From an uncultured Enterobacteriaceae bacterium (GTDB lineage Bacteria; Pseudomonadota; Gammaproteobacteria; Burkholderiales; SG8-39): DNA of 62,742 nucleotides. The stretch lies in the NCBI GenBank assembly GCA_964601155.1, contig CAZRMO010000004.1, positions 1 through 62,742 on the forward strand. The letters are read 5' to 3'. Below are positions 1 through 62,742 of this stretch, piece by piece. The position numbers were made by a program, and so were the translations under genes. The notes beneath the pieces were generated by a model, which worked only from the letters and a program-made list of their open reading frames with translations, had not been told where the DNA came from and made no database searches. Position 1 is the first letter of the stretch; every line of letters starts with the position of its first letter.

Positions 1-1
1 G

Positions 2-394
2 CTGTGCAATATGGTCATTCCGCAGATGGCCGAACGCAGGGACGGCGCGGTGATCGTGATCTCCAGCATCGCCGCGCTCAAGGGCAGTACCGTGATCGGC
101 TTGTACGGCGTGACCAAGGCCGCCGACACCGCACTGGTCAGAAATTACGCCTGCGAGTGGGGGCCGTCCAACGTTCGCGTCAATGCGATTCTGCCGGGAC
201 TGATCAGGACCGACTTCGCTCGGGCTCTATGGGAAAATGAAAAGGCGCGCACGGCGCGCGAGCAGATGACGCCGCTGAGGCGCCTGGGCGAAGCCGAGGA
301 AATCGGCGGCATCGCGGTATTCCTCGCATCCAGGGCCGGCAGCTTCGTCACCGGTCAGACGATCATCGCCGACGGCGGCGTAACCATCGCCTGA
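2..394 (+). CDS. SDR family oxidoreductase, 3' part (runs off the window start)
   Basis: YxxxK catalytic motif (YGVTK), NVRVNAILPGLIRT, and C-terminal GSFVTGQTIIADGG typical of classical SDRs. The frame is open to the window edge. Confidence 0.9.
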   Translation: MCNMVIPQMAERRDGAVIVISSIAALKGSTVIGLYGVTKAADTALVRNYACEWGPSNVRVNAILPGLIRTDFARALWENEKARTAREQMTPLRRLGEAEEIGGIAVFLASRAGSFVTGQTIIADGGVTIA

Positions 395-752
395 CGTCCG
401 CAGCAGTCTGTCGGTGTTGGGGGGCGTAGCGAGGCGGCACAGGGCGCGGAACGCGCAGCCGCAGCAGGTTCCGCGGCTGCGCGCCGCGCGACGCCAGGCG
501 GGTCAACTCGGCAGCGTGATAATCCGGTACAATACGCCCTCGTTCACGCCGACCGAGGGCGTACTCGCCACCGCCCGATCTCGCCGGCAATGGCGCCCCC
601 TCCGACCTGTACCGAAGCCGTGTTCGCACCCCGTCCGCGCAAGTTACCTCCGCTCAGCAAGCGCTTTTTGACATGAACAAAAACTTCGCTCTCTCCCATG
701 ACTATGTCTCGGTGGAGCGAACCGAATCGTTTGTGAAGGGAATGCGTTCAAA

Positions 753-1271
753 ATGACAGAACCCGCCAAAGGTACCGTACTCGTTGCAATCGACGGTTCG
801 CGCAATTCGATCATGGCGGCTGGCGTCGGCTCGCGCATGGCGCAACTGCTCGGCATGCATGTCGGTCTTCTCAACGTGCTGGATGTGCCGGTACTGAGTT
901 TCTGGGTGGGCGTCGAAGCCCGCCTTAAAGACGACATCCGCGTACAGGCCGAAGCGATGCTCGCCGACATTTCCGAGAAGATCCGGCTCAGTTGTGACGT
1001 AGAGCCGAAGTTCTACATCGCAGACGGCGAGCCGGCGGATGAAATCCGGAAAGTGGTGCGGGCGCATCCCGAAATTATCATGGTGGTAACCGGCCGTGAC
1101 GGCGTGGGCAGCGAAAAGAAAACGGAGTTGTTGCGGGACCGCGCCGGCGATCATCTCGGCGCGAAACTGGCGGATATGCTGCCAGTGCCGGTATTGGTGG
1201 TGCCGCCGGACGTATCCAGATCCATGATCTGCGAATCGCTCGAAAAATACCGCAAAGAGTCCGGTGCGTAG
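753..1271 (+). CDS. Universal stress protein (UspA family)
   Basis: N-terminal VLVAIDGS, GEPADEI, IIMVVTGR, and C-terminal LPVPVLVVP. Confidence 0.85.
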   Translation: MTEPAKGTVLVAIDGSRNSIMAAGVGSRMAQLLGMHVGLLNVLDVPVLSFWVGVEARLKDDIRVQAEAMLADISEKIRLSCDVEPKFYIADGEPADEIRKVVRAHPEIIMVVTGRDGVGSEKKTELLRDRAGDHLGAKLADMLPVPVLVVPPDVSRSMICESLEKYRKESGA

Positions 1272-1339
1272 GGCTGCCGGATTCGCGAATTTTCGGGCTC
1301 ATTAATTCTCTCTCTGTACATTGCGAAGGTTAGTTCAGC

Positions 1340-2281
1340 GTGGAAATATTTCTGCCGATTGCCCACATGGATGTGAACCTGCTCCTGGTTCTCGTGTTCG
1401 GCGTTTCCATCGGCGGCCTTTCCGCTCTGACCGGCGTTGGCGGCGGTTTTCTGCTCACACCGTTGCTGATGATTATAGGCGTACCGCCGCTGGTCGCTGT
1501 GGGTACGACACGCGCAGTGACCGCGGGCAGCGCGGCTGCCGGCAGCTATTCGCACTGGCGCCTTGGCAACATGGACCTGCGTTTTGGGCTTGCCTTGCTG
1601 CTCGGCAGTTGGAGTACTGCCGCCGCCGCCACATACGCATCGCGGATTCTGGAGCGAGGGGGCCACTTCGAGACCATCCTTGTCTTCACCTACATCACAA
1701 TTCTCGGCACCGTTGGCACCGTCACCTTCGTTGAGTCGATACGTTCGGTGTTCCGCGGTTTCACGGCCGCGGCAGCGCCTGGCGCTCCGGCCGCGGCTGC
1801 GCATGCCGCGGCTCCAGCCGCGGCAGAACCGCTCAGCTGGCTGCCCGGACAGATGGACTTCTACGTGGCGCAGCGGCGAATGTCAGTTCTGTTGCCTCTG
1901 CTGCTCGGCGCGTTTATCGGTGTGCTCAACGCGCTCGGCATGGGCGGCGGATTCGTTGCAGTGCCGGCGATGATCTATCTGTTGCGCGTTCCGACCAAGG
2001 TGGCAATCGGCACCTCGCTGTTGCTGATGGTCGCCACCAGCGCGGTCGTGAGCGTGATGCAGGCAGGCATCAATCACTCGCTGGATCCGATATTGGCGCT
2101 GACCTTGATCGTCGGATCATCCCTTGGCGCCCAGTGGGGCGCGCGCATGAGTTCGATCCTGCCGGGCGAGAAGCTGCGCCTGCTTTTGGCGCTGATCCTG
2201 CTGGCCGTTGCAATCAAGTTCTTGTTCGGCTTGCTGCTGACACCTGCCGAGTTGTACAGCTTGGTCGGAGTGGGGCCATGA
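1340..2281 (+). CDS. Sulfite exporter TauE/SafE family membrane protein
   Basis: Two repeats of the G(V/M)GGGF-L/V-x-P motif, AVGT and AIGTSL segments, multiple hydrophobic helices. Confidence 0.88.
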   Translation: MEIFLPIAHMDVNLLLVLVFGVSIGGLSALTGVGGGFLLTPLLMIIGVPPLVAVGTTRAVTAGSAAAGSYSHWRLGNMDLRFGLALLLGSWSTAAAATYASRILERGGHFETILVFTYITILGTVGTVTFVESIRSVFRGFTAAAAPGAPAAAAHAAAPAAAEPLSWLPGQMDFYVAQRRMSVLLPLLLGAFIGVLNALGMGGGFVAVPAMIYLLRVPTKVAIGTSLLLMVATSAVVSVMQAGINHSLDPILALTLIVGSSLGAQWGARMSSILPGEKLRLLLALILLAVAIKFLFGLLLTPAELYSLVGVGP

Positions 2282-3048
2282 GTGTATTGAAGCGCGCCTT
2301 CGTCTGGGGCTTGCTGTTGTGCTGCAGCGCATGGCTGACCGGCGCGCGTGCCGACTCGGGAATGTTGACCGATCTGGCGAGCAGCCACGTCAAGATCACA
2401 ACGGGGTTTACCGGGCAGCATGTATTTGTGTTCGGCAGTACGTCGCGTTCCGGCGACATCGTCATCCGCGTCACGTCGCCGGACGAGTCGGCGGCTTTGT
2501 CGCGCAAGGAGCGGGTCGGGCCGTTCTGGCTCAAGGGCGGCAAACAGCGTGTGGATCATGTGCCGGGGCTGGTGTACCTGCTGAGCAACCGGCCATTGAA
2601 CGAAATCGCCGATCGCTTGGTGCTGGAGCGCCATGGTTTGACCTTCCACTCGAATCTGGCGGCGGCGCAGGTCAGCGGCGGTCCCACGCCAGGATACGAA
2701 GATTGGCAGACCGCGTTCGAACGGCTCAAGCAGAAGCAGGGCCTGTTCCGCAAGCTGGGCAGCGATGTTCGTATCGACGGCGGACGTTTGTTCTCGGCGA
2801 ATTTTCCGCTGCCGGCCACGCTGCCCATCGGAGCCTATCGGCTGGACATCTATGCCTTCCGCAATGGCCGGCTGGTCGCGCATCGTTCTAGCGTCCTGCA
2901 GGTGAACGAGGTCGGTATCGAGCTGTGGCTTTCGCAGGTTGCGCTGGACTATTCGTGGGTGTTCGGTTTGCTGTTCACGCTGCTGGCGGTCGCGCTCGGT
3001 CTGACGCTGAGCATGCTATTGCGCCGCGATCACGGACGCCGCCTCTGA
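2278..3048 (+). CDS. TIGR02186-like conserved transmembrane protein
   Basis: Signal peptide, VKITTGFTG..FVFG, RKERVGPFW, LFSANFPLPATLPIGAY, C-terminal TM helix. ATG overlaps the TauE stop (ATGA), the usual partner context. Confidence 0.72.
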   Translation: MSVLKRAFVWGLLLCCSAWLTGARADSGMLTDLASSHVKITTGFTGQHVFVFGSTSRSGDIVIRVTSPDESAALSRKERVGPFWLKGGKQRVDHVPGLVYLLSNRPLNEIADRLVLERHGLTFHSNLAAAQVSGGPTPGYEDWQTAFERLKQKQGLFRKLGSDVRIDGGRLFSANFPLPATLPIGAYRLDIYAFRNGRLVAHRSSVLQVNEVGIELWLSQVALDYSWVFGLLFTLLAVALGLTLSMLLRRDHGRRL

Positions 3049-3132
3049 CGCGTGCGCGTGCGTTTTCGGCCAGCAGCTGGGTCCCAATGGCGGCCGCCGG
3101 CGCCGTGCGACTGAGCCGGCCTTCGAACGGCT

Positions 3133-4554
3133 CTATTGTGAAGTGGCGATCACCGGGTGGCGCTTCCACAACTGCGTCGCCTGCTCGAATGCGTAGGCCA
3201 GCTGTAGCACGCCGAAATCGTCCTGGTGCCTCCCGACGATCTGCACCCCCACGGGCAAACCTTCCGCGGTAAAGCCGCAGGGCACGGAGACCGCCGGATG
3301 GCCGGTGACGGTGATGAAGTAACAGGACTTCATCCAGTCTATGTAGGTATCCATGGCGACTTCGTTGATCTCGGTGACATACGGCTGGTCCACGTCGAAT
3401 GGCGGCACTTGGTTCACCGGCAGGATCAGAAACTCGTAGCGCTGCATGAAGCTGCGCATGCGTTCATACAGCGCGGTTCTCTTCGATTCCGCCGCACCGA
3501 TGCTGGGACCGGAAAGCTTCCTGCCCGCCTCGATGTTCCACACCACCGTGTCCTTGAGCTGATCGCGGTGGCGGTCGAGCAGTTCGCCGTAAGCCAGCTC
3601 GAACTGCCAGGCGCGCAGGGTCTGGAAGATTTCGTTCGCGTCGGACAGATCGGGCGTCGCCTCCTCGAGCGTGCAGCCGAGCGCGGCGAAGGTCGCGCGC
3701 TGCGACGCCAGCACTGCGGCGACGCGCGCATCCAGCGGCAGTCCGCCTAGGTCGGCGCTCCAGGCGACGCGCACGCCCTTGAAATCGCGCGCGAGCGGCC
3801 GCGAAAACAGGTTGCCCGGTTCGGCAATTGCGATCGGGCTCTTCGCGTCCGGGCCGGCGATGGCGCTCAACATCAGCGCGCAATCGGCTACCGTGCGCGC
3901 CATCGGCCCTTGCACGCCCAGCGTGCTCCAGCCGGTCTTCGCCGGCCAGATCGGCACGCGCCCGGGCGAGGGGCGCAAGCCTACGACATTGCAGAAATTC
4001 GCCGGGCAGCGCAGCGAACCGCCCATGTCGCTGCCGTCGGCCAAAGGCACCATCCCGGCCGCCAGTGCCACCGCCGCGCCGCCGGAGGAGCCGCCGCAGG
4101 TCTTGCTGGTGTCGTAAGGATTGAACGTCTTGCCGAATACCGCATTGAAAGTCTGCGAGCCGGCGCCGAATTCGGGGGTATTGGTCTTGCCTACGGAAAT
4201 CGCCCCCGCCGCCTGCAGCCGGTCCACGATCAGCAAATTCTGCTCGGGAACGAAGTCCTTGAAAATGGGCGAACCGAAGGTGGTGCGCATGCCGCGGGTC
4301 AAGAACAGATCCTTGTGCGCGACCGGCAGACCGTGCAGGGCCCCGAGTACCTCGCCCCGTGCCTGCTTTTCGTCCGCGGCCCTCGCTTGCGCCAGCGCCT
4401 GCTCGGCGTACAGGCTGACGATGGCATTGAGTTTCGGGTTGAGGCGCTCGATTTGCGCCAATGAGGCCTGCATCAGTTCGCGTGCCGACAGTTCCTTACG
4501 CCGGATGCGCTGCGCCAATTCGGTTGCCTGCAGGAAACAGAGTTCATCGCTCAT
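3133..4554 (-). CDS. Amidase signature family enzyme
   Basis: HKDL (Lys), GKTNTPEFG, GGSSGG, GSDMGGSLR (Ser-cisSer-Lys triad). Start placed at MSDEL. Confidence 0.92.
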   Translation of the reverse strand: MSDELCFLQATELAQRIRRKELSARELMQASLAQIERLNPKLNAIVSLYAEQALAQARAADEKQARGEVLGALHGLPVAHKDLFLTRGMRTTFGSPIFKDFVPEQNLLIVDRLQAAGAISVGKTNTPEFGAGSQTFNAVFGKTFNPYDTSKTCGGSSGGAAVALAAGMVPLADGSDMGGSLRCPANFCNVVGLRPSPGRVPIWPAKTGWSTLGVQGPMARTVADCALMLSAIAGPDAKSPIAIAEPGNLFSRPLARDFKGVRVAWSADLGGLPLDARVAAVLASQRATFAALGCTLEEATPDLSDANEIFQTLRAWQFELAYGELLDRHRDQLKDTVVWNIEAGRKLSGPSIGAAESKRTALYERMRSFMQRYEFLILPVNQVPPFDVDQPYVTEINEVAMDTYIDWMKSCYFITVTGHPAVSVPCGFTAEGLPVGVQIVGRHQDDFGVLQLAYAFEQATQLWKRHPVIATSQ

Positions 4555-4656
4555 GGTAAGTGTCCTTGCTCGATTCAAGTCAATTGTAACAACGATCTCG
4601 TGCGCGCTAAGCTGCTTGCGCGGACCATGGCGGGTCCACGGACCCGCCCAGCCGGG

Positions 4657-5565
4657 CTATTTCTGCGGCGCCTGCGCCAGCTCCGCCAATACGTCGCGCA
4701 GCCACTGCTGCGCCGGATCGCGCTGGTTGCGCTCGTGCCACATCTCCCCCACGGTGAATTTTTGCAGTTCGACCGGAGGATCGAAAATGCGCAGCTGTTT
4801 CGCGTAGCCGCGCGCCAGACGCTCGGGCAAGGAACTGATCATGTCGGAGCGGGCGACGATCTCCGGCACCAGAAGAAAATGCGGCACCGTCAGGCGCGCG
4901 TGGCGCTTGCGCCCCCGCGCGGCCAGCGCATTGTCGATATGGGTGCTGAAGCCACTGCCGGGCACCGACACCTGGATATGCTCCAGGCTGCAGAACTCAT
5001 CCAGGGTCAGGCTTGCGCCAACAGCCGGATGATCGCGTCTCACGACCGACACCAGCCGCTCGGTATAGAGCGGCCGCAAATGCAAGCCGGCCGGGGCGTT
5101 TTGCATCCCGGTGATGCAAAGATCGACCTCGCCGCTTTCCATCTGCTTTGCCACCAATTGCAGGTCGATCGACCTTACTCCCAGGCGCACGCCCGGGGCT
5201 TCGTGCTCGAGATAATCGACCAGCCTCGGCAGCAGCGCGTATTCGACGTAGTCCGAGGCCGACAAGGTAAAACTGTGCGCCGCGCGGCCCGCGTCGAATG
5301 CTGCGGGCGGCTGAACGATGGTCTCGATCTCGTCCAGGACCTGTTTTACCGGAGCCAGCAGCTCCAGCGCGCGCGGCGTCGGCAGCATGCCACGCGCGCT
5401 GCGCAACAGCAGAGGATCGCCGAACAGTTCGCGCAGGCGCGCCAGCAACGCGCTCGTGGCGGGCTGCGACAGACGCAGGCGCACCGCGGCGCGCGACACG
5501 CTGCGCTCAGCCAACAGCGCATCCAAGGCGACCAGCAGGTTGAGATCGATATTTCTAATATCCAC
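4657..5565 (-). CDS. LysR family transcriptional regulator (NodD/MexT-like)
   Basis: DLNLLVALDALLAERSVSRAAVRLRLSQPATS HTH followed by a substrate-binding domain. Confidence 0.92.
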   Translation of the reverse strand: MDIRNIDLNLLVALDALLAERSVSRAAVRLRLSQPATSALLARLRELFGDPLLLRSARGMLPTPRALELLAPVKQVLDEIETIVQPPAAFDAGRAAHSFTLSASDYVEYALLPRLVDYLEHEAPGVRLGVRSIDLQLVAKQMESGEVDLCITGMQNAPAGLHLRPLYTERLVSVVRRDHPAVGASLTLDEFCSLEHIQVSVPGSGFSTHIDNALAARGRKRHARLTVPHFLLVPEIVARSDMISSLPERLARGYAKQLRIFDPPVELQKFTVGEMWHERNQRDPAQQWLRDVLAELAQAPQK

Positions 5566-5754
5566 AAGACAGATATATTAAATTCAAACAATCGATTCGA
5601 CAAATAGTTAGCAGGTGTTTAGACTTCGTCTATTATTTAAGTGAAAGCTACCGATAATTTTGGCAGCAAGAGTTTCGCGGGTTCTCCTCCTCCTCTCCCC
5701 CGCGCAGGCAGGGCGGCCGGTAAGCACCGGTTGTCCTGTCTTTTTTATTTTTGC

Positions 5755-6372
5755 CTAGACACCCAGCTGGCGCAACCGCGGCAGGTCCTCCGGCCGGTCC
5801 AGGTCCCACAGCAGCGCCAATTCTCGCCAGCGCCAGTTGCCGCGCGCGAGTCGCGCGCGCGTTTCCTGCATTACCGTCGCCGTGCCCCAGGCAATATCCT
5901 CGAACAGATGCGCCGGCGAGCTGCGCGCCACACCGACGAGCACATAGCCGCCGTCCTCAGCCGGGCCGAACACTGCATCGTTTCCTGCCGCCAGTGCGGC
6001 AGCCGCTTCGCATAGGTAATCCGGCGTCAGGGCCGGGCAGTCGCAGCCTATCAATAGCGCCGGCGAGTCCGACGCCAGCGCGGACTCCAGCGCGCGCGCC
6101 ATGCGCATTCCCAGATCGCCCTCACCCTGGGGCTGCAGACTGACGCCGTGCTTGTCCGCGCAGGACGCAAAAAACGGGTCATCCGGCCCGGGCGCGCACC
6201 ACAGCTCCGGCGTGCCCAGCCTCGCCGCGACCGCCGTGCGCAGCGTGCGCTCTATCAGCCGCCGCTGCAACTCTGCGGCGCCGCTCCCGCCCAATGCCGG
6301 AATCAGGCGTGTCTTCACATGGCCCGGCGTGGGCGCCTTGGCGAAAATCAGGACGCGGCAGTTAATGGCCAC
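5755..6372 (-). CDS. TIGR04282/DUF2064-like nucleotidyl-/glycosyltransferase
   Basis: IFAKAPTPGHVKTRL, QGEGDLGMRM, LIGCDCP, GPAEDGGYVL, WDLDRPED. GTG start overlaps the upstream partner's stop. Confidence 0.8.
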   Translation of the reverse strand: MAINCRVLIFAKAPTPGHVKTRLIPALGGSGAAELQRRLIERTLRTAVAARLGTPELWCAPGPDDPFFASCADKHGVSLQPQGEGDLGMRMARALESALASDSPALLIGCDCPALTPDYLCEAAAALAAGNDAVFGPAEDGGYVLVGVARSSPAHLFEDIAWGTATVMQETRARLARGNWRWRELALLWDLDRPEDLPRLRQLGV

Positions 6373-7051
6373 GCCGCGAATAGGCGCGGGCGAGCCGCGC
6401 CGGCGCCGCGCCGAATGCATACTGCAGGCGCAACCACCACATCAGTGCAATCGTGCGCAACACGCCATCGCTTTCCCAACGGCGCGCCGAAGTGAGGCAG
6501 CGCTCGCGCAGGCACAACGGTGCGGATATGCGGCGCAGGAGCACGCTGATGGCGATATCTTCCATCAAGGCCTGACGGGGATAGCCCCCCAGGGCTTCGA
6601 ACACTTCGCGTCGGACGAAAATGGCCTGATCGCCTGTGCATATGCGCGTCAGCCGGGAACGCAGATTCATCATGGTTTCGACAAGGCGCAGCAATGGATG
6701 GGCGCCCGCAATGCGCACGTCGAAACGGCCCCAGGCGCAATCGCTGCCGGCCAGGCCCTGCAGAATCGAGCGATCGGCCTGCGGCGGCAGGCGCGAATCG
6801 GCGTGCAGGAACAGGAGCACGTCGCCCGCAGCGGCGCGGGCGCCGGCATTCATCTGCTCGGCGCGTCCGGCCGGCGAAGCAACGATCCGGTCGGCCAGAC
6901 CCAGGGCCAGGGCCATGGTCGCATCGCCGGAGCCGCCGTCGGCGACGATAATCTCATGGCCGTCGCGTCGCAAGCCGGCCAAAGACTGCAGGGTAGCAGC
7001 GATAATCGAGGCTTCGTCGAGCGTAGGGATGATGATCGACAGTCTATTCAC
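6362..7051 (-). CDS. TIGR04283-like GT2 glycosyltransferase
   Basis: LSIIIPTLDE, IIVADGGSGD, GRAEQMNAGA, LFLHADS, GDQAIFVRR, MEDIAIS, TSARRW. Confidence 0.85.
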   Translation of the reverse strand: MNRLSIIIPTLDEASIIAATLQSLAGLRRDGHEIIVADGGSGDATMALALGLADRIVASPAGRAEQMNAGARAAAGDVLLFLHADSRLPPQADRSILQGLAGSDCAWGRFDVRIAGAHPLLRLVETMMNLRSRLTRICTGDQAIFVRREVFEALGGYPRQALMEDIAISVLLRRISAPLCLRERCLTSARRWESDGVLRTIALMWWLRLQYAFGAAPARLARAYSRRGH

Positions 7052-7108
7052 TTCGCGCGCCCTGGCAACGCGGTACGCAGTTCCATTCCGGCTTGCGCCA
7101 GCGGCGCG

Positions 7109-9177
<2,069 letters not shown>

Positions 9178-9181
<4 letters not shown>

Positions 9182-9552
9182 CGCGGCTCCTGCTCCAGAC
9201 AACGCCTGATGGCAGCGCGCAACTGCTCCACATCGAAAGGTTTCGCCAGCACTTCGCTTGCGCCTCGGTGCAAGGCGATCGCGCGTGCCTCGTCGTCCAT
9301 GAAGGCGGAGAACAGCAGCACGGGAACACGAGACGTCTGCGGGTTTGCGCGCACAGCCTCCAGCACTGCATAGCCGCCCAGACGCGGCATGACGACGTCG
9401 CAAATAATGAGTTCCGGACGGAATTTCTGCACCAGCGCCAGGCCTTGCATGCCGTCCGCCGCCCACGCGAACTCGTGTCCATCGAGACGCAGCACCTGCT
9501 CCATGTAATCGAGGCTAGCCTGATCATCGTCGATGAGCAATATCCGCGCCAT
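9178..9552 (-). CDS. Single-domain response regulator (CheY-like receiver)
   Basis: ILLIDDD, LIICDVVMP, LFSA, KPF. About 124 aa with no output domain. Its stop overlaps the next gene's start. Confidence 0.88.
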
Positions 9553-9554
9553 GA

Positions 9555-11705
9555 TCAGGCCGCTTGGCGCCTGTCTTCCAGCGGCAGGCACACGCGGATG
9601 CAGGTGCCCGCATCGACTTCGCTGTCGACAGAAATGGTGCCGCCGTGCAGATCCACCGCCTTTTTGGCGATTACCAGCCCGAGGCCCGTACCCTGGCGAT
9701 TGCCGACGTTGGAGGCGCGATAAAAGCTCTCGAACAGGCGCGCCTGATCCGCCGGCGGTATGCCTATGCCTTGGTCGCGCACCTCGATCACCGCCTGCCC
9801 GTCGCGTTCGGCCAGCAGCAAGGACACGACGCTCTCCGGGGGAGAGTATTTCACCGCGTTGGAGAGCAGATTGGCAAGGATGTGCCGCAGCAGTTTTTCA
9901 TCCAGATTCAGGCTGCTGCGCTTGAACTGATGCTCGAACTGAATCACACGCTGCTTGGCCACGCCCCCGCGCAATTCCTCCACCACCTTGTGGCACAAAT
10001 CGCGCAGATCCACCGGCTTTGGATCGAATTGCAGGGCGCCCGCTTCGGCTTTGCCTATGATCAGCACGTCTTCGATCAGCGCGTTCATCCGTTTCACGGC
10101 GCCTTGGATCCCGGACAGCATTTTCAGTTTGTCTTCGGCGGACAATTTTTCGGAGTAATGTTCCAGCAACTCTGCGGAGGACAGTATGGTCGCCAGCGGC
10201 GTGCGCAGCTCGTGCGAGGCGATGGAAACGAACTTGGATTTCATCTCCGACAGCTCTTTCTCGCGCTGCAGGGCGGCGAGCAACTCCACCTCGGCGCGCT
10301 TGCGCTGGGTTATGTCGACGCTGGTTCCGGTCATGCGCAGCGCGCCGCCGTCATCCGCGTGCTCGACCACGCGGCCGCGGCTTAGCACCCAGACCCAGTC
10401 TGCATCGGCCATTTTCAGGCGATACTCGATGCGGTATAGCGGACGCAGGCCGCTGATGCAGTCGGCCAGTGCCTGGCGCACCGCATCGGCGTCCTCCGGA
10501 TGCACCATCAGCGCCATTTCATCCAGCCCAACATACTGCTCGCGCGGCTCGCTGCCCGTCATCTGCGCCAGCGCGGCGTCCAGATAAAGCGTGCCGCGCC
10601 TGGCGTCCCACTCCCAGATGGAAATAGCCGACGACTGCATCGCCAGATCGAGCCTCTCCTTGGTCTGCCGCAAGGCCGCCTCGGCACGTTTGCGTTCGGT
10701 AATATCGGCCATGCCGATGATAATTCCGTCCTGCGGCTTGGCCGGGTCGACAGCGCGGCTGTCGGTGAACACCCAGATCGAACTGCCGTCCTTCCTGCGC
10801 AGCAGCACTTCGGCCGCATAGCTTTCGCCTCGCGCGAGAATCCCGTAGGCGCGGCTGCCCGCTTGCGTCAAATCCTCTTCCGACGCGAACCAGTTGTTGG
10901 TGGATTGCCCGGCGATTTCATCTACGGCATAACCGAGGATCTCGGCGAAGCGCTGGTTGCCTTTCACCACGGCGCCTTGGCTGACAAACGCAATGCCGAC
11001 GGCCGCGGTGTCGAAAATCAGCTGCTGCTCGCTTAGCGCTGCGGTCAGGGATTTTTCGGCAACGCGCAGCTTTTTCAGCAGCACGGTGTTCTCGTGGCCG
11101 TAAGCCAGGGTTTCCATCAGCGCCAGGTGGTTGGACAGGTACAATCCCAGCAGCACGCTGGTGAACACCAGCATCAGCAAGCCGGTGGAGGCGTTGAGTC
11201 CGCCGCCGAAGCTGAACAGCATCGCGACCATGGGCGCCAGTATTGGCAGGATGAAGCTGGTAAAAGCTTTGGGGCTGGGCGCCAGCGAGGGCGGCAGGCC
11301 CATGGCGATGCTGCTGATCAAGAAGGTGACCGAAATCTGCTGCAGCGAGCTCGCTTCAGTTCCGACAAACATCAGCGCCAGGCCCCAGCCCGCCCCGATC
11401 AGCGCGCTGGCCATGCAAAAATAATTTTCCCATTTCGCGGCATCCTCCGCCGGCGGCTGAACACGGCGATATACCCGAGCCATCGCGTAGCGCACCACGC
11501 TTGCCACGCCGAGCCAGACGAACCAGCTCACTATCAGGCTGACGCCGATATAGCCCCACAAGGCAAATGCGGTGATGCCCGCGGCCACCATAATGATGGG
11601 CACATCGGTGCCCGACAGCCGGTAGAGCATCGAAACGCGCTCGGGCAGGTACTCGAGCGAGGCCATGGAGGCCAGCCGAACGCGCAATTTCTCCAGTAAA
11701 TGCAC
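9555..11705 (-). CDS. Membrane-anchored PAS-domain sensor histidine kinase
   Basis: About 5-6 N-terminal TM helices, two PAS/PAC-like segments, H-box SHELRTPL, N-box NLLSNAVKY, DQGIGI and GTGLGL. Confidence 0.92.
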   Translation of the reverse strand: MHLLEKLRVRLASMASLEYLPERVSMLYRLSGTDVPIIMVAAGITAFALWGYIGVSLIVSWFVWLGVASVVRYAMARVYRRVQPPAEDAAKWENYFCMASALIGAGWGLALMFVGTEASSLQQISVTFLISSIAMGLPPSLAPSPKAFTSFILPILAPMVAMLFSFGGGLNASTGLLMLVFTSVLLGLYLSNHLALMETLAYGHENTVLLKKLRVAEKSLTAALSEQQLIFDTAAVGIAFVSQGAVVKGNQRFAEILGYAVDEIAGQSTNNWFASEEDLTQAGSRAYGILARGESYAAEVLLRRKDGSSIWVFTDSRAVDPAKPQDGIIIGMADITERKRAEAALRQTKERLDLAMQSSAISIWEWDARRGTLYLDAALAQMTGSEPREQYVGLDEMALMVHPEDADAVRQALADCISGLRPLYRIEYRLKMADADWVWVLSRGRVVEHADDGGALRMTGTSVDITQRKRAEVELLAALQREKELSEMKSKFVSIASHELRTPLATILSSAELLEHYSEKLSAEDKLKMLSGIQGAVKRMNALIEDVLIIGKAEAGALQFDPKPVDLRDLCHKVVEELRGGVAKQRVIQFEHQFKRSSLNLDEKLLRHILANLLSNAVKYSPPESVVSLLLAERDGQAVIEVRDQGIGIPPADQARLFESFYRASNVGNRQGTGLGLVIAKKAVDLHGGTISVDSEVDAGTCIRVCLPLEDRRQAA

Positions 11706-12001
11706 TTGGGGATCCTTCCTCTGCGCAGTTTCGAAGCCGTCCGCGCGGTGGTGTTTATAATTCGGCCATTGAGGCCAATTATTCTACTATGTTTAATGAC
11801 TTGTCCACCCGATGCGGATCTACAATATTAGCCGGCCGAGACGCCCTCTCCTAGCGCACGCGCAGGCGTCTTCGGCCCGCTGCCGCATATTTCGGCCGCC
11901 GCATGAGCGAAGGACGGCTTATTGTCGGCCTCTCGTAAGGTGTCGAGGCTCTGCACGCGCTCTGCGGTACAATTTCTGGACATAATTTTCACTGGAAGCG
12001 C

Positions 12002-12583
12002 ATGGGTCATCGTCTCAGCAAAATCTACACGCGAACCGGCGACACCGGCGACACCGGCCTAGGCGACGGCTCGCGCGTGCCCAAGGATAGCCCGCGCGTG
12101 CATGCGCTGGGCGAAATCGATGAATTGAATTCAGCGATCGGCCTGCTGCTTGCGGAAGGACTCCCCGACGACATTCGCTCGGCGCTCGCCGCCATTCAGC
12201 ACGACCTGTTCGACCTGGGAGGTGAGGTCTGCATTCCCGGGAATGCCGGCATGAGCGAAAGCCGAGTTGCTCGCCTGGAAACGCTGCTGGACGAGTTCAA
12301 CCGGAGCCTGCCGCCGCTGAAGGAATTCATTTTGCCGGGAGGAACACGCGCGGCGAGCCTGGCGCACCTCGCACGCACGGTGTGCCGCCGCGCCGAGCGC
12401 ACCCTGATTTCGCTCGCGCGCGCCGAACCGGTCGGAACCGCGGCCCGAAAATATCTGAATCGTCTGTCCGACCTGCTGTTCGTTTTGGGCCGGACGCTGA
12501 ACCGCGCTGGCGGCGGCAACGATGTATTGTGGCAACCAGCAGGGAAATCGACGGAAAAATCGAAGCGCGAGCGAAAAAAATGA
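12002..12583 (+). CDS. ATP:cob(I)alamin adenosyltransferase (PduO/MMAB type)
   Basis: KIYTRTGDTGDTGL, LGEIDELNS, QHDLFDLG, EFILPGG, RTVCRRAER, YLNRLSDLLF. Confidence 0.92.
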   Translation: MGHRLSKIYTRTGDTGDTGLGDGSRVPKDSPRVHALGEIDELNSAIGLLLAEGLPDDIRSALAAIQHDLFDLGGEVCIPGNAGMSESRVARLETLLDEFNRSLPPLKEFILPGGTRAASLAHLARTVCRRAERTLISLARAEPVGTAARKYLNRLSDLLFVLGRTLNRAGGGNDVLWQPAGKSTEKSKRERKK

Positions 12584-12636
12584 CGGCGACGAAGGCCGCC
12601 TAGAATCATAGGACGATATGCCGGCAGCTGCCCGCC

Positions 12637-13236
12637 CTAACTGCCCTCCACGTCCATCAGACTTACCAGCTTGATGCTGGTCTGGCGCAAGCGCTGTGAC
12701 AGCATCAACACCAGTTCCATCAGGATTTTTGCGCCAAGAATCGGGTGTTCCAGAATAATGCGCGCCAGATTCTCGCGCGACAGAACCGCAAACACGCAAG
12801 GCTCCGCGGCGACACAAGTCGCGAAGCGCGGTTCGCCGTCTATCATGGACATCTCGCCCAGCGTCTTGCCGGCAGTGACCGCGGCGATGAGCTTGGGCAT
12901 GTTCCAGCGATCTTGTTTGAATACTTCCACGCTGCCCTCGATCATCAGCAGCATGAAATCACCTTGTTCTCCTTCGTGGATGATCTCCTGGCCCGGCTCG
13001 CCGTGGTAGACATGCATGAAGTGGCTCATCAGCCGGATTTCCGCCATGTTGAAATTTTCGAACAGCGGCGAATAGCTGATCATGCGATGCATTTTCACGG
13101 CAAACTGGGTCGCATCGCCGAGATATTCCAGGTGCGCCAGGTGATCGTCTCTGCCGTCTTCAGCCATAAGTTGCCAATCCGATACAGACGCATCGGGTGG
13201 GGCCGGGAAGGACCCGCCTGCGAGCATAGCGTCCAC
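12637..13236 (-). CDS. Stand-alone cyclic nucleotide-binding domain protein
   Basis: IIHEGEQGDFM and LGEMSMIDGEPRFATC (phosphate-binding cassette). The protein ends after the C-helix with no Crp HTH. Confidence 0.8.
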   Translation of the reverse strand: MDAMLAGGSFPAPPDASVSDWQLMAEDGRDDHLAHLEYLGDATQFAVKMHRMISYSPLFENFNMAEIRLMSHFMHVYHGEPGQEIIHEGEQGDFMLLMIEGSVEVFKQDRWNMPKLIAAVTAGKTLGEMSMIDGEPRFATCVAAEPCVFAVLSRENLARIILEHPILGAKILMELVLMLSQRLRQTSIKLVSLMDVEGS

Positions 13237-13376
13237 CGATTATGCCGAAACCGAGGGCTAAGCTCAAATCAAGTTTCCAAGCCTCCTCAAGCCGGATCAG
13301 CCGGGATGCGACGCGAAGCCGTGCGGCGTCTGCGCTTTGCGCGCAGGTTCGGGCAAATGCAAGGAAACGCTAGCAG

Positions 13377-13455
13377 GCTGTTGAAAAACGCTACCCGCAC
13401 GGCAAAAAAGGAGCGTCATCCTCCCGCTCTCAGAAGGGGAGCGCTTTTCAATAGC
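13377..13455. mobile_element. Possible MITE or IS-end remnant with 16-bp imperfect terminal inverted repeats
   Basis: gctgttgaaaaacgct (13377-13392) versus the reverse complement of agcgcttttcaatagc (13440-13455) matches at 14/16. CTAG lies at 13370-13373. No transposase. Confidence 0.35.
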
Positions 13456-13470
13456 GCTGATTTGGGGAAT

Positions 13471-13500
13471 ATACGCCCCGTAGGAAGTCCCCTTTGGGGA
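13471..13500 (+). repeat. 30-nt dispersed intergenic repeat, copy 1
   Basis: atacgccccgtaggaagtcccctttgggga is 28/30 identical to the reverse complement of 52298-52327. Confidence 0.75.
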
Positions 13501-13519
13501 AAAGGCGGCTAGGATGGGA

Positions 13520-13543
13520 AAGGAAGGGGCCCGTCCCTTCCTT
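13520..13543. terminator. Hairpin downstream of aroG (possible terminator)
   Basis: aaggaaggg-gcccgt-cccttcctt forms a 9-bp stem about 20 nt after the aroG stop. The U-tract is poor. Confidence 0.35.
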
Positions 13544-13563
13544 AGCCCCCTTTTGACAATCAG

Positions 13564-14634
13564 CTAGCCTTCGGCCTGGTGCACCAGGCGACGCTTGCGC
13601 ACCGCCTCGGCCAAGCGCTCGAGCATTTTTACACTCTCATTCCAGCCGATGCAGGCATCGGTGATGGATACGCCGTAAGCGAGCGGCTTGCCCGGCACCA
13701 GGTCCTGGCGCCCGGGCTGCAGATGCGATTCCGCCATCACGCCGATAATGCGGTCGTCGCCCGCGCCGATCTGACCGGCGACGTCCGCGCAAACCTCCAT
13801 CTGGCGCTGAAAGTCCTTGGAGCTGTTGGCATGGGAAAAATCGATCATCAGGCGTTGTTCCAGTCCGGCCGCCGCGAGCTGCTTCGCCGCCGCGCCCACG
13901 CTAGCCGCTTCGTAATTCGGCTTGGGTCCGCCGCGCAGGATCACGTGGCAATCTTCGTTGCCCCTGGTGGAGACGATGGCCGAATGCCCGCCTTTGGTGA
14001 CCGAAAGAAAATGGTGCGGCTGGCGCGAAGTCTTGATCGCATCCACGGCAATGCGGATATTGCCATCGGTGCCATTCTTGAAGCCGACCGGACAGGACAG
14101 CCCCGAGGCGAGTTCGCGGTGAACCTGGGATTCGGTGGTGCGTGCACCTATGGCGCCCCAGCTCACCAAGTCGGCAATGTACTGCGGCGTGATCATGTCC
14201 AGGTACTCGACGCCGGCAGGCACGCCCAGCTCGTTGATATCAAGCAGCACGCTGCGCGCCAGGCGCAGGCCCTCGTTGATGCGGAACGTACCGTCCAGGT
14301 ACGGGTCGTTGACGAGGCCTTTCCAACCCACGGTGGTGCGCGGCTTCTCGAAGTAGACGCGCATCACTATGAGCAGGTCGGCCGCGTGCCTGACCTTCTC
14401 CTGCGCCAGTCGCCGTGCGTACTCCAGCGCTGATTTCGGGTCGTGGATAGAGCACGGGCCGATGATCACCAGCAGCCGGTCGTCTGCCGCGTGCAAGATG
14501 CCGTGTATGCCCTGGCGCGCCTCGTAGGTGACGCGCTCTGCCGCCTCCGACACGGGAAACTCGCGGATCGCGTGCGAGGGCGGCGCGAGCTCTTTGATTT
14601 CGCGGATACGAACGTCGTCAACCCTGTGGGTCAT
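13564..14634 (-). CDS. aroG: Class I-alpha DAHP synthase (3-deoxy-7-phosphoheptulonate synthase)
   Basis: IGPCSIHD, RVYFEKPRTTVGWKGL, GAIGARTTESQVHRELASG, GFKNGTDG, DFSHANS, SITDACI. ATG at 14634 follows an AAGGAG Shine-Dalgarno. Which isoenzyme (aroG/F/H) cannot be determined from sequence. Confidence 0.93.
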   Translation of the reverse strand: MTHRVDDVRIREIKELAPPSHAIREFPVSEAAERVTYEARQGIHGILHAADDRLLVIIGPCSIHDPKSALEYARRLAQEKVRHAADLLIVMRVYFEKPRTTVGWKGLVNDPYLDGTFRINEGLRLARSVLLDINELGVPAGVEYLDMITPQYIADLVSWGAIGARTTESQVHRELASGLSCPVGFKNGTDGNIRIAVDAIKTSRQPHHFLSVTKGGHSAIVSTRGNEDCHVILRGGPKPNYEAASVGAAAKQLAAAGLEQRLMIDFSHANSSKDFQRQMEVCADVAGQIGAGDDRIIGVMAESHLQPGRQDLVPGKPLAYGVSITDACIGWNESVKMLERLAEAVRKRRLVHQAEG

Positions 14635-14742
14635 GATTTCTCCTTGATACCGGTAAGCCCGCAGGCGGTCGGTCGCGTCTGCTTGCGTCGGCGGAATAGT
14701 TGCTGGTGCAATAGCGGTCATGGTCGTAGCTTGGTCTCGGGT

Positions 14743-14780
14743 AAAAAAAAACCGCCAGGCTGTAGGCGCTGGCGGTTTTT
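14743..14780 (-). terminator. Intrinsic terminator of the aroG attenuator
   Basis: mRNA AAAAA-CCGCCAG-(10-nt loop)-CUGGCGG-UUUUUUUUU (nine U), between the leader ORF and aroG. Confidence 0.9.
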
Positions 14781-14799
14781 CGGGATACTTGGGTGCGAC

Positions 14800-14871
14800 T
14801 TAGCTCAAATCCTCCGCCAGCGGCTGGGGAAAGCCATAAAAGTAAAACCAAAAGGCGTAGGCGCTGTTCAT
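14800..14871 (-). CDS. Aromatic-amino-acid leader peptide MNSAYAFWFYFYGFPQPLAEDLS (attenuator leader)
   Basis: Hand translation: ATG AAC AGC GCC TAC GCC TTT TGG TTT TAC TTT TAT GGC TTT ... AGC TAA. 8 of 23 codons are Phe/Tyr/Trp, all in codons 5-14. Too short for the supplied ORF track. Confidence 0.85.
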   Translation of the reverse strand: MNSAYAFWFYFYGFPQPLAEDLS

Positions 14872-15012
14872 TTCAGAGGTATTCCAGTAGCGATTCAATC
14901 ACGAATCCAACTCGTTTGGCAAGTAGGGCATACCCGAGTCGCTTCGCATAGGCCCGCAACTGGACGGGATTCACTTCCACACCACGACTGCCCAGCGGTC
15001 AGTCGCAGGTGT

Positions 15013-15330
15013 TCAAAGGCTTTCGATCTTTCCTTCCTCGTTGTTCACCAATACCGGCGTATCGACGTAGACGACATCGGGATCGCTTCCGTACTTGCCT
15101 TTGACGAAAGTTTTCCATTCCGGCGTATACATACGCTCGGCAGCCTGCCGCGACTCCCACAGGTAGATTCCACCGGCGCGCAGGCCATCCTCGCTGAGGA
15201 AATAGTTCTTGCGCAGCAGCCCCGGCAGCTTCAGGTACTTGGGCGCGGTGGTCTGGAACGTCGCGGTCGCCTGCTCCAGCGTCTGTTTCTGCGGCAGCCT
15301 GAAACTGACAATTGCAATGACTTTGCTCAT
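15013..15330 (-). CDS. YdhR-like putative monooxygenase (dimeric alpha/beta barrel)
   Basis: PGLLRKNYF, AGGIYLWES..AA pattern, 105 aa. Confidence 0.65.
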   Translation of the reverse strand: MSKVIAIVSFRLPQKQTLEQATATFQTTAPKYLKLPGLLRKNYFLSEDGLRAGGIYLWESRQAAERMYTPEWKTFVKGKYGSDPDVVYVDTPVLVNNEEGKIESL

Positions 15331-15396
15331 CCTGCCTCCTTGGAATCCCTAACGAACGAGAGGATAGCTCCCCAGGTCGATATTTGCGGCGGAGTC

Positions 15397-18009
15397 TTAG
15401 CTTGAAAGTCTTTGCCGGACCCATGCCTGCACCGAGGCCAGGGCGGCCGGCAGCTTGGCTGGCTCGCTGCCGCCCGCTTGTGCCATGTCGGCGCGTCCAC
15501 CGCCCTTGCCGCCGACCTGCTGCGCGACAAAATTGACCAGTTCTCCCGCTCTTAGCTTTGACGTGAGATCGGGTGTGACCCCCGCGATCAGGCTTGCCTT
15601 GCCGCCCTCGGCCGAGGCAAGCACGATGACGGCGGACTTGAGCTTGTCCTTCAGCTTGTCCATGGTCTCGCGCAGGGTCTTGGCATCGGCACCGTCCAGC
15701 GGCACGGCGAGCACCTTTACGCCGCTTACCTCGAGCGCCTGCGCTGCCAGATCGTCACCCTGCGCCGACGCCACTTTCGATTTCAGGCGCGCGAGCTCCT
15801 TCTCCAGCGCCCTTGCGCCTTCGATGATCTGGGCGATCTTCTGGCTCAGCTCCTGCGGCTGTGCCTTGAGCACGCCCGCAGCCTCGGCCAGGCGCGCCTC
15901 CTGCTCCTGCACCCACGCCAATGCCCCGTCTGCCGTGACCGCCTCGACCCGGCGTATGCCCGCAGCCACGCCCGACTCCGACACGATCTTGAAAAAGCCG
16001 ATGTCGCCGGTGCGGCGCACATGGGTCCCGCCGCACAACTCGGTGGAAAACTCGCCCATGCCGATCACGCGCACTTCGTCGCCGTATTTCTCGCCGAACA
16101 GCGCCATCGCGCCCGCCTTGATCGCATCGTCGTATTTCATCACCCTCACTGAGATCTCCGTATTGTGGCGGATCTCCCGGTTGACCAGATCCTCGACCTG
16201 GCGCAGCTGCGCGTCGCTTATCGGCTCGTTGTGCGAGAAATCGAAGCGCGTGCGCTGGGCATCTACGAGCGAGCCCTTCTGCTGCACGTGCGCGCCGAGC
16301 ACCCTGCGCAGCGCTGCGTGCATCAGGTGGGTGGCCGAATGGTTCCATGCGGCGCTCGCGCGCGCCGCGCAGTCCACCGCGGCCATCACGCGCTCGCCCA
16401 CACGCAGCCGCCCGGCTTTGAGCTCGCCTTTGTGACCGAACACCTCTGCCTGGATTTTTTGCGTATCTTCGACGGTGAAACTGCCATTTGCGCCGGCGAG
16501 CTCCCCGCGGTCGCCCACTTGGCCACCTGACTCGGCGTAGAAAGGCGTGCGGTCGAGCACGACCACTGCGGATTCGCCGGCGCCGATCTCCTCGACCGAC
16601 GCGCCTTCGCGGTACAGCGCCGCCACCGTCGCTTCGAGCGTGAGCGTGTCGTATCCGTGGAACTCGGTCGGCCGACCCGAGTACTCCACGCCCGCGGTCA
16701 CGGTGAACCTGGAAGCGGCGCGGGCGCGCTCGCGCTGGCGCTGCATCGCCGCCTCGAAGCCGGCATAGTCGACCCGCACGTCGCGCTCGCGCGCGATGTC
16801 CGCGGTCAGATCGACCGGAAAGCCGAATGTGTCGTAGAGCTGGAACACGGTCTCGCCGTCGAGCATCTTGTCCTCGCGCGTGAGCGCGCCTTCGAGGACT
16901 TTCATGCCGTGTTCGAGGGTCTCGGCGAAGCGCTCTTCTTCCGTCTTGAGCACGCGCGCCACGCGATCCTTCGCCTTCACTAGCTCGGGATAGGCTTCGC
17001 CCATGACGCGCGCCAGTTCCTCGACCAGGCGGAAAAAGAACGGCTCGGTCTGCCCGAGCTTGTAGCCATGGCGGATGGCGCGGCGGATGATGCGCCGAAG
17101 CACATAGCCGCGGCCCTCGTTGCCCGGAATCACGCCATCGACAATCAGAAATGAAGTTGCGCGGATGTGATCAGCGATAACCTTGAGCGAGTTACTCGCC
17201 AGGTCCTTGACGTGGGTCTCGCGCGCGGCGGCTTTGATCAACTCCTGGAACAGGTCGATGTCGTAGTTGGAATGCACCCCCTGCAGCACGGCGGCGATGC
17301 GCTCCAGCCCCATGCCGGTATCCACCGAGGGTTTGGGCAGGGGATGCAGCTTGCCCGCGTCGTCGCGGTTGTACTGCATGAACACCAGGTTCCAGATTTC
17401 GATATAGCGGTCGCCGTCCGCGTCGGGTGAGCCGGGTGGACCGCCCGCGATCCCGGGACCGTGATCGTAGAAGATCTCGCTGCACGGTCCGCACGGACCG
17501 GTTTCGCCCATTTGCCAGAAGTTGTCCGAACCGCCGCCGGGCTTGTCGCCGATGCGCGCGATGCGCGCTTTTGGCACCTTGATCTCGCCAGCCCAAATGT
17601 CATAGGCCTCGTCGTCGGTCTGGTAGACCGTCACCCACAACTTGTCCTTGGGCAGCCGGTACACATCGGTGAGCAGGTCCCAGGCATAGTGGATGGCGTC
17701 ACGCTTGAAATAGTCGCCGAATGAAAAATTACCCAGCATCTCGAAGAAAGTGTGGTGGCGCGCGGTATAGCCGACATTCTCCAGATCGTTATGCTTGCCA
17801 CCGGCGCGCACGCTGCGCTGCGAAGTGGCTGCGCGCTTGTAGGGGCGCTGTTCCTTGCCGAGAAACACGTCCTTGAACTGCACCATGCCCGAGTTGGTGA
17901 ACAGCAGAGTCGGATCGTTGCCCGGCACCAGCGGGCTGGAGGCAACCACGGCATGCCCGCGCTGGGCGAAAAATTCCAGGAACTTGCTGCGTATCTCTGC
18001 TGACTTCAT
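15397..18009 (-). CDS. alaS: Alanine--tRNA ligase
   Basis: [70 protein letters not shown]. Confidence 0.98.
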
Positions 18010-18175
18010 AGTTTCGCTTCGGGCCGGGCGCAAGGCACCCGCAGTTCCAGCTGTCCTCGGGTAAAAGATTGAATTTTCGCCTGAATCGGGCGCGCATGCA
18101 AATCCGCGCTCGCACCGTGCCAAGCATCCCCTGGGGCGGACCGCGCGCGGCGCACGCATCTGCCCGCAGGCCTGT

Positions 18176-19213
18176 TCAGTTCAGGCTCACCCCGAGCAGA
18201 TTGCCTATGGCGTAGGTCAAAGCGCCCGCGGCGGCGCCTATAAAGAGCATGCGCAGGCCGTCGCGCAGTGCCCCGCGGCCGGTAAACAGGCTGATGGCGG
18301 CGCCGACTGCGAACAGAGCCAGTGCCGTCGCTGCGACGGAGAGCGGAAGCGCCCGGTTTCCGGCGAGCCCGAGGAACGGCAGTAGGGGCACCAGCGCGCC
18401 TGCGGCGAACGAAAGAAAAGAGAACATCGCGACGCCCCAGGGCGAACCGAGATCATCCGGATTCAGCCCGAGTTCCTCGCGCGCGAGCGTATCGAGGGCT
18501 TGCGCGGGATCGGCGATGATCGCCTTGGCCAGCCTCAATGCGTCTTCCCGCGCAAGGCCACGCGCGGCGTAAATCAGCGCCAACTCCTCGGCCTCTTCAT
18601 CGGGATACTGCGCGAGTTCGTCGCGCTCAAGGCCGATCTGATGCTCGAACATTTCGCGCTGTGAACGCACCGACACGTACTCGCCCGCCGCCATCGAAAA
18701 TGCGCCGGCCAGCAGTCCGGCAACGCCCGAGAGCAAGATGATCGAGTTGTTTGCCGAAGCCCCGGCCACGCCCAGGATCAGACTCGCGTTTGAAACCAGG
18801 CCATCGTTGACGCCGAACACGGCGGCGCGCAGATTGCCGCCCCCACTGACGCCGTGATGGCGCTTGCCCACGTCCTCGAGCGTGGTCGGCACCGGATGAT
18901 GACCCGGCACGGCATGCGAATACACCGACAGACCGCGCACCTTCATCGCCACCAGCACCGCGCGCAGGGGACGCGGGCCGCAACGGCGCACCAGCGCAGC
19001 GACCGTTCGCGCGCGCAGGTCGGGCACGTATTCGGGCGCAGCGGTTCCGGCCTGACGCGCCCAGATCTGCGCCTGGCTCTCGGCCTCTGCTGCAAGCCCG
19101 CGGAACAGCTCTGCGCGCGGCGTGCCGGCTTCTGCTTCGGCCATTATCCGGTAGAGATAGGCCGAGCGCATTTCCTCACGCCAGCCGTCCATTGCATGTT
19201 CGCCGGCGGACAT
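18176..19213 (-). CDS. VIT1/CCC1 family iron/manganese transporter with N-terminal ferritin-like domain
   Basis: [39 protein letters not shown]-terminal helical segment [20 protein letters not shown] overlaps the recX stop (TGATG); an alternative start lies at 19192. Confidence 0.85.
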
Positions 19214-19662
19214 CAGTCGGCGTCTCCGGATTTGAGTACCTGGCGTACCGTTTCTGCGGAAAATCCGCGCCCGGCGAGAAAGCGCATCTGCCGGCCACGC
19301 TCTGCGGCGCTTTGCGGCAACGCGCCGAATTTTCTTTGCCAGGCGCTGCGGCAGTTCTCCAGTTCCTGCGCGCGCGCCTGCTCCACGGTGCGCTCGACGA
19401 CTTCAGCCGATACACCGCGACTCCTTAGGTCGTGCTCAATTTTAAGGCTGCCGAATTTGCGCGCCAGCGCGTTGGCGCGGGACTCGGCGAAACGCGTCTC
19501 CGACAGCCAGCCGCGCGCCACCAGCGCGTCCAGCAACTGTTCGACCTGCCCGGGATCTTCGCAGTGGGGGGAGAGCTTGTGCCTCATTTCGGCACGAGTA
19601 TGCTCCCGTCGCGCGAGCATGGCCAGCGCCCGCCCGCGCAGCGAGATTTCCCTGCCTGCCAC
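19213..19662 (-). CDS. recX: Recombination regulator RecX
   Basis: ALAMLARREHTRAEMRHKL, GWLSETRFAE, RFLAGRGF. Lies directly downstream of recA. Confidence 0.93.
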   Translation of the reverse strand: MAGREISLRGRALAMLARREHTRAEMRHKLSPHCEDPGQVEQLLDALVARGWLSETRFAESRANALARKFGSLKIEHDLRSRGVSAEVVERTVEQARAQELENCRSAWQRKFGALPQSAAERGRQMRFLAGRGFSAETVRQVLKSGDAD

Positions 19663-19680
19663 GGGAATTGCGCTCCCTGC

Positions 19681-20715
<1,035 letters not shown>

Positions 20716-20779
20716 GAATATCTCCTTCGGTTTCGGTCGCAATGCGTGCATCGACAAACACCGGGTTTCCGGCGCATGA

Positions 20780-20795
20780 CTGTATTTTTATACAG
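20780..20795. promoter_or_regulatory. LexA (SOS) box upstream of recA
   Basis: CTGTATTTTTATACAG matches CTGT-N8-ACAG, about 65 nt upstream of the recA start. Confidence 0.9.
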
Positions 20796-20855
20796 TTTGT
20801 GAAATTATGCAACCCCCAGTGGATACGGCGGGTCGAAATGGGGGAAACGCAGTCG

Positions 20856-21458
20856 CTACAAGGCGCGGCCGGCACGAATCACCCCGACGCCCAAGCCTTC
20901 GATGACGAATTCCTCGCGCCGCGTATCGACAATGATGGGCTCGAATTCCGGGTTCTCGGGCAGGAGTTCGACGATCGCGCCGCGACGGCGCAGCCGTTTC
21001 ACGGTCACTTCGTCGTGTAGCCGCGCGACCACGACTTGCCCGGCGCGGGCCTCGCCGGTCTTGTGCACGGCGAGCAAATCGCCGTCGTGAATGCCGGCAT
21101 CGCGCATGCTCATGCCGCGCACCTTGAGCAGATAGTCGGCACGCGGTTTGAACAGCGCCGGATCGACCTGGTAATGCGCCTGTATGTGCTCCTCGGCCAG
21201 GATGGGCGAACCGGCGGCGACGCGCCCGATGAGCGGAATGCCGCCGCCGTCCTTTAGGCGGATCCCGCGCGCCGAACCCTTTACGATCTCTATCGCGCCC
21301 TTGCGCTCGAGCATGCGCAGGTGTTCCTCGGCGGCATTATGCGAACTGTAGTCCATGGCCTCGGCGATTTCTGCGCGCGTGGGCGGAAGGCCTGTATTTT
21401 CAATGGCCTGGCGTATCAGGGTAAGGATTTCCTGTTGCTTGGAGGTCAGTGCTTCCAC
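20856..21458 (-). CDS. lexA: SOS repressor LexA
   Basis: [16 protein letters not shown] wHTH, VAAG cleavage site, GMSM (Ser) and VTVKR (Lys) catalytic dyad. Confidence 0.96.
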
Positions 21459-21483
21459 GGCGAACCCTGGCTAGTGACGGTGC

Positions 21484-21499
21484 CTGTATCTTTATACAG
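21484..21499. promoter_or_regulatory. LexA (SOS) box upstream of lexA
   Basis: CTGTATCTTTATACAG matches CTGT-N8-ACAG, about 25 nt upstream of the lexA GTG. Confidence 0.9.
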
Positions 21500-21536
21500 C
21501 TTCCGCCGAAAGTCAAGTGTCGCTGCCCTTTGGCAC

Positions 21537-22628
21537 CTAGGTTGCCGCCAGATGGACGGGTATCCGCTTGGAACCGAATTGCTGCTTGATGTCGAACGCC
21601 TGATAACGTCCGGCGACGGTGCCGCCGCATTCGCAGCAATGCCCGTCGGCGCTGACGCGGTAGTCGAGAAGCTGGTACCAGTCGCGCACGATCAGCGCCT
21701 TGCCGCAATGCGGGCAGAAGGTGGTGCCGCCTTCGGTGTCGTGTACATTGCCGGTATAGACGTAATGCAGCCCGCGCGCAAGCGCGATGCGGCGCGCCCG
21801 CGTCAGCGTGTTCGCCGGCGTGTCCGGAATATCGCTCATTTTCCAGTCCGGATGGAAGGCGGAAAAATGCAGCGGCACCTCCGTTCCCAGTTCCTGCGCG
21901 ATCCAGGCGGCGAGCGCTTCGATTTCGGCGTCGCTGTCGTTCTTGCCCGGGATCAGCAGCGTGGTGATTTCCAGCCAAACACTGGTCTCGTGCTTGATGT
22001 ATTTCAGCGTATCGAGCACCGGCGTGAGATGGGCGCCGGTCAATTTGACGTAGAAGTCGTCGGTGAAGGCTTTGAGATCGACATTGGCCGCGTCCATCTT
22101 GGCATAGAACTCGCGCCGCGGCGCATCGTGCATATAACCCGCGGTCACCGCCACCGTCTGCACACCGACGGCATGGCAGGCGTCGGCCACGTCCATGGCG
22201 TATTCGGCGAAAATCACCGGATCGTTGTAGGTGAAGGCCACGCTTTTGCAGCCCAGCCTTTGCGCCGCCTGCGCGATCGCTTCCGGGCTGGCCGCGTCGG
22301 CCAAGCTGTCCATGTCGCGCGATTTCGAGATGTCCCAGTTCTGGCAGAATTTGCACGCGAGGTTGCAGCCGGCGGTGCCGAAGGAGAGCACGCTGGTTCC
22401 TGGATAGAACTGGTTGAGCGGTTTTTTCTCGATCGGATCGACGCAATAGCCGGAGGAGCGGCCATAAGTGGTGAGCAGCATCTGATCGCCCTCGCGCATG
22501 CGCACGAAACAGAGCCCCCGTTGCCCGTCGTGCAGGCGACAGTCGCGCGGGCATAGATCGCACTGCATCCTGCCGTCAGGCAGCAGATGCCACCAGCGCG
22601 CAGGATATTTGCTTTCGGCTACGCTCAT
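21537..22628 (-). CDS. amrS: AmmeMemoRadiSam system radical SAM enzyme
   Basis: CDLCPRDC, DPIEKKPL, GCNLACKFCQNWDIS (CxxxCxxC), AFTYNDP, YVYTGNV, C-terminal CPHC/CCEC. Confidence 0.9.
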   Translation of the reverse strand: MSVAESKYPARWWHLLPDGRMQCDLCPRDCRLHDGQRGLCFVRMREGDQMLLTTYGRSSGYCVDPIEKKPLNQFYPGTSVLSFGTAGCNLACKFCQNWDISKSRDMDSLADAASPEAIAQAAQRLGCKSVAFTYNDPVIFAEYAMDVADACHAVGVQTVAVTAGYMHDAPRREFYAKMDAANVDLKAFTDDFYVKLTGAHLTPVLDTLKYIKHETSVWLEITTLLIPGKNDSDAEIEALAAWIAQELGTEVPLHFSAFHPDWKMSDIPDTPANTLTRARRIALARGLHYVYTGNVHDTEGGTTFCPHCGKALIVRDWYQLLDYRVSADGHCCECGGTVAGRYQAFDIKQQFGSKRIPVHLAAT

Positions 22629-23995
22629 GCGGCTTCCTCTCCTCGATCTTCCTTCCACTTGAGCACACGGTAGCGCTGGATGCGGCACTTGGCTGTGCTC
22701 AGCTGCGGCGAAAGACCGGCTTTGCGCTTGAGTTCGGCGACGAACTGCTCCGGATCGGGCAGCCCTTCCCAAACCTGTGGCAGGAACGTGCCGCGCGCGC
22801 CGCCGCATTCCAGGATCAGACCGTCTTCGCCGGGCCGCAGCTGAGCGAGCAAGTCGGCGTGATCGGCAAACGCGAGCACTTTGGGCGTCGACAACAGCGA
22901 CACCTCGATGCGCGTGGCGGCGAGTTCTTCGCGCGCGAGCGGCACGAAACGCGGGTCCGACAGCGCCGCGGCGCGGGCATTGCGGCTTACGTCCTCGCCC
23001 AGCGGACGCTGCGCTTCCAGGCTGCCGATGCAGCCGCGCAGCCTGCCGTTTTGGGTCAGCGTGACGAAGCTCGCGCGCAGCGGCTTGAGCCAGGTCTCGT
23101 CTGGCAGGGGCTGGGGCTCGGCAACCCCCAGCGCAGCCTCGATGCTGTTTCTCGCGATGCCCAGCAAGCTACGCCCATGTGCTGCCGTAAAATGCGGCGC
23201 ACCGTCCCAAAATGCGAACGAGCCGTAGCCGACCACGCGACCGCGACCGCCGGCGGTATCGCCGGAATTTCGCAGATCGAGCAGTTCCACATTCAAGCCG
23301 CGATGCCTCGCCGCGAGGAGCAGTCCGGCGACCGGGGTCGCACCACAGGCCTGCTCATGGTCGATAGCAGTGGAGAAATCGAGTATCGCCCGGGCGGTCC
23401 CCTGGTCGATCGTGCGGGCCTCGTCGTAGCCGTGGTAGTGAGACAGGTCCGAACTGACGACGATCAGCGTCTCCTCGCCGCCCCAGAGCTTCTCAATGAC
23501 CTCGGCCACTTCAGACGGCGTGGCCGCCCCCACTGCCAGCGGCACCAGGCTGAATTCCCCCAGCACCCGCTGCAGAAACGGCAGTTGCACCTCCAAGGCG
23601 TGCTCTTCCGCATGGACCGCACTACTCACCACGACCTGCGGCAATCCCGCAAGCGACTCGACTGCCTCGCGGTCTATCGGCACTTGGCCCAGCGGCGTAG
23701 CAAACGCGGATGCATCCGGCAGCGCAAGACCGCGCACGGGCACGCGGTGGCAGGGACCCAGCAGCACCACGCGGCGCACGATCCCGCGCGCAGGGCGCAG
23801 CCTATCGTAAGCTTCGGCGGCGACGGCGCCCGAATAGACGTAGCCCGCGTGCGGCACGATCAGCGCCTTGGGAAAACCCGGAACGAGGCCGCCGCCTGCG
23901 CTGTGCCCGAGCAAGCTGTCCACTTCCCCGGCCAATTCGCGTGGAGCGGCGGGATAGAACATGCCGGCGACGGCAGCAGGACGAAGCGGAACCAT
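22625..23995 (-). CDS. AmmeMemoRadiSam protein B (Memo) fused to protein A (AMMECR1)
   Basis: Memo half: RPAAVAGMFYP, PHAGYVYSG, EHALEVQLPFLQ, SSDLSHY. AMMECR1 half: SFVTL, LRGCIGS, DPRF, TFLPQVW. Confidence 0.9.
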   Translation of the reverse strand: MVPLRPAAVAGMFYPAAPRELAGEVDSLLGHSAGGGLVPGFPKALIVPHAGYVYSGAVAAEAYDRLRPARGIVRRVVLLGPCHRVPVRGLALPDASAFATPLGQVPIDREAVESLAGLPQVVVSSAVHAEEHALEVQLPFLQRVLGEFSLVPLAVGAATPSEVAEVIEKLWGGEETLIVVSSDLSHYHGYDEARTIDQGTARAILDFSTAIDHEQACGATPVAGLLLAARHRGLNVELLDLRNSGDTAGGRGRVVGYGSFAFWDGAPHFTAAHGRSLLGIARNSIEAALGVAEPQPLPDETWLKPLRASFVTLTQNGRLRGCIGSLEAQRPLGEDVSRNARAAALSDPRFVPLAREELAATRIEVSLLSTPKVLAFADHADLLAQLRPGEDGLILECGGARGTFLPQVWEGLPDPEQFVAELKRKAGLSPQLSTAKCRIQRYRVLKWKEDRGEEAA

Positions 23996-24066
23996 GAATT
24001 GAATATGGGGGCGGTTTCAATTCATTCTAGACCCGCCGGTGGCAGGGTCAAGCCCGGTGGCGCAGT

Positions 24067-24561
24067 TCAGCTGCTTTCCAGCAACTCCAGCAAAGTCTGC
24101 AGCGCGAATGCCACCGACTGGCGCCGCACGCTTTCGCGGTCCCCCTTGAATTGCCGCGTTTGCGCGATTGGCGACGCGTCTTTGCGCGACCAGGCAAAGC
24201 ACACCGTACCCACCGGCTTTTCCGGGGAGCCGCCGCTGGGACCGGCGATGCCGGTGATCGCCAGCGCCACTTGCGCGCGGCTGTGGACTAGCGCGCCCGC
24301 CGCCATTTCGCACGCCGTCTGCTCGCTTACCGCCCCGTGCCTGGCCAGGGTGTCGGCGCTTACCCCGAGCATCTCCTGCTTGGCGGCGTTCGAATAGCTG
24401 ACGAAACCGCGATCGAACCAGTCCGAACTGCCGGCGATGGCCGTGAGCGCCTGGGCGACCCAGCCGCCGGTGCAGGATTCGGCGGTGGCGAGCATCAAGC
24501 CTTGCGCCTTCAGCTTTGCGCCGATGCGCGTCGCCAATGCAGTGAGCGTGTCAGAGGGCAT
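24067..24561 (-). CDS. CinA C-terminal domain protein / NMN deamidase (PncC-like)
   Basis: ATAESCTGG, GSSDWF, SYSNAAK, GAVSE, ITGIAGPSGG..KPVGTV. Confidence 0.9.
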   Translation of the reverse strand: MPSDTLTALATRIGAKLKAQGLMLATAESCTGGWVAQALTAIAGSSDWFDRGFVSYSNAAKQEMLGVSADTLARHGAVSEQTACEMAAGALVHSRAQVALAITGIAGPSGGSPEKPVGTVCFAWSRKDASPIAQTRQFKGDRESVRRQSVAFALQTLLELLESS

Positions 24562-24567
24562 CGGGCA

Positions 24568-25074
24568 TCAGCCTAATGCGGCCTTGCATACGGCCATGGC
24601 CAGCAGCGTATAGAACGCCGCGAGAATATCGTCCAACATCACCCCCAGGCCGCCTTTCAGCCGCGCGTCGACCTGGCGTATCGGCGGCGGCTTGAGCACG
24701 TCGAAGAAGCGGAAACCGAAAAACGCAAACGCCTGCCACTGCCAAGCCTGCGGCGTGAGCATCAGCACCAGCTGGAACGCAACGATCTCGTCCCAGTTCA
24801 TGCCGCTATGATCGGCGACGCCCAGGTCGCGCCCGGTGCGCGCGCAGGCCCACACACCGAGTAGGAACATGGCTGCGATGAAGGCGAGCATGCCCAGGGG
24901 CCCATAGGGCGCGAGCCATGCGCTGGCTAACCAATAGACTGGAAAGCCGAGCAACGTACCGACGGTGCCGGGCGCATAGGGGGACAGCCCGGTGCCGAAA
25001 CCGAGCGCGATGAAACGCGCCGGATGCGCGAGCATGAAGCTGGCGCTGGGGTGCAGGATGGGATCAGCTGCCAA
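24568..25074 (-). CDS. pgpA: Phosphatidylglycerophosphatase A
   Basis: GFGTGLSPYAPGTVGT, DEIVA, FRFFDVLKP.PI, GVMLDDILA. Start is uncertain (TTG at 25074 chosen). Confidence 0.9.
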   Translation of the reverse strand: MAADPILHPSASFMLAHPARFIALGFGTGLSPYAPGTVGTLLGFPVYWLASAWLAPYGPLGMLAFIAAMFLLGVWACARTGRDLGVADHSGMNWDEIVAFQLVLMLTPQAWQWQAFAFFGFRFFDVLKPPPIRQVDARLKGGLGVMLDDILAAFYTLLAMAVCKAALG

Positions 25075-26029
25075 AGTGATCAAAACCTTTGCGCGTGATT
25101 TGCATGATCTTCCCGGACGCATCGCATACCGACACCAGCCCCGGTTCGCCCGACGTGACGCTGCCGATGCGCGTCAGCGCAAGGCCCAGTTCGGATGCAA
25201 TCGACTCAATGCGCTTGTGATCGTCCGGCTTGGCGGTAAAAGCAAGCTCGTAGTCGTCGCCGCCGGCAAGCAGACATTCCTGCGCGAGGCGTTCGTCCCC
25301 GCAAGCCTTGATCGCGCGCGATCGCGGCAGCTCGGCAAAACGCAGTTCCACCGCGACGCCGGAGCGTTCGGCGATGTGGCCGAGGTCAGCCACCAGGCCG
25401 TCGGAGACATCGATCGCGCTGCTCGCGATGCCGCGCAGCGCCAAGCCCAGCGCGATGCACGGCACCGGCGTGTGCAAACGAGTGAGACAATGCGCCAGCA
25501 CCGCATCGCTGAGGCGGATACGCCGGTTCAAGTGCGCCAGCGCCAGCGCCGCATCTCCGCCGCAGCCCGACAGCCATACCTCGTCCCCGACTTTGGCCCC
25601 GTCGCGGCGCAACGCGAACGCCTGCGGCACTGCGCCCATCACCGTAATCGAAATATTCCTTGGCCCGCGCGTGGTATCGCCGCCTATCAACTCGACCCCG
25701 AAGGCGTCGGCGAGCCGGAAAAACCCCTGCGTGAATTGCGCCAGCCAGTCCGCGTCGGCTTCGGGCAGCGCCAGCGCAAGCGTGGCATAGCGCGGCGCCG
25801 CGCCCATCGCCGCAAGATCGGAGAGATTCACCGCCAAGGCCTTGTGGCCCAGATCGGCGGGGGCGGCGTCGGAGAAAAAGTGCTTTCCCTCGACCAACAT
25901 GTCCGTGGACACCGCGAACACTGTCCCTGGTTCAGGTGCAATCAAAGCGCAGTCGTCGCCCACGCCCAGCAGCGCGCGCCGCACCGGGCGGGTGAAATAA
26001 CTGCGGATGATCTCGAATTCGGAGACCAA
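25064..26029 (-). CDS. thiL: Thiamine-monophosphate kinase
   Basis: EFEII, GVGDDCA, NLSDLAAMGA, LIGGDTT, IDVSDGL, GGDDYEL. Confidence 0.95.
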   Translation of the reverse strand: MVSEFEIIRSYFTRPVRRALLGVGDDCALIAPEPGTVFAVSTDMLVEGKHFFSDAAPADLGHKALAVNLSDLAAMGAAPRYATLALALPEADADWLAQFTQGFFRLADAFGVELIGGDTTRGPRNISITVMGAVPQAFALRRDGAKVGDEVWLSGCGGDAALALAHLNRRIRLSDAVLAHCLTRLHTPVPCIALGLALRGIASSAIDVSDGLVADLGHIAERSGVAVELRFAELPRSRAIKACGDERLAQECLLAGGDDYELAFTAKPDDHKRIESIASELGLALTRIGSVTSGEPGLVSVCDASGKIMQITRKGFDHFGS

Positions 26030-26031
26030 GT

Positions 26032-26484
26032 TCAGGCCGCCGCCTTTCCCCCGCCGGCCTTGCGCGCCTTGACCTCGGCCGGACGCGAGCTGGCGGCAAG
26101 CTTGTCCAGCACGCCATTGACGTACTTGTGGCCATCGGTGCCGCCGTAGGACTTCGCCAGTTCCACCGCCTCGTTGATCACCACCTTGTAGGGCACGTCG
26201 GGCACGTGCGCCAGCTCGTAGGCACCTATCAGCAGCACAGCGCGCTCCACCGGCGAGAGCTCTTGTACGGGCCGATCGAGCAGGGAAGCGAACGCGGCTT
26301 CAAGCTCGGCGGCATCGGCGATGACGCCGTTGAGCAGCTGGGCAAGATACTTCTGGTCGGCCTTGTCGTAGCCCTTGAACTCGGCCAGATGCGTGCGGAT
26401 CTCGTCCGCATGTTCCTCAGCCAGCAGCCATTGGTACAAGCCCTGCAACGCCAGCTCGCGCGCCTTATGCCGTGCGTTTTTCAT
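26032..26484 (-). CDS. nusB: Transcription antitermination factor NusB
   Basis: [42 protein letters not shown]. Confidence 0.95.
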
Positions 26485-26935
26485 TCCTGATTTCCCTGGC
26501 CAGATTGGCCATCTCCACCGCCACCTCGGCGCAGTCGCCGCCCTTCTGGCGCACCCGCTCCATGGCCTGTTCCTCGGTGTCGGTCGTGAGTATGCCGTTG
26601 GCAACCGGCATGCCCGCATCGAGTTGCACTTGGGTAATGCCGGCGGCGGACTCGTTGGAGACCACCTCGAAGTGATAGGTATCGCCACGCACCACCGCAC
26701 CCAGCGCGATCAGCGCATCGTAGTGGCCGGTGGCGGCGAGTTGTTGCAGCGCGAGCGGGATCTCCAATGCGCCGGGGACGCTCAGCTGCGTAATGCGTCC
26801 GGGCGCGACGCCTAGCGCCGTCAGGCGCTCGACGCAAGCGGCGAGCAAGGCCGCGCCGATGTCCTCGTTGAAGCGACCGCGCACGACGGCGATGCGCAGC
26901 TCCGCCCCGTTGAGCTCGGGCTTGATCTCCCTCAT
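26465..26935 (-). CDS. ribH: 6,7-dimethyl-8-ribityllumazine synthase
   Basis: [35 protein letters not shown]. Confidence 0.95.
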
Positions 26936-28071
26936 TGCTCTGCCTTGGGCAGCACGTACTCGGACACTTCCAGGTCCCAGCCCGCCATGCTGGGCATCTT
27001 GCGCGGCGTGGCCATCAGCCGCATTTTGCCCACATCGAGACTGCGCAAGATCTGCGCGCCTATGCCATAGGTCAGAAGCTCCACTTTGGCCGCCGGCCGC
27101 GGCTTGGCCTGGCTGGCGACGCGCTCGGCGAGTTGTAGCGGGCTTTCTGCGCAATTGAGCAGCACCATGACCCCGCTGCCGGCCGCACCGATCGCCGCCA
27201 GCGCGTCGTGCACGCCCCAGGAATGCGTACCCTCCCCGGTATCGAGCAGGTCGAGCACGGACAGCGGTTCGTGCACCCGCACCAGCGTAGGCGTGTCGGC
27301 GTCAATGGCTCCGCGCACCAGCGCCAGGTGGGTTGCGCCGGAGATCTTCTCGCGATAGGCGATCAGGCGAAAGCTGCCATGAGAGGTGGAAATATCGCGC
27401 TCGGCCACGCGCTCGACCAGCGACTCTGTCTGGCTGCGGAAATGGATCAGATCGGCGATGGTGCCGATTTTCAGGCCATGCTCCTTTCCGAACTCGATCA
27501 GATCGGGCAATCTGGCCATGCTGCCGTCGTCTTTCATGATTTCGCAAATCACAGCGGCGGGCGTGAGGCCTGCCAGCGCCGTCAGGTCGCATCCGGCTTC
27601 GGTATGCCCAGCGCGCACCAGCACGCCGCCCGGCTGCGCGGCGATCGGGAATACGTGACCGGGCTGGACGATGTCCTCCGGCTTGGCCCCATGCGCCACT
27701 GCCGTCTGCACGGTGCGGGCGCGATCGTGCGCCGATATGCCGGTGGTGACCCCGGTCGCCGCCTCGATCGAAACCGTAAATGCCGTGCCGTGGGAAGAGC
27801 GATTCTCCTGCGCCATCGGCGCGAGCTCCAACTGGCGGCAGCGTTCTTCGGTCAGCGTGAGACAAATCAGGCCGCGTGCGTGTCGGGCCATGAAGTTAAT
27901 TTGCTCCGGCGTGACGAAATCCGCCGCAAGCAGCAGGTCACCCTCGTTCTCGCGGCTTTCCTCATCCACCAGGATGACCATCTTGCCGGTCTTGATGTCG
28001 GCGATGATTTCCTCGGTGCGGCTGATGCTGACATTCGATTGGTGGTCGAACAGGCGATGAACCGGATTCAT
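26932..28071 (-). CDS. ribB: DHBP synthase fused to a degenerate GTP cyclohydrolase II-like domain (RibBX type)
   Basis: [34 protein letters not shown]. The C-terminal domain has VRVHEPLS instead of RVHSEC and YGIGAQIL. Start is uncertain. Confidence 0.88.
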
Positions 28072-28304
28072 TTGACGGCACTCCATTTGGAACCCGCCGA
28101 TTATAAGCGTTTCCCCGTTCGATCGCGGCACCCCGCCGGAACTTGAGCGAGGTCAAACAAAGCGCTGATTTTCCCGTCGCCATGACTTGATATCGGCGCG
28201 GCCGGCACCGCCGATAGCGACGCCGCGATATCCGGCGCTTTGTCCGGCGCCCGGCACTTACGTGCTCGAGCACTGAACAGCTGCAGGCCTGATTTCCGCC
28301 TTCG

Positions 28305-28991
28305 TCAATAGTCCTGGTATGGCTCGCCCAAACCCACGAAGGGCGGCTCCCGACCCACCAGCGCCTCCAGCATGATCAGTTCCGCATCGCTATGGTTCAC
28401 TACCGGCGCAACTTCGATCATCTTGATCGGCATGGCGCCGTGTGCATAGATGTAGCGCGGCGCGTCGTGATGGATGGTGCGCACCGTCTCGCGGGCAGCG
28501 GGCATGTTCCGCGCCTGCAGATCCACCACGCCGTAGCAAGTACAAACGTAGGTGCGCTCCGGCTCGACTTCGATATAAATGCCGGTGCCGCGGATGCCGA
28601 TGGTGGCGGTGGGGGTGGTGATAGTGCACCGCCCGCGACCGAACACGGACAGCAGCTTGCCCGTGACCAGGCGCATCGACGTGATCAGCGCGCGACTGCC
28701 TGCAGTAAGCAGTTCGCTGCTCTCGCGCAGCAGAAACGCGTCCTTGCCGACGACGAACACGGCCAAGCCGCCGGGGGCGGTGACAACGCTGTCTCCGGGT
28801 TTTACCACTGTGCCGGCGCTTGCGGCATTGCCGTCGACCAGCACCTTGCCTTTGAGCATCACCAAGCCGCTGGGCTGCTTGCGCTCGGCCAGCGCATCGC
28901 GCAGCAGCAGGGGCATGGCGGCGGCGCCTAGCAGCGCATGCCTGAGCCACTCTCGCCGCCCGCGCGCAAAAGCGTCGTCGCCTGGTTTCAT
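28305..28991 (-). CDS. Exported protein with twin-arginine-like leader and FecR-like beta domain
   Basis: GRREWL..ALLGAAA leader. GDSVVT, LRESSEL, L.TGKL, ATIGIRGT resemble FecR-domain proteins. Confidence 0.55.
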   Translation of the reverse strand: MKPGDDAFARGRREWLRHALLGAAAMPLLLRDALAERKQPSGLVMLKGKVLVDGNAASAGTVVKPGDSVVTAPGGLAVFVVGKDAFLLRESSELLTAGSRALITSMRLVTGKLLSVFGRGRCTITTPTATIGIRGTGIYIEVEPERTYVCTCYGVVDLQARNMPAARETVRTIHHDAPRYIYAHGAMPIKMIEVAPVVNHSDAELIMLEALVGREPPFVGLGEPYQDY

Positions 28992-29013
28992 TTTTAGTGT
29001 GCGCGGAGTCGGC

Positions 29014-30693
29014 CTATTTCCCGCGCAACTCCCGCCGCAAAATCTTGCCTATGGGCGTCTTCGGCAGACTGTCGCGGAATTCGACGTGCTTCGGAATCTT
29101 GTAGCCGGTAAGCTCCCGCCTGCAGTGCGCGATCACCGAGTCGCTGCTGAGGCCGGGGTCCTTTTTGACGATTACCACCTTCACCGCCTCTCCCGATCTC
29201 TCGTCGGGCACGCCCACCGCGGCGCACTCGAGCACGCCGGGGTGCGTCGCGACCACGCCCTCGATCTCGTTCGGATAGACGTTGAAACCCGACACCAGGA
29301 TCATGTCCTTCTTGCGGTCGGTGATGGTGACATAGCCCTTGGCGTTCATGTAGCCGACGTCGCCAGTCTTGAGCCAGCCGTTTTGCAGCACCTTGGCGGT
29401 TTCCCCGGGCAGCTGCCAGTATCCCTTCATCACCTGCGGACCGCGGATGCAGATTTCGCCGGTGCATTTCTCGATGTCGCCACTGCCAGTCCATATCGGC
29501 AGATCATTGAAATCGTCGTCGCGGATCGAGAACTCGGTGGAAGAAATCGGCAGTCCTATGCTGCCGTTCCACGGCGTGTCCAGTGGATTGATACTTGCCG
29601 CGGGAGAGGTCTCGGTAAGCCCGTAGGCCTCGGTTAGATGGTGGCCGGTCACTTGCTGCCATTTTTCCGCCACCGGCTTCAGCACCGCCGCGCCGCCCCC
29701 GACGACTACCTTCAGGCCCGAGAAATCGAGGTCGCCGAAACCGGGCGTGTTGAGCAGTCCGTTGAACAGCGTGTTCACCCCGGCAAGCACCGACCACTTC
29801 CATTTCCGCAGTTCTTTGACGAATGCAGGCAAATCGCGCGGGTTGGTGATCAGCACGTTGACCAGACCCAGGCTCATGAAATAGAGGGTCGTTGTCAGGC
29901 AAAAGATGTGATACATCGGCAGCGGCGAAATCACGGTTTCCTCGCCTTCCTTGAGTTTGCCGCCGATCCATGCGCCTGCCTGCTCGATGTTCGCGAGGAT
30001 ATTGCGATGCGTCAGCATTGCGCCTTTGGACGAACCGGTGGTGCCGCCGGTGTATTGCAGGAAAGCGATATCCTCTGGGGCGAGCACGACAGGCTTGAGC
30101 TTCGCGCCAGCGCCGCGCGCCAGCGCCGCGCGCAGATCGATCGCACCGTCAATGCGCCAGGCCGGCACCATTTTCTTCAGCCGCTTGACGACAAAGTTAA
30201 CAATCCAGCGCTTGGGCGGAGGCAGCAGGTCGCCGAGCTGCGTGGTGATCACATGCTCCACCTGAGTTTGCCGGATAACCTGTTGCAGCGTAGCGGCGAA
30301 GTTCTCGACGATGACGATCGCTTTTGCGCCGGAGTCCTTCATCTGGTGTTCGAGCTCGCGCGGCGTATACAGCGGATTGACGTTGACCACGATCATGCCG
30401 GCGCGCAGGATGCCGATCAGCGCCACCGGGTACTGCAGCAGGTTGGGGCTCATGATGGCGACGCGCTCGCCCTTGCTCATGCCCGGCAAACCCTGCAGGA
30501 AGGCGGCGAAGTCACGGCTATGCCGATCCAGCTCGCCATAAGTCATGCTGCAGCCGAAGTTGTTGTAGGCCGGCCGTTCGGCGAACTTGCGAAAAATATT
30601 CTCGAACAGCTGTGGAATCGACCCGTAACGGCTGGCGTCGATCTCCGCAGGAACGCCCGCCGGGTATTCCTTCAACCAGATCTTTTCGGTCAC
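29014..30693 (-). CDS. Long-chain-fatty-acid--CoA ligase (FadD-like)
   Basis: LQYTGGTTGSSKG, EAYGLTETSP, GWLKTGD, DRKKDMILVSGFNVYPNEIE, GKILRREL. Confidence 0.93.
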   Translation of the reverse strand: MTEKIWLKEYPAGVPAEIDASRYGSIPQLFENIFRKFAERPAYNNFGCSMTYGELDRHSRDFAAFLQGLPGMSKGERVAIMSPNLLQYPVALIGILRAGMIVVNVNPLYTPRELEHQMKDSGAKAIVIVENFAATLQQVIRQTQVEHVITTQLGDLLPPPKRWIVNFVVKRLKKMVPAWRIDGAIDLRAALARGAGAKLKPVVLAPEDIAFLQYTGGTTGSSKGAMLTHRNILANIEQAGAWIGGKLKEGEETVISPLPMYHIFCLTTTLYFMSLGLVNVLITNPRDLPAFVKELRKWKWSVLAGVNTLFNGLLNTPGFGDLDFSGLKVVVGGGAAVLKPVAEKWQQVTGHHLTEAYGLTETSPAASINPLDTPWNGSIGLPISSTEFSIRDDDFNDLPIWTGSGDIEKCTGEICIRGPQVMKGYWQLPGETAKVLQNGWLKTGDVGYMNAKGYVTITDRKKDMILVSGFNVYPNEIEGVVATHPGVLECAAVGVPDERSGEAVKVVIVKKDPGLSSDSVIAHCRRELTGYKIPKHVEFRDSLPKTPIGKILRRELRGK

Positions 30694-30837
30694 GGCTTTC
30701 TCCCTGCCAGGATGAGTGCGGACACTTTGGTATTAGTTTGCGCCCAATTCAAGATTAGCCAGAAAGCGCTGCGCAGGCAATCGCAGCGCGTCGAGGCGTC
30801 GCCGTTTCGATCATTGCGCTGTCAGCTTAGCACAGCG

Positions 30838-31740
30838 TCATTGTTTCAATGCGCGTTGCAGGAGCACTCGCATCGCCGCGGCGCGCTCCTCGTCGTAACC
30901 GCCGCGCTCCAGTCCCAGGGGTATCGAGCGCAATGCCAATTCGCAGTACAGTCGCAAGGCGTCCGGGCCGGCGCGGGCAAGTTCGGCCAGGTGCTTTTCC
31001 AGCGTACCGATATCACCGCGTGAAAACGTCCCTGCCAGGCCCTGTGCCAGGCCCGAACGCTCGACCGAAGCCGCGGTGCCGCGCAACAGCGGCAGCAGCG
31101 CGCGTATCGTATCCTCGCGCCCGACGCCGAAGCTCTGCCAGAGTTCGACCGCCTCGTTCAGCAGGGTGATGACGAAACCGGCGGCGTAATGCGCGGCCGC
31201 GTGATAGCGCGCGCGGCAACCCGGCGGCAGACGTATGGCGCGGCAGTGCAGCGCCCCGGCCAGCTGTTCCAATTGCGACAGCAAGGGCGCTTCGGCTTCG
31301 ATGGCGATCGTGCAGCCCGGCAGTCCCGCCAGCGCCACTTCCGGATCGGCAAACAGCTGTAGGGGATGAAAGCCGCCAGTCTTTGCGCCGGCGTGCGCCG
31401 CGCTCGCCAGCGCCGCGACCTCGGTGGCACCGCTGCAGTGAACCACAGCTACGTCCTTGCGCCATTTGAGGCTCGCGGCTACTGCGGCTATCGCATCGTC
31501 CGGAACGGTGAGAAAAATCAAGTCGCAGCCATCGACCACATCCTGCGCATCTGCAAGCGCCCGGCACCCCGCAATCCTTGCAGCCAGCTGTCCGGCCGAA
31601 TCCGGGCTGCGGCTGGAAGCGGCGACGACGTGCTGCCTGCTCTGCGCCATGCCCCAGGCCAAGCCCTTGGCGACACGGCCCGCGCCGATGAAGCCGATGC
31701 GCGGCGAAACCTGATCTTGCTGGCGCCTCGGGTTCATCAC
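30838..31740 (-). CDS. Rossmann-fold / DUF2520 domain oxidoreductase
   Basis: IGFIGAGRVA, FLTVPDDAI, HCSGA, FHPLQ.F, YHAAA. Start is uncertain. Confidence 0.8.
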   Translation of the reverse strand: MMNPRRQQDQVSPRIGFIGAGRVAKGLAWGMAQSRQHVVAASSRSPDSAGQLAARIAGCRALADAQDVVDGCDLIFLTVPDDAIAAVAASLKWRKDVAVVHCSGATEVAALASAAHAGAKTGGFHPLQLFADPEVALAGLPGCTIAIEAEAPLLSQLEQLAGALHCRAIRLPPGCRARYHAAAHYAAGFVITLLNEAVELWQSFGVGREDTIRALLPLLRGTAASVERSGLAQGLAGTFSRGDIGTLEKHLAELARAGPDALRLYCELALRSIPLGLERGGYDEERAAAMRVLLQRALKQ

Positions 31741-31809
31741 TCGCGACCGTCCTTACCCCAACTTGCCTTAAGCGCAGGATGCGCAATCACCGACAAACCC
31801 GGCACGGCG

Positions 31810-32778
31810 TCAGCCGCCGCGTTCCGCCTGCTTGCGCGCACGCACCACCTGGGCGAGATCGAGCACCACCTGCGCCAGCGCGACGCGGTCGTCCTCGGAG
31901 CGCATGATCGTCGGCGCCACTGCGACTTCGATGCCGCAGGCGCGAACGTCGTCCGCGGCCCTCTCGTCCACGGCGTCGATCACGAATCCGTCGATCAGCT
32001 GATAGTACTCGAGCGCGGCTCTGCGCGCCGACACCTCGTGGCCCAGCTCCTGCATCATTTTCCCGGCCGCGCCCTTGAGCGCGCGATCGCCGACGATCGG
32101 GCTCACGCCTATCACCGGCGCGCCGCGTTCGCGCAGCAGTTCGCGCATGCCCTGCACCGCCAATATCGGCTGGATCGTATGATAGGGGTTCGCCGGGCAG
32201 AGTACGATCGCCTCCAGGTCGGGCGCGTACAACGCCTCCAACACCTCGTCGGGAATGCGCGCCACGTCGGCGCCGGCATACAGGAAGCCTTTCACCACGG
32301 GCTCGCATTCGAGTTCGGTCAGGTATTCGTGGTAGCTCACGTGGCCGTCCTCGGTCACCACCACGGTGCGCACGGGATCGTTGCTCATCGGCAGCACGCG
32401 CGCGTCGATGCCCAGCGTTTTGCAGAATCCGAGCGTGATTTGGCTGAGCGGGTACTCCTGCCGCAGCGCCTCCGTGCGCAGCAGCGGCAGGGCATACGAG
32501 CGATCGCCGACGCGGACGCGGTGCTCCGAACCCAGGCGCTGCAGCATGTCATGCAGCGCGTAAGTCTCGCCCTCGGGTTCCCAGCCGGCCGCGGGGCTGG
32601 CAATCCCGCCGAGCGTGTACAGCATGGTATCGATGTCGGGCGAGAACGCCAGGCCGAAAACCTCATGGTCGTCGCCGGTATTGACGACGACGGCAAGATC
32701 CCTGCCGCGCAGTCGCCGCAACCCGTCGGCGAGCTTGGCGCCGCCAACCTGACCCGACAACGCGACGACTGTTCCCAT
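31810..32778 (-). CDS. CofD-like 2-phospho-L-lactate transferase family protein
   Basis: ALSGQVGGAKL, VVNTGDD, SPDIDTMLYTL, LPMSNDPVRT, LCPANPY..I, GVSPIVG..ALKGAAGKMM. Confidence 0.8.
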   Translation of the reverse strand: MGTVVALSGQVGGAKLADGLRRLRGRDLAVVVNTGDDHEVFGLAFSPDIDTMLYTLGGIASPAAGWEPEGETYALHDMLQRLGSEHRVRVGDRSYALPLLRTEALRQEYPLSQITLGFCKTLGIDARVLPMSNDPVRTVVVTEDGHVSYHEYLTELECEPVVKGFLYAGADVARIPDEVLEALYAPDLEAIVLCPANPYHTIQPILAVQGMRELLRERGAPVIGVSPIVGDRALKGAAGKMMQELGHEVSARRAALEYYQLIDGFVIDAVDERAADDVRACGIEVAVAPTIMRSEDDRVALAQVVLDLAQVVRARKQAERGG

Positions 32779-32949
32779 TGCACCCCCTGTCCGCGATCTG
32801 CGAATTGTAGCCGACGCCGCCCCAAAACGCGCGCGGCGCGTCGGCATCCTGCGACTCCGCGCCCCGCTCCTTCCGCTATACTCGAAATCGATTCTGCAGC
32901 GCGCACCGAAAAGCTGCCTTCCATCCCCTATGCCGAGAGGATTCAGTAC

Positions 32950-34539
32950 ATGGTTGTTCAAAAGGCAAAATTTATCATTACCAGCCTGATTTGCGCGGCT
33001 TTGTCGCTGACCGGCGCCCTTTCCGCGGCCGCGACGGAGTTGCGCATCGGTCTGGCGGCCGAAGTGACCACGCTCGATCCGCAATTCCTCAACATCGCAC
33101 CCAACAACAACGCGGCCTGGCAGATATTCGACGCCCTGGTAAATATCGACGCAAATGCGCGTCTCGTTCCCGGCCTGGCCGTGTCCTGGCGCGCGATCGA
33201 TCCGACCACTTGGGAATTCAAGCTGCGCCGCGGCGTCAAGTTCCAGGACGGCTCGGACTTCACCGCAGAAGACGTGGTTTTCTCTCTGGATCGCCCGGCA
33301 ACGCTGGCCGCGAGCCCGGGCCCGTTCACCGGTTTCGTCAAGGCGATCGTCGCAAAGAAAATCATCGATCCATGGACGCTGCAGCTGAAGACCGCAGTGC
33401 CCTACGCGATGCTGCCCTACGACCTCGATTCGATTTTCATCGTATCGAAGAAAGCGGCCGCCGGCGCGAGCACCCAGGATTTCGACAGCGGCAAGGCGGC
33501 TATCGGCACCGGCCCGTACAAGCTCGTGCGCTTCATCCGGGGCGACCGCATCGAGCTCGCGCGCAACGACGCCTACTGGGGCGGGCAAAATGGAAAACTC
33601 GCGCCCTGGGACAAGGTGACGCTGCGCATCATGCCCGAGGATACGGCGCGCGTCGCCGCGCTGCTCTCCGGCGACGTGGATGCAATCGAGAACATTCCCA
33701 CCGCCGATCTGACCCGGCTCAAGGCGAACCCGAATTTCCGCCTGGAACAGAAGGTCTCCTGGCGCACGATTTTCCTGCACATGGACCAGTACCGCGACCA
33801 CCCGCCTCATGTAAGCGACAAGTCGGGAAAGCCGCTGGCGCGAAACCCGTTCAAGGATGCGCGCGTAAGGTTGGCCATTTCCAAGGCCATCAACCGCAAG
33901 GCGATCGTCGAGCGCGTGATGGAGGGCTTCGCCACCGCCGCGGGCAACCTGGTGTCGCCGCCGGTGTTCGGCTATGCGCCCGCGCTCAAGCCCGAAGCCT
34001 ACGACCCGGCCGGCGCGAGGAAGCTGCTTGCAGAAGCCGGCTATCCGGACGGATTCGCGGTGACTCTGGACGCGCCCAAGAACCGCTACGTCAACGATGA
34101 ACGGCTGGCACAGGTGCTGGCGCAGATGCTGGCGCGGGTGGGCATACAGACCAAGGTGGAAACCATGCCCTCGAGCGTGTACTTCGCCAAGGCGCGCGCG
34201 GGCGATTTTTCCTTCGCCATGCTCGGTTGGGGTTCGTTTTCGGGCGACCTTGCGCTGCGCGCCCTCCTCGCCACGCCCAACGCCGCCAAGGGCTATGGCG
34301 CCTGGAACTGGGGCCACTACTCGAATCCAAAAGTGGATGCGCTGCTCGAGCAGGACTTCGCCACCCTGGACAACAACAAGCGCGAAGCGCTGGCGCGCGC
34401 AGCCGCGACACTAGCGCTCAAGGATGTGCCGGTGATACTGCTGTATCACCAGCTCGCTTCCTGGGCGATGAAAAAGGACATTGCCTACACGCCGCGCACC
34501 GACGAATACACTTTCGCCCGCGATTTCCGGCCGCGTTAG
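32950..34539 (+). CDS. ABC transporter substrate-binding protein, family 5 (dipeptide/oligopeptide/nickel type)
   Basis: Signal peptide, TLDP, WEFKLRRGVKFQDGSDFTAEDVVFS, IGTGPYK, VRLAISKAINR. Confidence 0.92.
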   Translation: MVVQKAKFIITSLICAALSLTGALSAAATELRIGLAAEVTTLDPQFLNIAPNNNAAWQIFDALVNIDANARLVPGLAVSWRAIDPTTWEFKLRRGVKFQDGSDFTAEDVVFSLDRPATLAASPGPFTGFVKAIVAKKIIDPWTLQLKTAVPYAMLPYDLDSIFIVSKKAAAGASTQDFDSGKAAIGTGPYKLVRFIRGDRIELARNDAYWGGQNGKLAPWDKVTLRIMPEDTARVAALLSGDVDAIENIPTADLTRLKANPNFRLEQKVSWRTIFLHMDQYRDHPPHVSDKSGKPLARNPFKDARVRLAISKAINRKAIVERVMEGFATAAGNLVSPPVFGYAPALKPEAYDPAGARKLLAEAGYPDGFAVTLDAPKNRYVNDERLAQVLAQMLARVGIQTKVETMPSSVYFAKARAGDFSFAMLGWGSFSGDLALRALLATPNAAKGYGAWNWGHYSNPKVDALLEQDFATLDNNKREALARAAATLALKDVPVILLYHQLASWAMKKDIAYTPRTDEYTFARDFRPR

Positions 34540-34547
34540 GGTCGCCG

Positions 34548-35525
34548 ATGACCGCATTCATCATCCGCCGCCTGCTGCAAAGTCTGCTGGTGCTGGGTGT
34601 CATGTCGCTGCTGGTGTTCGTCGGCGTGTACGCCATCGGCAATCCGGTGGACATCCTGATCAATCCGCAAGCCGACCAGGCCGACATTGCGCGCGCAATC
34701 GCCGCGCTTGGGCTGGATAAGCCGCTATGGCAGCAATACCTGATTTTCCTTAAGCACGCCTTGGCGGGCGACCTAGGCAAATCCTTCGTCTACAACGTCC
34801 CCGCGCTGCAGTTGATCCTGGAGCGCATGCCGGCCACGCTGGAGCTGGCGCTGGCCGCCACCGGCATGGCGGTGCTGCTCGGTATTCCGCTCGGACTGTG
34901 GGCGGGCCTTGCGCCCGACTCCTGGCCGGGCAAGCTGATCATGACCGGCTCCATCCTCGGTTTTTCGCTACCCACTTTCTGGGTCGGCGTGATGCTGATC
35001 ATGCTGTTCGCGGTCGAGCTCGGCTGGCTGCCCTCCGGCGGCCGCGGCCCGACCACCGACCTGCTCGGCATTCCGGTAAGTTTCCTCTCCTGGGACGGCA
35101 TCCGCCATCTGATCCTGCCGGCTGCCAATCTGGCGCTGTTCGAGCTCTCGCTGCTCATCCGCATGACGCGCGCCGGAACGCGCGAAGCGCTGCTGCAAGA
35201 TTACGTCAAATTCGCCCGCGCCAAGGGCCTTTCGAACGCGCGCGTGATCGGCGTGCACGTGCTCAAGAACATCCTGATCCCGATCGTCACCGTGATCGGC
35301 CTGGAGTTCGGCTCGGTAATCGCGTTTGCCATTGTCACCGAGTCGATATTCGCCTGGCCGGGCATGGGCAAGCTGATCATCGACTCGATCAACGTGCTCG
35401 ACCGGCCGGTAATCGTCGCCTACCTGCTGATCGTTGTGAGTCTGGTCATCCTGATCAACCTCGCCGTGGATATCGCCTACTCGCTGCTCGATCCGCGCGT
35501 GCGCATCGGCGCGGCAACGGCATAA
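34548..35525 (+). CDS. Peptide ABC transporter permease (DppB-like)
   Basis: GDLGKS, ATLELA, LPTFWVG, EAA loop DYVKFARAKGL, FAWPGMG. Confidence 0.92.
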   Translation: MTAFIIRRLLQSLLVLGVMSLLVFVGVYAIGNPVDILINPQADQADIARAIAALGLDKPLWQQYLIFLKHALAGDLGKSFVYNVPALQLILERMPATLELALAATGMAVLLGIPLGLWAGLAPDSWPGKLIMTGSILGFSLPTFWVGVMLIMLFAVELGWLPSGGRGPTTDLLGIPVSFLSWDGIRHLILPAANLALFELSLLIRMTRAGTREALLQDYVKFARAKGLSNARVIGVHVLKNILIPIVTVIGLEFGSVIAFAIVTESIFAWPGMGKLIIDSINVLDRPVIVAYLLIVVSLVILINLAVDIAYSLLDPRVRIGAATA

Positions 35526-35528
35526 ACC

Positions 35529-36406
35529 ATGCAACGCGAACCGACGCCTTTCGCGCGCATCGCCGCCGACTTCGCCGAGAGCCGGCTCGCCCTTGCCGGG
35601 CTGGCCTTGTTGGCGCTGATACTGCTCGTCGCCGTGTTTGCGCCGCTGATCTCGCCGCAAAATCCCTACGACCTGGCGCAGCTCGACGTGCTCGACAGCC
35701 GCCTGCCGCCCGGCTCGAAGTCCGGCACGGGGCTGACTTTCTGGCTCGGCAGCGACGGGCAGGGCCGCGACATCCTGTCGGGCATTTTCTACGGCCTGCG
35801 CATCAGCCTCGGCGTGGGCGCGGCGAGCACGCTGTGTGCGCTGATCATCGGCCTCACCATGGGCCTTTGCGCCGCCTATTTCGGCGGGCGCACCGACAGC
35901 CTGATCATGCGCCTGGTCGACATCCAACTGTCCTTTCCCTCGGTACTGATCGCCCTCATCCTGCTCGCCTTGTTGGGCCAGGGAGTCGGCAAGACGATCT
36001 TCGCGCTGATCGCGGTGCAATGGGCCTACTACGCGCGCACCGTGCGCGGCACGGCGCTCATCGAGCGCGGCAAGGAATACATCGAGGCGGCCGCCTGCCT
36101 CGCGCTGCCGCCGGCGCGCATCGTGTTGCGCCACCTGCTGCCCAATTGCCTGCCTCCGCTGATAGTCATCGCCACGGTGCAGGTGGCGGCGGCGATCACG
36201 CTGGAGGCCACCCTGTCCTATCTCGGCATCGGCGTTCCCATCACCGAACCCTCGCTCGGACTGCTGATCAAGAACGGTTTCGACTACATGCTCGCGGGGC
36301 AATACTGGATCAGCTTTTTCCCCGGCGTCGCCCTCGTGCTGACCATAGTCAGCATCAATCTGGTCGCGGACCAGCTGCGCGATGTACTCAATCCGCGGCT
36401 GCAGAA

Positions 36407-36410
<4 letters not shown>
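35529..36410 (+). CDS. Peptide ABC transporter permease (DppC-like)
   Basis: WLGSDGQGRDI, EYIEAA, HLLPN, EATLSYLG.G. Confidence 0.92.
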
Positions 36411-37371
<961 letters not shown>

Positions 37372-37375
<4 letters not shown>

Positions 37376-38382
37376 GCGCGCTGCGATCGCATTTGCTCGA
37401 ACTGCGCGGCGCATCCAAGCGCTTCGTCAAATCGCTGGATAGCGCCGCCATGCTTGCCAATCTGCTCGGCGCCGGCGCGACGGGGGAAGTCGTGCACGCC
37501 GTTGACCAAGTCGATCTCGCGGTGCAGGCGGGCGAAGTGGTGGGCCTGGTAGGAGAATCCGGTTGCGGCAAATCCACGCTGGGGCGCGTCGCGGTCGGCT
37601 TGCTCCAACCTTCCTCAGGCAAGCGCCTCTGGCGCGGCGAGGAAATCGCGCGGCTGCCCGCTTCGAAGCAGCGCGCAATCCAGCTCAAGATCCAGATGAT
37701 CTTCCAGGATCCCTATGCCTCGCTCAATCCGCGCATGCGTGTGGCCGATATCGTCGGCGAGGCACCGGTGGTGCACGGCCTGATCGGGCGGCGCGACCAA
37801 CAGCAGTACGCGGCGGAGATGCTCGAACGCGTCGGTCTGGACGCATCGCTTCTCGGCCGCTATCCGCACCAGTTCTCCGGCGGGCAGCGCGCGCGCATCG
37901 GCATTGCCCGGGCGCTGGCGGTCAGACCCGAATTCCTGGTGTGCGACGAGGCGGTGGCAGCCCTCGACGTTTCGGTCCGAGCGCAAGTACTCAATCTGTT
38001 CATGCGCCTGCGTGAGGAATTCAGGCTCACTTATCTTTTCATCAGCCACGACCTCGGCGTGGTGCAGCATCTTTCGGATCGCGTGGCAATCATGTATCTG
38101 GGACGGATAGTCGAGGCCGCGACTACCGGGGAGATCTTCGCCGCGGCCAACCACCCCTATACCCAAGCGCTGCTGGCCGAGGTGCCGCGCCTGGATTTGC
38201 GCAGGAAGCATTTCGTTTCGATCAAGGGCGAAATTCCCTCGCCGCTGGACCCGCCGCCGGGCTGCCATTTCCATCCGCGCTGCCCCCATGCCATGCCCCG
38301 GTGTAGAATCGAACAGCCCGCTTTGCGCGAGATCGCGCCTTTGCATTTCTCCGCCTGCCATCTGAACGACGGAGTTTCATGA
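37372..38382 (+). CDS. Peptide ABC transporter ATPase (DppF-like)
   Basis: [39 protein letters not shown]. Confidence 0.93.
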
Positions 38383-39563
38383 TGAATCAAACGACGCAGC
38401 CGCCGATCAAGCCCGAAACCTTAGCCATCATCGAACGCCTGATCGGCTTCGACACCACCAGCCGCGATTCCAATCTCGGCCTGATCGAGTGGGCGCGCGA
38501 CTACCTCAAGGACTACGGCATCGAGTCGCGCCTCACTTACGACGCCGGCGGCAACAAGGCGAACCTGTTCGCCACGGTGCAAAAGGGCGCGAAGCCCGGC
38601 ATCGTGCTCTCCGGCCACACCGACGTGGTGCCGGTCGACGGCCAGAACTGGGCTAGCGATCCGTTCAAGGCGACACTGATAGAAGACAAGCTCTACGGCC
38701 GTGGAGCTTGCGACATGAAAAGCTATCTCGCCGTGATCCTCGCCATGGCGCCGCGCTTCGCTGCGGCGAATCTCAAGGCGCCGATCCATTTCGCCCTGTC
38801 CTACGACGAGGAAGTCGGCTGCATCGGCGCGCGCCGCCTGCTCGATGACTTGGCGCGCAACGATATTCGCCCCGCGGGCGCCGTCATCGGCGAACCCACC
38901 GGTATGCAGCCGGTGATCGCGCATAAGGGCAAACGCTCCTACCAGTGCTGCGTGCACGGCAAGGAAGCGCATTCGGCGCTGACACCGCAGGGGGTCAACG
39001 CGATCGAGTATGCCGCGCGGATCATCAGCTACATCCGTCACATGGCCGAACGCATGCAGGCGTGCGAGCCGCGCGACTACGGCTTCGACGTGCCCTTCAC
39101 CACGCTTCAGACCGGAGTGATCGCGGGCGGCACCGCAGGCAATATCGTCCCGCGCGAGTGCAAATTCCAGTTCGAGTTCCGTTACCTGCCCGGCGCCGAC
39201 CCGGAAGCGCTGGAGCGCGAGATCAAGGACTACGCCGAAAGCGTGATCCTGCCGGAGATGCGAAGGACCGACCCGGCGACCGGCATCAGCTTCGAAACAA
39301 AAGCCGAGATCCCCGGACTCAACACAACAGAAGAGGCGCAGCTCACCCGGCTCGCACAAGACCTATCGCGCAACAAGTCGGCAGCCAAGGTCGCCTATGC
39401 CACCGAGGGCGGACTATTTCAGCGTGCCGGCATCCCCGCAATCATCTGCGGTCCGGGCTCGATAGCGCAGGCGCACAAACCCGACGAATTCGTGACGCTG
39501 GAACAGGTAGCGCTGTGCGAATCTTTCATGGAACGGCTGCTCGAACAAATGAGTGCGGCGTAG
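38379..39563 (+). CDS. argE: Acetylornithine deacetylase-like M20 metallopeptidase
   Basis: LSGHTDVVP, GRGACDMK, YDEEVGC, GEPT, AHSAL, TEGG, QAHKPDE. Physiological substrate is uncertain. Confidence 0.8.
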   Translation: MMNQTTQPPIKPETLAIIERLIGFDTTSRDSNLGLIEWARDYLKDYGIESRLTYDAGGNKANLFATVQKGAKPGIVLSGHTDVVPVDGQNWASDPFKATLIEDKLYGRGACDMKSYLAVILAMAPRFAAANLKAPIHFALSYDEEVGCIGARRLLDDLARNDIRPAGAVIGEPTGMQPVIAHKGKRSYQCCVHGKEAHSALTPQGVNAIEYAARIISYIRHMAERMQACEPRDYGFDVPFTTLQTGVIAGGTAGNIVPRECKFQFEFRYLPGADPEALEREIKDYAESVILPEMRRTDPATGISFETKAEIPGLNTTEEAQLTRLAQDLSRNKSAAKVAYATEGGLFQRAGIPAIICGPGSIAQAHKPDEFVTLEQVALCESFMERLLEQMSAA

Positions 39564-39580
39564 CCGGCGCCTCATCCCGC

Positions 39581-39612
39581 AAAAACGAACGGGACGCCTA
39601 GGCGTCCCGTTC
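39581..39612 (-). terminator. Intrinsic terminator after rplS (possibly bidirectional)
   Basis: Inverted repeat gaacgggacgcc-ta-ggcgtcccgttc (12-nt perfect arms) followed on the minus strand by GUUUUU. Lies between convergent argE and rplS. Confidence 0.8.
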
Positions 39613-39635
39613 CGCTTCGATGCGAACAGCAGCGG

Positions 39636-40034
39636 CTATTCTGCCGCGGCGACTTCCTCGACGGTTTCCGCCACCACGCGCTTGCTGAGCTTTTCGCGGA
39701 TACGCGCCGACTTGCCGGAGCGCTCGCGCAGATAATAGAGCTTGGCGCGGCGCACGTCGCCCTTGCGTTTCACCTCGACCGAGGCGATCAGGGGCGAATA
39801 GGTCTGGAAGGTCCTCTCCACGCCTTCACCCGCCGAAATCTTGCGCACGATGAACGAGGAGCTGAGGCCGCGGTTGCGCTTGGCGATGACCACGCCCTCG
39901 TAGGCCTGCAAGCGCTTGCGCTCACCCTCGACCACGTTGACGCTCACGATCACGGTGTCGCCCGGGGCGAACACCGGAATGGTTTTGCCCAGGCGGGTGA
40001 TCTCTTCGTGTTCCAGTTTCTCTATCAGGTTCAT
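39636..40034 (-). CDS. rplS: 50S ribosomal protein L19
   Basis: [37 protein letters not shown]. Confidence 0.97.
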
Positions 40035-40081
40035 GACTCGACTCCTAGTATTATTTGCAGCTGTCGCATTTGCCACAGCCT

Positions 40082-40828
40082 CTACGTATTTTCTTCCCGC
40101 TTGAATTCCTCAAGCAGCTTCGCTTCTGCCACGCTCAGGGCGCGCTTTGCCAGCAGATCCGGCCGTCTCAGCCAGGTCCTGCCCAGCGCCTGCTTCAGGC
40201 GCCAGCGTTCAATCTCGGCGTGGTTGCCCGAGAGCAGCACCGACGGCACGCGCTCGCCCGCATACTCCTCCGGCCGAGTGTAATGCGGACAATCCAGCAG
40301 TCCGCTCACAAACGAATCCTGCGCCGCCGAATCCTCGTCGCCCAGAACGCCGGGCAACTGCCGCACCACCGCATCAATCAGCACCATCGCCGCGAGTTCC
40401 CCGCCGGAGAGCACATAATCGCCGATCGATATTTCCTCGTCGACCGCGCGGCGGATCAGTCTCTCGTCCACGCTCTCGTAGCGCCCGCACAACAAAACTG
40501 CACCGGGCCCTGCCGCAAACTCCATCACCTTGCGGTGGTCCAGCGCCCCGCCCTGCGGCGAAAGGTATATCACCTTGCGCCCACTGCCGACGACACGCGC
40601 TTTCGCCGCGCAAATCGCTGCCTCCAAAGGCTCGGCCAGCATCACCATGCCGGGCCCGCCGCCGTACGGCCGGTCGTCCACCGTGCGGTAGTTGTCGCTG
40701 GTAAAATCCCGCGGATTCCACAGTTCCAGACTGTAGCGCTCCGCCTTCAGCGCGCGGCCGGTGATACCCGATTCCGTGAGCGCCGCGAACATCTGCGGAA
40801 ACAAGGTCACGCAATCGAAGTGGATCAC
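40082..40828 (-). CDS. trmD: tRNA (guanine-N1)-methyltransferase
   Basis: [50 protein letters not shown] start overlaps the rimM stop. Confidence 0.97.
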
Positions 40829-41367
40829 CAGTCCAGCTCCCACTCCACCCGGATCCGGCCTTGGGCCATATCCACTTGGCGAACCACCGGCTCGACGAAC
40901 GGCAACAGGCGTTCGATCTCGTCGCCGGCGACGACGCGCATCACCGGATGGGCGCCGCTGTCGAAAAGTTCGGCGACCACGCCGAGCTCCTCGTCCCGCA
41001 TATTCACCACTTTCAGGCCGACCAGGTCGACCCAGTAAAACTCGTCCTCGGCGTTCTGCGGCAGCGCCTTGCGCTCTAGCGCAATCTCGCTGCCCTTCAG
41101 CGCCAGTGCCGCATCGCGCTCCACGCAGCCCTCGAAGCGCGCCATCAGGCTGGCCCCATGCTGCACTACGCTCTCGGCGACTTTCAATTCACGCCAGTCG
41201 CCGTTCCTGCCCACCCACCACACGCGGTAGGCGCTCAAACTGTCCGGATTCGGGCTATAGGGCTCTATCCTGACCCAGCCCTTGAGGCCGTACGGGGCGA
41301 CGATCCGCCCCATCAGGATCGGCTGCTCAGGCCGCGGGTGCGACAGTTCCGGCGACTTTCTTACCAA
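40825..41367 (-). CDS. rimM: Ribosome maturation factor RimM
   Basis: [27 protein letters not shown]. Position between rpsP and trmD. Start is uncertain. Confidence 0.93.
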
Positions 41368-41599
41368 ACTGCTTGACCAGCCTTGCGACTGTCGGGGAAA
41401 GCTGGGCGCCCTTGCCTTGCCAGAAGCTCAGCCTATCCATGGCGACACGCAGGTTTTCGCGACCCTCGGGCGCCTTGGGATCATAGAAGCCGACGCGCTC
41501 GATGAACTTGCCGCCGGCGGCCCGGCGCGAATCCGCCACCACCATGTTGTAGAAAGGGCGTTTATGCGCACCACCGCGGGCGAGGCGAATCACAACCAT
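41327..41599 (-). CDS. rpsP: 30S ribosomal protein S16
   Basis: [37 protein letters not shown]. Confidence 0.97.
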
Positions 41600-41900
41600 G
41601 TCTTTGTCCCGAAACTTGAAAAAGAGCGAGATTCTACGATGATTTGACGCCTATTGGCAAGGGCTTTGTGAGGACAGATGCGGACGCGCTGACGTGAATT
41701 TTTTAGGATTTTCAATAGAATACCTTTGGCTGGCGCCACTTGGCGAGTAGCGACTGGTGTTCGGACATTTCGGATCGCGCCGGCATTTCCCGGGGTGCAT
41801 GCTTCAATCGCGTCCGGGCAGGCCTGCCACATGAGCGCATTGCCTGCCTGCTTCGATTGTGTTCCTATACAGCCCTTTCTCACGCCAGAAAGAAGACTCC

Positions 41901-43526
41901 ATGATCGATATGCACACCGGCCGGCCGCCGACGCTGGCCCCGCAGGGTATGGTTGCCTGTCCCCACGCTCTGGCTTCCGAAGCCGGCGTAGAAATTCTGA
42001 AGGCCGGGGGCTCAGCGGTGGATGCCGCGATCGCCGCGAGCGCCGCCCTCAGTGTGCTCTATCCGCATATGACGGGACTGGGCGGAGATGCGTTCTGGCT
42101 GATCTACGATGCCAAGCGCCACCGCGTGCGCTGTCTCGACGGTGGCGGCTGCGCCGCCGCGAGCGCCGCAATCGAAACTTTCTCCGCGCGCGGCATGGGG
42201 GAGATACCGTTCCGCGGCATCCTGCCGGCGACACTCACCGTGCCCGGCGCGGTGGCAAGCTGGTGCGAAGCGCACGCGGAGCACGGACGCCTGCCGCTCG
42301 CACGCAACCTGGCGGCGGCGGCGGCCTACGCGCGCGAGGGTTTTCCGGTGACCGAACGCCTCGCCAGCTGGATCGCCGCGAGCACGCCGGAACTGGCGCA
42401 GAATCGGGAAGCCGCCGCAATCTTTCTGAAAAACGGCGAGGCGCCGCGCACAGGACAGAGCCTGGTCAACGCCGATCTGGCGCGCTCCATCGAAGCCGTC
42501 GGCGCCGGCGGGCGAGAAGCCTACTACGAAGGCGAGATCGCCCAGGAGCTTTCGCGTTATGCGGCCGCAAACGGCGGATTTTTCACCGAAGCCGATTTTC
42601 GCGCGCAGCGCGCACAGTGGCGCGAACCGGTCTTTACCGATTATCGCGGCGTCAGGCTGTACCAGACGCCTCCGCCCACCCAGGGTATTTCGCTGTTGCA
42701 GATGCTGAACCTGATCGAAGCCTATGACCTCGGGGCAATGGAATACCTTGGCGCGGACCACGTGCACTTTCTGGTGCAGGCGAAACAGCTCGCCTTCAAT
42801 GACCGCGACCGCTGGATCGCGGATCCGGATTTTGCGAACGTCCCGATAGAGCGCATGCTGTCGCGCGCCTACGCCGACGAGCGGCGCAAGCTGATCGATC
42901 CGGCACGCGCGCTGCCATGGGACAAAGTGCCCTCGTACGGCAGCCTTGCCGGCGATACCGTATACATCTGCGCGGTCGATGCCGAGGGCAACGCGGCTTC
43001 GCTGATCCACAGCCTCTATGGCCTGTTCGGTTCCGGCGTGGTCGCGGGCAAAAGCGGCATTGTGCTGCAAAACCGCGGCGCCTATTTTTCGCTCGACCCG
43101 GCGCATCCGAACAAGCTCGAGCCCGGCAAGCGACCGCTGCACACGCTGATCGCTTCGCTTGCCTTCAGCGACGACAAGCTGTGGCAGGTGTTCGGCTGCA
43201 TGGGTGCGGACGGCCAGCCGCAGATCCAGCTGCAGGCCTACGTTGCCATGATCGATTTCGGCCTCAACGTGCAGCAGGCGATCGAGTCACCGCGCTGGCT
43301 CTCCGGCCGCTTCGCCTTGGGCGAACCGCGCGACTTGCTCAACATCGAGGGACGTTACGCGCCGAGCACCTTGCGTGAGCTCGAGCGCAGGGGACATGTG
43401 CTGAACCGCTGGGGCGCGTGGAACGAACTCGCCGGCCATGCGCACGGCATCAGCATCGATCCGGTCACCTGTACCCGCGCAGGCGGCTCGGACCCGCGCA
43501 GCGACGGCGCGGCAATAGGGTATTAG
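41901..43526 (+). CDS. Gamma-glutamyltransferase (Ntn-hydrolase T3) family protein
   Basis: GGSAVDAAIA, GLGGDAF, TVPGAV, PPPTQG, GDT nucleophile, LQNRG, KRPLHTL, MGADGQPQ, SDPRSDG. Confidence 0.9.
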   Translation: MIDMHTGRPPTLAPQGMVACPHALASEAGVEILKAGGSAVDAAIAASAALSVLYPHMTGLGGDAFWLIYDAKRHRVRCLDGGGCAAASAAIETFSARGMGEIPFRGILPATLTVPGAVASWCEAHAEHGRLPLARNLAAAAAYAREGFPVTERLASWIAASTPELAQNREAAAIFLKNGEAPRTGQSLVNADLARSIEAVGAGGREAYYEGEIAQELSRYAAANGGFFTEADFRAQRAQWREPVFTDYRGVRLYQTPPPTQGISLLQMLNLIEAYDLGAMEYLGADHVHFLVQAKQLAFNDRDRWIADPDFANVPIERMLSRAYADERRKLIDPARALPWDKVPSYGSLAGDTVYICAVDAEGNAASLIHSLYGLFGSGVVAGKSGIVLQNRGAYFSLDPAHPNKLEPGKRPLHTLIASLAFSDDKLWQVFGCMGADGQPQIQLQAYVAMIDFGLNVQQAIESPRWLSGRFALGEPRDLLNIEGRYAPSTLRELERRGHVLNRWGAWNELAGHAHGISIDPVTCTRAGGSDPRSDGAAIGY

Positions 43527-43546
43527 GGAAAACGGGGCGACAGCGC

Positions 43547-44899
43547 CTAGCGCATCCCGGGGAGCATCCCCTTCATCCCGCGCATCATCTTCGCCATTCC
43601 GCCCTTCTGCATCTGCTTCATCATTTTCTGCATCTGCTCGAACTGATTCAACAGGCGATTGACCTCCTGCACCTGCACGCCCGCGCCTGCAGCGACGCGG
43701 CGCTTGCGCGAAGCCTTCATCAGTTCCGGACGCGAGCGCTCCTGCCGCGTCATCGAATTGATGATGCCCTCGATGCGCCGCATCTGCTTTTCGCCCATGT
43801 CCGCCGACTGCGCCTGTGCCGCCTGCGCCAGTTTCGCCGGTAGCTTGTCTATCATGGACGAAAGCCCGCCCATCTTGCGCATCTGGCCGATTTGCTGCTT
43901 GAAATCGTCGAGGTCGAAGCCCTTGCCTTTCTTGATCTTGTCGGCGAGCTTCTGCGCCTCCTCTACATCGACGCCCTTTCTCGCCTCCTCCACCAGCGAC
44001 AACACGTCACCCATGCCGAGGATGCGTGCGGCCATGCGCTCCGGGTGGAATGCTTCCAGCGCCGCGAGCTTCTCGCCTACGCCGGCAAACTTGATCGGTT
44101 TGCCGGTGACCTGCCGCACCGACAGCGCCGCGCCGCCGCGCGCATCGCCATCGAGCTTTGTCAGCACTACGCCAGTGAGCGGCAGTGTCTCGCTGAAGGC
44201 CTTGGCCACGTTGACCGCATCCTGGCCCTGCATTGCGTCGACCACGAACAGGGTTTCGGCCGGGCCGAGCGCGGCATGCAATTCGGCGATTTCCTGCATC
44301 ATCGCCGCGTCGATCGCGAGGCGCCCGGCGGTATCGACGATGAGCACGTCGTTGTAATGCCTCTTTGCGTAATCGAGCGCAGCCAGCGCTATATCCAGCG
44401 GCTTTTGCCCCGGCGCCGATTCGAAGAAATCGACTTCCAGTTGCCCGGCTATGGTGCGCAGTTGCTCGATCGCGGCCGGACGGTAGACGTCGCAACTCGC
44501 GAGCAGGGGTTTTTTCTTCTGCTCGGCAAGGAACTTCGCCAGTTTGCCGCTGGTCGTGGTCTTGCCCGAGCCTTGCAGGCCGGCCATCAGGATCACCGCA
44601 GGCGGGGTGACTGCCAGGTCGAGCGCGGCGTTTTCCCCGCCCATCAAGCGCGCCAGTTCGCGCTGCACTACACCCACCAGTGCCTGGCCCGGCGTAAGGC
44701 TGCCGATCACCTCTTCGCCCATGGCCTTTTCCCTGACCGCGGCGATGAAATCCTTTACCACGGGCACGGCGACGTCGGCCTCGAGCAAGGCCATGCGCAC
44801 CTCGCGCAGCGCGTCGGCGACGTTGGATTCGGTCAGGCGCGCCTCGCCGCGCAGGGTCTTGATGACCCGGGACAAGCGGTTGGTCAGGTTATCTAGCAT
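43547..44899 (-). CDS. ffh: Signal recognition particle protein
   Basis: GLQGSGKTTT, DVYRPAA, DTAGR, TKLDGDARGG, FHPERMA, RKRRVAAGAG M-domain. Confidence 0.97.
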   Translation of the reverse strand: MLDNLTNRLSRVIKTLRGEARLTESNVADALREVRMALLEADVAVPVVKDFIAAVREKAMGEEVIGSLTPGQALVGVVQRELARLMGGENAALDLAVTPPAVILMAGLQGSGKTTTSGKLAKFLAEQKKKPLLASCDVYRPAAIEQLRTIAGQLEVDFFESAPGQKPLDIALAALDYAKRHYNDVLIVDTAGRLAIDAAMMQEIAELHAALGPAETLFVVDAMQGQDAVNVAKAFSETLPLTGVVLTKLDGDARGGAALSVRQVTGKPIKFAGVGEKLAALEAFHPERMAARILGMGDVLSLVEEARKGVDVEEAQKLADKIKKGKGFDLDDFKQQIGQMRKMGGLSSMIDKLPAKLAQAAQAQSADMGEKQMRRIEGIINSMTRQERSRPELMKASRKRRVAAGAGVQVQEVNRLLNQFEQMQKMMKQMQKGGMAKMMRGMKGMLPGMR

Positions 44900-44920
44900 T
44901 CTGTGGTGTAAAATTTGGCC

Positions 44921-45763
44921 ATGGCTGCCATTTTACTCTATGCCGTCACCTCGCTCCTGTATGCCGTGCTCGGATGGCATTTCTGGCACACGAGCTGGCG
45001 CCCCGGCGCGGCGGCGCGGGACCAGGGCGGGGGCGGCGTCTCGTGGGAGCGCCTGGCCATCCTCGTCCCGTTCGCGCTGCATTCCTACCTGCTTTACGCC
45101 AGCCTGATCGCCGAGGCTCACTTGCACTTTGGCTTTTCCCAAGCCCTGTCGGTAACGCTATGGCTGACCGTGCTGATCTACTGGGTCGAGAGCATGGTCT
45201 ACGATGTCAAGGGCATGCAGGCGCTGGTGTTGCCGCTTGCGGCAGTGTGCGCGCTGCTGCCGGCATTTTTTCCCGGCCCGGAGACGCCGGCCTATACGCA
45301 GACTTTCATATTTAGAATCCACCTGCTGGTCGCCATGCTCGCCTACAGCCTGTTCACCATCGCCGCGCTGCACGCCACGCTGATGACGGTGCTGGAGCGG
45401 CGGCTGCATTCACGCACCTCCAGCGGATCGATCGCCGGACCCTGGGCGTCGCTGCCGCCACTGATGACGCTGGAGACGCTGTTGTTTCGCATCCTTGCGC
45501 TCGGCTTCGTGCTGTTGAGCCTGACGCTGGTCTCCGGCTTCGCGTTTTCGGAGGAATTGTTCGGCCGGGCGGCACGTATCAATCACAAGACCGTGTTCGG
45601 CGTCATTTCCTGGATCATCTTCGCCGCGCTTCTAATCGGCCGCCACGGCTGGGGCTGGCGCGGACGCACGGCGCTGCGCTGGACGCTCGCCGGGTTCGTC
45701 GCGCTGCTGCTCGCCTATGTCGGCAGCATGTTCGTGCTCCAGGTCATCCTCGGAAGGGTATAG
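44921..45763 (+). CDS. Cytochrome c assembly family inner-membrane protein (CcsA/YpjD-like)
   Basis: Eight hydrophobic segments, HLLVAMLAYS, LPPLMTLE, HKTVF, GWRGR, LAYVGS. Divergent from ffh, a conserved context. Confidence 0.8.
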   Translation: MAAILLYAVTSLLYAVLGWHFWHTSWRPGAAARDQGGGGVSWERLAILVPFALHSYLLYASLIAEAHLHFGFSQALSVTLWLTVLIYWVESMVYDVKGMQALVLPLAAVCALLPAFFPGPETPAYTQTFIFRIHLLVAMLAYSLFTIAALHATLMTVLERRLHSRTSSGSIAGPWASLPPLMTLETLLFRILALGFVLLSLTLVSGFAFSEELFGRAARINHKTVFGVISWIIFAALLIGRHGWGWRGRTALRWTLAGFVALLLAYVGSMFVLQVILGRV

Positions 45764-45900
45764 GTGCTCACGTGCGAACCGCCGAATACGGGATTCAGTA
45801 CGCCGAACGCCGAGTGCCGGACACACCGCATGGCTTTACGCCTTGCGCGGCACACTTGCCCTGCCGCGTTTAACATCTAGCGCCCGGCGCTGCCCTGGAT

Positions 45901-47196
45901 ATGGAAGATATCCCTTTATCGGCGCAGTTCGGCGCGCTGGTAATCCTGCTGTTGCTCTCCGCTTTTTTCTCGCTCGCCGAGACCAGCATGATGGCGCTCA
46001 ACCGCTATCGGCTGAAGCACCTGGTCAAACAGGGACACCGCGGCGCAAGGTTGACGCATGCGCTGCTCGCGCGCACCGATCAACTGCTCGGCGTGATCCT
46101 GCTCGGCAATACCCTGGTGGCCGCAGGTGCCGCGACGCTCGCCGCGATGATCGCCCACCTGCTGTTGGGCGAGTACAAGTGGGTCCCCGGAGTGAGCGCG
46201 ATTGCGATTACGCTGGCGCTGCTGATTTTCTCGGAAATCACGCCCAAGGTGATCGGAGCCGCGTACGCCGAGCGCATCGCCTTTGCGGTGAGCTACGTGC
46301 TCACGCCGCTGCTGAAGCTCCTCTATCCGCTGGTATGGTTCGTCAATCTGTTCGTTTCGGCACTGCTCACGCTGCTGCGCTTCAAGCCGCCCGCAGGCGG
46401 CGAGCCGCAGCGCCTCAGCGCAGAAGAGCTGCGCTCGCTGGTGCTGGAGGCGGGGCATTACATGCCGAAGAAGCACAGCAGCATCCTGGTCAACCTGTTC
46501 GATCTCGAGCGCGTCACGGTGGAGGACGTGATGACCCCGCGCGCGCAAATTGAAGCCGTTGATCTGGAGGCGCCGCTGGAACTCATAGCCGAGCAGCTCG
46601 CCACCAGCTATCACACGCGACTGCTGGTCTACCGCAACGAGCTCGGCAACATCGCCGGCATTCTGCATCTGCGCAAAGTGCTGGCCCTGATGCGCGAGGG
46701 CGAGCTCGACCGCGACAACCTCGCCGAATTGCTCGCCGAGCCTTATTTCATTCCGGCCAGCACGCCGCTGTTCACACAGATGCAGTACTTTCAGGAAAAC
46801 CGCCAGCGTCTCGCGCTGGTGGTGGACGAATACGGCGAACTGCAGGGCCTGATGACGCTGGAGGACATCATCGAGGAGATCATCGGCGAGTTCACCACCA
46901 ATGCCCCATCGGTCGCCACCATCCGCGCCTGGGACAAGAACCAGAGCGCGCTGGTGGAAGGCACCAGCCCCTTGCGCGAGCTCAATCGCAAGCTTGGCCT
47001 GACGCTGCCGCTCGAGGGACCCAAGACGCTCAACGGCCTGATCATCGAGCACTTTCAGGACATTCCGGAAGCAGGCGTCAGCCTGAAGATCGCCGGCGTG
47101 CCGATGGAAATCGTGCAGACCCAAGACCGCGTAGTTAGGACCGTGCGCCTGTTCCAGCCCAAGGCCGAAGCGCTTCCCTTGATCGAAAGACCCTGA
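45901..47196 (+). CDS. HlyC/CorC (CNNM-CBS) family transporter
   Basis: SAFFSLAETS, ILLGNT, FSEITPK, VEDVMTPR, VVDEYGELQGL..LEDIIEEIIGE, CorC-like tail. Confidence 0.9.
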   Translation: MEDIPLSAQFGALVILLLLSAFFSLAETSMMALNRYRLKHLVKQGHRGARLTHALLARTDQLLGVILLGNTLVAAGAATLAAMIAHLLLGEYKWVPGVSAIAITLALLIFSEITPKVIGAAYAERIAFAVSYVLTPLLKLLYPLVWFVNLFVSALLTLLRFKPPAGGEPQRLSAEELRSLVLEAGHYMPKKHSSILVNLFDLERVTVEDVMTPRAQIEAVDLEAPLELIAEQLATSYHTRLLVYRNELGNIAGILHLRKVLALMREGELDRDNLAELLAEPYFIPASTPLFTQMQYFQENRQRLALVVDEYGELQGLMTLEDIIEEIIGEFTTNAPSVATIRAWDKNQSALVEGTSPLRELNRKLGLTLPLEGPKTLNGLIIEHFQDIPEAGVSLKIAGVPMEIVQTQDRVVRTVRLFQPKAEALPLIERP

Positions 47197-47365
47197 TCGT
47201 GGCGCGCGAATCAAGGCACTTTTGCACACAATGATGAAGTTAAAACATTTTATCTTCAACAGATTACACTGATAACCTCAGGCTTTACAAAAGGCCATGG
47301 GCAGTGCATCATGGCAAATACACCGGTAATACAATAGGCGCGATCGGAAAGCGTCGGAGGTAAAA

Positions 47366-48589
47366 ATGGCCACAGCCGCAGCGGCAAGAGACAAGATCAA
47401 GGACTTTACCTTCGTCTGGGAGGGAAAGGACAAGCAGGGCAAGGTCGTGAAGGGCGAGCTGCGCGCCCAGGGCGAGGCCGTCGTCAACGCGACGCTGCGG
47501 CGCCAGGGCATCCTGGTGACGAAGGTAAAGAAGCAGCGCGCCGGCGGGGGTGGCAAAGTTTCCGAAAAGGACGTCACGCTGTTCACGCGCCAACTCGCCA
47601 CCATGATGAAAGCCGGCGTGCCGCTGCTGCAGTCTTTCGACATCGTCGGCAAGGGCCACAGCAACCCGGCGGTTGCGCAGTTGCTGATGTCGATCAAGTC
47701 CGACGTAGAAACCGGCTCCAGCCTGACCCAGGCATTCCGCAAATTTCCGCTGTATTTCGACCCCCTGTTCTGCAATCTGGTGGGCGCGGGCGAGCAGGCA
47801 GGCATTCTCGAATCCCTGCTCGACCGGCTGGCGACGTACAAGGAGAAAACCCAGGCGATCAAAAGCAAAATAAAATCCGCGCTGTTCTACCCAGTCTCCA
47901 TTATCGCGGTCGCTTTCATCATCACCGCGGTGATTATGATTTTTGTGATCCCTTCGTTCAAAAAGGTGTTCACCAGCTTTGGCGCCGACCTGCCTGCGCC
48001 GACCCTGTTCGTGATGGCGATATCCGACGCTTTCGTCAAGTACTGGTACATCATCTTCCCGGTGATCTTTGGCGGCGTCTACGGTTTCATGTACGCATGG
48101 AAGCGTTCGCTCGCGGTACAGATCTTCATGGATAAACTGCTGCTCAAAGCCCCGGTCTTCGGCCACCTGATACGCATTTCGACCATCGCGCGCTGGACGC
48201 GCACGCTCTCGACCATGTTTGCGGCCGGGGTGCCGCTGGTGGAGGCACTTGATTCGGTGGGCGGTGCTTCGGGCAATTACGTCTACCTGGTAGCGACCAA
48301 GCAAATCCAGCAAGCGGTCAGCACCGGCTCCAGCCTTACAGCGGCGATGACGGACACGGGGGAGTTCCCGAGCATGGTGATTCAGATGGTGCAGATCGGC
48401 GAGGAATCCGGCGCGCTCGACAGTATGCTGTCCAAAGTCGCCGATTTTTTCGAAGCCGAGGTCGACACCGCCGTGGAAACGCTTTCCAGCCTGATGGAAC
48501 CGGTCATCATGGTAGTACTGGGTACGCTTATCGGCGGCATGGTGATCGCGATGTACCTGCCGATCTTCAAACTCGGTGCCGCTGTCTAG
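47366..48589 (+). CDS. pilC: Type IV pilus inner-membrane platform protein
   Basis: FTRQLATMMKAGVPL, GEQAG.L, ALFYP, IGEESGALD.ML.KVADF, MYLPIF. Confidence 0.92.
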   Translation: MATAAAARDKIKDFTFVWEGKDKQGKVVKGELRAQGEAVVNATLRRQGILVTKVKKQRAGGGGKVSEKDVTLFTRQLATMMKAGVPLLQSFDIVGKGHSNPAVAQLLMSIKSDVETGSSLTQAFRKFPLYFDPLFCNLVGAGEQAGILESLLDRLATYKEKTQAIKSKIKSALFYPVSIIAVAFIITAVIMIFVIPSFKKVFTSFGADLPAPTLFVMAISDAFVKYWYIIFPVIFGGVYGFMYAWKRSLAVQIFMDKLLLKAPVFGHLIRISTIARWTRTLSTMFAAGVPLVEALDSVGGASGNYVYLVATKQIQQAVSTGSSLTAAMTDTGEFPSMVIQMVQIGEESGALDSMLSKVADFFEAEVDTAVETLSSLMEPVIMVVLGTLIGGMVIAMYLPIFKLGAAV

Positions 48590-48676
48590 AACAGAAGGCG
48601 GAGGAACAGAGCAGGGCGCTACGAAGCGTCCGGCGCTCGCGCCCCCCCACTCGTCGCCGCTCCCGTCTCCGGGTAT

Positions 48677-49534
48677 ATGGCGTCCCTAGGGTCCCTGACC
48701 AACCCGGCCGTTTTTCCGTGGCTGTGCCTCGCCGTGGGCCTGTGCGTAGGATCGTTCCTGAATGTAGTCATCTATCGCCTGCCGAAAATCATGCAGCGCG
48801 ACTGGGAGCTTCAATGCGCCGAGTTGCGCGGCGAGAAACCGCCCGAGCAGCTGCCGTTCAACCTCGCGCTGCCGCGCTCGCACTGTCCCGCCTGCGCGCA
48901 ACCGATCACAGCGCTGCAGAACATTCCGCTGGTGAGCTACCTCGTGTTGCGCGGCAAGTGCGCCTCCTGCGGCGCCGGCATCAGCCCGCGCTATCCGATG
49001 ATCGAAGCCCTGAGCGGACTCGCCGGCGCCTACGCGGCCTGGCACTTCGGCTTCGGACTCGCCGCGTTCGCTGCAATGGCGTTCCTGTGGTGCATGATCG
49101 CCCTCGCGTTCATCGATTTCGACACCCAGCTGCTGCCCGACTCGATCACGCTGCCGCTGGTCTGGGCCGGGCTGTTGCTCAACCTCGCCGGCACTTACGT
49201 CGACCTCGGCTCTGCGGTAATAGGTGCGTCCGCCGGCTATCTCTCGCTGTGGTCCGTGTACTGGGGTTTCCGCATCGTCACCGGCAAGGAAGGCATGGGC
49301 TTCGGCGACTTCAAACTCCTTGCTGCAGTCGGCGCCTGGCTCGGCTGGCAGATGTTGCCGCTGGTGGTGCTCGCCTCCTCATTGGTTGGCGCGATCGTCG
49401 GTATCTCGCTCATTCTGTTCGCCAAGCACGGGCGCAATGTCCCGATCCCTTTCGGCCCATACCTCGCCATCGCGGGCGCGGTCGCGCTGCTCTGGGGCAA
49501 GCCTCTGACTTACGCCTATCTCAACCTGCTCTAA
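48677..49534 (+). CDS. pilD: Prepilin peptidase / N-methyltransferase
   Basis: GSFLNVVIYRLP, SHCPAC, GKCASC, IDFDTQLLPD, GMGFGDFKL, PFGPYL. Confidence 0.95.
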   Translation: MASLGSLTNPAVFPWLCLAVGLCVGSFLNVVIYRLPKIMQRDWELQCAELRGEKPPEQLPFNLALPRSHCPACAQPITALQNIPLVSYLVLRGKCASCGAGISPRYPMIEALSGLAGAYAAWHFGFGLAAFAAMAFLWCMIALAFIDFDTQLLPDSITLPLVWAGLLLNLAGTYVDLGSAVIGASAGYLSLWSVYWGFRIVTGKEGMGFGDFKLLAAVGAWLGWQMLPLVVLASSLVGAIVGISLILFAKHGRNVPIPFGPYLAIAGAVALLWGKPLTYAYLNLL

Positions 49535-49574
49535 TGCGTGCCGAACCGCGACCGAAAGCAGCAGGAACAAAGCG

Positions 49575-50183
49575 ATGCCCTACGTCGTAGGCCTGACCGG
49601 CGGCATCGGCAGCGGCAAAAGCACCGCTGCGCGGATATTCGAGGAGCTCGGCGCCACGGTCATCGACACCGACGCCATCGCCCATGCGCTTACCGGTCCC
49701 GACGGCGCGGCGATAGCGCCCATCCGGGCCGCCTTTGGCGCGGATTACGTCACCGCCGAGGGCGCGCTGGCGCGCGCCCGGATGCGCGAACTGGTATTCG
49801 CCGATGCCGCAAGAAAAAGCACGCTCGAGTCCATCCTGCACCCGCTGATTCGCCGTCGCTCGGACGAGCTGGTGCGCGACGCACGCAGCCCTTATGTGAT
49901 CCTGATGGTGCCGCTGCTGGTCGAGTCACGCGATTACCGCCGCCGTTGCCAGCGCATCCTGGTCGTGGACTGCCCCGAAGAACTGCAGATCGAGCGGGTC
50001 GCGACGCGCAGCGGGATTTCCGCAGCGCAGGTGCGTGCCATCATGGCAACCCAGGTATCGCGCGCAGCGCGCCTCGCGGCCGCCGACGATGTGATCGACA
50101 ACAGCCACGACCTGGCGCAGCTGCGCCGCGAAGCCGAGGTGCTGCACCAGCGTTACCTGAAACTTGCTGCGGCGGGGAAATGA
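49575..50183 (+). CDS. coaE: Dephospho-CoA kinase
   Basis: GLTGGIGSGKS, IDTD, LESILHP, VPLL.E. Confidence 0.95.
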   Translation: MPYVVGLTGGIGSGKSTAARIFEELGATVIDTDAIAHALTGPDGAAIAPIRAAFGADYVTAEGALARARMRELVFADAARKSTLESILHPLIRRRSDELVRDARSPYVILMVPLLVESRDYRRRCQRILVVDCPEELQIERVATRSGISAAQVRAIMATQVSRAARLAAADDVIDNSHDLAQLRREAEVLHQRYLKLAAAGK

Positions 50184-50253
50184 AGTTGTAAATTGCTGAC
50201 GAATCGGTCAGAATCCTCGAAACGAGACTTCATCCTGGAGGACTGCTGCGATA

Positions 50254-51009
50254 GTGATCACTTACGAGTATCCCTTCAACGAGCGCATCCGCACGCTGTT
50301 GCGCCTGGAGGATCTGTTCGATCGCGCGCGCTTTTTTCTCGCCCGCCAGGATGTGCTCGATCACCACGCTGCCTTGCTCACGCTGTTCGAGATCCTCGAG
50401 GTCGCAAGCCGCGCCGACCTTAAATCGGACCTGCTGCAGGAACTGGAGCGGCAAAAGCAGGTGTTGCTGTCGTTCCGCAACAACCCCGAAATCTCCGAAG
50501 ACGCGCTCAACCAGATAATCTCCGAAATCGAGCAAGCGAGCTCGGCGCTGTTCAACATGACAGGCAAGATCGGCCAGTATCTGCGCGAGAACGAGTGGCT
50601 GATGTCGATCAAGCAGCGCACCGGGATTCCCGGCGGCGTATGCGAGTTCGATCTGCCCTCGTATCATTACTGGCTGCATCGCGATTCCGGTTCACGCGCC
50701 TTCGATCTGCACGGCTGGATCAACCCGCTATACCCGGTCCGCGACGCTTCAGCCATCGTGCTGCGACTGTTGCGCGAGAGCGGCAAGCCGTCGAAGATCG
50801 TCGCCCAGCAAGGCCTTTATCAGCAGATGCTCGGCGGCAGGGTGGTACAGATGGTGGGCATCCGCCTGCCGCAGGATGCGGAATTCATTCCGGAGATTAG
50901 CGCCAACAAATACGCGCTCAATATCCGCTTCGCGATATTCGGTGACGACGTGCGTCCGCACAGCAGTACTTCGAACGTGGAATTCGAGCTTTCCCTGTGC
51001 AACCTGTGA
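50254..51009 (+). CDS. zapD: Cell division protein ZapD
   Basis: [48 protein letters not shown]. Confidence 0.93.
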
Positions 51010-51194
51010 CCCGGGATAGCCGCACAGTCAGTTGCCCGCGCTGCGGCACGCCAGTGCGCTGGGATGCCACGTCACCGTTCCGTCCATTCTGCTCCGAACG
51101 CTGCAAAATGATCGATTTGGGCGCTTGGGCGAGCGAAGAATACCGCGTGGCGGCCAAGAACGAAGAAGACGATACCGGCGCGGCGTCGGCATAA
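51006..51194 (+). CDS. yacG: DNA gyrase inhibitor YacG
   Basis: [20 protein letters not shown] zinc finger. GTG overlaps the zapD stop. Confidence 0.93.
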
Positions 51195-51231
51195 GCCGGC
51201 CGCGGCACGCTCCGGACCGCGAGGCGGCGAG

Positions 51232-52182
51232 CTACCAGCTCCCGCGCACCATGGCGATACCGTGCGCGCCGCAGCGCCAGGCGGTCTCCATGTCACCCTG
51301 TGCCATACCCCCCAGTGCGAACACCGGCATAGCGGCTTCCCGGGCCAGCGCGCCAAAGGTTTCCCAGCCCAGCGGCTGCGCTTGCGGATGCGTCAGTGTC
51401 GAGTGCACCGGACCGAGCACCGCGAAATCGAGGCCTAACTGCGCGGCGCGCGCGAGTTCCTCCGCATTGTGGCAGGAAGCCGCGCACCAATCCAGCGCCG
51501 GCCGCCGATCCAAATGAGCGAGTTGCGCCGCGGTGAGGTGTATGCCGTCCGCGCCCAGGCGCACGGCCAAGTCAATGTCGGAGTTGATCAGCACGCGCGC
51601 GCCGTGCGTCCGCGCCAAGGCGATCACCGCCGCGGCGAAATGCTCCAGCGCGGGACCCTGCATGCCTTTCTCGCGCACCTGGATCAAGCTGAGACCCTGC
51701 ACCAGGCGCTGACCCAAACGGCTTAGCTGCTGCTGCGCTCCGATCTCACCGGCGTGGGTAATCGCGTACTCGAACGGAAGCCGCAGCGCGCGCAGCACCG
51801 GCGCATTGGCCGGCAGCAGCGGCGCGACCTCGAGCGCGGACACGTGCTGCCATGCAAGCCGCTGCTGCTCTTTTCCATGCGGCTCGCCATGCCAGGCGCG
51901 CACGCGGAAGAAATTCAGCCGCACATGGGCGTGTGGATAAGCGTAGGTGCGCACGATCCAGGGATACGCGACTTCGACCTCGATGCCGAGTTCTTCGTGC
52001 AGTTCGCGCGCGAGCGCCTCTGTCAGCTGCTCTCCCGGCTCGACCTTGCCGCCTGGAAATTCCCAGTAACCGGCGTAGGCCTTGCCTGCTGGGCGCTGCG
52101 CCAGTAGAAATGAGCCGTCCGGCCGTTCGATCACCGCGGCGACGACTTCGACGGGAGGGACAATTGAAGACTTGGAGTCCAT
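51232..52182 (-). CDS. Nudix hydrolase (MutT-like) fused to a thiamine-phosphate-synthase-like TIM barrel
   Basis: WEFPGGKVEPGE..L.RELHEELG Nudix box, then IQVREK, GIHL, SCH, DFAVLGPV..T.TH, ALGG. Confidence 0.9.
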   Translation of the reverse strand: MDSKSSIVPPVEVVAAVIERPDGSFLLAQRPAGKAYAGYWEFPGGKVEPGEQLTEALARELHEELGIEVEVAYPWIVRTYAYPHAHVRLNFFRVRAWHGEPHGKEQQRLAWQHVSALEVAPLLPANAPVLRALRLPFEYAITHAGEIGAQQQLSRLGQRLVQGLSLIQVREKGMQGPALEHFAAAVIALARTHGARVLINSDIDLAVRLGADGIHLTAAQLAHLDRRPALDWCAASCHNAEELARAAQLGLDFAVLGPVHSTLTHPQAQPLGWETFGALAREAAMPVFALGGMAQGDMETAWRCGAHGIAMVRGSW

Positions 52183-52282
52183 TTCAGAATTATCGAAATG
52201 GCCTGATTCAGGGAAGTATGAGGGGAGGCGCCCCTAAGGTTTCGATCCCGCTTCGTTGGTCCCGCTTGACGGGAGCCGGGAA

Positions 52283-52327
52283 AGTCCCCGTAGGGGATCC
52301 CCCAAGGGGACTTCCTCCGGGGCGTAT
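52283..52327 (-). repeat. Dispersed repeat copy 2 with tandem TCCCC-N3-GGGGA hairpins
   Basis: 52298-52327 is the reverse complement (28/30) of 13471-13500. 52283-52312 is an imperfect palindrome, agtcccc...ggggact. Confidence 0.75.
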
Positions 52328-52353
52328 CCCCTCATATCGTAACAAGTGCGTAT

Positions 52354-53244
52354 TCAACCGCGCTTGCCGCGCGGCGCTCCGGCGGCGCGCAGGCGGCCCG
52401 ACACATCGCGCGCGAACTGCCAGGCGACGCGGCCGGAGCGTGAGCCGCGCGACAGCGCCCATTGCAGCGCTTCCTCGTGGGTGGCCGCGATCTCCCGCGG
52501 CGAGCAGCCCAATTCCGCCAGCCAGTGTTCGACGATGCCCAGGTAGTCATCCTGGTCGAACGGATAGAACGATACCCACAGGCCGAAGCGCTCGGACAGG
52601 GATATCTTCTCTTCCGAGGTCTCGCCCGGGTGAATCTCCTCGCCCATATGCTTGTACTCGAGGTTTTCCTGCATGTACTCGGGCATCAGGTGGCGCCGGT
52701 TGGAAGTGGCGTAGATCAGGACGTTTTCGGAAGTCGCCGAGATCGAGCCGTCGAGCACCACCTTGAGCGCCTTGTAGCCGGCCTCGGCCGCCTCGAACGA
52801 CAGGTCGTCGCAGAAGATGATGAAGCGCTCGCTGCGCACCGAGATCTGATCGACGATGTCGGGCAGGTCGATCAGATCGTGCTTGTCCACTTCGATCAGG
52901 CGCAGGCCCTGGCGGTGGAACTTGTTGAGCACCGCCTTGACCAGAGATGACTTGCCTGTTCCGCGCGCGCCGGTCAGGAGCACGTTGTTCGCCGCGAATC
53001 CGGTCACGAACTGGCGCGTGTTCTGCTCGATCAGCCGCCTTTGCCTGTCGATACCGCGCAAATCGGACAAGCGGATTTTGTGCGGATGGGCTACCGGCTG
53101 TAGATGGCCCTGCCCGCCCGCCTTGCGCCAGCGATAGGCGATGCTCGCGTTCCAGTCCACCGGCGGCTGCACCGCAGGCAACAGCACTTCGAGGCGTGCG
53201 ACCAGCGCTTCGGCCCGTTCCAGAAATTTGGACAATTCGCTCAT
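52354..53244 (-). CDS. DUF815 family AAA+ ATP-binding protein
   Basis: NNVLLTGARGTGKSSL, FCDDLSFE, YATSNRRHL, EEKISLSERFGL, GSRSGR.A.QF. Confidence 0.88.
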   Translation of the reverse strand: MSELSKFLERAEALVARLEVLLPAVQPPVDWNASIAYRWRKAGGQGHLQPVAHPHKIRLSDLRGIDRQRRLIEQNTRQFVTGFAANNVLLTGARGTGKSSLVKAVLNKFHRQGLRLIEVDKHDLIDLPDIVDQISVRSERFIIFCDDLSFEAAEAGYKALKVVLDGSISATSENVLIYATSNRRHLMPEYMQENLEYKHMGEEIHPGETSEEKISLSERFGLWVSFYPFDQDDYLGIVEHWLAELGCSPREIAATHEEALQWALSRGSRSGRVAWQFARDVSGRLRAAGAPRGKRG

Positions 53245-53260
53245 TTGACTCGGATATGGA

Positions 53261-54490
53261 TTAGCTGCGGTAATCCGCGTTAATGGATACGTAGTCATGC
53301 GACAAATCGCAGGTCCACACCGTGGTCCGGGCCGAACCGCGGCCCAGGTCCACACGCACCGTGATTTCGCTTTGCTGCATCACGCGCTGGCCGTCCTCTT
53401 CGCGGTAAGCCGGGTCCAGGCCTCCGTCCTTGGCCACGGACACATCGCCCAGATGCAGGCGCACCCGATTGACGTCGAGATCGGAAATGCCTGCGTAGCC
53501 GATCGCGCAAAGCAGCCGCCCCAGATTGGGGTCGGAGGCAAAGAACGCGGTCTTGACCAGAGGCGAATGCGCGATGGCAAAGGCGACCTTGCTGCATTCG
53601 GCTTCGCTCCCGCCGCCCTCCACCTGTACGGTAATGAACTTGGTCGCGCCCTCGCCGTCGCGGATGATCGCCTGCGCCAGCCACACGGCGACTTCCGCTA
53701 CAGTCTCGGCGAGCGCCGCATAATCCGGGTGGCGCTCGTCGGTGATGGTCTGCGTGCCCGCGGCGCCGGTCGCGATCAGCATAAAGGAATCGTTGGTCGA
53801 GGTGTCGCCATCCACCGTGATGCGATTGAACGAGCGTGCGGCGGTTGACGCCAGCATTTTCTGCAGCGCCGCGTGGTCGACGGCCGCGTCGGTTGCGACA
53901 TAGGCGAGCATGGTCGCCATATCCGGGTGCATCATGCCTGCGCCCTTCGCCATCCCCGTCACGGTCACGGGCTTGCCGCCCAGGCTGAGTTGGCGCGAAC
54001 AGGCCTTGGGCACGGTGTCGGTGGTCATGATCGCCTCGGCCGCGCGCGCCCAGTTGTCCTCGCGACAATCGGCGAGGGCGCGCGGCAGCGCTGCGACGAT
54101 GCGCTCCACCGGCAGGGGCTCCATGATCACGCCGGTGGAAAACGGCAGAATCTGCGCGCGCTCGCAGCCAAGCAAGCCGGCAAGTTCAGCACAAGTTTGG
54201 CGCGCGCGCGCGAGTCCATCTTCGCCGGTGCCTGCGTTCGCATTGCCGGTGTTCACCAGCATCGCGCGCACCGGTTGCCCGAGCGCCACATGATCCCTGC
54301 ACAGGATCACAGGAGCGGCACAGAAGCGGTTCTGCGTGAATACGCCGGCCACTTTCGCGCCGTCGGCAAGCCGCATGACCAGCAGATCCTTGCGCCCGGC
54401 CTTGCGCACGCCAGCCTCTGCAACGCCCAGCTCGACGCCTTTCACGCGCGGCAGATCTTCGGGCTTGGTCGCAAGCAGATTCACGGCCAT
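53261..54490 (-). CDS. argJ: Bifunctional glutamate N-acetyltransferase / ornithine acetyltransferase
   Basis: [61 protein letters not shown]. Confidence 0.96.
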
Positions 54491-54503
54491 GACCACCCTC
54501 GCC

Positions 54504-57227
<2,724 letters not shown>

Positions 57228-57420
57228 TAACTGTCAGGGGGAAAGATCAGAGGAAGAGGGGACGAATTTTACCATGCCTACCCGGCCCTAAACGGCTGGA
57301 ACAACCAAAGCTCAGGGCCATGGCTCAAGCCCGAGGCGCGCGCGTGCGCAGGTCGAATTGCACGGCGCTAACGCACAAGCCGGGGTGCGCTAGGATCGCG
57401 CCTCGCCCGCTACGCCAGGA

Positions 57421-58362
57421 TCAATTTTTTGCGAGGCTGGCAGCCGAAACCCGGAGGAAACGGCTTGGGTTCTGCGCCACACCTTTGTAGCGCACCTCGA
57501 AATGCAGATGCGGGCCGGTGGAGCGCCCGGTGGATCCGGACAAGCCGATGATCGCACCGCGACGCACCACGTCGCCGGGCTTGACCATGAGCTTCGACAA
57601 ATGCGCGTAGCGAGTGGTAAAGCCGTTGCCGTGGTCGATGTCGATCATGTTGCCATATTGAGGATGACGCTGCGCGACGACCACCACGCCGCTGGCCGCG
57701 GCGTGGACGGGCGTGCGCATGTCGGCCATGAAGTCGGTGCCCTCGTGCATGGCCTTCTGTCCCGTAAACGGGTCGATGCGCCAGCCGAAATTTTTTTCGT
57801 TCCAGCCCATTGCAACCGGACTGACCGTCGGCATCAGCATCTTTTTCGCCTTGGCGTCGAACAAACGGTCTTCAAGGATACCCAGGTAGTCGTTCCGGTT
57901 GTCCAGATGTTTGGAAAGCGCATCGAGCCGCCCGGTAAGCTCGTTCATGGACAGGTCTTGCGTTGGGATGCCGGTGGGCAGCGCGCCACCGAGGGCGGGC
58001 AGTTCGCTCATGTGGAATTCCTGCGGCTTGATGCCCGCAAGCGCCGACAGGCGCTCCCCCAGCGCATCCAGGCGCACCAGCTGCGCCTGCATTTGCCCTA
58101 CCCGTACTGCGATCGCGTTCAGGTTTTCGCGCATGAACTGCTTGGCATTCCTGGCCTGCTGCTCTTGCGCCGACAGCAACAAATGCTGCACTACCGGCAG
58201 CTTGATCTCTACGGTGTGGCGAAATATCAGATAGGACATCGAACTGGACAAGGCCACGACAACGGCCACCAGCAGTGCCACTCCCATAATGAGGTGGCGC
58301 ATGCCAAGCGAAATCGATTTGGCCGTTGCCAGCCGATTCGATACCAGAATAATATGCACCAT
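57421..58362 (-). CDS. M23 family metallopeptidase
   Basis: TM helix and coiled coil, then HEGTD, YGNMIDIDHG, YAHLS, STGRSTGPHLHFEV. Confidence 0.9.
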   Translation of the reverse strand: MVHIILVSNRLATAKSISLGMRHLIMGVALLVAVVVALSSSMSYLIFRHTVEIKLPVVQHLLLSAQEQQARNAKQFMRENLNAIAVRVGQMQAQLVRLDALGERLSALAGIKPQEFHMSELPALGGALPTGIPTQDLSMNELTGRLDALSKHLDNRNDYLGILEDRLFDAKAKKMLMPTVSPVAMGWNEKNFGWRIDPFTGQKAMHEGTDFMADMRTPVHAAASGVVVVAQRHPQYGNMIDIDHGNGFTTRYAHLSKLMVKPGDVVRRGAIIGLSGSTGRSTGPHLHFEVRYKGVAQNPSRFLRVSAASLAKN

Positions 58363-58382
58363 CCCCTCCGAGAGACTACTCC

Positions 58383-58868
58383 ATGCACTCCAAGAACCTT
58401 CGCGCCTACCTCGGTTCTGCCGCTGGTATAGCGGGCCTGCTACCCCAAGCGGAGCGGCTCATTGAATTACGGCGCATTTACAGCAAACTGTTGCCGCAGC
58501 AATTGTTACGTGCTTCGTCTATCGTCAATTACAGGCAGCAAACGGTCGTTATTTTTGCAGAAAATAGCTCCGTTGCAGCGAAGCTAAGACTGCTAAGCCC
58601 GCGATTAGTCAACGATTTTTCGAAATTCGGGACCGAGGTTACCGGAATTCGCGTGGAAGTGCAACCCAGCCAGGGGCCTGTGCGTGAAATGGTGCCGAAA
58701 CGCGCGCAACTGAGCCCGGCCGGGGCTGAATGCCTCGAAGCCCTAGCGAAGCAACTACCAGATTCAAAACTCAAACAAGCGCTGGCGGCAATGACGGCAC
58801 GCGACAAATCGACGCAGGAGCCGGATCCGCAGGCTCAAGGCGAGGCGCGCCGGCGCAATCCAAAGTGA
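58383..58868 (+). CDS. DUF721 / DciA family protein
   Basis: ENSSVAAKLR..P.L pattern. Sits in the conserved lpxC-(dciA)-M23-secA position on the opposite strand. Confidence 0.7.
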   Translation: MHSKNLRAYLGSAAGIAGLLPQAERLIELRRIYSKLLPQQLLRASSIVNYRQQTVVIFAENSSVAAKLRLLSPRLVNDFSKFGTEVTGIRVEVQPSQGPVREMVPKRAQLSPAGAECLEALAKQLPDSKLKQALAAMTARDKSTQEPDPQAQGEARRRNPK

Positions 58869-58943
58869 GCACCAAGCGCTGAACCCCGGCTTGCCCGACG
58901 CAGTCCTGAAATCGAGCCGCACTTGGCGAAGTTTGGCGCTATT

Positions 58944-59858
58944 TCAAACCGCCTGGGCTAGAAAACGGGTAAGCCCGGCCGGAGCGTCCTCGCTGCGATC
59001 GAAGCTCGCGTACTCCCAGGCATCGGCCTGAGCCAGGGTGGCGCGCAACAGGGCATTGTTCAGGCCGTGGCCGGATTTATGCGCGGAAAACGCGCCGATC
59101 AAAGGATGGCCCAGCAAATACAGGTCGCCGATCGCGTCCAATATCTTGTGCTTCACGAATTCGTCGGCATAGCGCAAGCCGTCCGCGTTCAACACCCGGT
59201 ACTCGTCCATGACTACGGCGTTGTCCAGACTGCCGCCCATGGCGAGGCCGCTGGCGCGCAGGCTTTCCACGTCCTGCATGAACCCAAACGTGCGCGCCCG
59301 CGCCACTTCCTTGACATACGAGGTCTCGGCGAAATCGACCACCACTTTCTGGCTGGATTTGTCGAACACCGGATGGTTGAAGACTATGGAAAAAGACAGC
59401 TTGAAGCCGGCGTAGGGCTCGAAGCGCGCCCATTTGTCGCCGTCGCTCACTTCCACAGCCTTTTTAATGCGGATGAAGCGCTTGGCGACGGGTTGCTCGA
59501 CGATGCCCGCCGACTGCAGCAGGAACACGAACGGCGAGGCGCTGCCGTCCATGATGGGCACTTCCGCCCCGGTAAGATCGACATAGGCATTGTCCACGCC
59601 CAGTCCGGCAAAAGCCGACATCAGGTGCTCCACCGTGGCGACTTTGAAGCTGCCCTCTTGTAACGTGCTGCACAGGCGCGTATCGCCGACCTTGTAGGCA
59701 TCGGCGCGCAAATCGGCTGGCTGCGGCAGATCCAGGCGCCGGAACACGATGCCCGTGTTCGGCTGCGCCGGACGCAACGTCAGTTCCACCTTCTCGCCCG
59801 AATGCAATCCGACTCCGGTTGCGCGTATGACGGACTTAAGCGTGCGCTGTTTTAACAT
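58944..59858 (-). CDS. lpxC: UDP-3-O-acyl-N-acetylglucosamine deacetylase
   Basis: [48 protein letters not shown]. Confidence 0.97.
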
Positions 59859-60046
59859 GATGGTCGAAATGTTGCCGAGCAAAAATATAACAAAAGACTG
59901 ACTCTAAATTGTGCTGTTTTGCAACGATTTGCAATCGGCGGCTGACACAGAACGCGGTTTTTATCGGAATTCAAACAACAAATTTTAACATAAGACCGGG
60001 GCTGGCCGCGCGACCCGGAGCACGGCCAGCCCGCTGACCGCGCGGC

Positions 60047-61198
60047 TCAGTCAGCCTGCTTGCGCAGGAACGCGGGAATATCATACTTGTCCATCCCGTT
60101 CTGCTGCAGCGCCTCAATGGTCGAGGTACGGTTCTTGCGGATCACCGCCGGCATCGCATCCAGCGTCGCGTAGTCGACGCCGTTCACAGGCAGGTTGTCC
60201 GTGCCGTTTTTCACCACCAACTGCGGCCTGGTCTGGCGTATGGCGGCGGGCTGGCCTAGTCCGGTTGCGACCACCGTAACCCGCAGTTCCTCACCCATGC
60301 CCTCGTCATAGACCGCGCCCAGAATCACGGTGGAGTCCTCGGCGGCGAAGCTGCGTATCGTCTCCATCACCTCCTTGGTCTCGCGCAGTTTCAGTCCCGA
60401 CTTGGCCGCGGTGATGTTGACCAATACGCCGCGCGCGCCGGAGAGATTCACCCCTTCGAGCAGCGGGCATGCCACGGCCTGTTCCGCCGCGATGTGCGCC
60501 CGGTCCATGCCCGAGGCGCTGGCCGAACCCATCATCGCCATCCCTTGCTCATGCATTACGGTCTTGACGTCCTGGAAATCGACGTTGATCAGGCCGCGGA
60601 TGTTGATGATTTCGGAGATGCCAGCGACTGCGTTCTTGAGCACGTTGTCGGCTGCGCTGAACGCTTCTTCCATCGACACATCCTCGCCCAACACCTCTTC
60701 CAGTTTCTCGTTGAGGATCACGATCACCGAGTCGACGTTCTGCGCCAGATCGTCGATGCCGCCCTCCGCTGCCTGCATGCGCTTGACGCCCTCGAAGCTG
60801 AACGGTTTGGTGACCACCGCGACGGTCAGAATGCCCATCTGCTTCGCCACTTCAGCCACAAGCGGCGCAGCGCCGGTGCCGGTGCCGCCGCCCATGCCGG
60901 CCGTGATGAACACCATGTGCGCACCCTGCAGCGACTCCTCGATTTGCGCGCGCGCCTCCTGCGCGGCCGCGCGTCCCGCCTCCGGCCTTGCTCCCGCGCC
61001 CAAGCCGGATGCGCCAAGCTGAATCTGGTTCTTCGCCTCCCCGTGCGCGAGCGCCTGGGCGTCCGTATTCATGGCGATGAACTCTACGCCCTGCACCGCG
61101 TTGCGGATCATGTGATCGACGGCGTTGCCGCCTGCACCGCCTACGCCGACCACTTTGATCACGGTACCGTTGTTCTGAACATCCACGATTTCAAACAT
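60047..61198 (-). CDS. ftsZ: Cell division protein FtsZ
   Basis: GVGGAGGNA, AGMGGGTGTG, INVDFQD, C-terminal DIPAFLRKQAD. Confidence 0.99.
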   Translation of the reverse strand: MFEIVDVQNNGTVIKVVGVGGAGGNAVDHMIRNAVQGVEFIAMNTDAQALAHGEAKNQIQLGASGLGAGARPEAGRAAAQEARAQIEESLQGAHMVFITAGMGGGTGTGAAPLVAEVAKQMGILTVAVVTKPFSFEGVKRMQAAEGGIDDLAQNVDSVIVILNEKLEEVLGEDVSMEEAFSAADNVLKNAVAGISEIINIRGLINVDFQDVKTVMHEQGMAMMGSASASGMDRAHIAAEQAVACPLLEGVNLSGARGVLVNITAAKSGLKLRETKEVMETIRSFAAEDSTVILGAVYDEGMGEELRVTVVATGLGQPAAIRQTRPQLVVKNGTDNLPVNGVDYATLDAMPAVIRKNRTSTIEALQQNGMDKYDIPAFLRKQAD

Positions 61199-61318
61199 AG
61201 TGCCTCCTTCCGGGTCTTGGTTAAAAAACGAACTGCGAATGCACTGCCATTTCCTGCAAGACATAGAGTGCCGGGCCGAAATGCACTTCCGGCAGAGCGG
61301 AACTCAAATGTCCTGTTC

Positions 61319-62548
61319 CTAGAAATTCCTCTGAAACCATTCCTTCATCCTCGACAGGATTTGCCTTAGCGATGCGCCCTGCAGCGCCTGGATTCCGCGT
61401 TGGGTCTGCGACTGTCCCTCCAGCAACAGACCGATCGCCGTGGCATAACGCGGGTGTCTCACCACTTCCGCCAGTCCTCCGGCATAGCGCGGCGTTCCCA
61501 GGCGCACCGGCATATGGAAAATCTCCTCGCCCAGTTCGACCATGCCGCGCATCACGCTGGATCCGCCCGTGAGCACCAGGCCGGAGGACAGCAGTTCCTC
61601 GTAGCCGGACTCGCGCAGCACTTTCTGGATCAGGGAGTACAGCTCTTCCACGCGCGGCTCGATCACTTCGGCCAGGGTTTGGCGCGACAGCTGTCGCGAA
61701 CCGCGGTCGCCGATGCCGGGGACCTCCACCAACTCGTCGGCGTCGGCGAGCTGGCGCAGCGCGCAGCCATTGCGGACCTTGATTTCCTCTGCCTCTGCCG
61801 TGGGCGTGCGCAGCGCCATTGCGATATCGTTGGTGATCTGGTCGCCGGCGATCGGGATCACCGCGGTATGCCGGATCGCACCCTCGCGAAAGATCGCGAT
61901 GTCCGTGGTGCCTCCGCCGATATCCACCAGGCACACGCCGAGTTCCTTCTCATCCTCGGTAAGCACGGCGATCGAGGATGCCAGCGGCTGCAGGATAAGA
62001 TCGTTCACTTCCAGGCCGCAGCGGCGCACGCACTTGACGATGTTCTGCGCCGCGGACACGGCGCCGGTGACGATGTGCACCTCGACCTCGAGACGCACAC
62101 CGCTCATGCCCAGTGGCTCGCGCACGCCGTCCTGGCCGTCGACGACGAATTGCTGGGTAAGGATATGCAGGATCTGCTGGTCGGTCGGAATCGGCAGGGC
62201 GCGCGCGGTCTCGATTACGCGCTGCATGTCGAGCGCAGACACCTCCTTGTCCTTGATCGCAACCATGCCGCGCGAATTGAAGCTCTTGATATGGCTGCCG
62301 GCGATGCCGGTATACACCCGGGCGATCTTGCAATCTGCCATCAGTTCGGCCTCCTCCAGCGCACGCTGGATGGCGTTGACCGTGGATTCGATATTGACCA
62401 CGACGCCTTTTTTCAGGCCTTTGGATTCGTGACCGCCCATGCCGATGATGTTCAGCCGATTGTCCGGCAGCAGTTCGGCCACGATCGCCACCACCTTGGA
62501 AGTGCCGATATCCAGACCGACAACGAGATTTTTGTTTTCCTTGCTCAT
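61319..62548 (-). CDS. ftsA: Cell division protein FtsA
   Basis: GLDIGTSKV, GIAGSHI, DIGGGTTDI, GDQITND, LTGGSS, YATAIGLL. Confidence 0.97.
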   Translation of the reverse strand: MSKENKNLVVGLDIGTSKVVAIVAELLPDNRLNIIGMGGHESKGLKKGVVVNIESTVNAIQRALEEAELMADCKIARVYTGIAGSHIKSFNSRGMVAIKDKEVSALDMQRVIETARALPIPTDQQILHILTQQFVVDGQDGVREPLGMSGVRLEVEVHIVTGAVSAAQNIVKCVRRCGLEVNDLILQPLASSIAVLTEDEKELGVCLVDIGGGTTDIAIFREGAIRHTAVIPIAGDQITNDIAMALRTPTAEAEEIKVRNGCALRQLADADELVEVPGIGDRGSRQLSRQTLAEVIEPRVEELYSLIQKVLRESGYEELLSSGLVLTGGSSVMRGMVELGEEIFHMPVRLGTPRYAGGLAEVVRHPRYATAIGLLLEGQSQTQRGIQALQGASLRQILSRMKEWFQRNF

Positions 62549-62742
62549 CCCGCCGCCTCCGTTCGCTTGCACTCGCTCATAGACAGCTGCTGTCGGCGTC
62601 CGGCGGCAATCGCGGACGGTCGCATCCCCGCTACGCGGGGCCCCTGCTTCCTGCTCATCCCGCCGCCTCCGTTCCACTGCCGTGACTGACGCTCAGCCGG
62701 TGTCGGCGTCCGGCGGTAATCGCGGACGGTCGCATCCCCGCT
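62542..62742. repeat. 110-bp-period tandem repeat overlapping the ftsA RBS and start (truncated by the window end)
   Basis: 62542-62564 is identical to 62652-62674 (23/23). 62591-62632 versus 62701-62742 is 41/42. They are separated by divergent 26-nt segments. Confidence 0.9.
62545..62658 (-). CDS. Possible 37-aa mini-ORF created by the repeat, stop overlapping the ftsA start
   Basis: Hand translation MSRKQGPRVAGMRPSAIAAGRRQQLSMSECKRTEAAG*. It has the same GGAGGCGGCGGG-ATG context as ftsA, and its TGA overlaps the ftsA ATG (ATGA). Confidence 0.35.
   Translation of the reverse strand: MSRKQGPRVAGMRPSAIAAGRRQQLSMSECKRTEAAG

Follow-up and report, generated by a model that had tools for sequence, protein, structure and literature searches.

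Leader ORF, candidate promoter and regulated gene

The locus studied here raises the question why a short reading frame crowded with codons for aromatic amino acids stands in front of the DAHP synthase gene aroG, and what it does there. In the window (the entire 62,742-nt stretch of DNA that was analysed), this ORF is located on the minus strand, 165 nt upstream of the aroG start codon (ATG 14634). Predicted structures and comparison with related loci make it very likely (probability about 0.88) that the region functions as a conserved ribosome-mediated (leader-peptide) transcription attenuator of aroG. It combines (i) a short ORF, (ii) a cluster of codons for end products of the pathway, (iii) an intrinsic terminator, and (iv) an antiterminator that a ribosome at the leader stop codon could mask. 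The ORF, its predicted promoter and the regulated gene are as follows.

14917-14922, minus strand: candidate -35 hexamer TTGCCA; cTTGCCAa is invariant in the window and its two closest relatives (loci L117 and L133), amid unalignable flanks
14893-14901, minus strand: candidate extended -10 element TGaTTGAAT, 18 nt after the -35 hexamer; gTGATTGAAT is likewise unchanged in L117 and L133 relative to the window
14800-14871, minus strand: leader ORF, 23 codons plus UAA (ATG at 14871, TAA at 14802-14800), encoding MNSAYAFWFYFYGFPQPLAEDLS; read from the minus strand and the ORF list
14830-14859, minus strand: regulatory codon cluster, codons 5-14, UAC GCC UUU UGG UUU UAC UUU UAU GGC UUU (Y.FWFYFY.F)
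13564-14634, minus strand: aroG, the regulated gene, encoding a class I-alpha DAHP synthase of 356 aa (577 bits versus the NCBIfam AroG equivalog cut-off of 568)

Codons 5-14 of the leader comprise four Phe, three Tyr and one Trp codon. Such a density (8 of 10) is reached by a single ten-codon stretch among the 125,426 in the six frames of the window; the runner-up among its 2,355 short ORFs is unrelated and contains six aromatic codons per ten, and aromatic codons account for 6.2 % of all codons in the window's genes. The leader uses UUU for all four of its Phe residues, compared to a share of 23 % for UUU among the Phe codons of these genes. The ORF is presumably translated in cells; its Shine-Dalgarno sequence is poor (a weak GGA 11 nt upstream of the start).

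The putative leader promoter consists of the -35 hexamer and the extended -10 element, with predicted transcription start near 14886-14883, i.e., probably some 12-15 nt upstream of the leader AUG. The cTTGCCA motif also precedes the leader in many Burkholderiales loci. A consensus promoter scan did not return this promoter, its -35 hexamer scoring below threshold. Comparison of the aroG 5' ends suggests that the true start is probably ATG 14634 and that the 385-aa call is 29 codons too long: ATG 14634 is preceded by AAGGAGA, this ribosome-binding site and the ATG are conserved in L117 and L133, AroG homologues begin to align at the first residue of the 356-aa form, and ATG 14721, the start of the longer call, is missing in L133. 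The 385-aa call begins 22 nt after the terminator U-tract. The best genome match to AroG of the window has 73 % identity; the AroG sequence itself is present in JGI metagenomes only.

Probable attenuator RNA and proposed mechanism

The RNA elements between the codon cluster and aroG, some of which overlap the leader ORF, are as follows.

14822-14836, minus strand: region 1, 5' arm of a local hairpin sequestering region 2, overlapping codons 12-17 (predicted fold, -14.4 kcal/mol)
14814-14822, minus strand: region 2, antiterminator strand CGCUGGCGG within codons 17-19 (P-L-A), forming 9 bp with 14775-14767
14809-14812, minus strand: GGAU of a possible auxiliary antiterminator helix, pairing with AUCC 14786-14783 in the fold of a transcript cut before region 4
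14783-14786, minus strand: AUCC, the partner of GGAU 14812-14809 in the same truncated-transcript fold
14767-14780, minus strand: region 3, an A-tract plus CCGCCAGCG (14775-14767), 5' arm of the terminator and also partner of region 2
14752-14758, minus strand: region 4, CUGGCGG, 3' arm of the terminator, pairing with CCGCCAG 14775-14769
14743-14751, minus strand: U9 tract closing the intrinsic terminator, where the attenuated transcript is predicted to end

Checked against the minus strand and the ORF list, the ORF, its aromatic counts, CGCUGGCGG, CCGCCAGCG, both terminator arms and the U9 tract all lie exactly where the original prediction had placed them. The terminator spans 14775-14752 and is followed by U9; its pattern occurs once in the window versus 0.13 occurrences expected. 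A scan with simple promoter and terminator consensuses did not return it, because its outer loop exceeds the 8-nt limit of that scan.

In the proposed mechanism, a ribosome would translate the 23-codon leader while RNA polymerase synthesizes the next ~120 nt. If Phe- and Tyr-tRNA (perhaps also Trp-tRNA) are well charged, the ribosome would reach the UAA. Since the leader stop codon ends 14 nt beyond CUGGCGG, a ribosome located there would cover region 2 (14822-14814), leaving region 3 to pair with region 4; the resulting CCGCCAG/CUGGCGG-U9 terminator would end transcription near 14743. At low charging, the ribosome would stall within codons 5-14, and the exposed region 2 could pair with region 3 (9 bp plus the small auxiliary helix) before region 4 exists. 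With 2:3 paired, no terminator would form, and read-through into aroG would increase entry into the shikimate pathway.

Folding energies of the three alternative structures in the window (RNAfold) are -20.2 (terminator), -20.9 (2:3) and -14.4 kcal/mol (1:2). At equilibrium, the whole leader always folds into the terminator, even with a masking ribosome included; the switch must therefore be kinetic, and folding tests were accordingly conducted with transcripts cut before region 4. In these, 2:3 forms as long as the ribosomal A site is located at codons 5-14, region 2 being left free, and is lost from codon 15 onwards. The antiterminator core forms in truncated transcripts of all 38 loci folded. 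The ribosome-free truncated transcript likewise prefers 2:3; termination of untranslated leaders would depend on the 1:2 hairpin. The GGAU/AUCC helix is a tentative addition: relatives contain purine-rich and pyrimidine-rich partners at the same places, with shifting registers.

The 1:2 anti-antiterminator hairpin is one of two weaker components of the model. The original prediction had region 2 pairing with a UCCCCAG segment just behind the last Phe codon; a local hairpin of region 2 is indeed predicted, but that register was approximate, the best hairpin pairing 14836-14822 with 14818-14801, so that its 3' arm extends beyond region 2 to 14801. In 107 of 132 local folds across loci, the GGCGG core is paired with the segment preceding it; the mean z versus shuffled sequences is -0.66, which lends the hairpin no statistical support. 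RNAalifold applied to the 38-sequence alignment returned the terminator only; the 1:2 hairpin, missing from this consensus, is neither supported nor excluded thereby. From the classical 1:2/2:3/3:4 layout initially proposed, 2:3 and 3:4 are borne out by covariation (see below), with 1:2 remaining putative.

Conservation in related genomes

A set of 80 loci was gathered through the AroG protein alone. Of these, 38 have an F/Y/W-rich short ORF with a terminator behind it, located 160-280 nt upstream of aroG, and L019 adds a truncated one. The carriers belong to Burkholderiaceae, Oxalobacteraceae, Alcaligenaceae, Comamonadaceae, Bradyrhizobium, Devosia and Xanthomonadales. The element is thus not confined to one betaproteobacterium and also occurs in alpha- and gammaproteobacteria. 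The relatives share the CUGGCGG / CCGCCAG / CUGGCGG-U triple together with the F/Y/W-rich ORF, and every one of the 37 aligned relatives has a T-run of 5-9. The Erwinia and Dickeya aroG loci of the set have no ATG-initiated F/Y/W-rich leader ORF; in one Dickeya locus (L078), an aromatic-rich stretch and a T-run lie near aroG. Trp-rich stretches upstream of Methylophilaceae aroG were rejected as off-frame artefacts inside hisC, these genes forming a pheA-hisC-aroG operon without leader.

Among 36 distinct sequences, the terminator helix is paired to 96 %, with compensatory change at 4 pairs, and the antiterminator helix to 80 %, with both partners altered in 4 pairs; slid controls reach 16-57 %. 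All three copies covary in Polaromonas (CCGGCGG/CCGCCGG/CCGGCGG) and in Formosimonas (AGCGGUU/AACCGCU/AGCGGUU). The comparison of aroG upstream regions suggested along with the original prediction has therefore yielded conserved F/Y/W-rich ORFs as well as compensatory changes in both helices, and the claim that aromatic codons govern the choice between 2:3 and 3:4 in front of the DAHP synthase gene has strong comparative support. Depending on lineage, CUGGCGG encodes P-L-A, R-W-Q or H/P-W-R, i.e., it lies in three frames; the constraint therefore acts on the RNA. In relatives with 94 and 88 % AroG identity, leader and attenuator are near-invariant and the flanks have diverged. Outside the aromatic run, the peptide changes freely in length and sequence; the codons of the run are kept in close relatives through synonymous and Tyr-to-Phe changes.

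These patterns bear on two alternatives in which stalling on aromatic codons is not the essential step. One may ask whether the product itself matters, either a functional small hydrophobic peptide or the ~140-nt attenuated RNA acting in trans, with attenuation being secondary. Precedent exists in the trans roles reported for an attenuator RNA and its leader peptide, rnTrpL/peTrpL of Sinorhizobium meliloti (PMC6614838, PMC7298713), and the sequence core is unusually invariant across classes. Such invariance is, however, explained by three mutually complementary segments that have to change together; moreover, the peptide is free to vary outside the aromatic run with its C-terminal part read in differing frames, and a role in trans would add to attenuation rather than replace it. 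A primary function of the product is therefore highly unlikely.

Alternatively, a protein or small-molecule ligand (TRAP-like or riboswitch-like) could set the choice of structure, with the ORF remaining untranslated. The weak ribosome-binding site of the leader would agree with this, as would the conserved A-rich, UCC-containing spacer before the terminator. An untranslated ORF would be at variance, however, with a start kept as ATG or GTG, a stop fixed 14 nt past region 2, and aromatic codons surviving synonymous and Tyr-to-Phe changes, and no aptamer-like domain is apparent (RNAalifold found the terminator only, Rfam nothing), rendering ligand control extremely unlikely.

Metagenomic loci selected by RNA pattern

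Metagenomes were scanned with the RNA pattern alone, i.e., with neither an ORF nor an aroG criterion, yielding 120 loci. At least 5 aromatic codons in ten directly upstream were found in 113 of 118 loci, and aroG downstream in 89 of 96. The leaders start with ATG (92) or GTG (9). From CUGGCGG to the end of their stop codon, the median distance is 14 nt, the value also found in the window. The loci add no covariation evidence, since they were selected by the invariant core. Non-conforming pattern matches (L126, L177, L199 and L200) represent paired unrelated terminators; L195 still carries the AroG N-terminus, and aroG of L100 is split across two frames. In the source metagenomes, the leader ORF has not been called as a gene.

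Mere coincidence was also considered, with the hairpin as terminator of the upstream alaS/ydhR-like genes and the aromatic ORF as a chance frame. There is indeed no other terminator between the ydhR-like stop (15013) and the leader, and the hairpin may therefore also block read-through from upstream. On the other hand, ORF, antiterminator and terminator accompany aroG behind unrelated genes in three proteobacterial classes, the leader-aroG linkage persisting while the genes upstream of the leader vary among loci; the aromatic ORF recurs in nearly all structure-selected loci, and only one in 125,426 ten-codon stretches of the window has such a codon cluster. Coincidence thus retains practically no probability and, as judged from these sequence comparisons, is already refuted by the conservation data.

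Which amino acids may be sensed

With the leader-peptide attenuator as the preferred reading, the amino acids that actually count have to be deduced from codon content and position. The original prediction had envisaged de-repression by stalling at any of the three aromatic codon types; equal sensing of Phe, Tyr and Trp is conjectural: Phe is dominant across the family, and the only UGG of the window's leader (codon 8) precedes region 2 by 25 nt. Trp sensing, the second weaker component of the model, would depend on this one codon at the 5' edge.

It is slightly short of an even prospect that the attenuator is real but in practice a sensor of Phe (or Phe plus Tyr), to which the lone Trp codon adds little or nothing. 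Codon totals in the leader family (F:Y:W = 568:164:53) point in this direction, any Trp codon being present in only 52 of 113 leaders, and Oxalobacteraceae leaders mostly contain none within the aromatic cluster. In addition, a ribosome stalled at UGG codon 8 would shield the RNA to ~14838 only and leave the 1:2 hairpin intact, and the Phe-sensitive AroG type gives the best score for the regulated enzyme. For the aroR-aroF attenuator of Corynebacterium glutamicum (regulatory codons Phe-Tyr-Phe), enhanced transcription upon Phe limitation and no effect of Tyr availability are reported (Neshat 2014, summarised in PMC11802643). Conversely, a Trp codon recurs within the cluster in Burkholderia, Bradyrhizobium, Devosia and Xanthomonadales, often near region 2. 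If the 1:2 hairpin is kinetically unimportant, a stall at any of codons 5-14 would free region 2 for 2:3 pairing. Tyr, finally, contributes 3 of the 8 aromatic codons in the window, with codons 10 and 12 well placed.

Database status and significance

The comparison with Rfam models recommended in the original prediction gave no match to Phe_leader (RF01859) or Trp_leader (RF00513), neither for the window region (E<=10) nor for 9 relatives (E<=1). At gathering score, Rfam had no match in the whole window. Permissive thresholds applied to the window and nine relatives retrieved only terminator-level similarity (Thr_leader, Leu_leader, RNAI): Thr_leader (RF00506) scored 23 bits (gathering score 55) and Leu_leader 25 bits (gathering score 50), with the terminator as the sole aligned part in either case. 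NCBIfam and Pfam contain no family matching seven leader peptides of different lineages (E<=10). Nine of ten leader peptides are absent from a collection of 15 billion proteins, the tenth being named "hypothetical protein". The literature search retrieved no proteobacterial aroG leader, although an earlier comparative-genomics prediction may exist. The suspicion that the element had not been described is thus uncontradicted by the Rfam, NCBIfam, Pfam and literature searches; the attenuator belongs to a classic type of switch, and its widespread aroG family seems to be absent from these sources.

In model enterobacteria, attenuation is taught for the terminal branches (trp, pheA), and TyrR/TrpR control the DAHP synthase genes. 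The present data suggest tRNA charging as the means by which many Proteobacteria associated with soil and plants (Burkholderia/Paraburkholderia, Janthinobacterium, Oxalobacter, Bradyrhizobium, Devosia, Xanthomonadales) adjust the inflow of carbon into the whole aromatic pathway. One may tentatively go further, with somewhat less than even confidence, and speculate about an ancient, uncatalogued family built from three complementary CUGGCGG/CCGCCAG copies, the first within a Phe/Tyr(/Trp)-rich leader ORF, which, in alpha-, beta- and gammaproteobacteria as well as in a large soil clade without cultured members, would gate shikimate entry by reading the charging of two or three aromatic tRNAs at once, with seemingly leaderless mRNAs in some lineages. 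If true, tRNA-charging control of DAHP synthase would represent a major proteobacterial alternative to TyrR/TrpR. The attenuator, currently unannotated, could easily be added to Rfam and genome annotation. It would be a natural target for de-regulation in strains engineered for production of aromatics, and aroG leaders offer a natural system for cleanly testing how the order and mix of codons determine the amino-acid response of a multivalent attenuator.

Comparison with known systems

The E. coli trpL-trpEDCBA leader, with its textbook 1:2/2:3/3:4 design, shares 2:3/3:4 (putatively also 1:2) and a stop codon that lets the terminating ribosome mask region 2; it differs in having two adjacent Trp codons inside region 1, compared to one UGG upstream of region 1 in the window. 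The E. coli trp attenuator is likewise a kinetic switch with a thermodynamically favoured terminator. E. coli pheL-pheA resembles the aroG leader in that a string of Phe codons lies in a short ORF, with alternative 2:3/3:4 hairpins, an intrinsic terminator and an aromatic biosynthesis gene downstream, but contains Phe codons only and regulates the Phe branch (pheA) rather than the common entry step. Reading of several tRNAs of one pathway by a single leader is known from the multivalent thrL (Thr and Ile) and ilvL/ilvGMEDA (Leu, Val, Ile) systems, which concern other amino acids and target genes.

Among tested analogues, aroR-aroF of C. glutamicum (Mentz 2013, PMC4046766) comes closest; here, ribosome stalling on mixed aromatic codons likewise regulates a DAHP synthase operon. 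This leader is, however, actinobacterial, with three regulatory codons only and no Trp codon; the similarity is one of functional analogy, and the reviews consulted report no relation to the CUGGCGG/CCGCCAG core. In Enterobacterales, aroF, aroG and aroH are repressed by TyrR/TrpR (PMC5343134), which similarly match DAHP synthase expression to the supply of aromatic amino acids; they do so as DNA-binding repressors sensing free amino acids, whereas the element of the window is proposed to sense tRNA charging.

Leader peptide and terminator upstream of aroG

Re-reading of the minus strand matched the original prediction in every coordinate of the leader open reading frame (ORF), its F/Y/W content, the complementary segments, the terminator and the U9 tract:

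14871 (ATG) to 14802-14800 (TAA), minus: leader ORF of 23 codons, MNSAYAFWFYFYGFPQPLAEDLS (strand reading and ORF listing)
14822-14814, minus: region 2, segment CGCUGGCGG (sequence reading)
14775-14767, minus: CCGCCAGCG, exact complement of CGCUGGCGG and 5' arm of the hairpin (sequence reading)
14758-14752, minus: terminator 3' arm, CUGGCGG (sequence reading)
14751-14743, minus: U9 after the terminator hairpin (sequence reading)

Codons 5-14 of the leader comprise four Phe, three Tyr and one Trp codon. Eight aromatic codons per ten-codon window represent 1 case in 125,426 over all six frames of the window, the genes of which have an aromatic codon share of 6.2 %; the cluster is not attributable to chance. 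All four Phe codons (14830-14853, minus strand) are UUU, the minor variant (share among Phe codons of the 34 long genes in the window, 23 %), and UUU and UAU are also preferred in the leaders of relatives. The UUU preference may lower the decoding rate or help to prevent structure in the region. The terminator (-20.2 kcal/mol, RNAfold) was not reported by a simple terminator scan of the window, solely because its loop exceeds the loop limit of the scan. Neither tRNA genes nor Rfam families at gathering score were found in the whole 62.7 kb (1-62742).

The gene downstream of the leader encodes a class I-alpha DAHP synthase (577 bits versus the NCBIfam AroG equivalog cut-off of 568). In the source metagenomes the leader ORF was not called as a gene, and aroG was called as 385 aa from ATG 14721, opening just 22 nt past the terminator U-tract. 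This ATG is missing from the metagenomic relative L133. A conserved ATG at 14634 (minus strand), preceded by an AAGGAGA ribosome-binding site, yields a protein of 356 aa that aligns with homologues from residue 1; hence the true start is probably 14634 rather than 14721.

Conservation of leader and RNA helices

An AroG protein scan, restricted to one genome per species, yielded 80 loci (at most 73 % identity to AroG of the window), the upstream DNA of which was screened for short F/Y/W-rich ORFs beginning with ATG, RNA features being unused. Such an ORF is present 160-280 nt before aroG in 38 of the 80 loci, and one more F/Y/W-rich leader (L019) is truncated by the contig end.

Leader peptides upstream of aroG in different lineages
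Paraburkholderia / Caballeronia / Burkholderia: MSAKFYFYFFWHLRPLADREG
Janthinobacterium: MFARHFFTAYFYFSNSNPKAVE
Uncultured betaproteobacterium (L009): MNRSFAFFWFFHGFLPLAEGRDRRC
Polaromonas: MTSAKFYFAYFWFSSATGGREIFA
Bradyrhizobium: MITVATSYFWYFSYDSSLAAGGSRSI
Devosia: MNLRAAYSYWYFSTGSRWQPKGAV
Dyella: MILTSTRYYFWFYGYPMPLAEVGARS
Lysobacteraceae MAG: MNLFSVRYWFWFYYGFRSHWRKG

The aroG loci of Rhodocyclaceae, Methylophilaceae, Chitinimonas, Neisseria, Erwinia and Dickeya among these 80 are devoid of a convincing ATG-initiated leader ORF. One Dickeya locus (L078) displays an aromatic-rich stretch and a T-run near aroG. In six Methylophilaceae (L047, L049, L057, L066, L067, L073), aroG is part of an apparent pheA-hisC-aroG operon, in which pheA codes for the C-terminus of prephenate dehydratase and the hisC-like gene for an aminotransferase, and has no aromatic leader directly ahead of it; Trp-rich stretches in this family were rejected as leaders, being off-frame within hisC. 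The gene preceding the leader varies by locus (TldD-like, MsrB, membrane protein, alaS) while the linkage of leader and aroG is constant; therefore, the element belongs to aroG and not to the upstream gene.

An alignment of the 38 leaders (A1) shows next to no variation in CUGGCGG (within the ORF), CCGCCAG and CUGGCGG-U(n). The terminator helix is paired in 96 % of cells (slid controls, 16-57 %), with two-sided changes in four of nine pairs (A-U to G-C seven times, C-G to U-A twice, A-U to G-C twice). The antiterminator helix, formed by the leader segment and the terminator 5' arm, is paired in 80 % (slid controls, 23-51 %), with two-sided changes in four pairs. Triple covariation is apparent in Polaromonas (CCGGCGG / CCGCCGG / CCGGCGG) and Formosimonas (AGCGGUU / AACCGCU / AGCGGUU), and both helices are lengthened by the same G-C pair in Bradyrhizobium. 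The conservation upstream of aroG in relatives on which the original prediction was staked is thus evident from the F/Y/W-rich ORFs as well as from two-sided changes in both helices. Since the translation of CUGGCGG differs between lineages (P-L-A in most, R-W-Q in Devosia, H-W-R in the Lysobacteraceae MAG, P-W-R in Massilia), the conserved 'PLAE' is no peptide motif but a by-product of constraint on the RNA.

When each of the 38 transcripts was ended just before the terminator 3' arm, the minimum-energy fold contained the antiterminator core in all cases (five of five core pairs in 35), with a mean energy of -24.4 kcal/mol versus -16.1 for the terminators. A purine-rich run just past region 2 (GGAU in the window, 14809-14812, minus; AGAAA, UUGAU or UGAG elsewhere) and a pyrimidine-rich run just before the terminator A-tract (AUCC, 14783-14786, minus; UUUCU, AUCAA or CUCA elsewhere) show apparent compensatory changes, but in shifting registers (A1 columns 68-71 and 138-141). 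Judged from these sequences, their pairing could extend the antiterminator.

Occurrence in metagenomes and gene neighbourhood

Metagenome contigs were scanned with the RNA core alone (CTGGCGG N30-60 CCGCCAG N3-12 CTGGCGGTTTTT), yielding at least 120 loci. Among the matches listed, sufficient upstream DNA is available for 118 loci, 113 of which carry at least five aromatic codons in the ten immediately before the first CUGGCGG. Where the downstream sequence extends to at least 300 nt (96 loci), aroG starts 8-160 nt past the U-tract in 89; the non-conforming loci comprise L118, loci with a broken aroG and a few double terminators unrelated to the element. The leader starts with ATG in 92 of the listed loci; in 9, the homologous position is occupied by GTG. 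The distance from the end of the stop codon to CUGGCGG among them is 14 nt in the median (range, 14-29; window, 14 nt).

The low-GC locus L118 (contig Ga0081455_10000001, minus, ~637-712) combines a Y/W/F leader, MNKLYVAFAYWFTDSRSGGLFRVF, with CUGGCGG / CCGCCAG / CUGGCGG-U. The gene ~240 nt past this attenuator begins MTKPTVLTGIRANNDLTLGNYFGALLPMV and is not aroG; by its sequence it looks like a tryptophanyl-tRNA synthetase gene.

Two close relatives, L117 (AroG 94 % identical to that of the window; leader MNRAYAFWFYFYGFPQPLAEDLS) and L133 (88 %; leader ending in SRTYAFWFYFFGFSQPLAEELS), have an almost invariant leader and attenuator. Differences either are silent (UAU to UAC), exchange one aromatic residue for another (Tyr to Phe) or are confined to the terminator loop, and the three sequences have diverged everywhere upstream of ~14925 and over much of the spacer before aroG.

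The gene order in the window (12637-18159, minus) is alaS, a ydhR-like gene, leader, aroG and a gene for a cNMP-binding protein. Apart from the ydhR-like gene, which among the matches listed is shared by L117 alone, the closest relative of the window, this order recurs in a subset of a large uncultured soil clade (e.g., L086, L092, L115, L120, L130, L173), with AroG ~64-66 % identical to the window and almost pure Phe leaders (e.g., MTRRFFGFFFYFPCHLAEGTG, MTRWFYGFFFFFPRPLAEGNG). Of the 120 matches listed, 32 have alaS upstream and 32 have the cNMP-binding gene downstream.

Candidate promoter and start of leader translation

A phylogenetic footprint points to a candidate promoter of the leader, weak against consensus:

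14922-14917, minus: candidate -35, TTGCCA
14901-14893, minus: candidate extended -10, TGaTTGAAT

In the window, no terminator separates the ydhR-like gene from the leader; therefore, the attenuator may also block read-through from upstream. The leader of the window lacks a good Shine-Dalgarno sequence, and 5' UTRs of 35-45 nt without an obvious one are observed in Burkholderia and Oxalobacteraceae. In alpha- and gammaproteobacterial relatives, a -10-like hexamer (TATATG, TACAAC, TACAGT, TATCAA, TAGTAT and others) ends 6-9 nt before the leader ATG (Bradyrhizobium L064, L065, L068, L072; Devosia L054, L062; also L074, L075, L080, L035, L015, L038), accompanied by a TTGACA-like -35 in Bradyrhizobium and Devosia. 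This proximity suggests that these lineages may use a leaderless mRNA for translation of the leader peptide.

Proposed switching mechanism and amino acid sensing

Ribosome masking was simulated by folding the window transcript ended at 14760, with the mRNA masked through the 10th nucleotide downstream of the A-site codon. The antiterminator (regions 2 and 3, 2:3) forms with A-site codons 5-14, i.e., at all eight aromatic codons, and is absent from codon 15 on because the ribosome there covers region 2, as does a ribosome at UAA. The equilibrium structure of the complete leader is always the terminator; therefore, the switch must be kinetic, as in the trp attenuator of E. coli. With well-charged tRNAs, the ribosome would get to the stop codon and mask region 2, such that the terminator folds and the transcript ends near 14743. 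At low charging, it would stall within codons 5-14, leaving region 2 free to pair with region 3 and allowing the polymerase to continue into aroG.

For the predicted anti-antiterminator (1:2), folding gives a local hairpin of -14.4 kcal/mol in the window, but in another register (14836-14822 paired with the 18 nt of 14818-14801). Of 132 distinct leaders, 107 show pairing of the GGCGG core with the upstream segment when folded locally, but the energies have no clear advantage over shuffles (mean z -0.66), and the hairpin is absent from the RNAalifold consensus. In the cut window transcript without a ribosome, 2:3 is favoured over 1:2. Of six hallmarks listed for leader-peptide attenuators, the analysis covered five: leader ORF, aromatic codon cluster, intrinsic terminator and antiterminator are all found, and 1:2 is a candidate hairpin; the sixth, dependence of read-through on leader translation and tRNA charging, is predicted. 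The reading as a leader-peptide transcription attenuator of aroG is well supported by the conserved leader ORF, covarying 2:3 and 3:4 helices and the masking switch; the originally proposed details of 1:2 are tentative.

Sensing of Phe, Tyr and Trp would agree with the 2:3 helix forming at all eight codons, but the three may not carry equal weight. The sole UGG (codon 8) precedes region 2 by 25 nt, and a ribosome stalled there covers only to ~14838, leaving 1:2 intact; in this model, the Trp codon would count only if 1:2 were of no kinetic importance. The ideal positions are those of codons 10-14 (Y, F, Y,., F). Among the metagenome matches listed, aromatic codons amount to F 568 : Y 164 : W 53, and just 52 of 113 leaders contain a Trp codon.

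Comparison with known systems

The Rfam 15 models Phe_leader and Trp_leader match neither the window (E up to 10) nor nine relatives from seven lineages (E up to 1), where the sole Rfam 15 matches are terminator-only similarities far under gathering scores. NCBIfam and Pfam hold no model for seven leader peptides, and nine of ten are absent from a large protein collection, the tenth being labelled hypothetical. No proteobacterial aroG leader was found described in the full-text literature searched; nothing in these sources contradicts the original suspicion of an undescribed element, but an earlier in-silico prediction may exist.

A review of proteobacterial regulons describes control of DAHP synthase solely via TyrR and TrpR (PMC5343134). 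The closest published case is aroR-aroF of C. glutamicum (PMC4046766; PMC11802643). With aroR (F-Y-F), the only tested analogue, Phe limitation raised transcription and Tyr availability was without effect (PMC11802643). Mechanistically, the aroG element is a textbook leader-peptide attenuator and not surprising, yet it belongs to no catalogued family. It amounts to a new family within a very well-known type of switch; being widespread and apparently uncatalogued, it is of use in annotation and metabolic engineering, and can serve as a model for multivalent attenuators.
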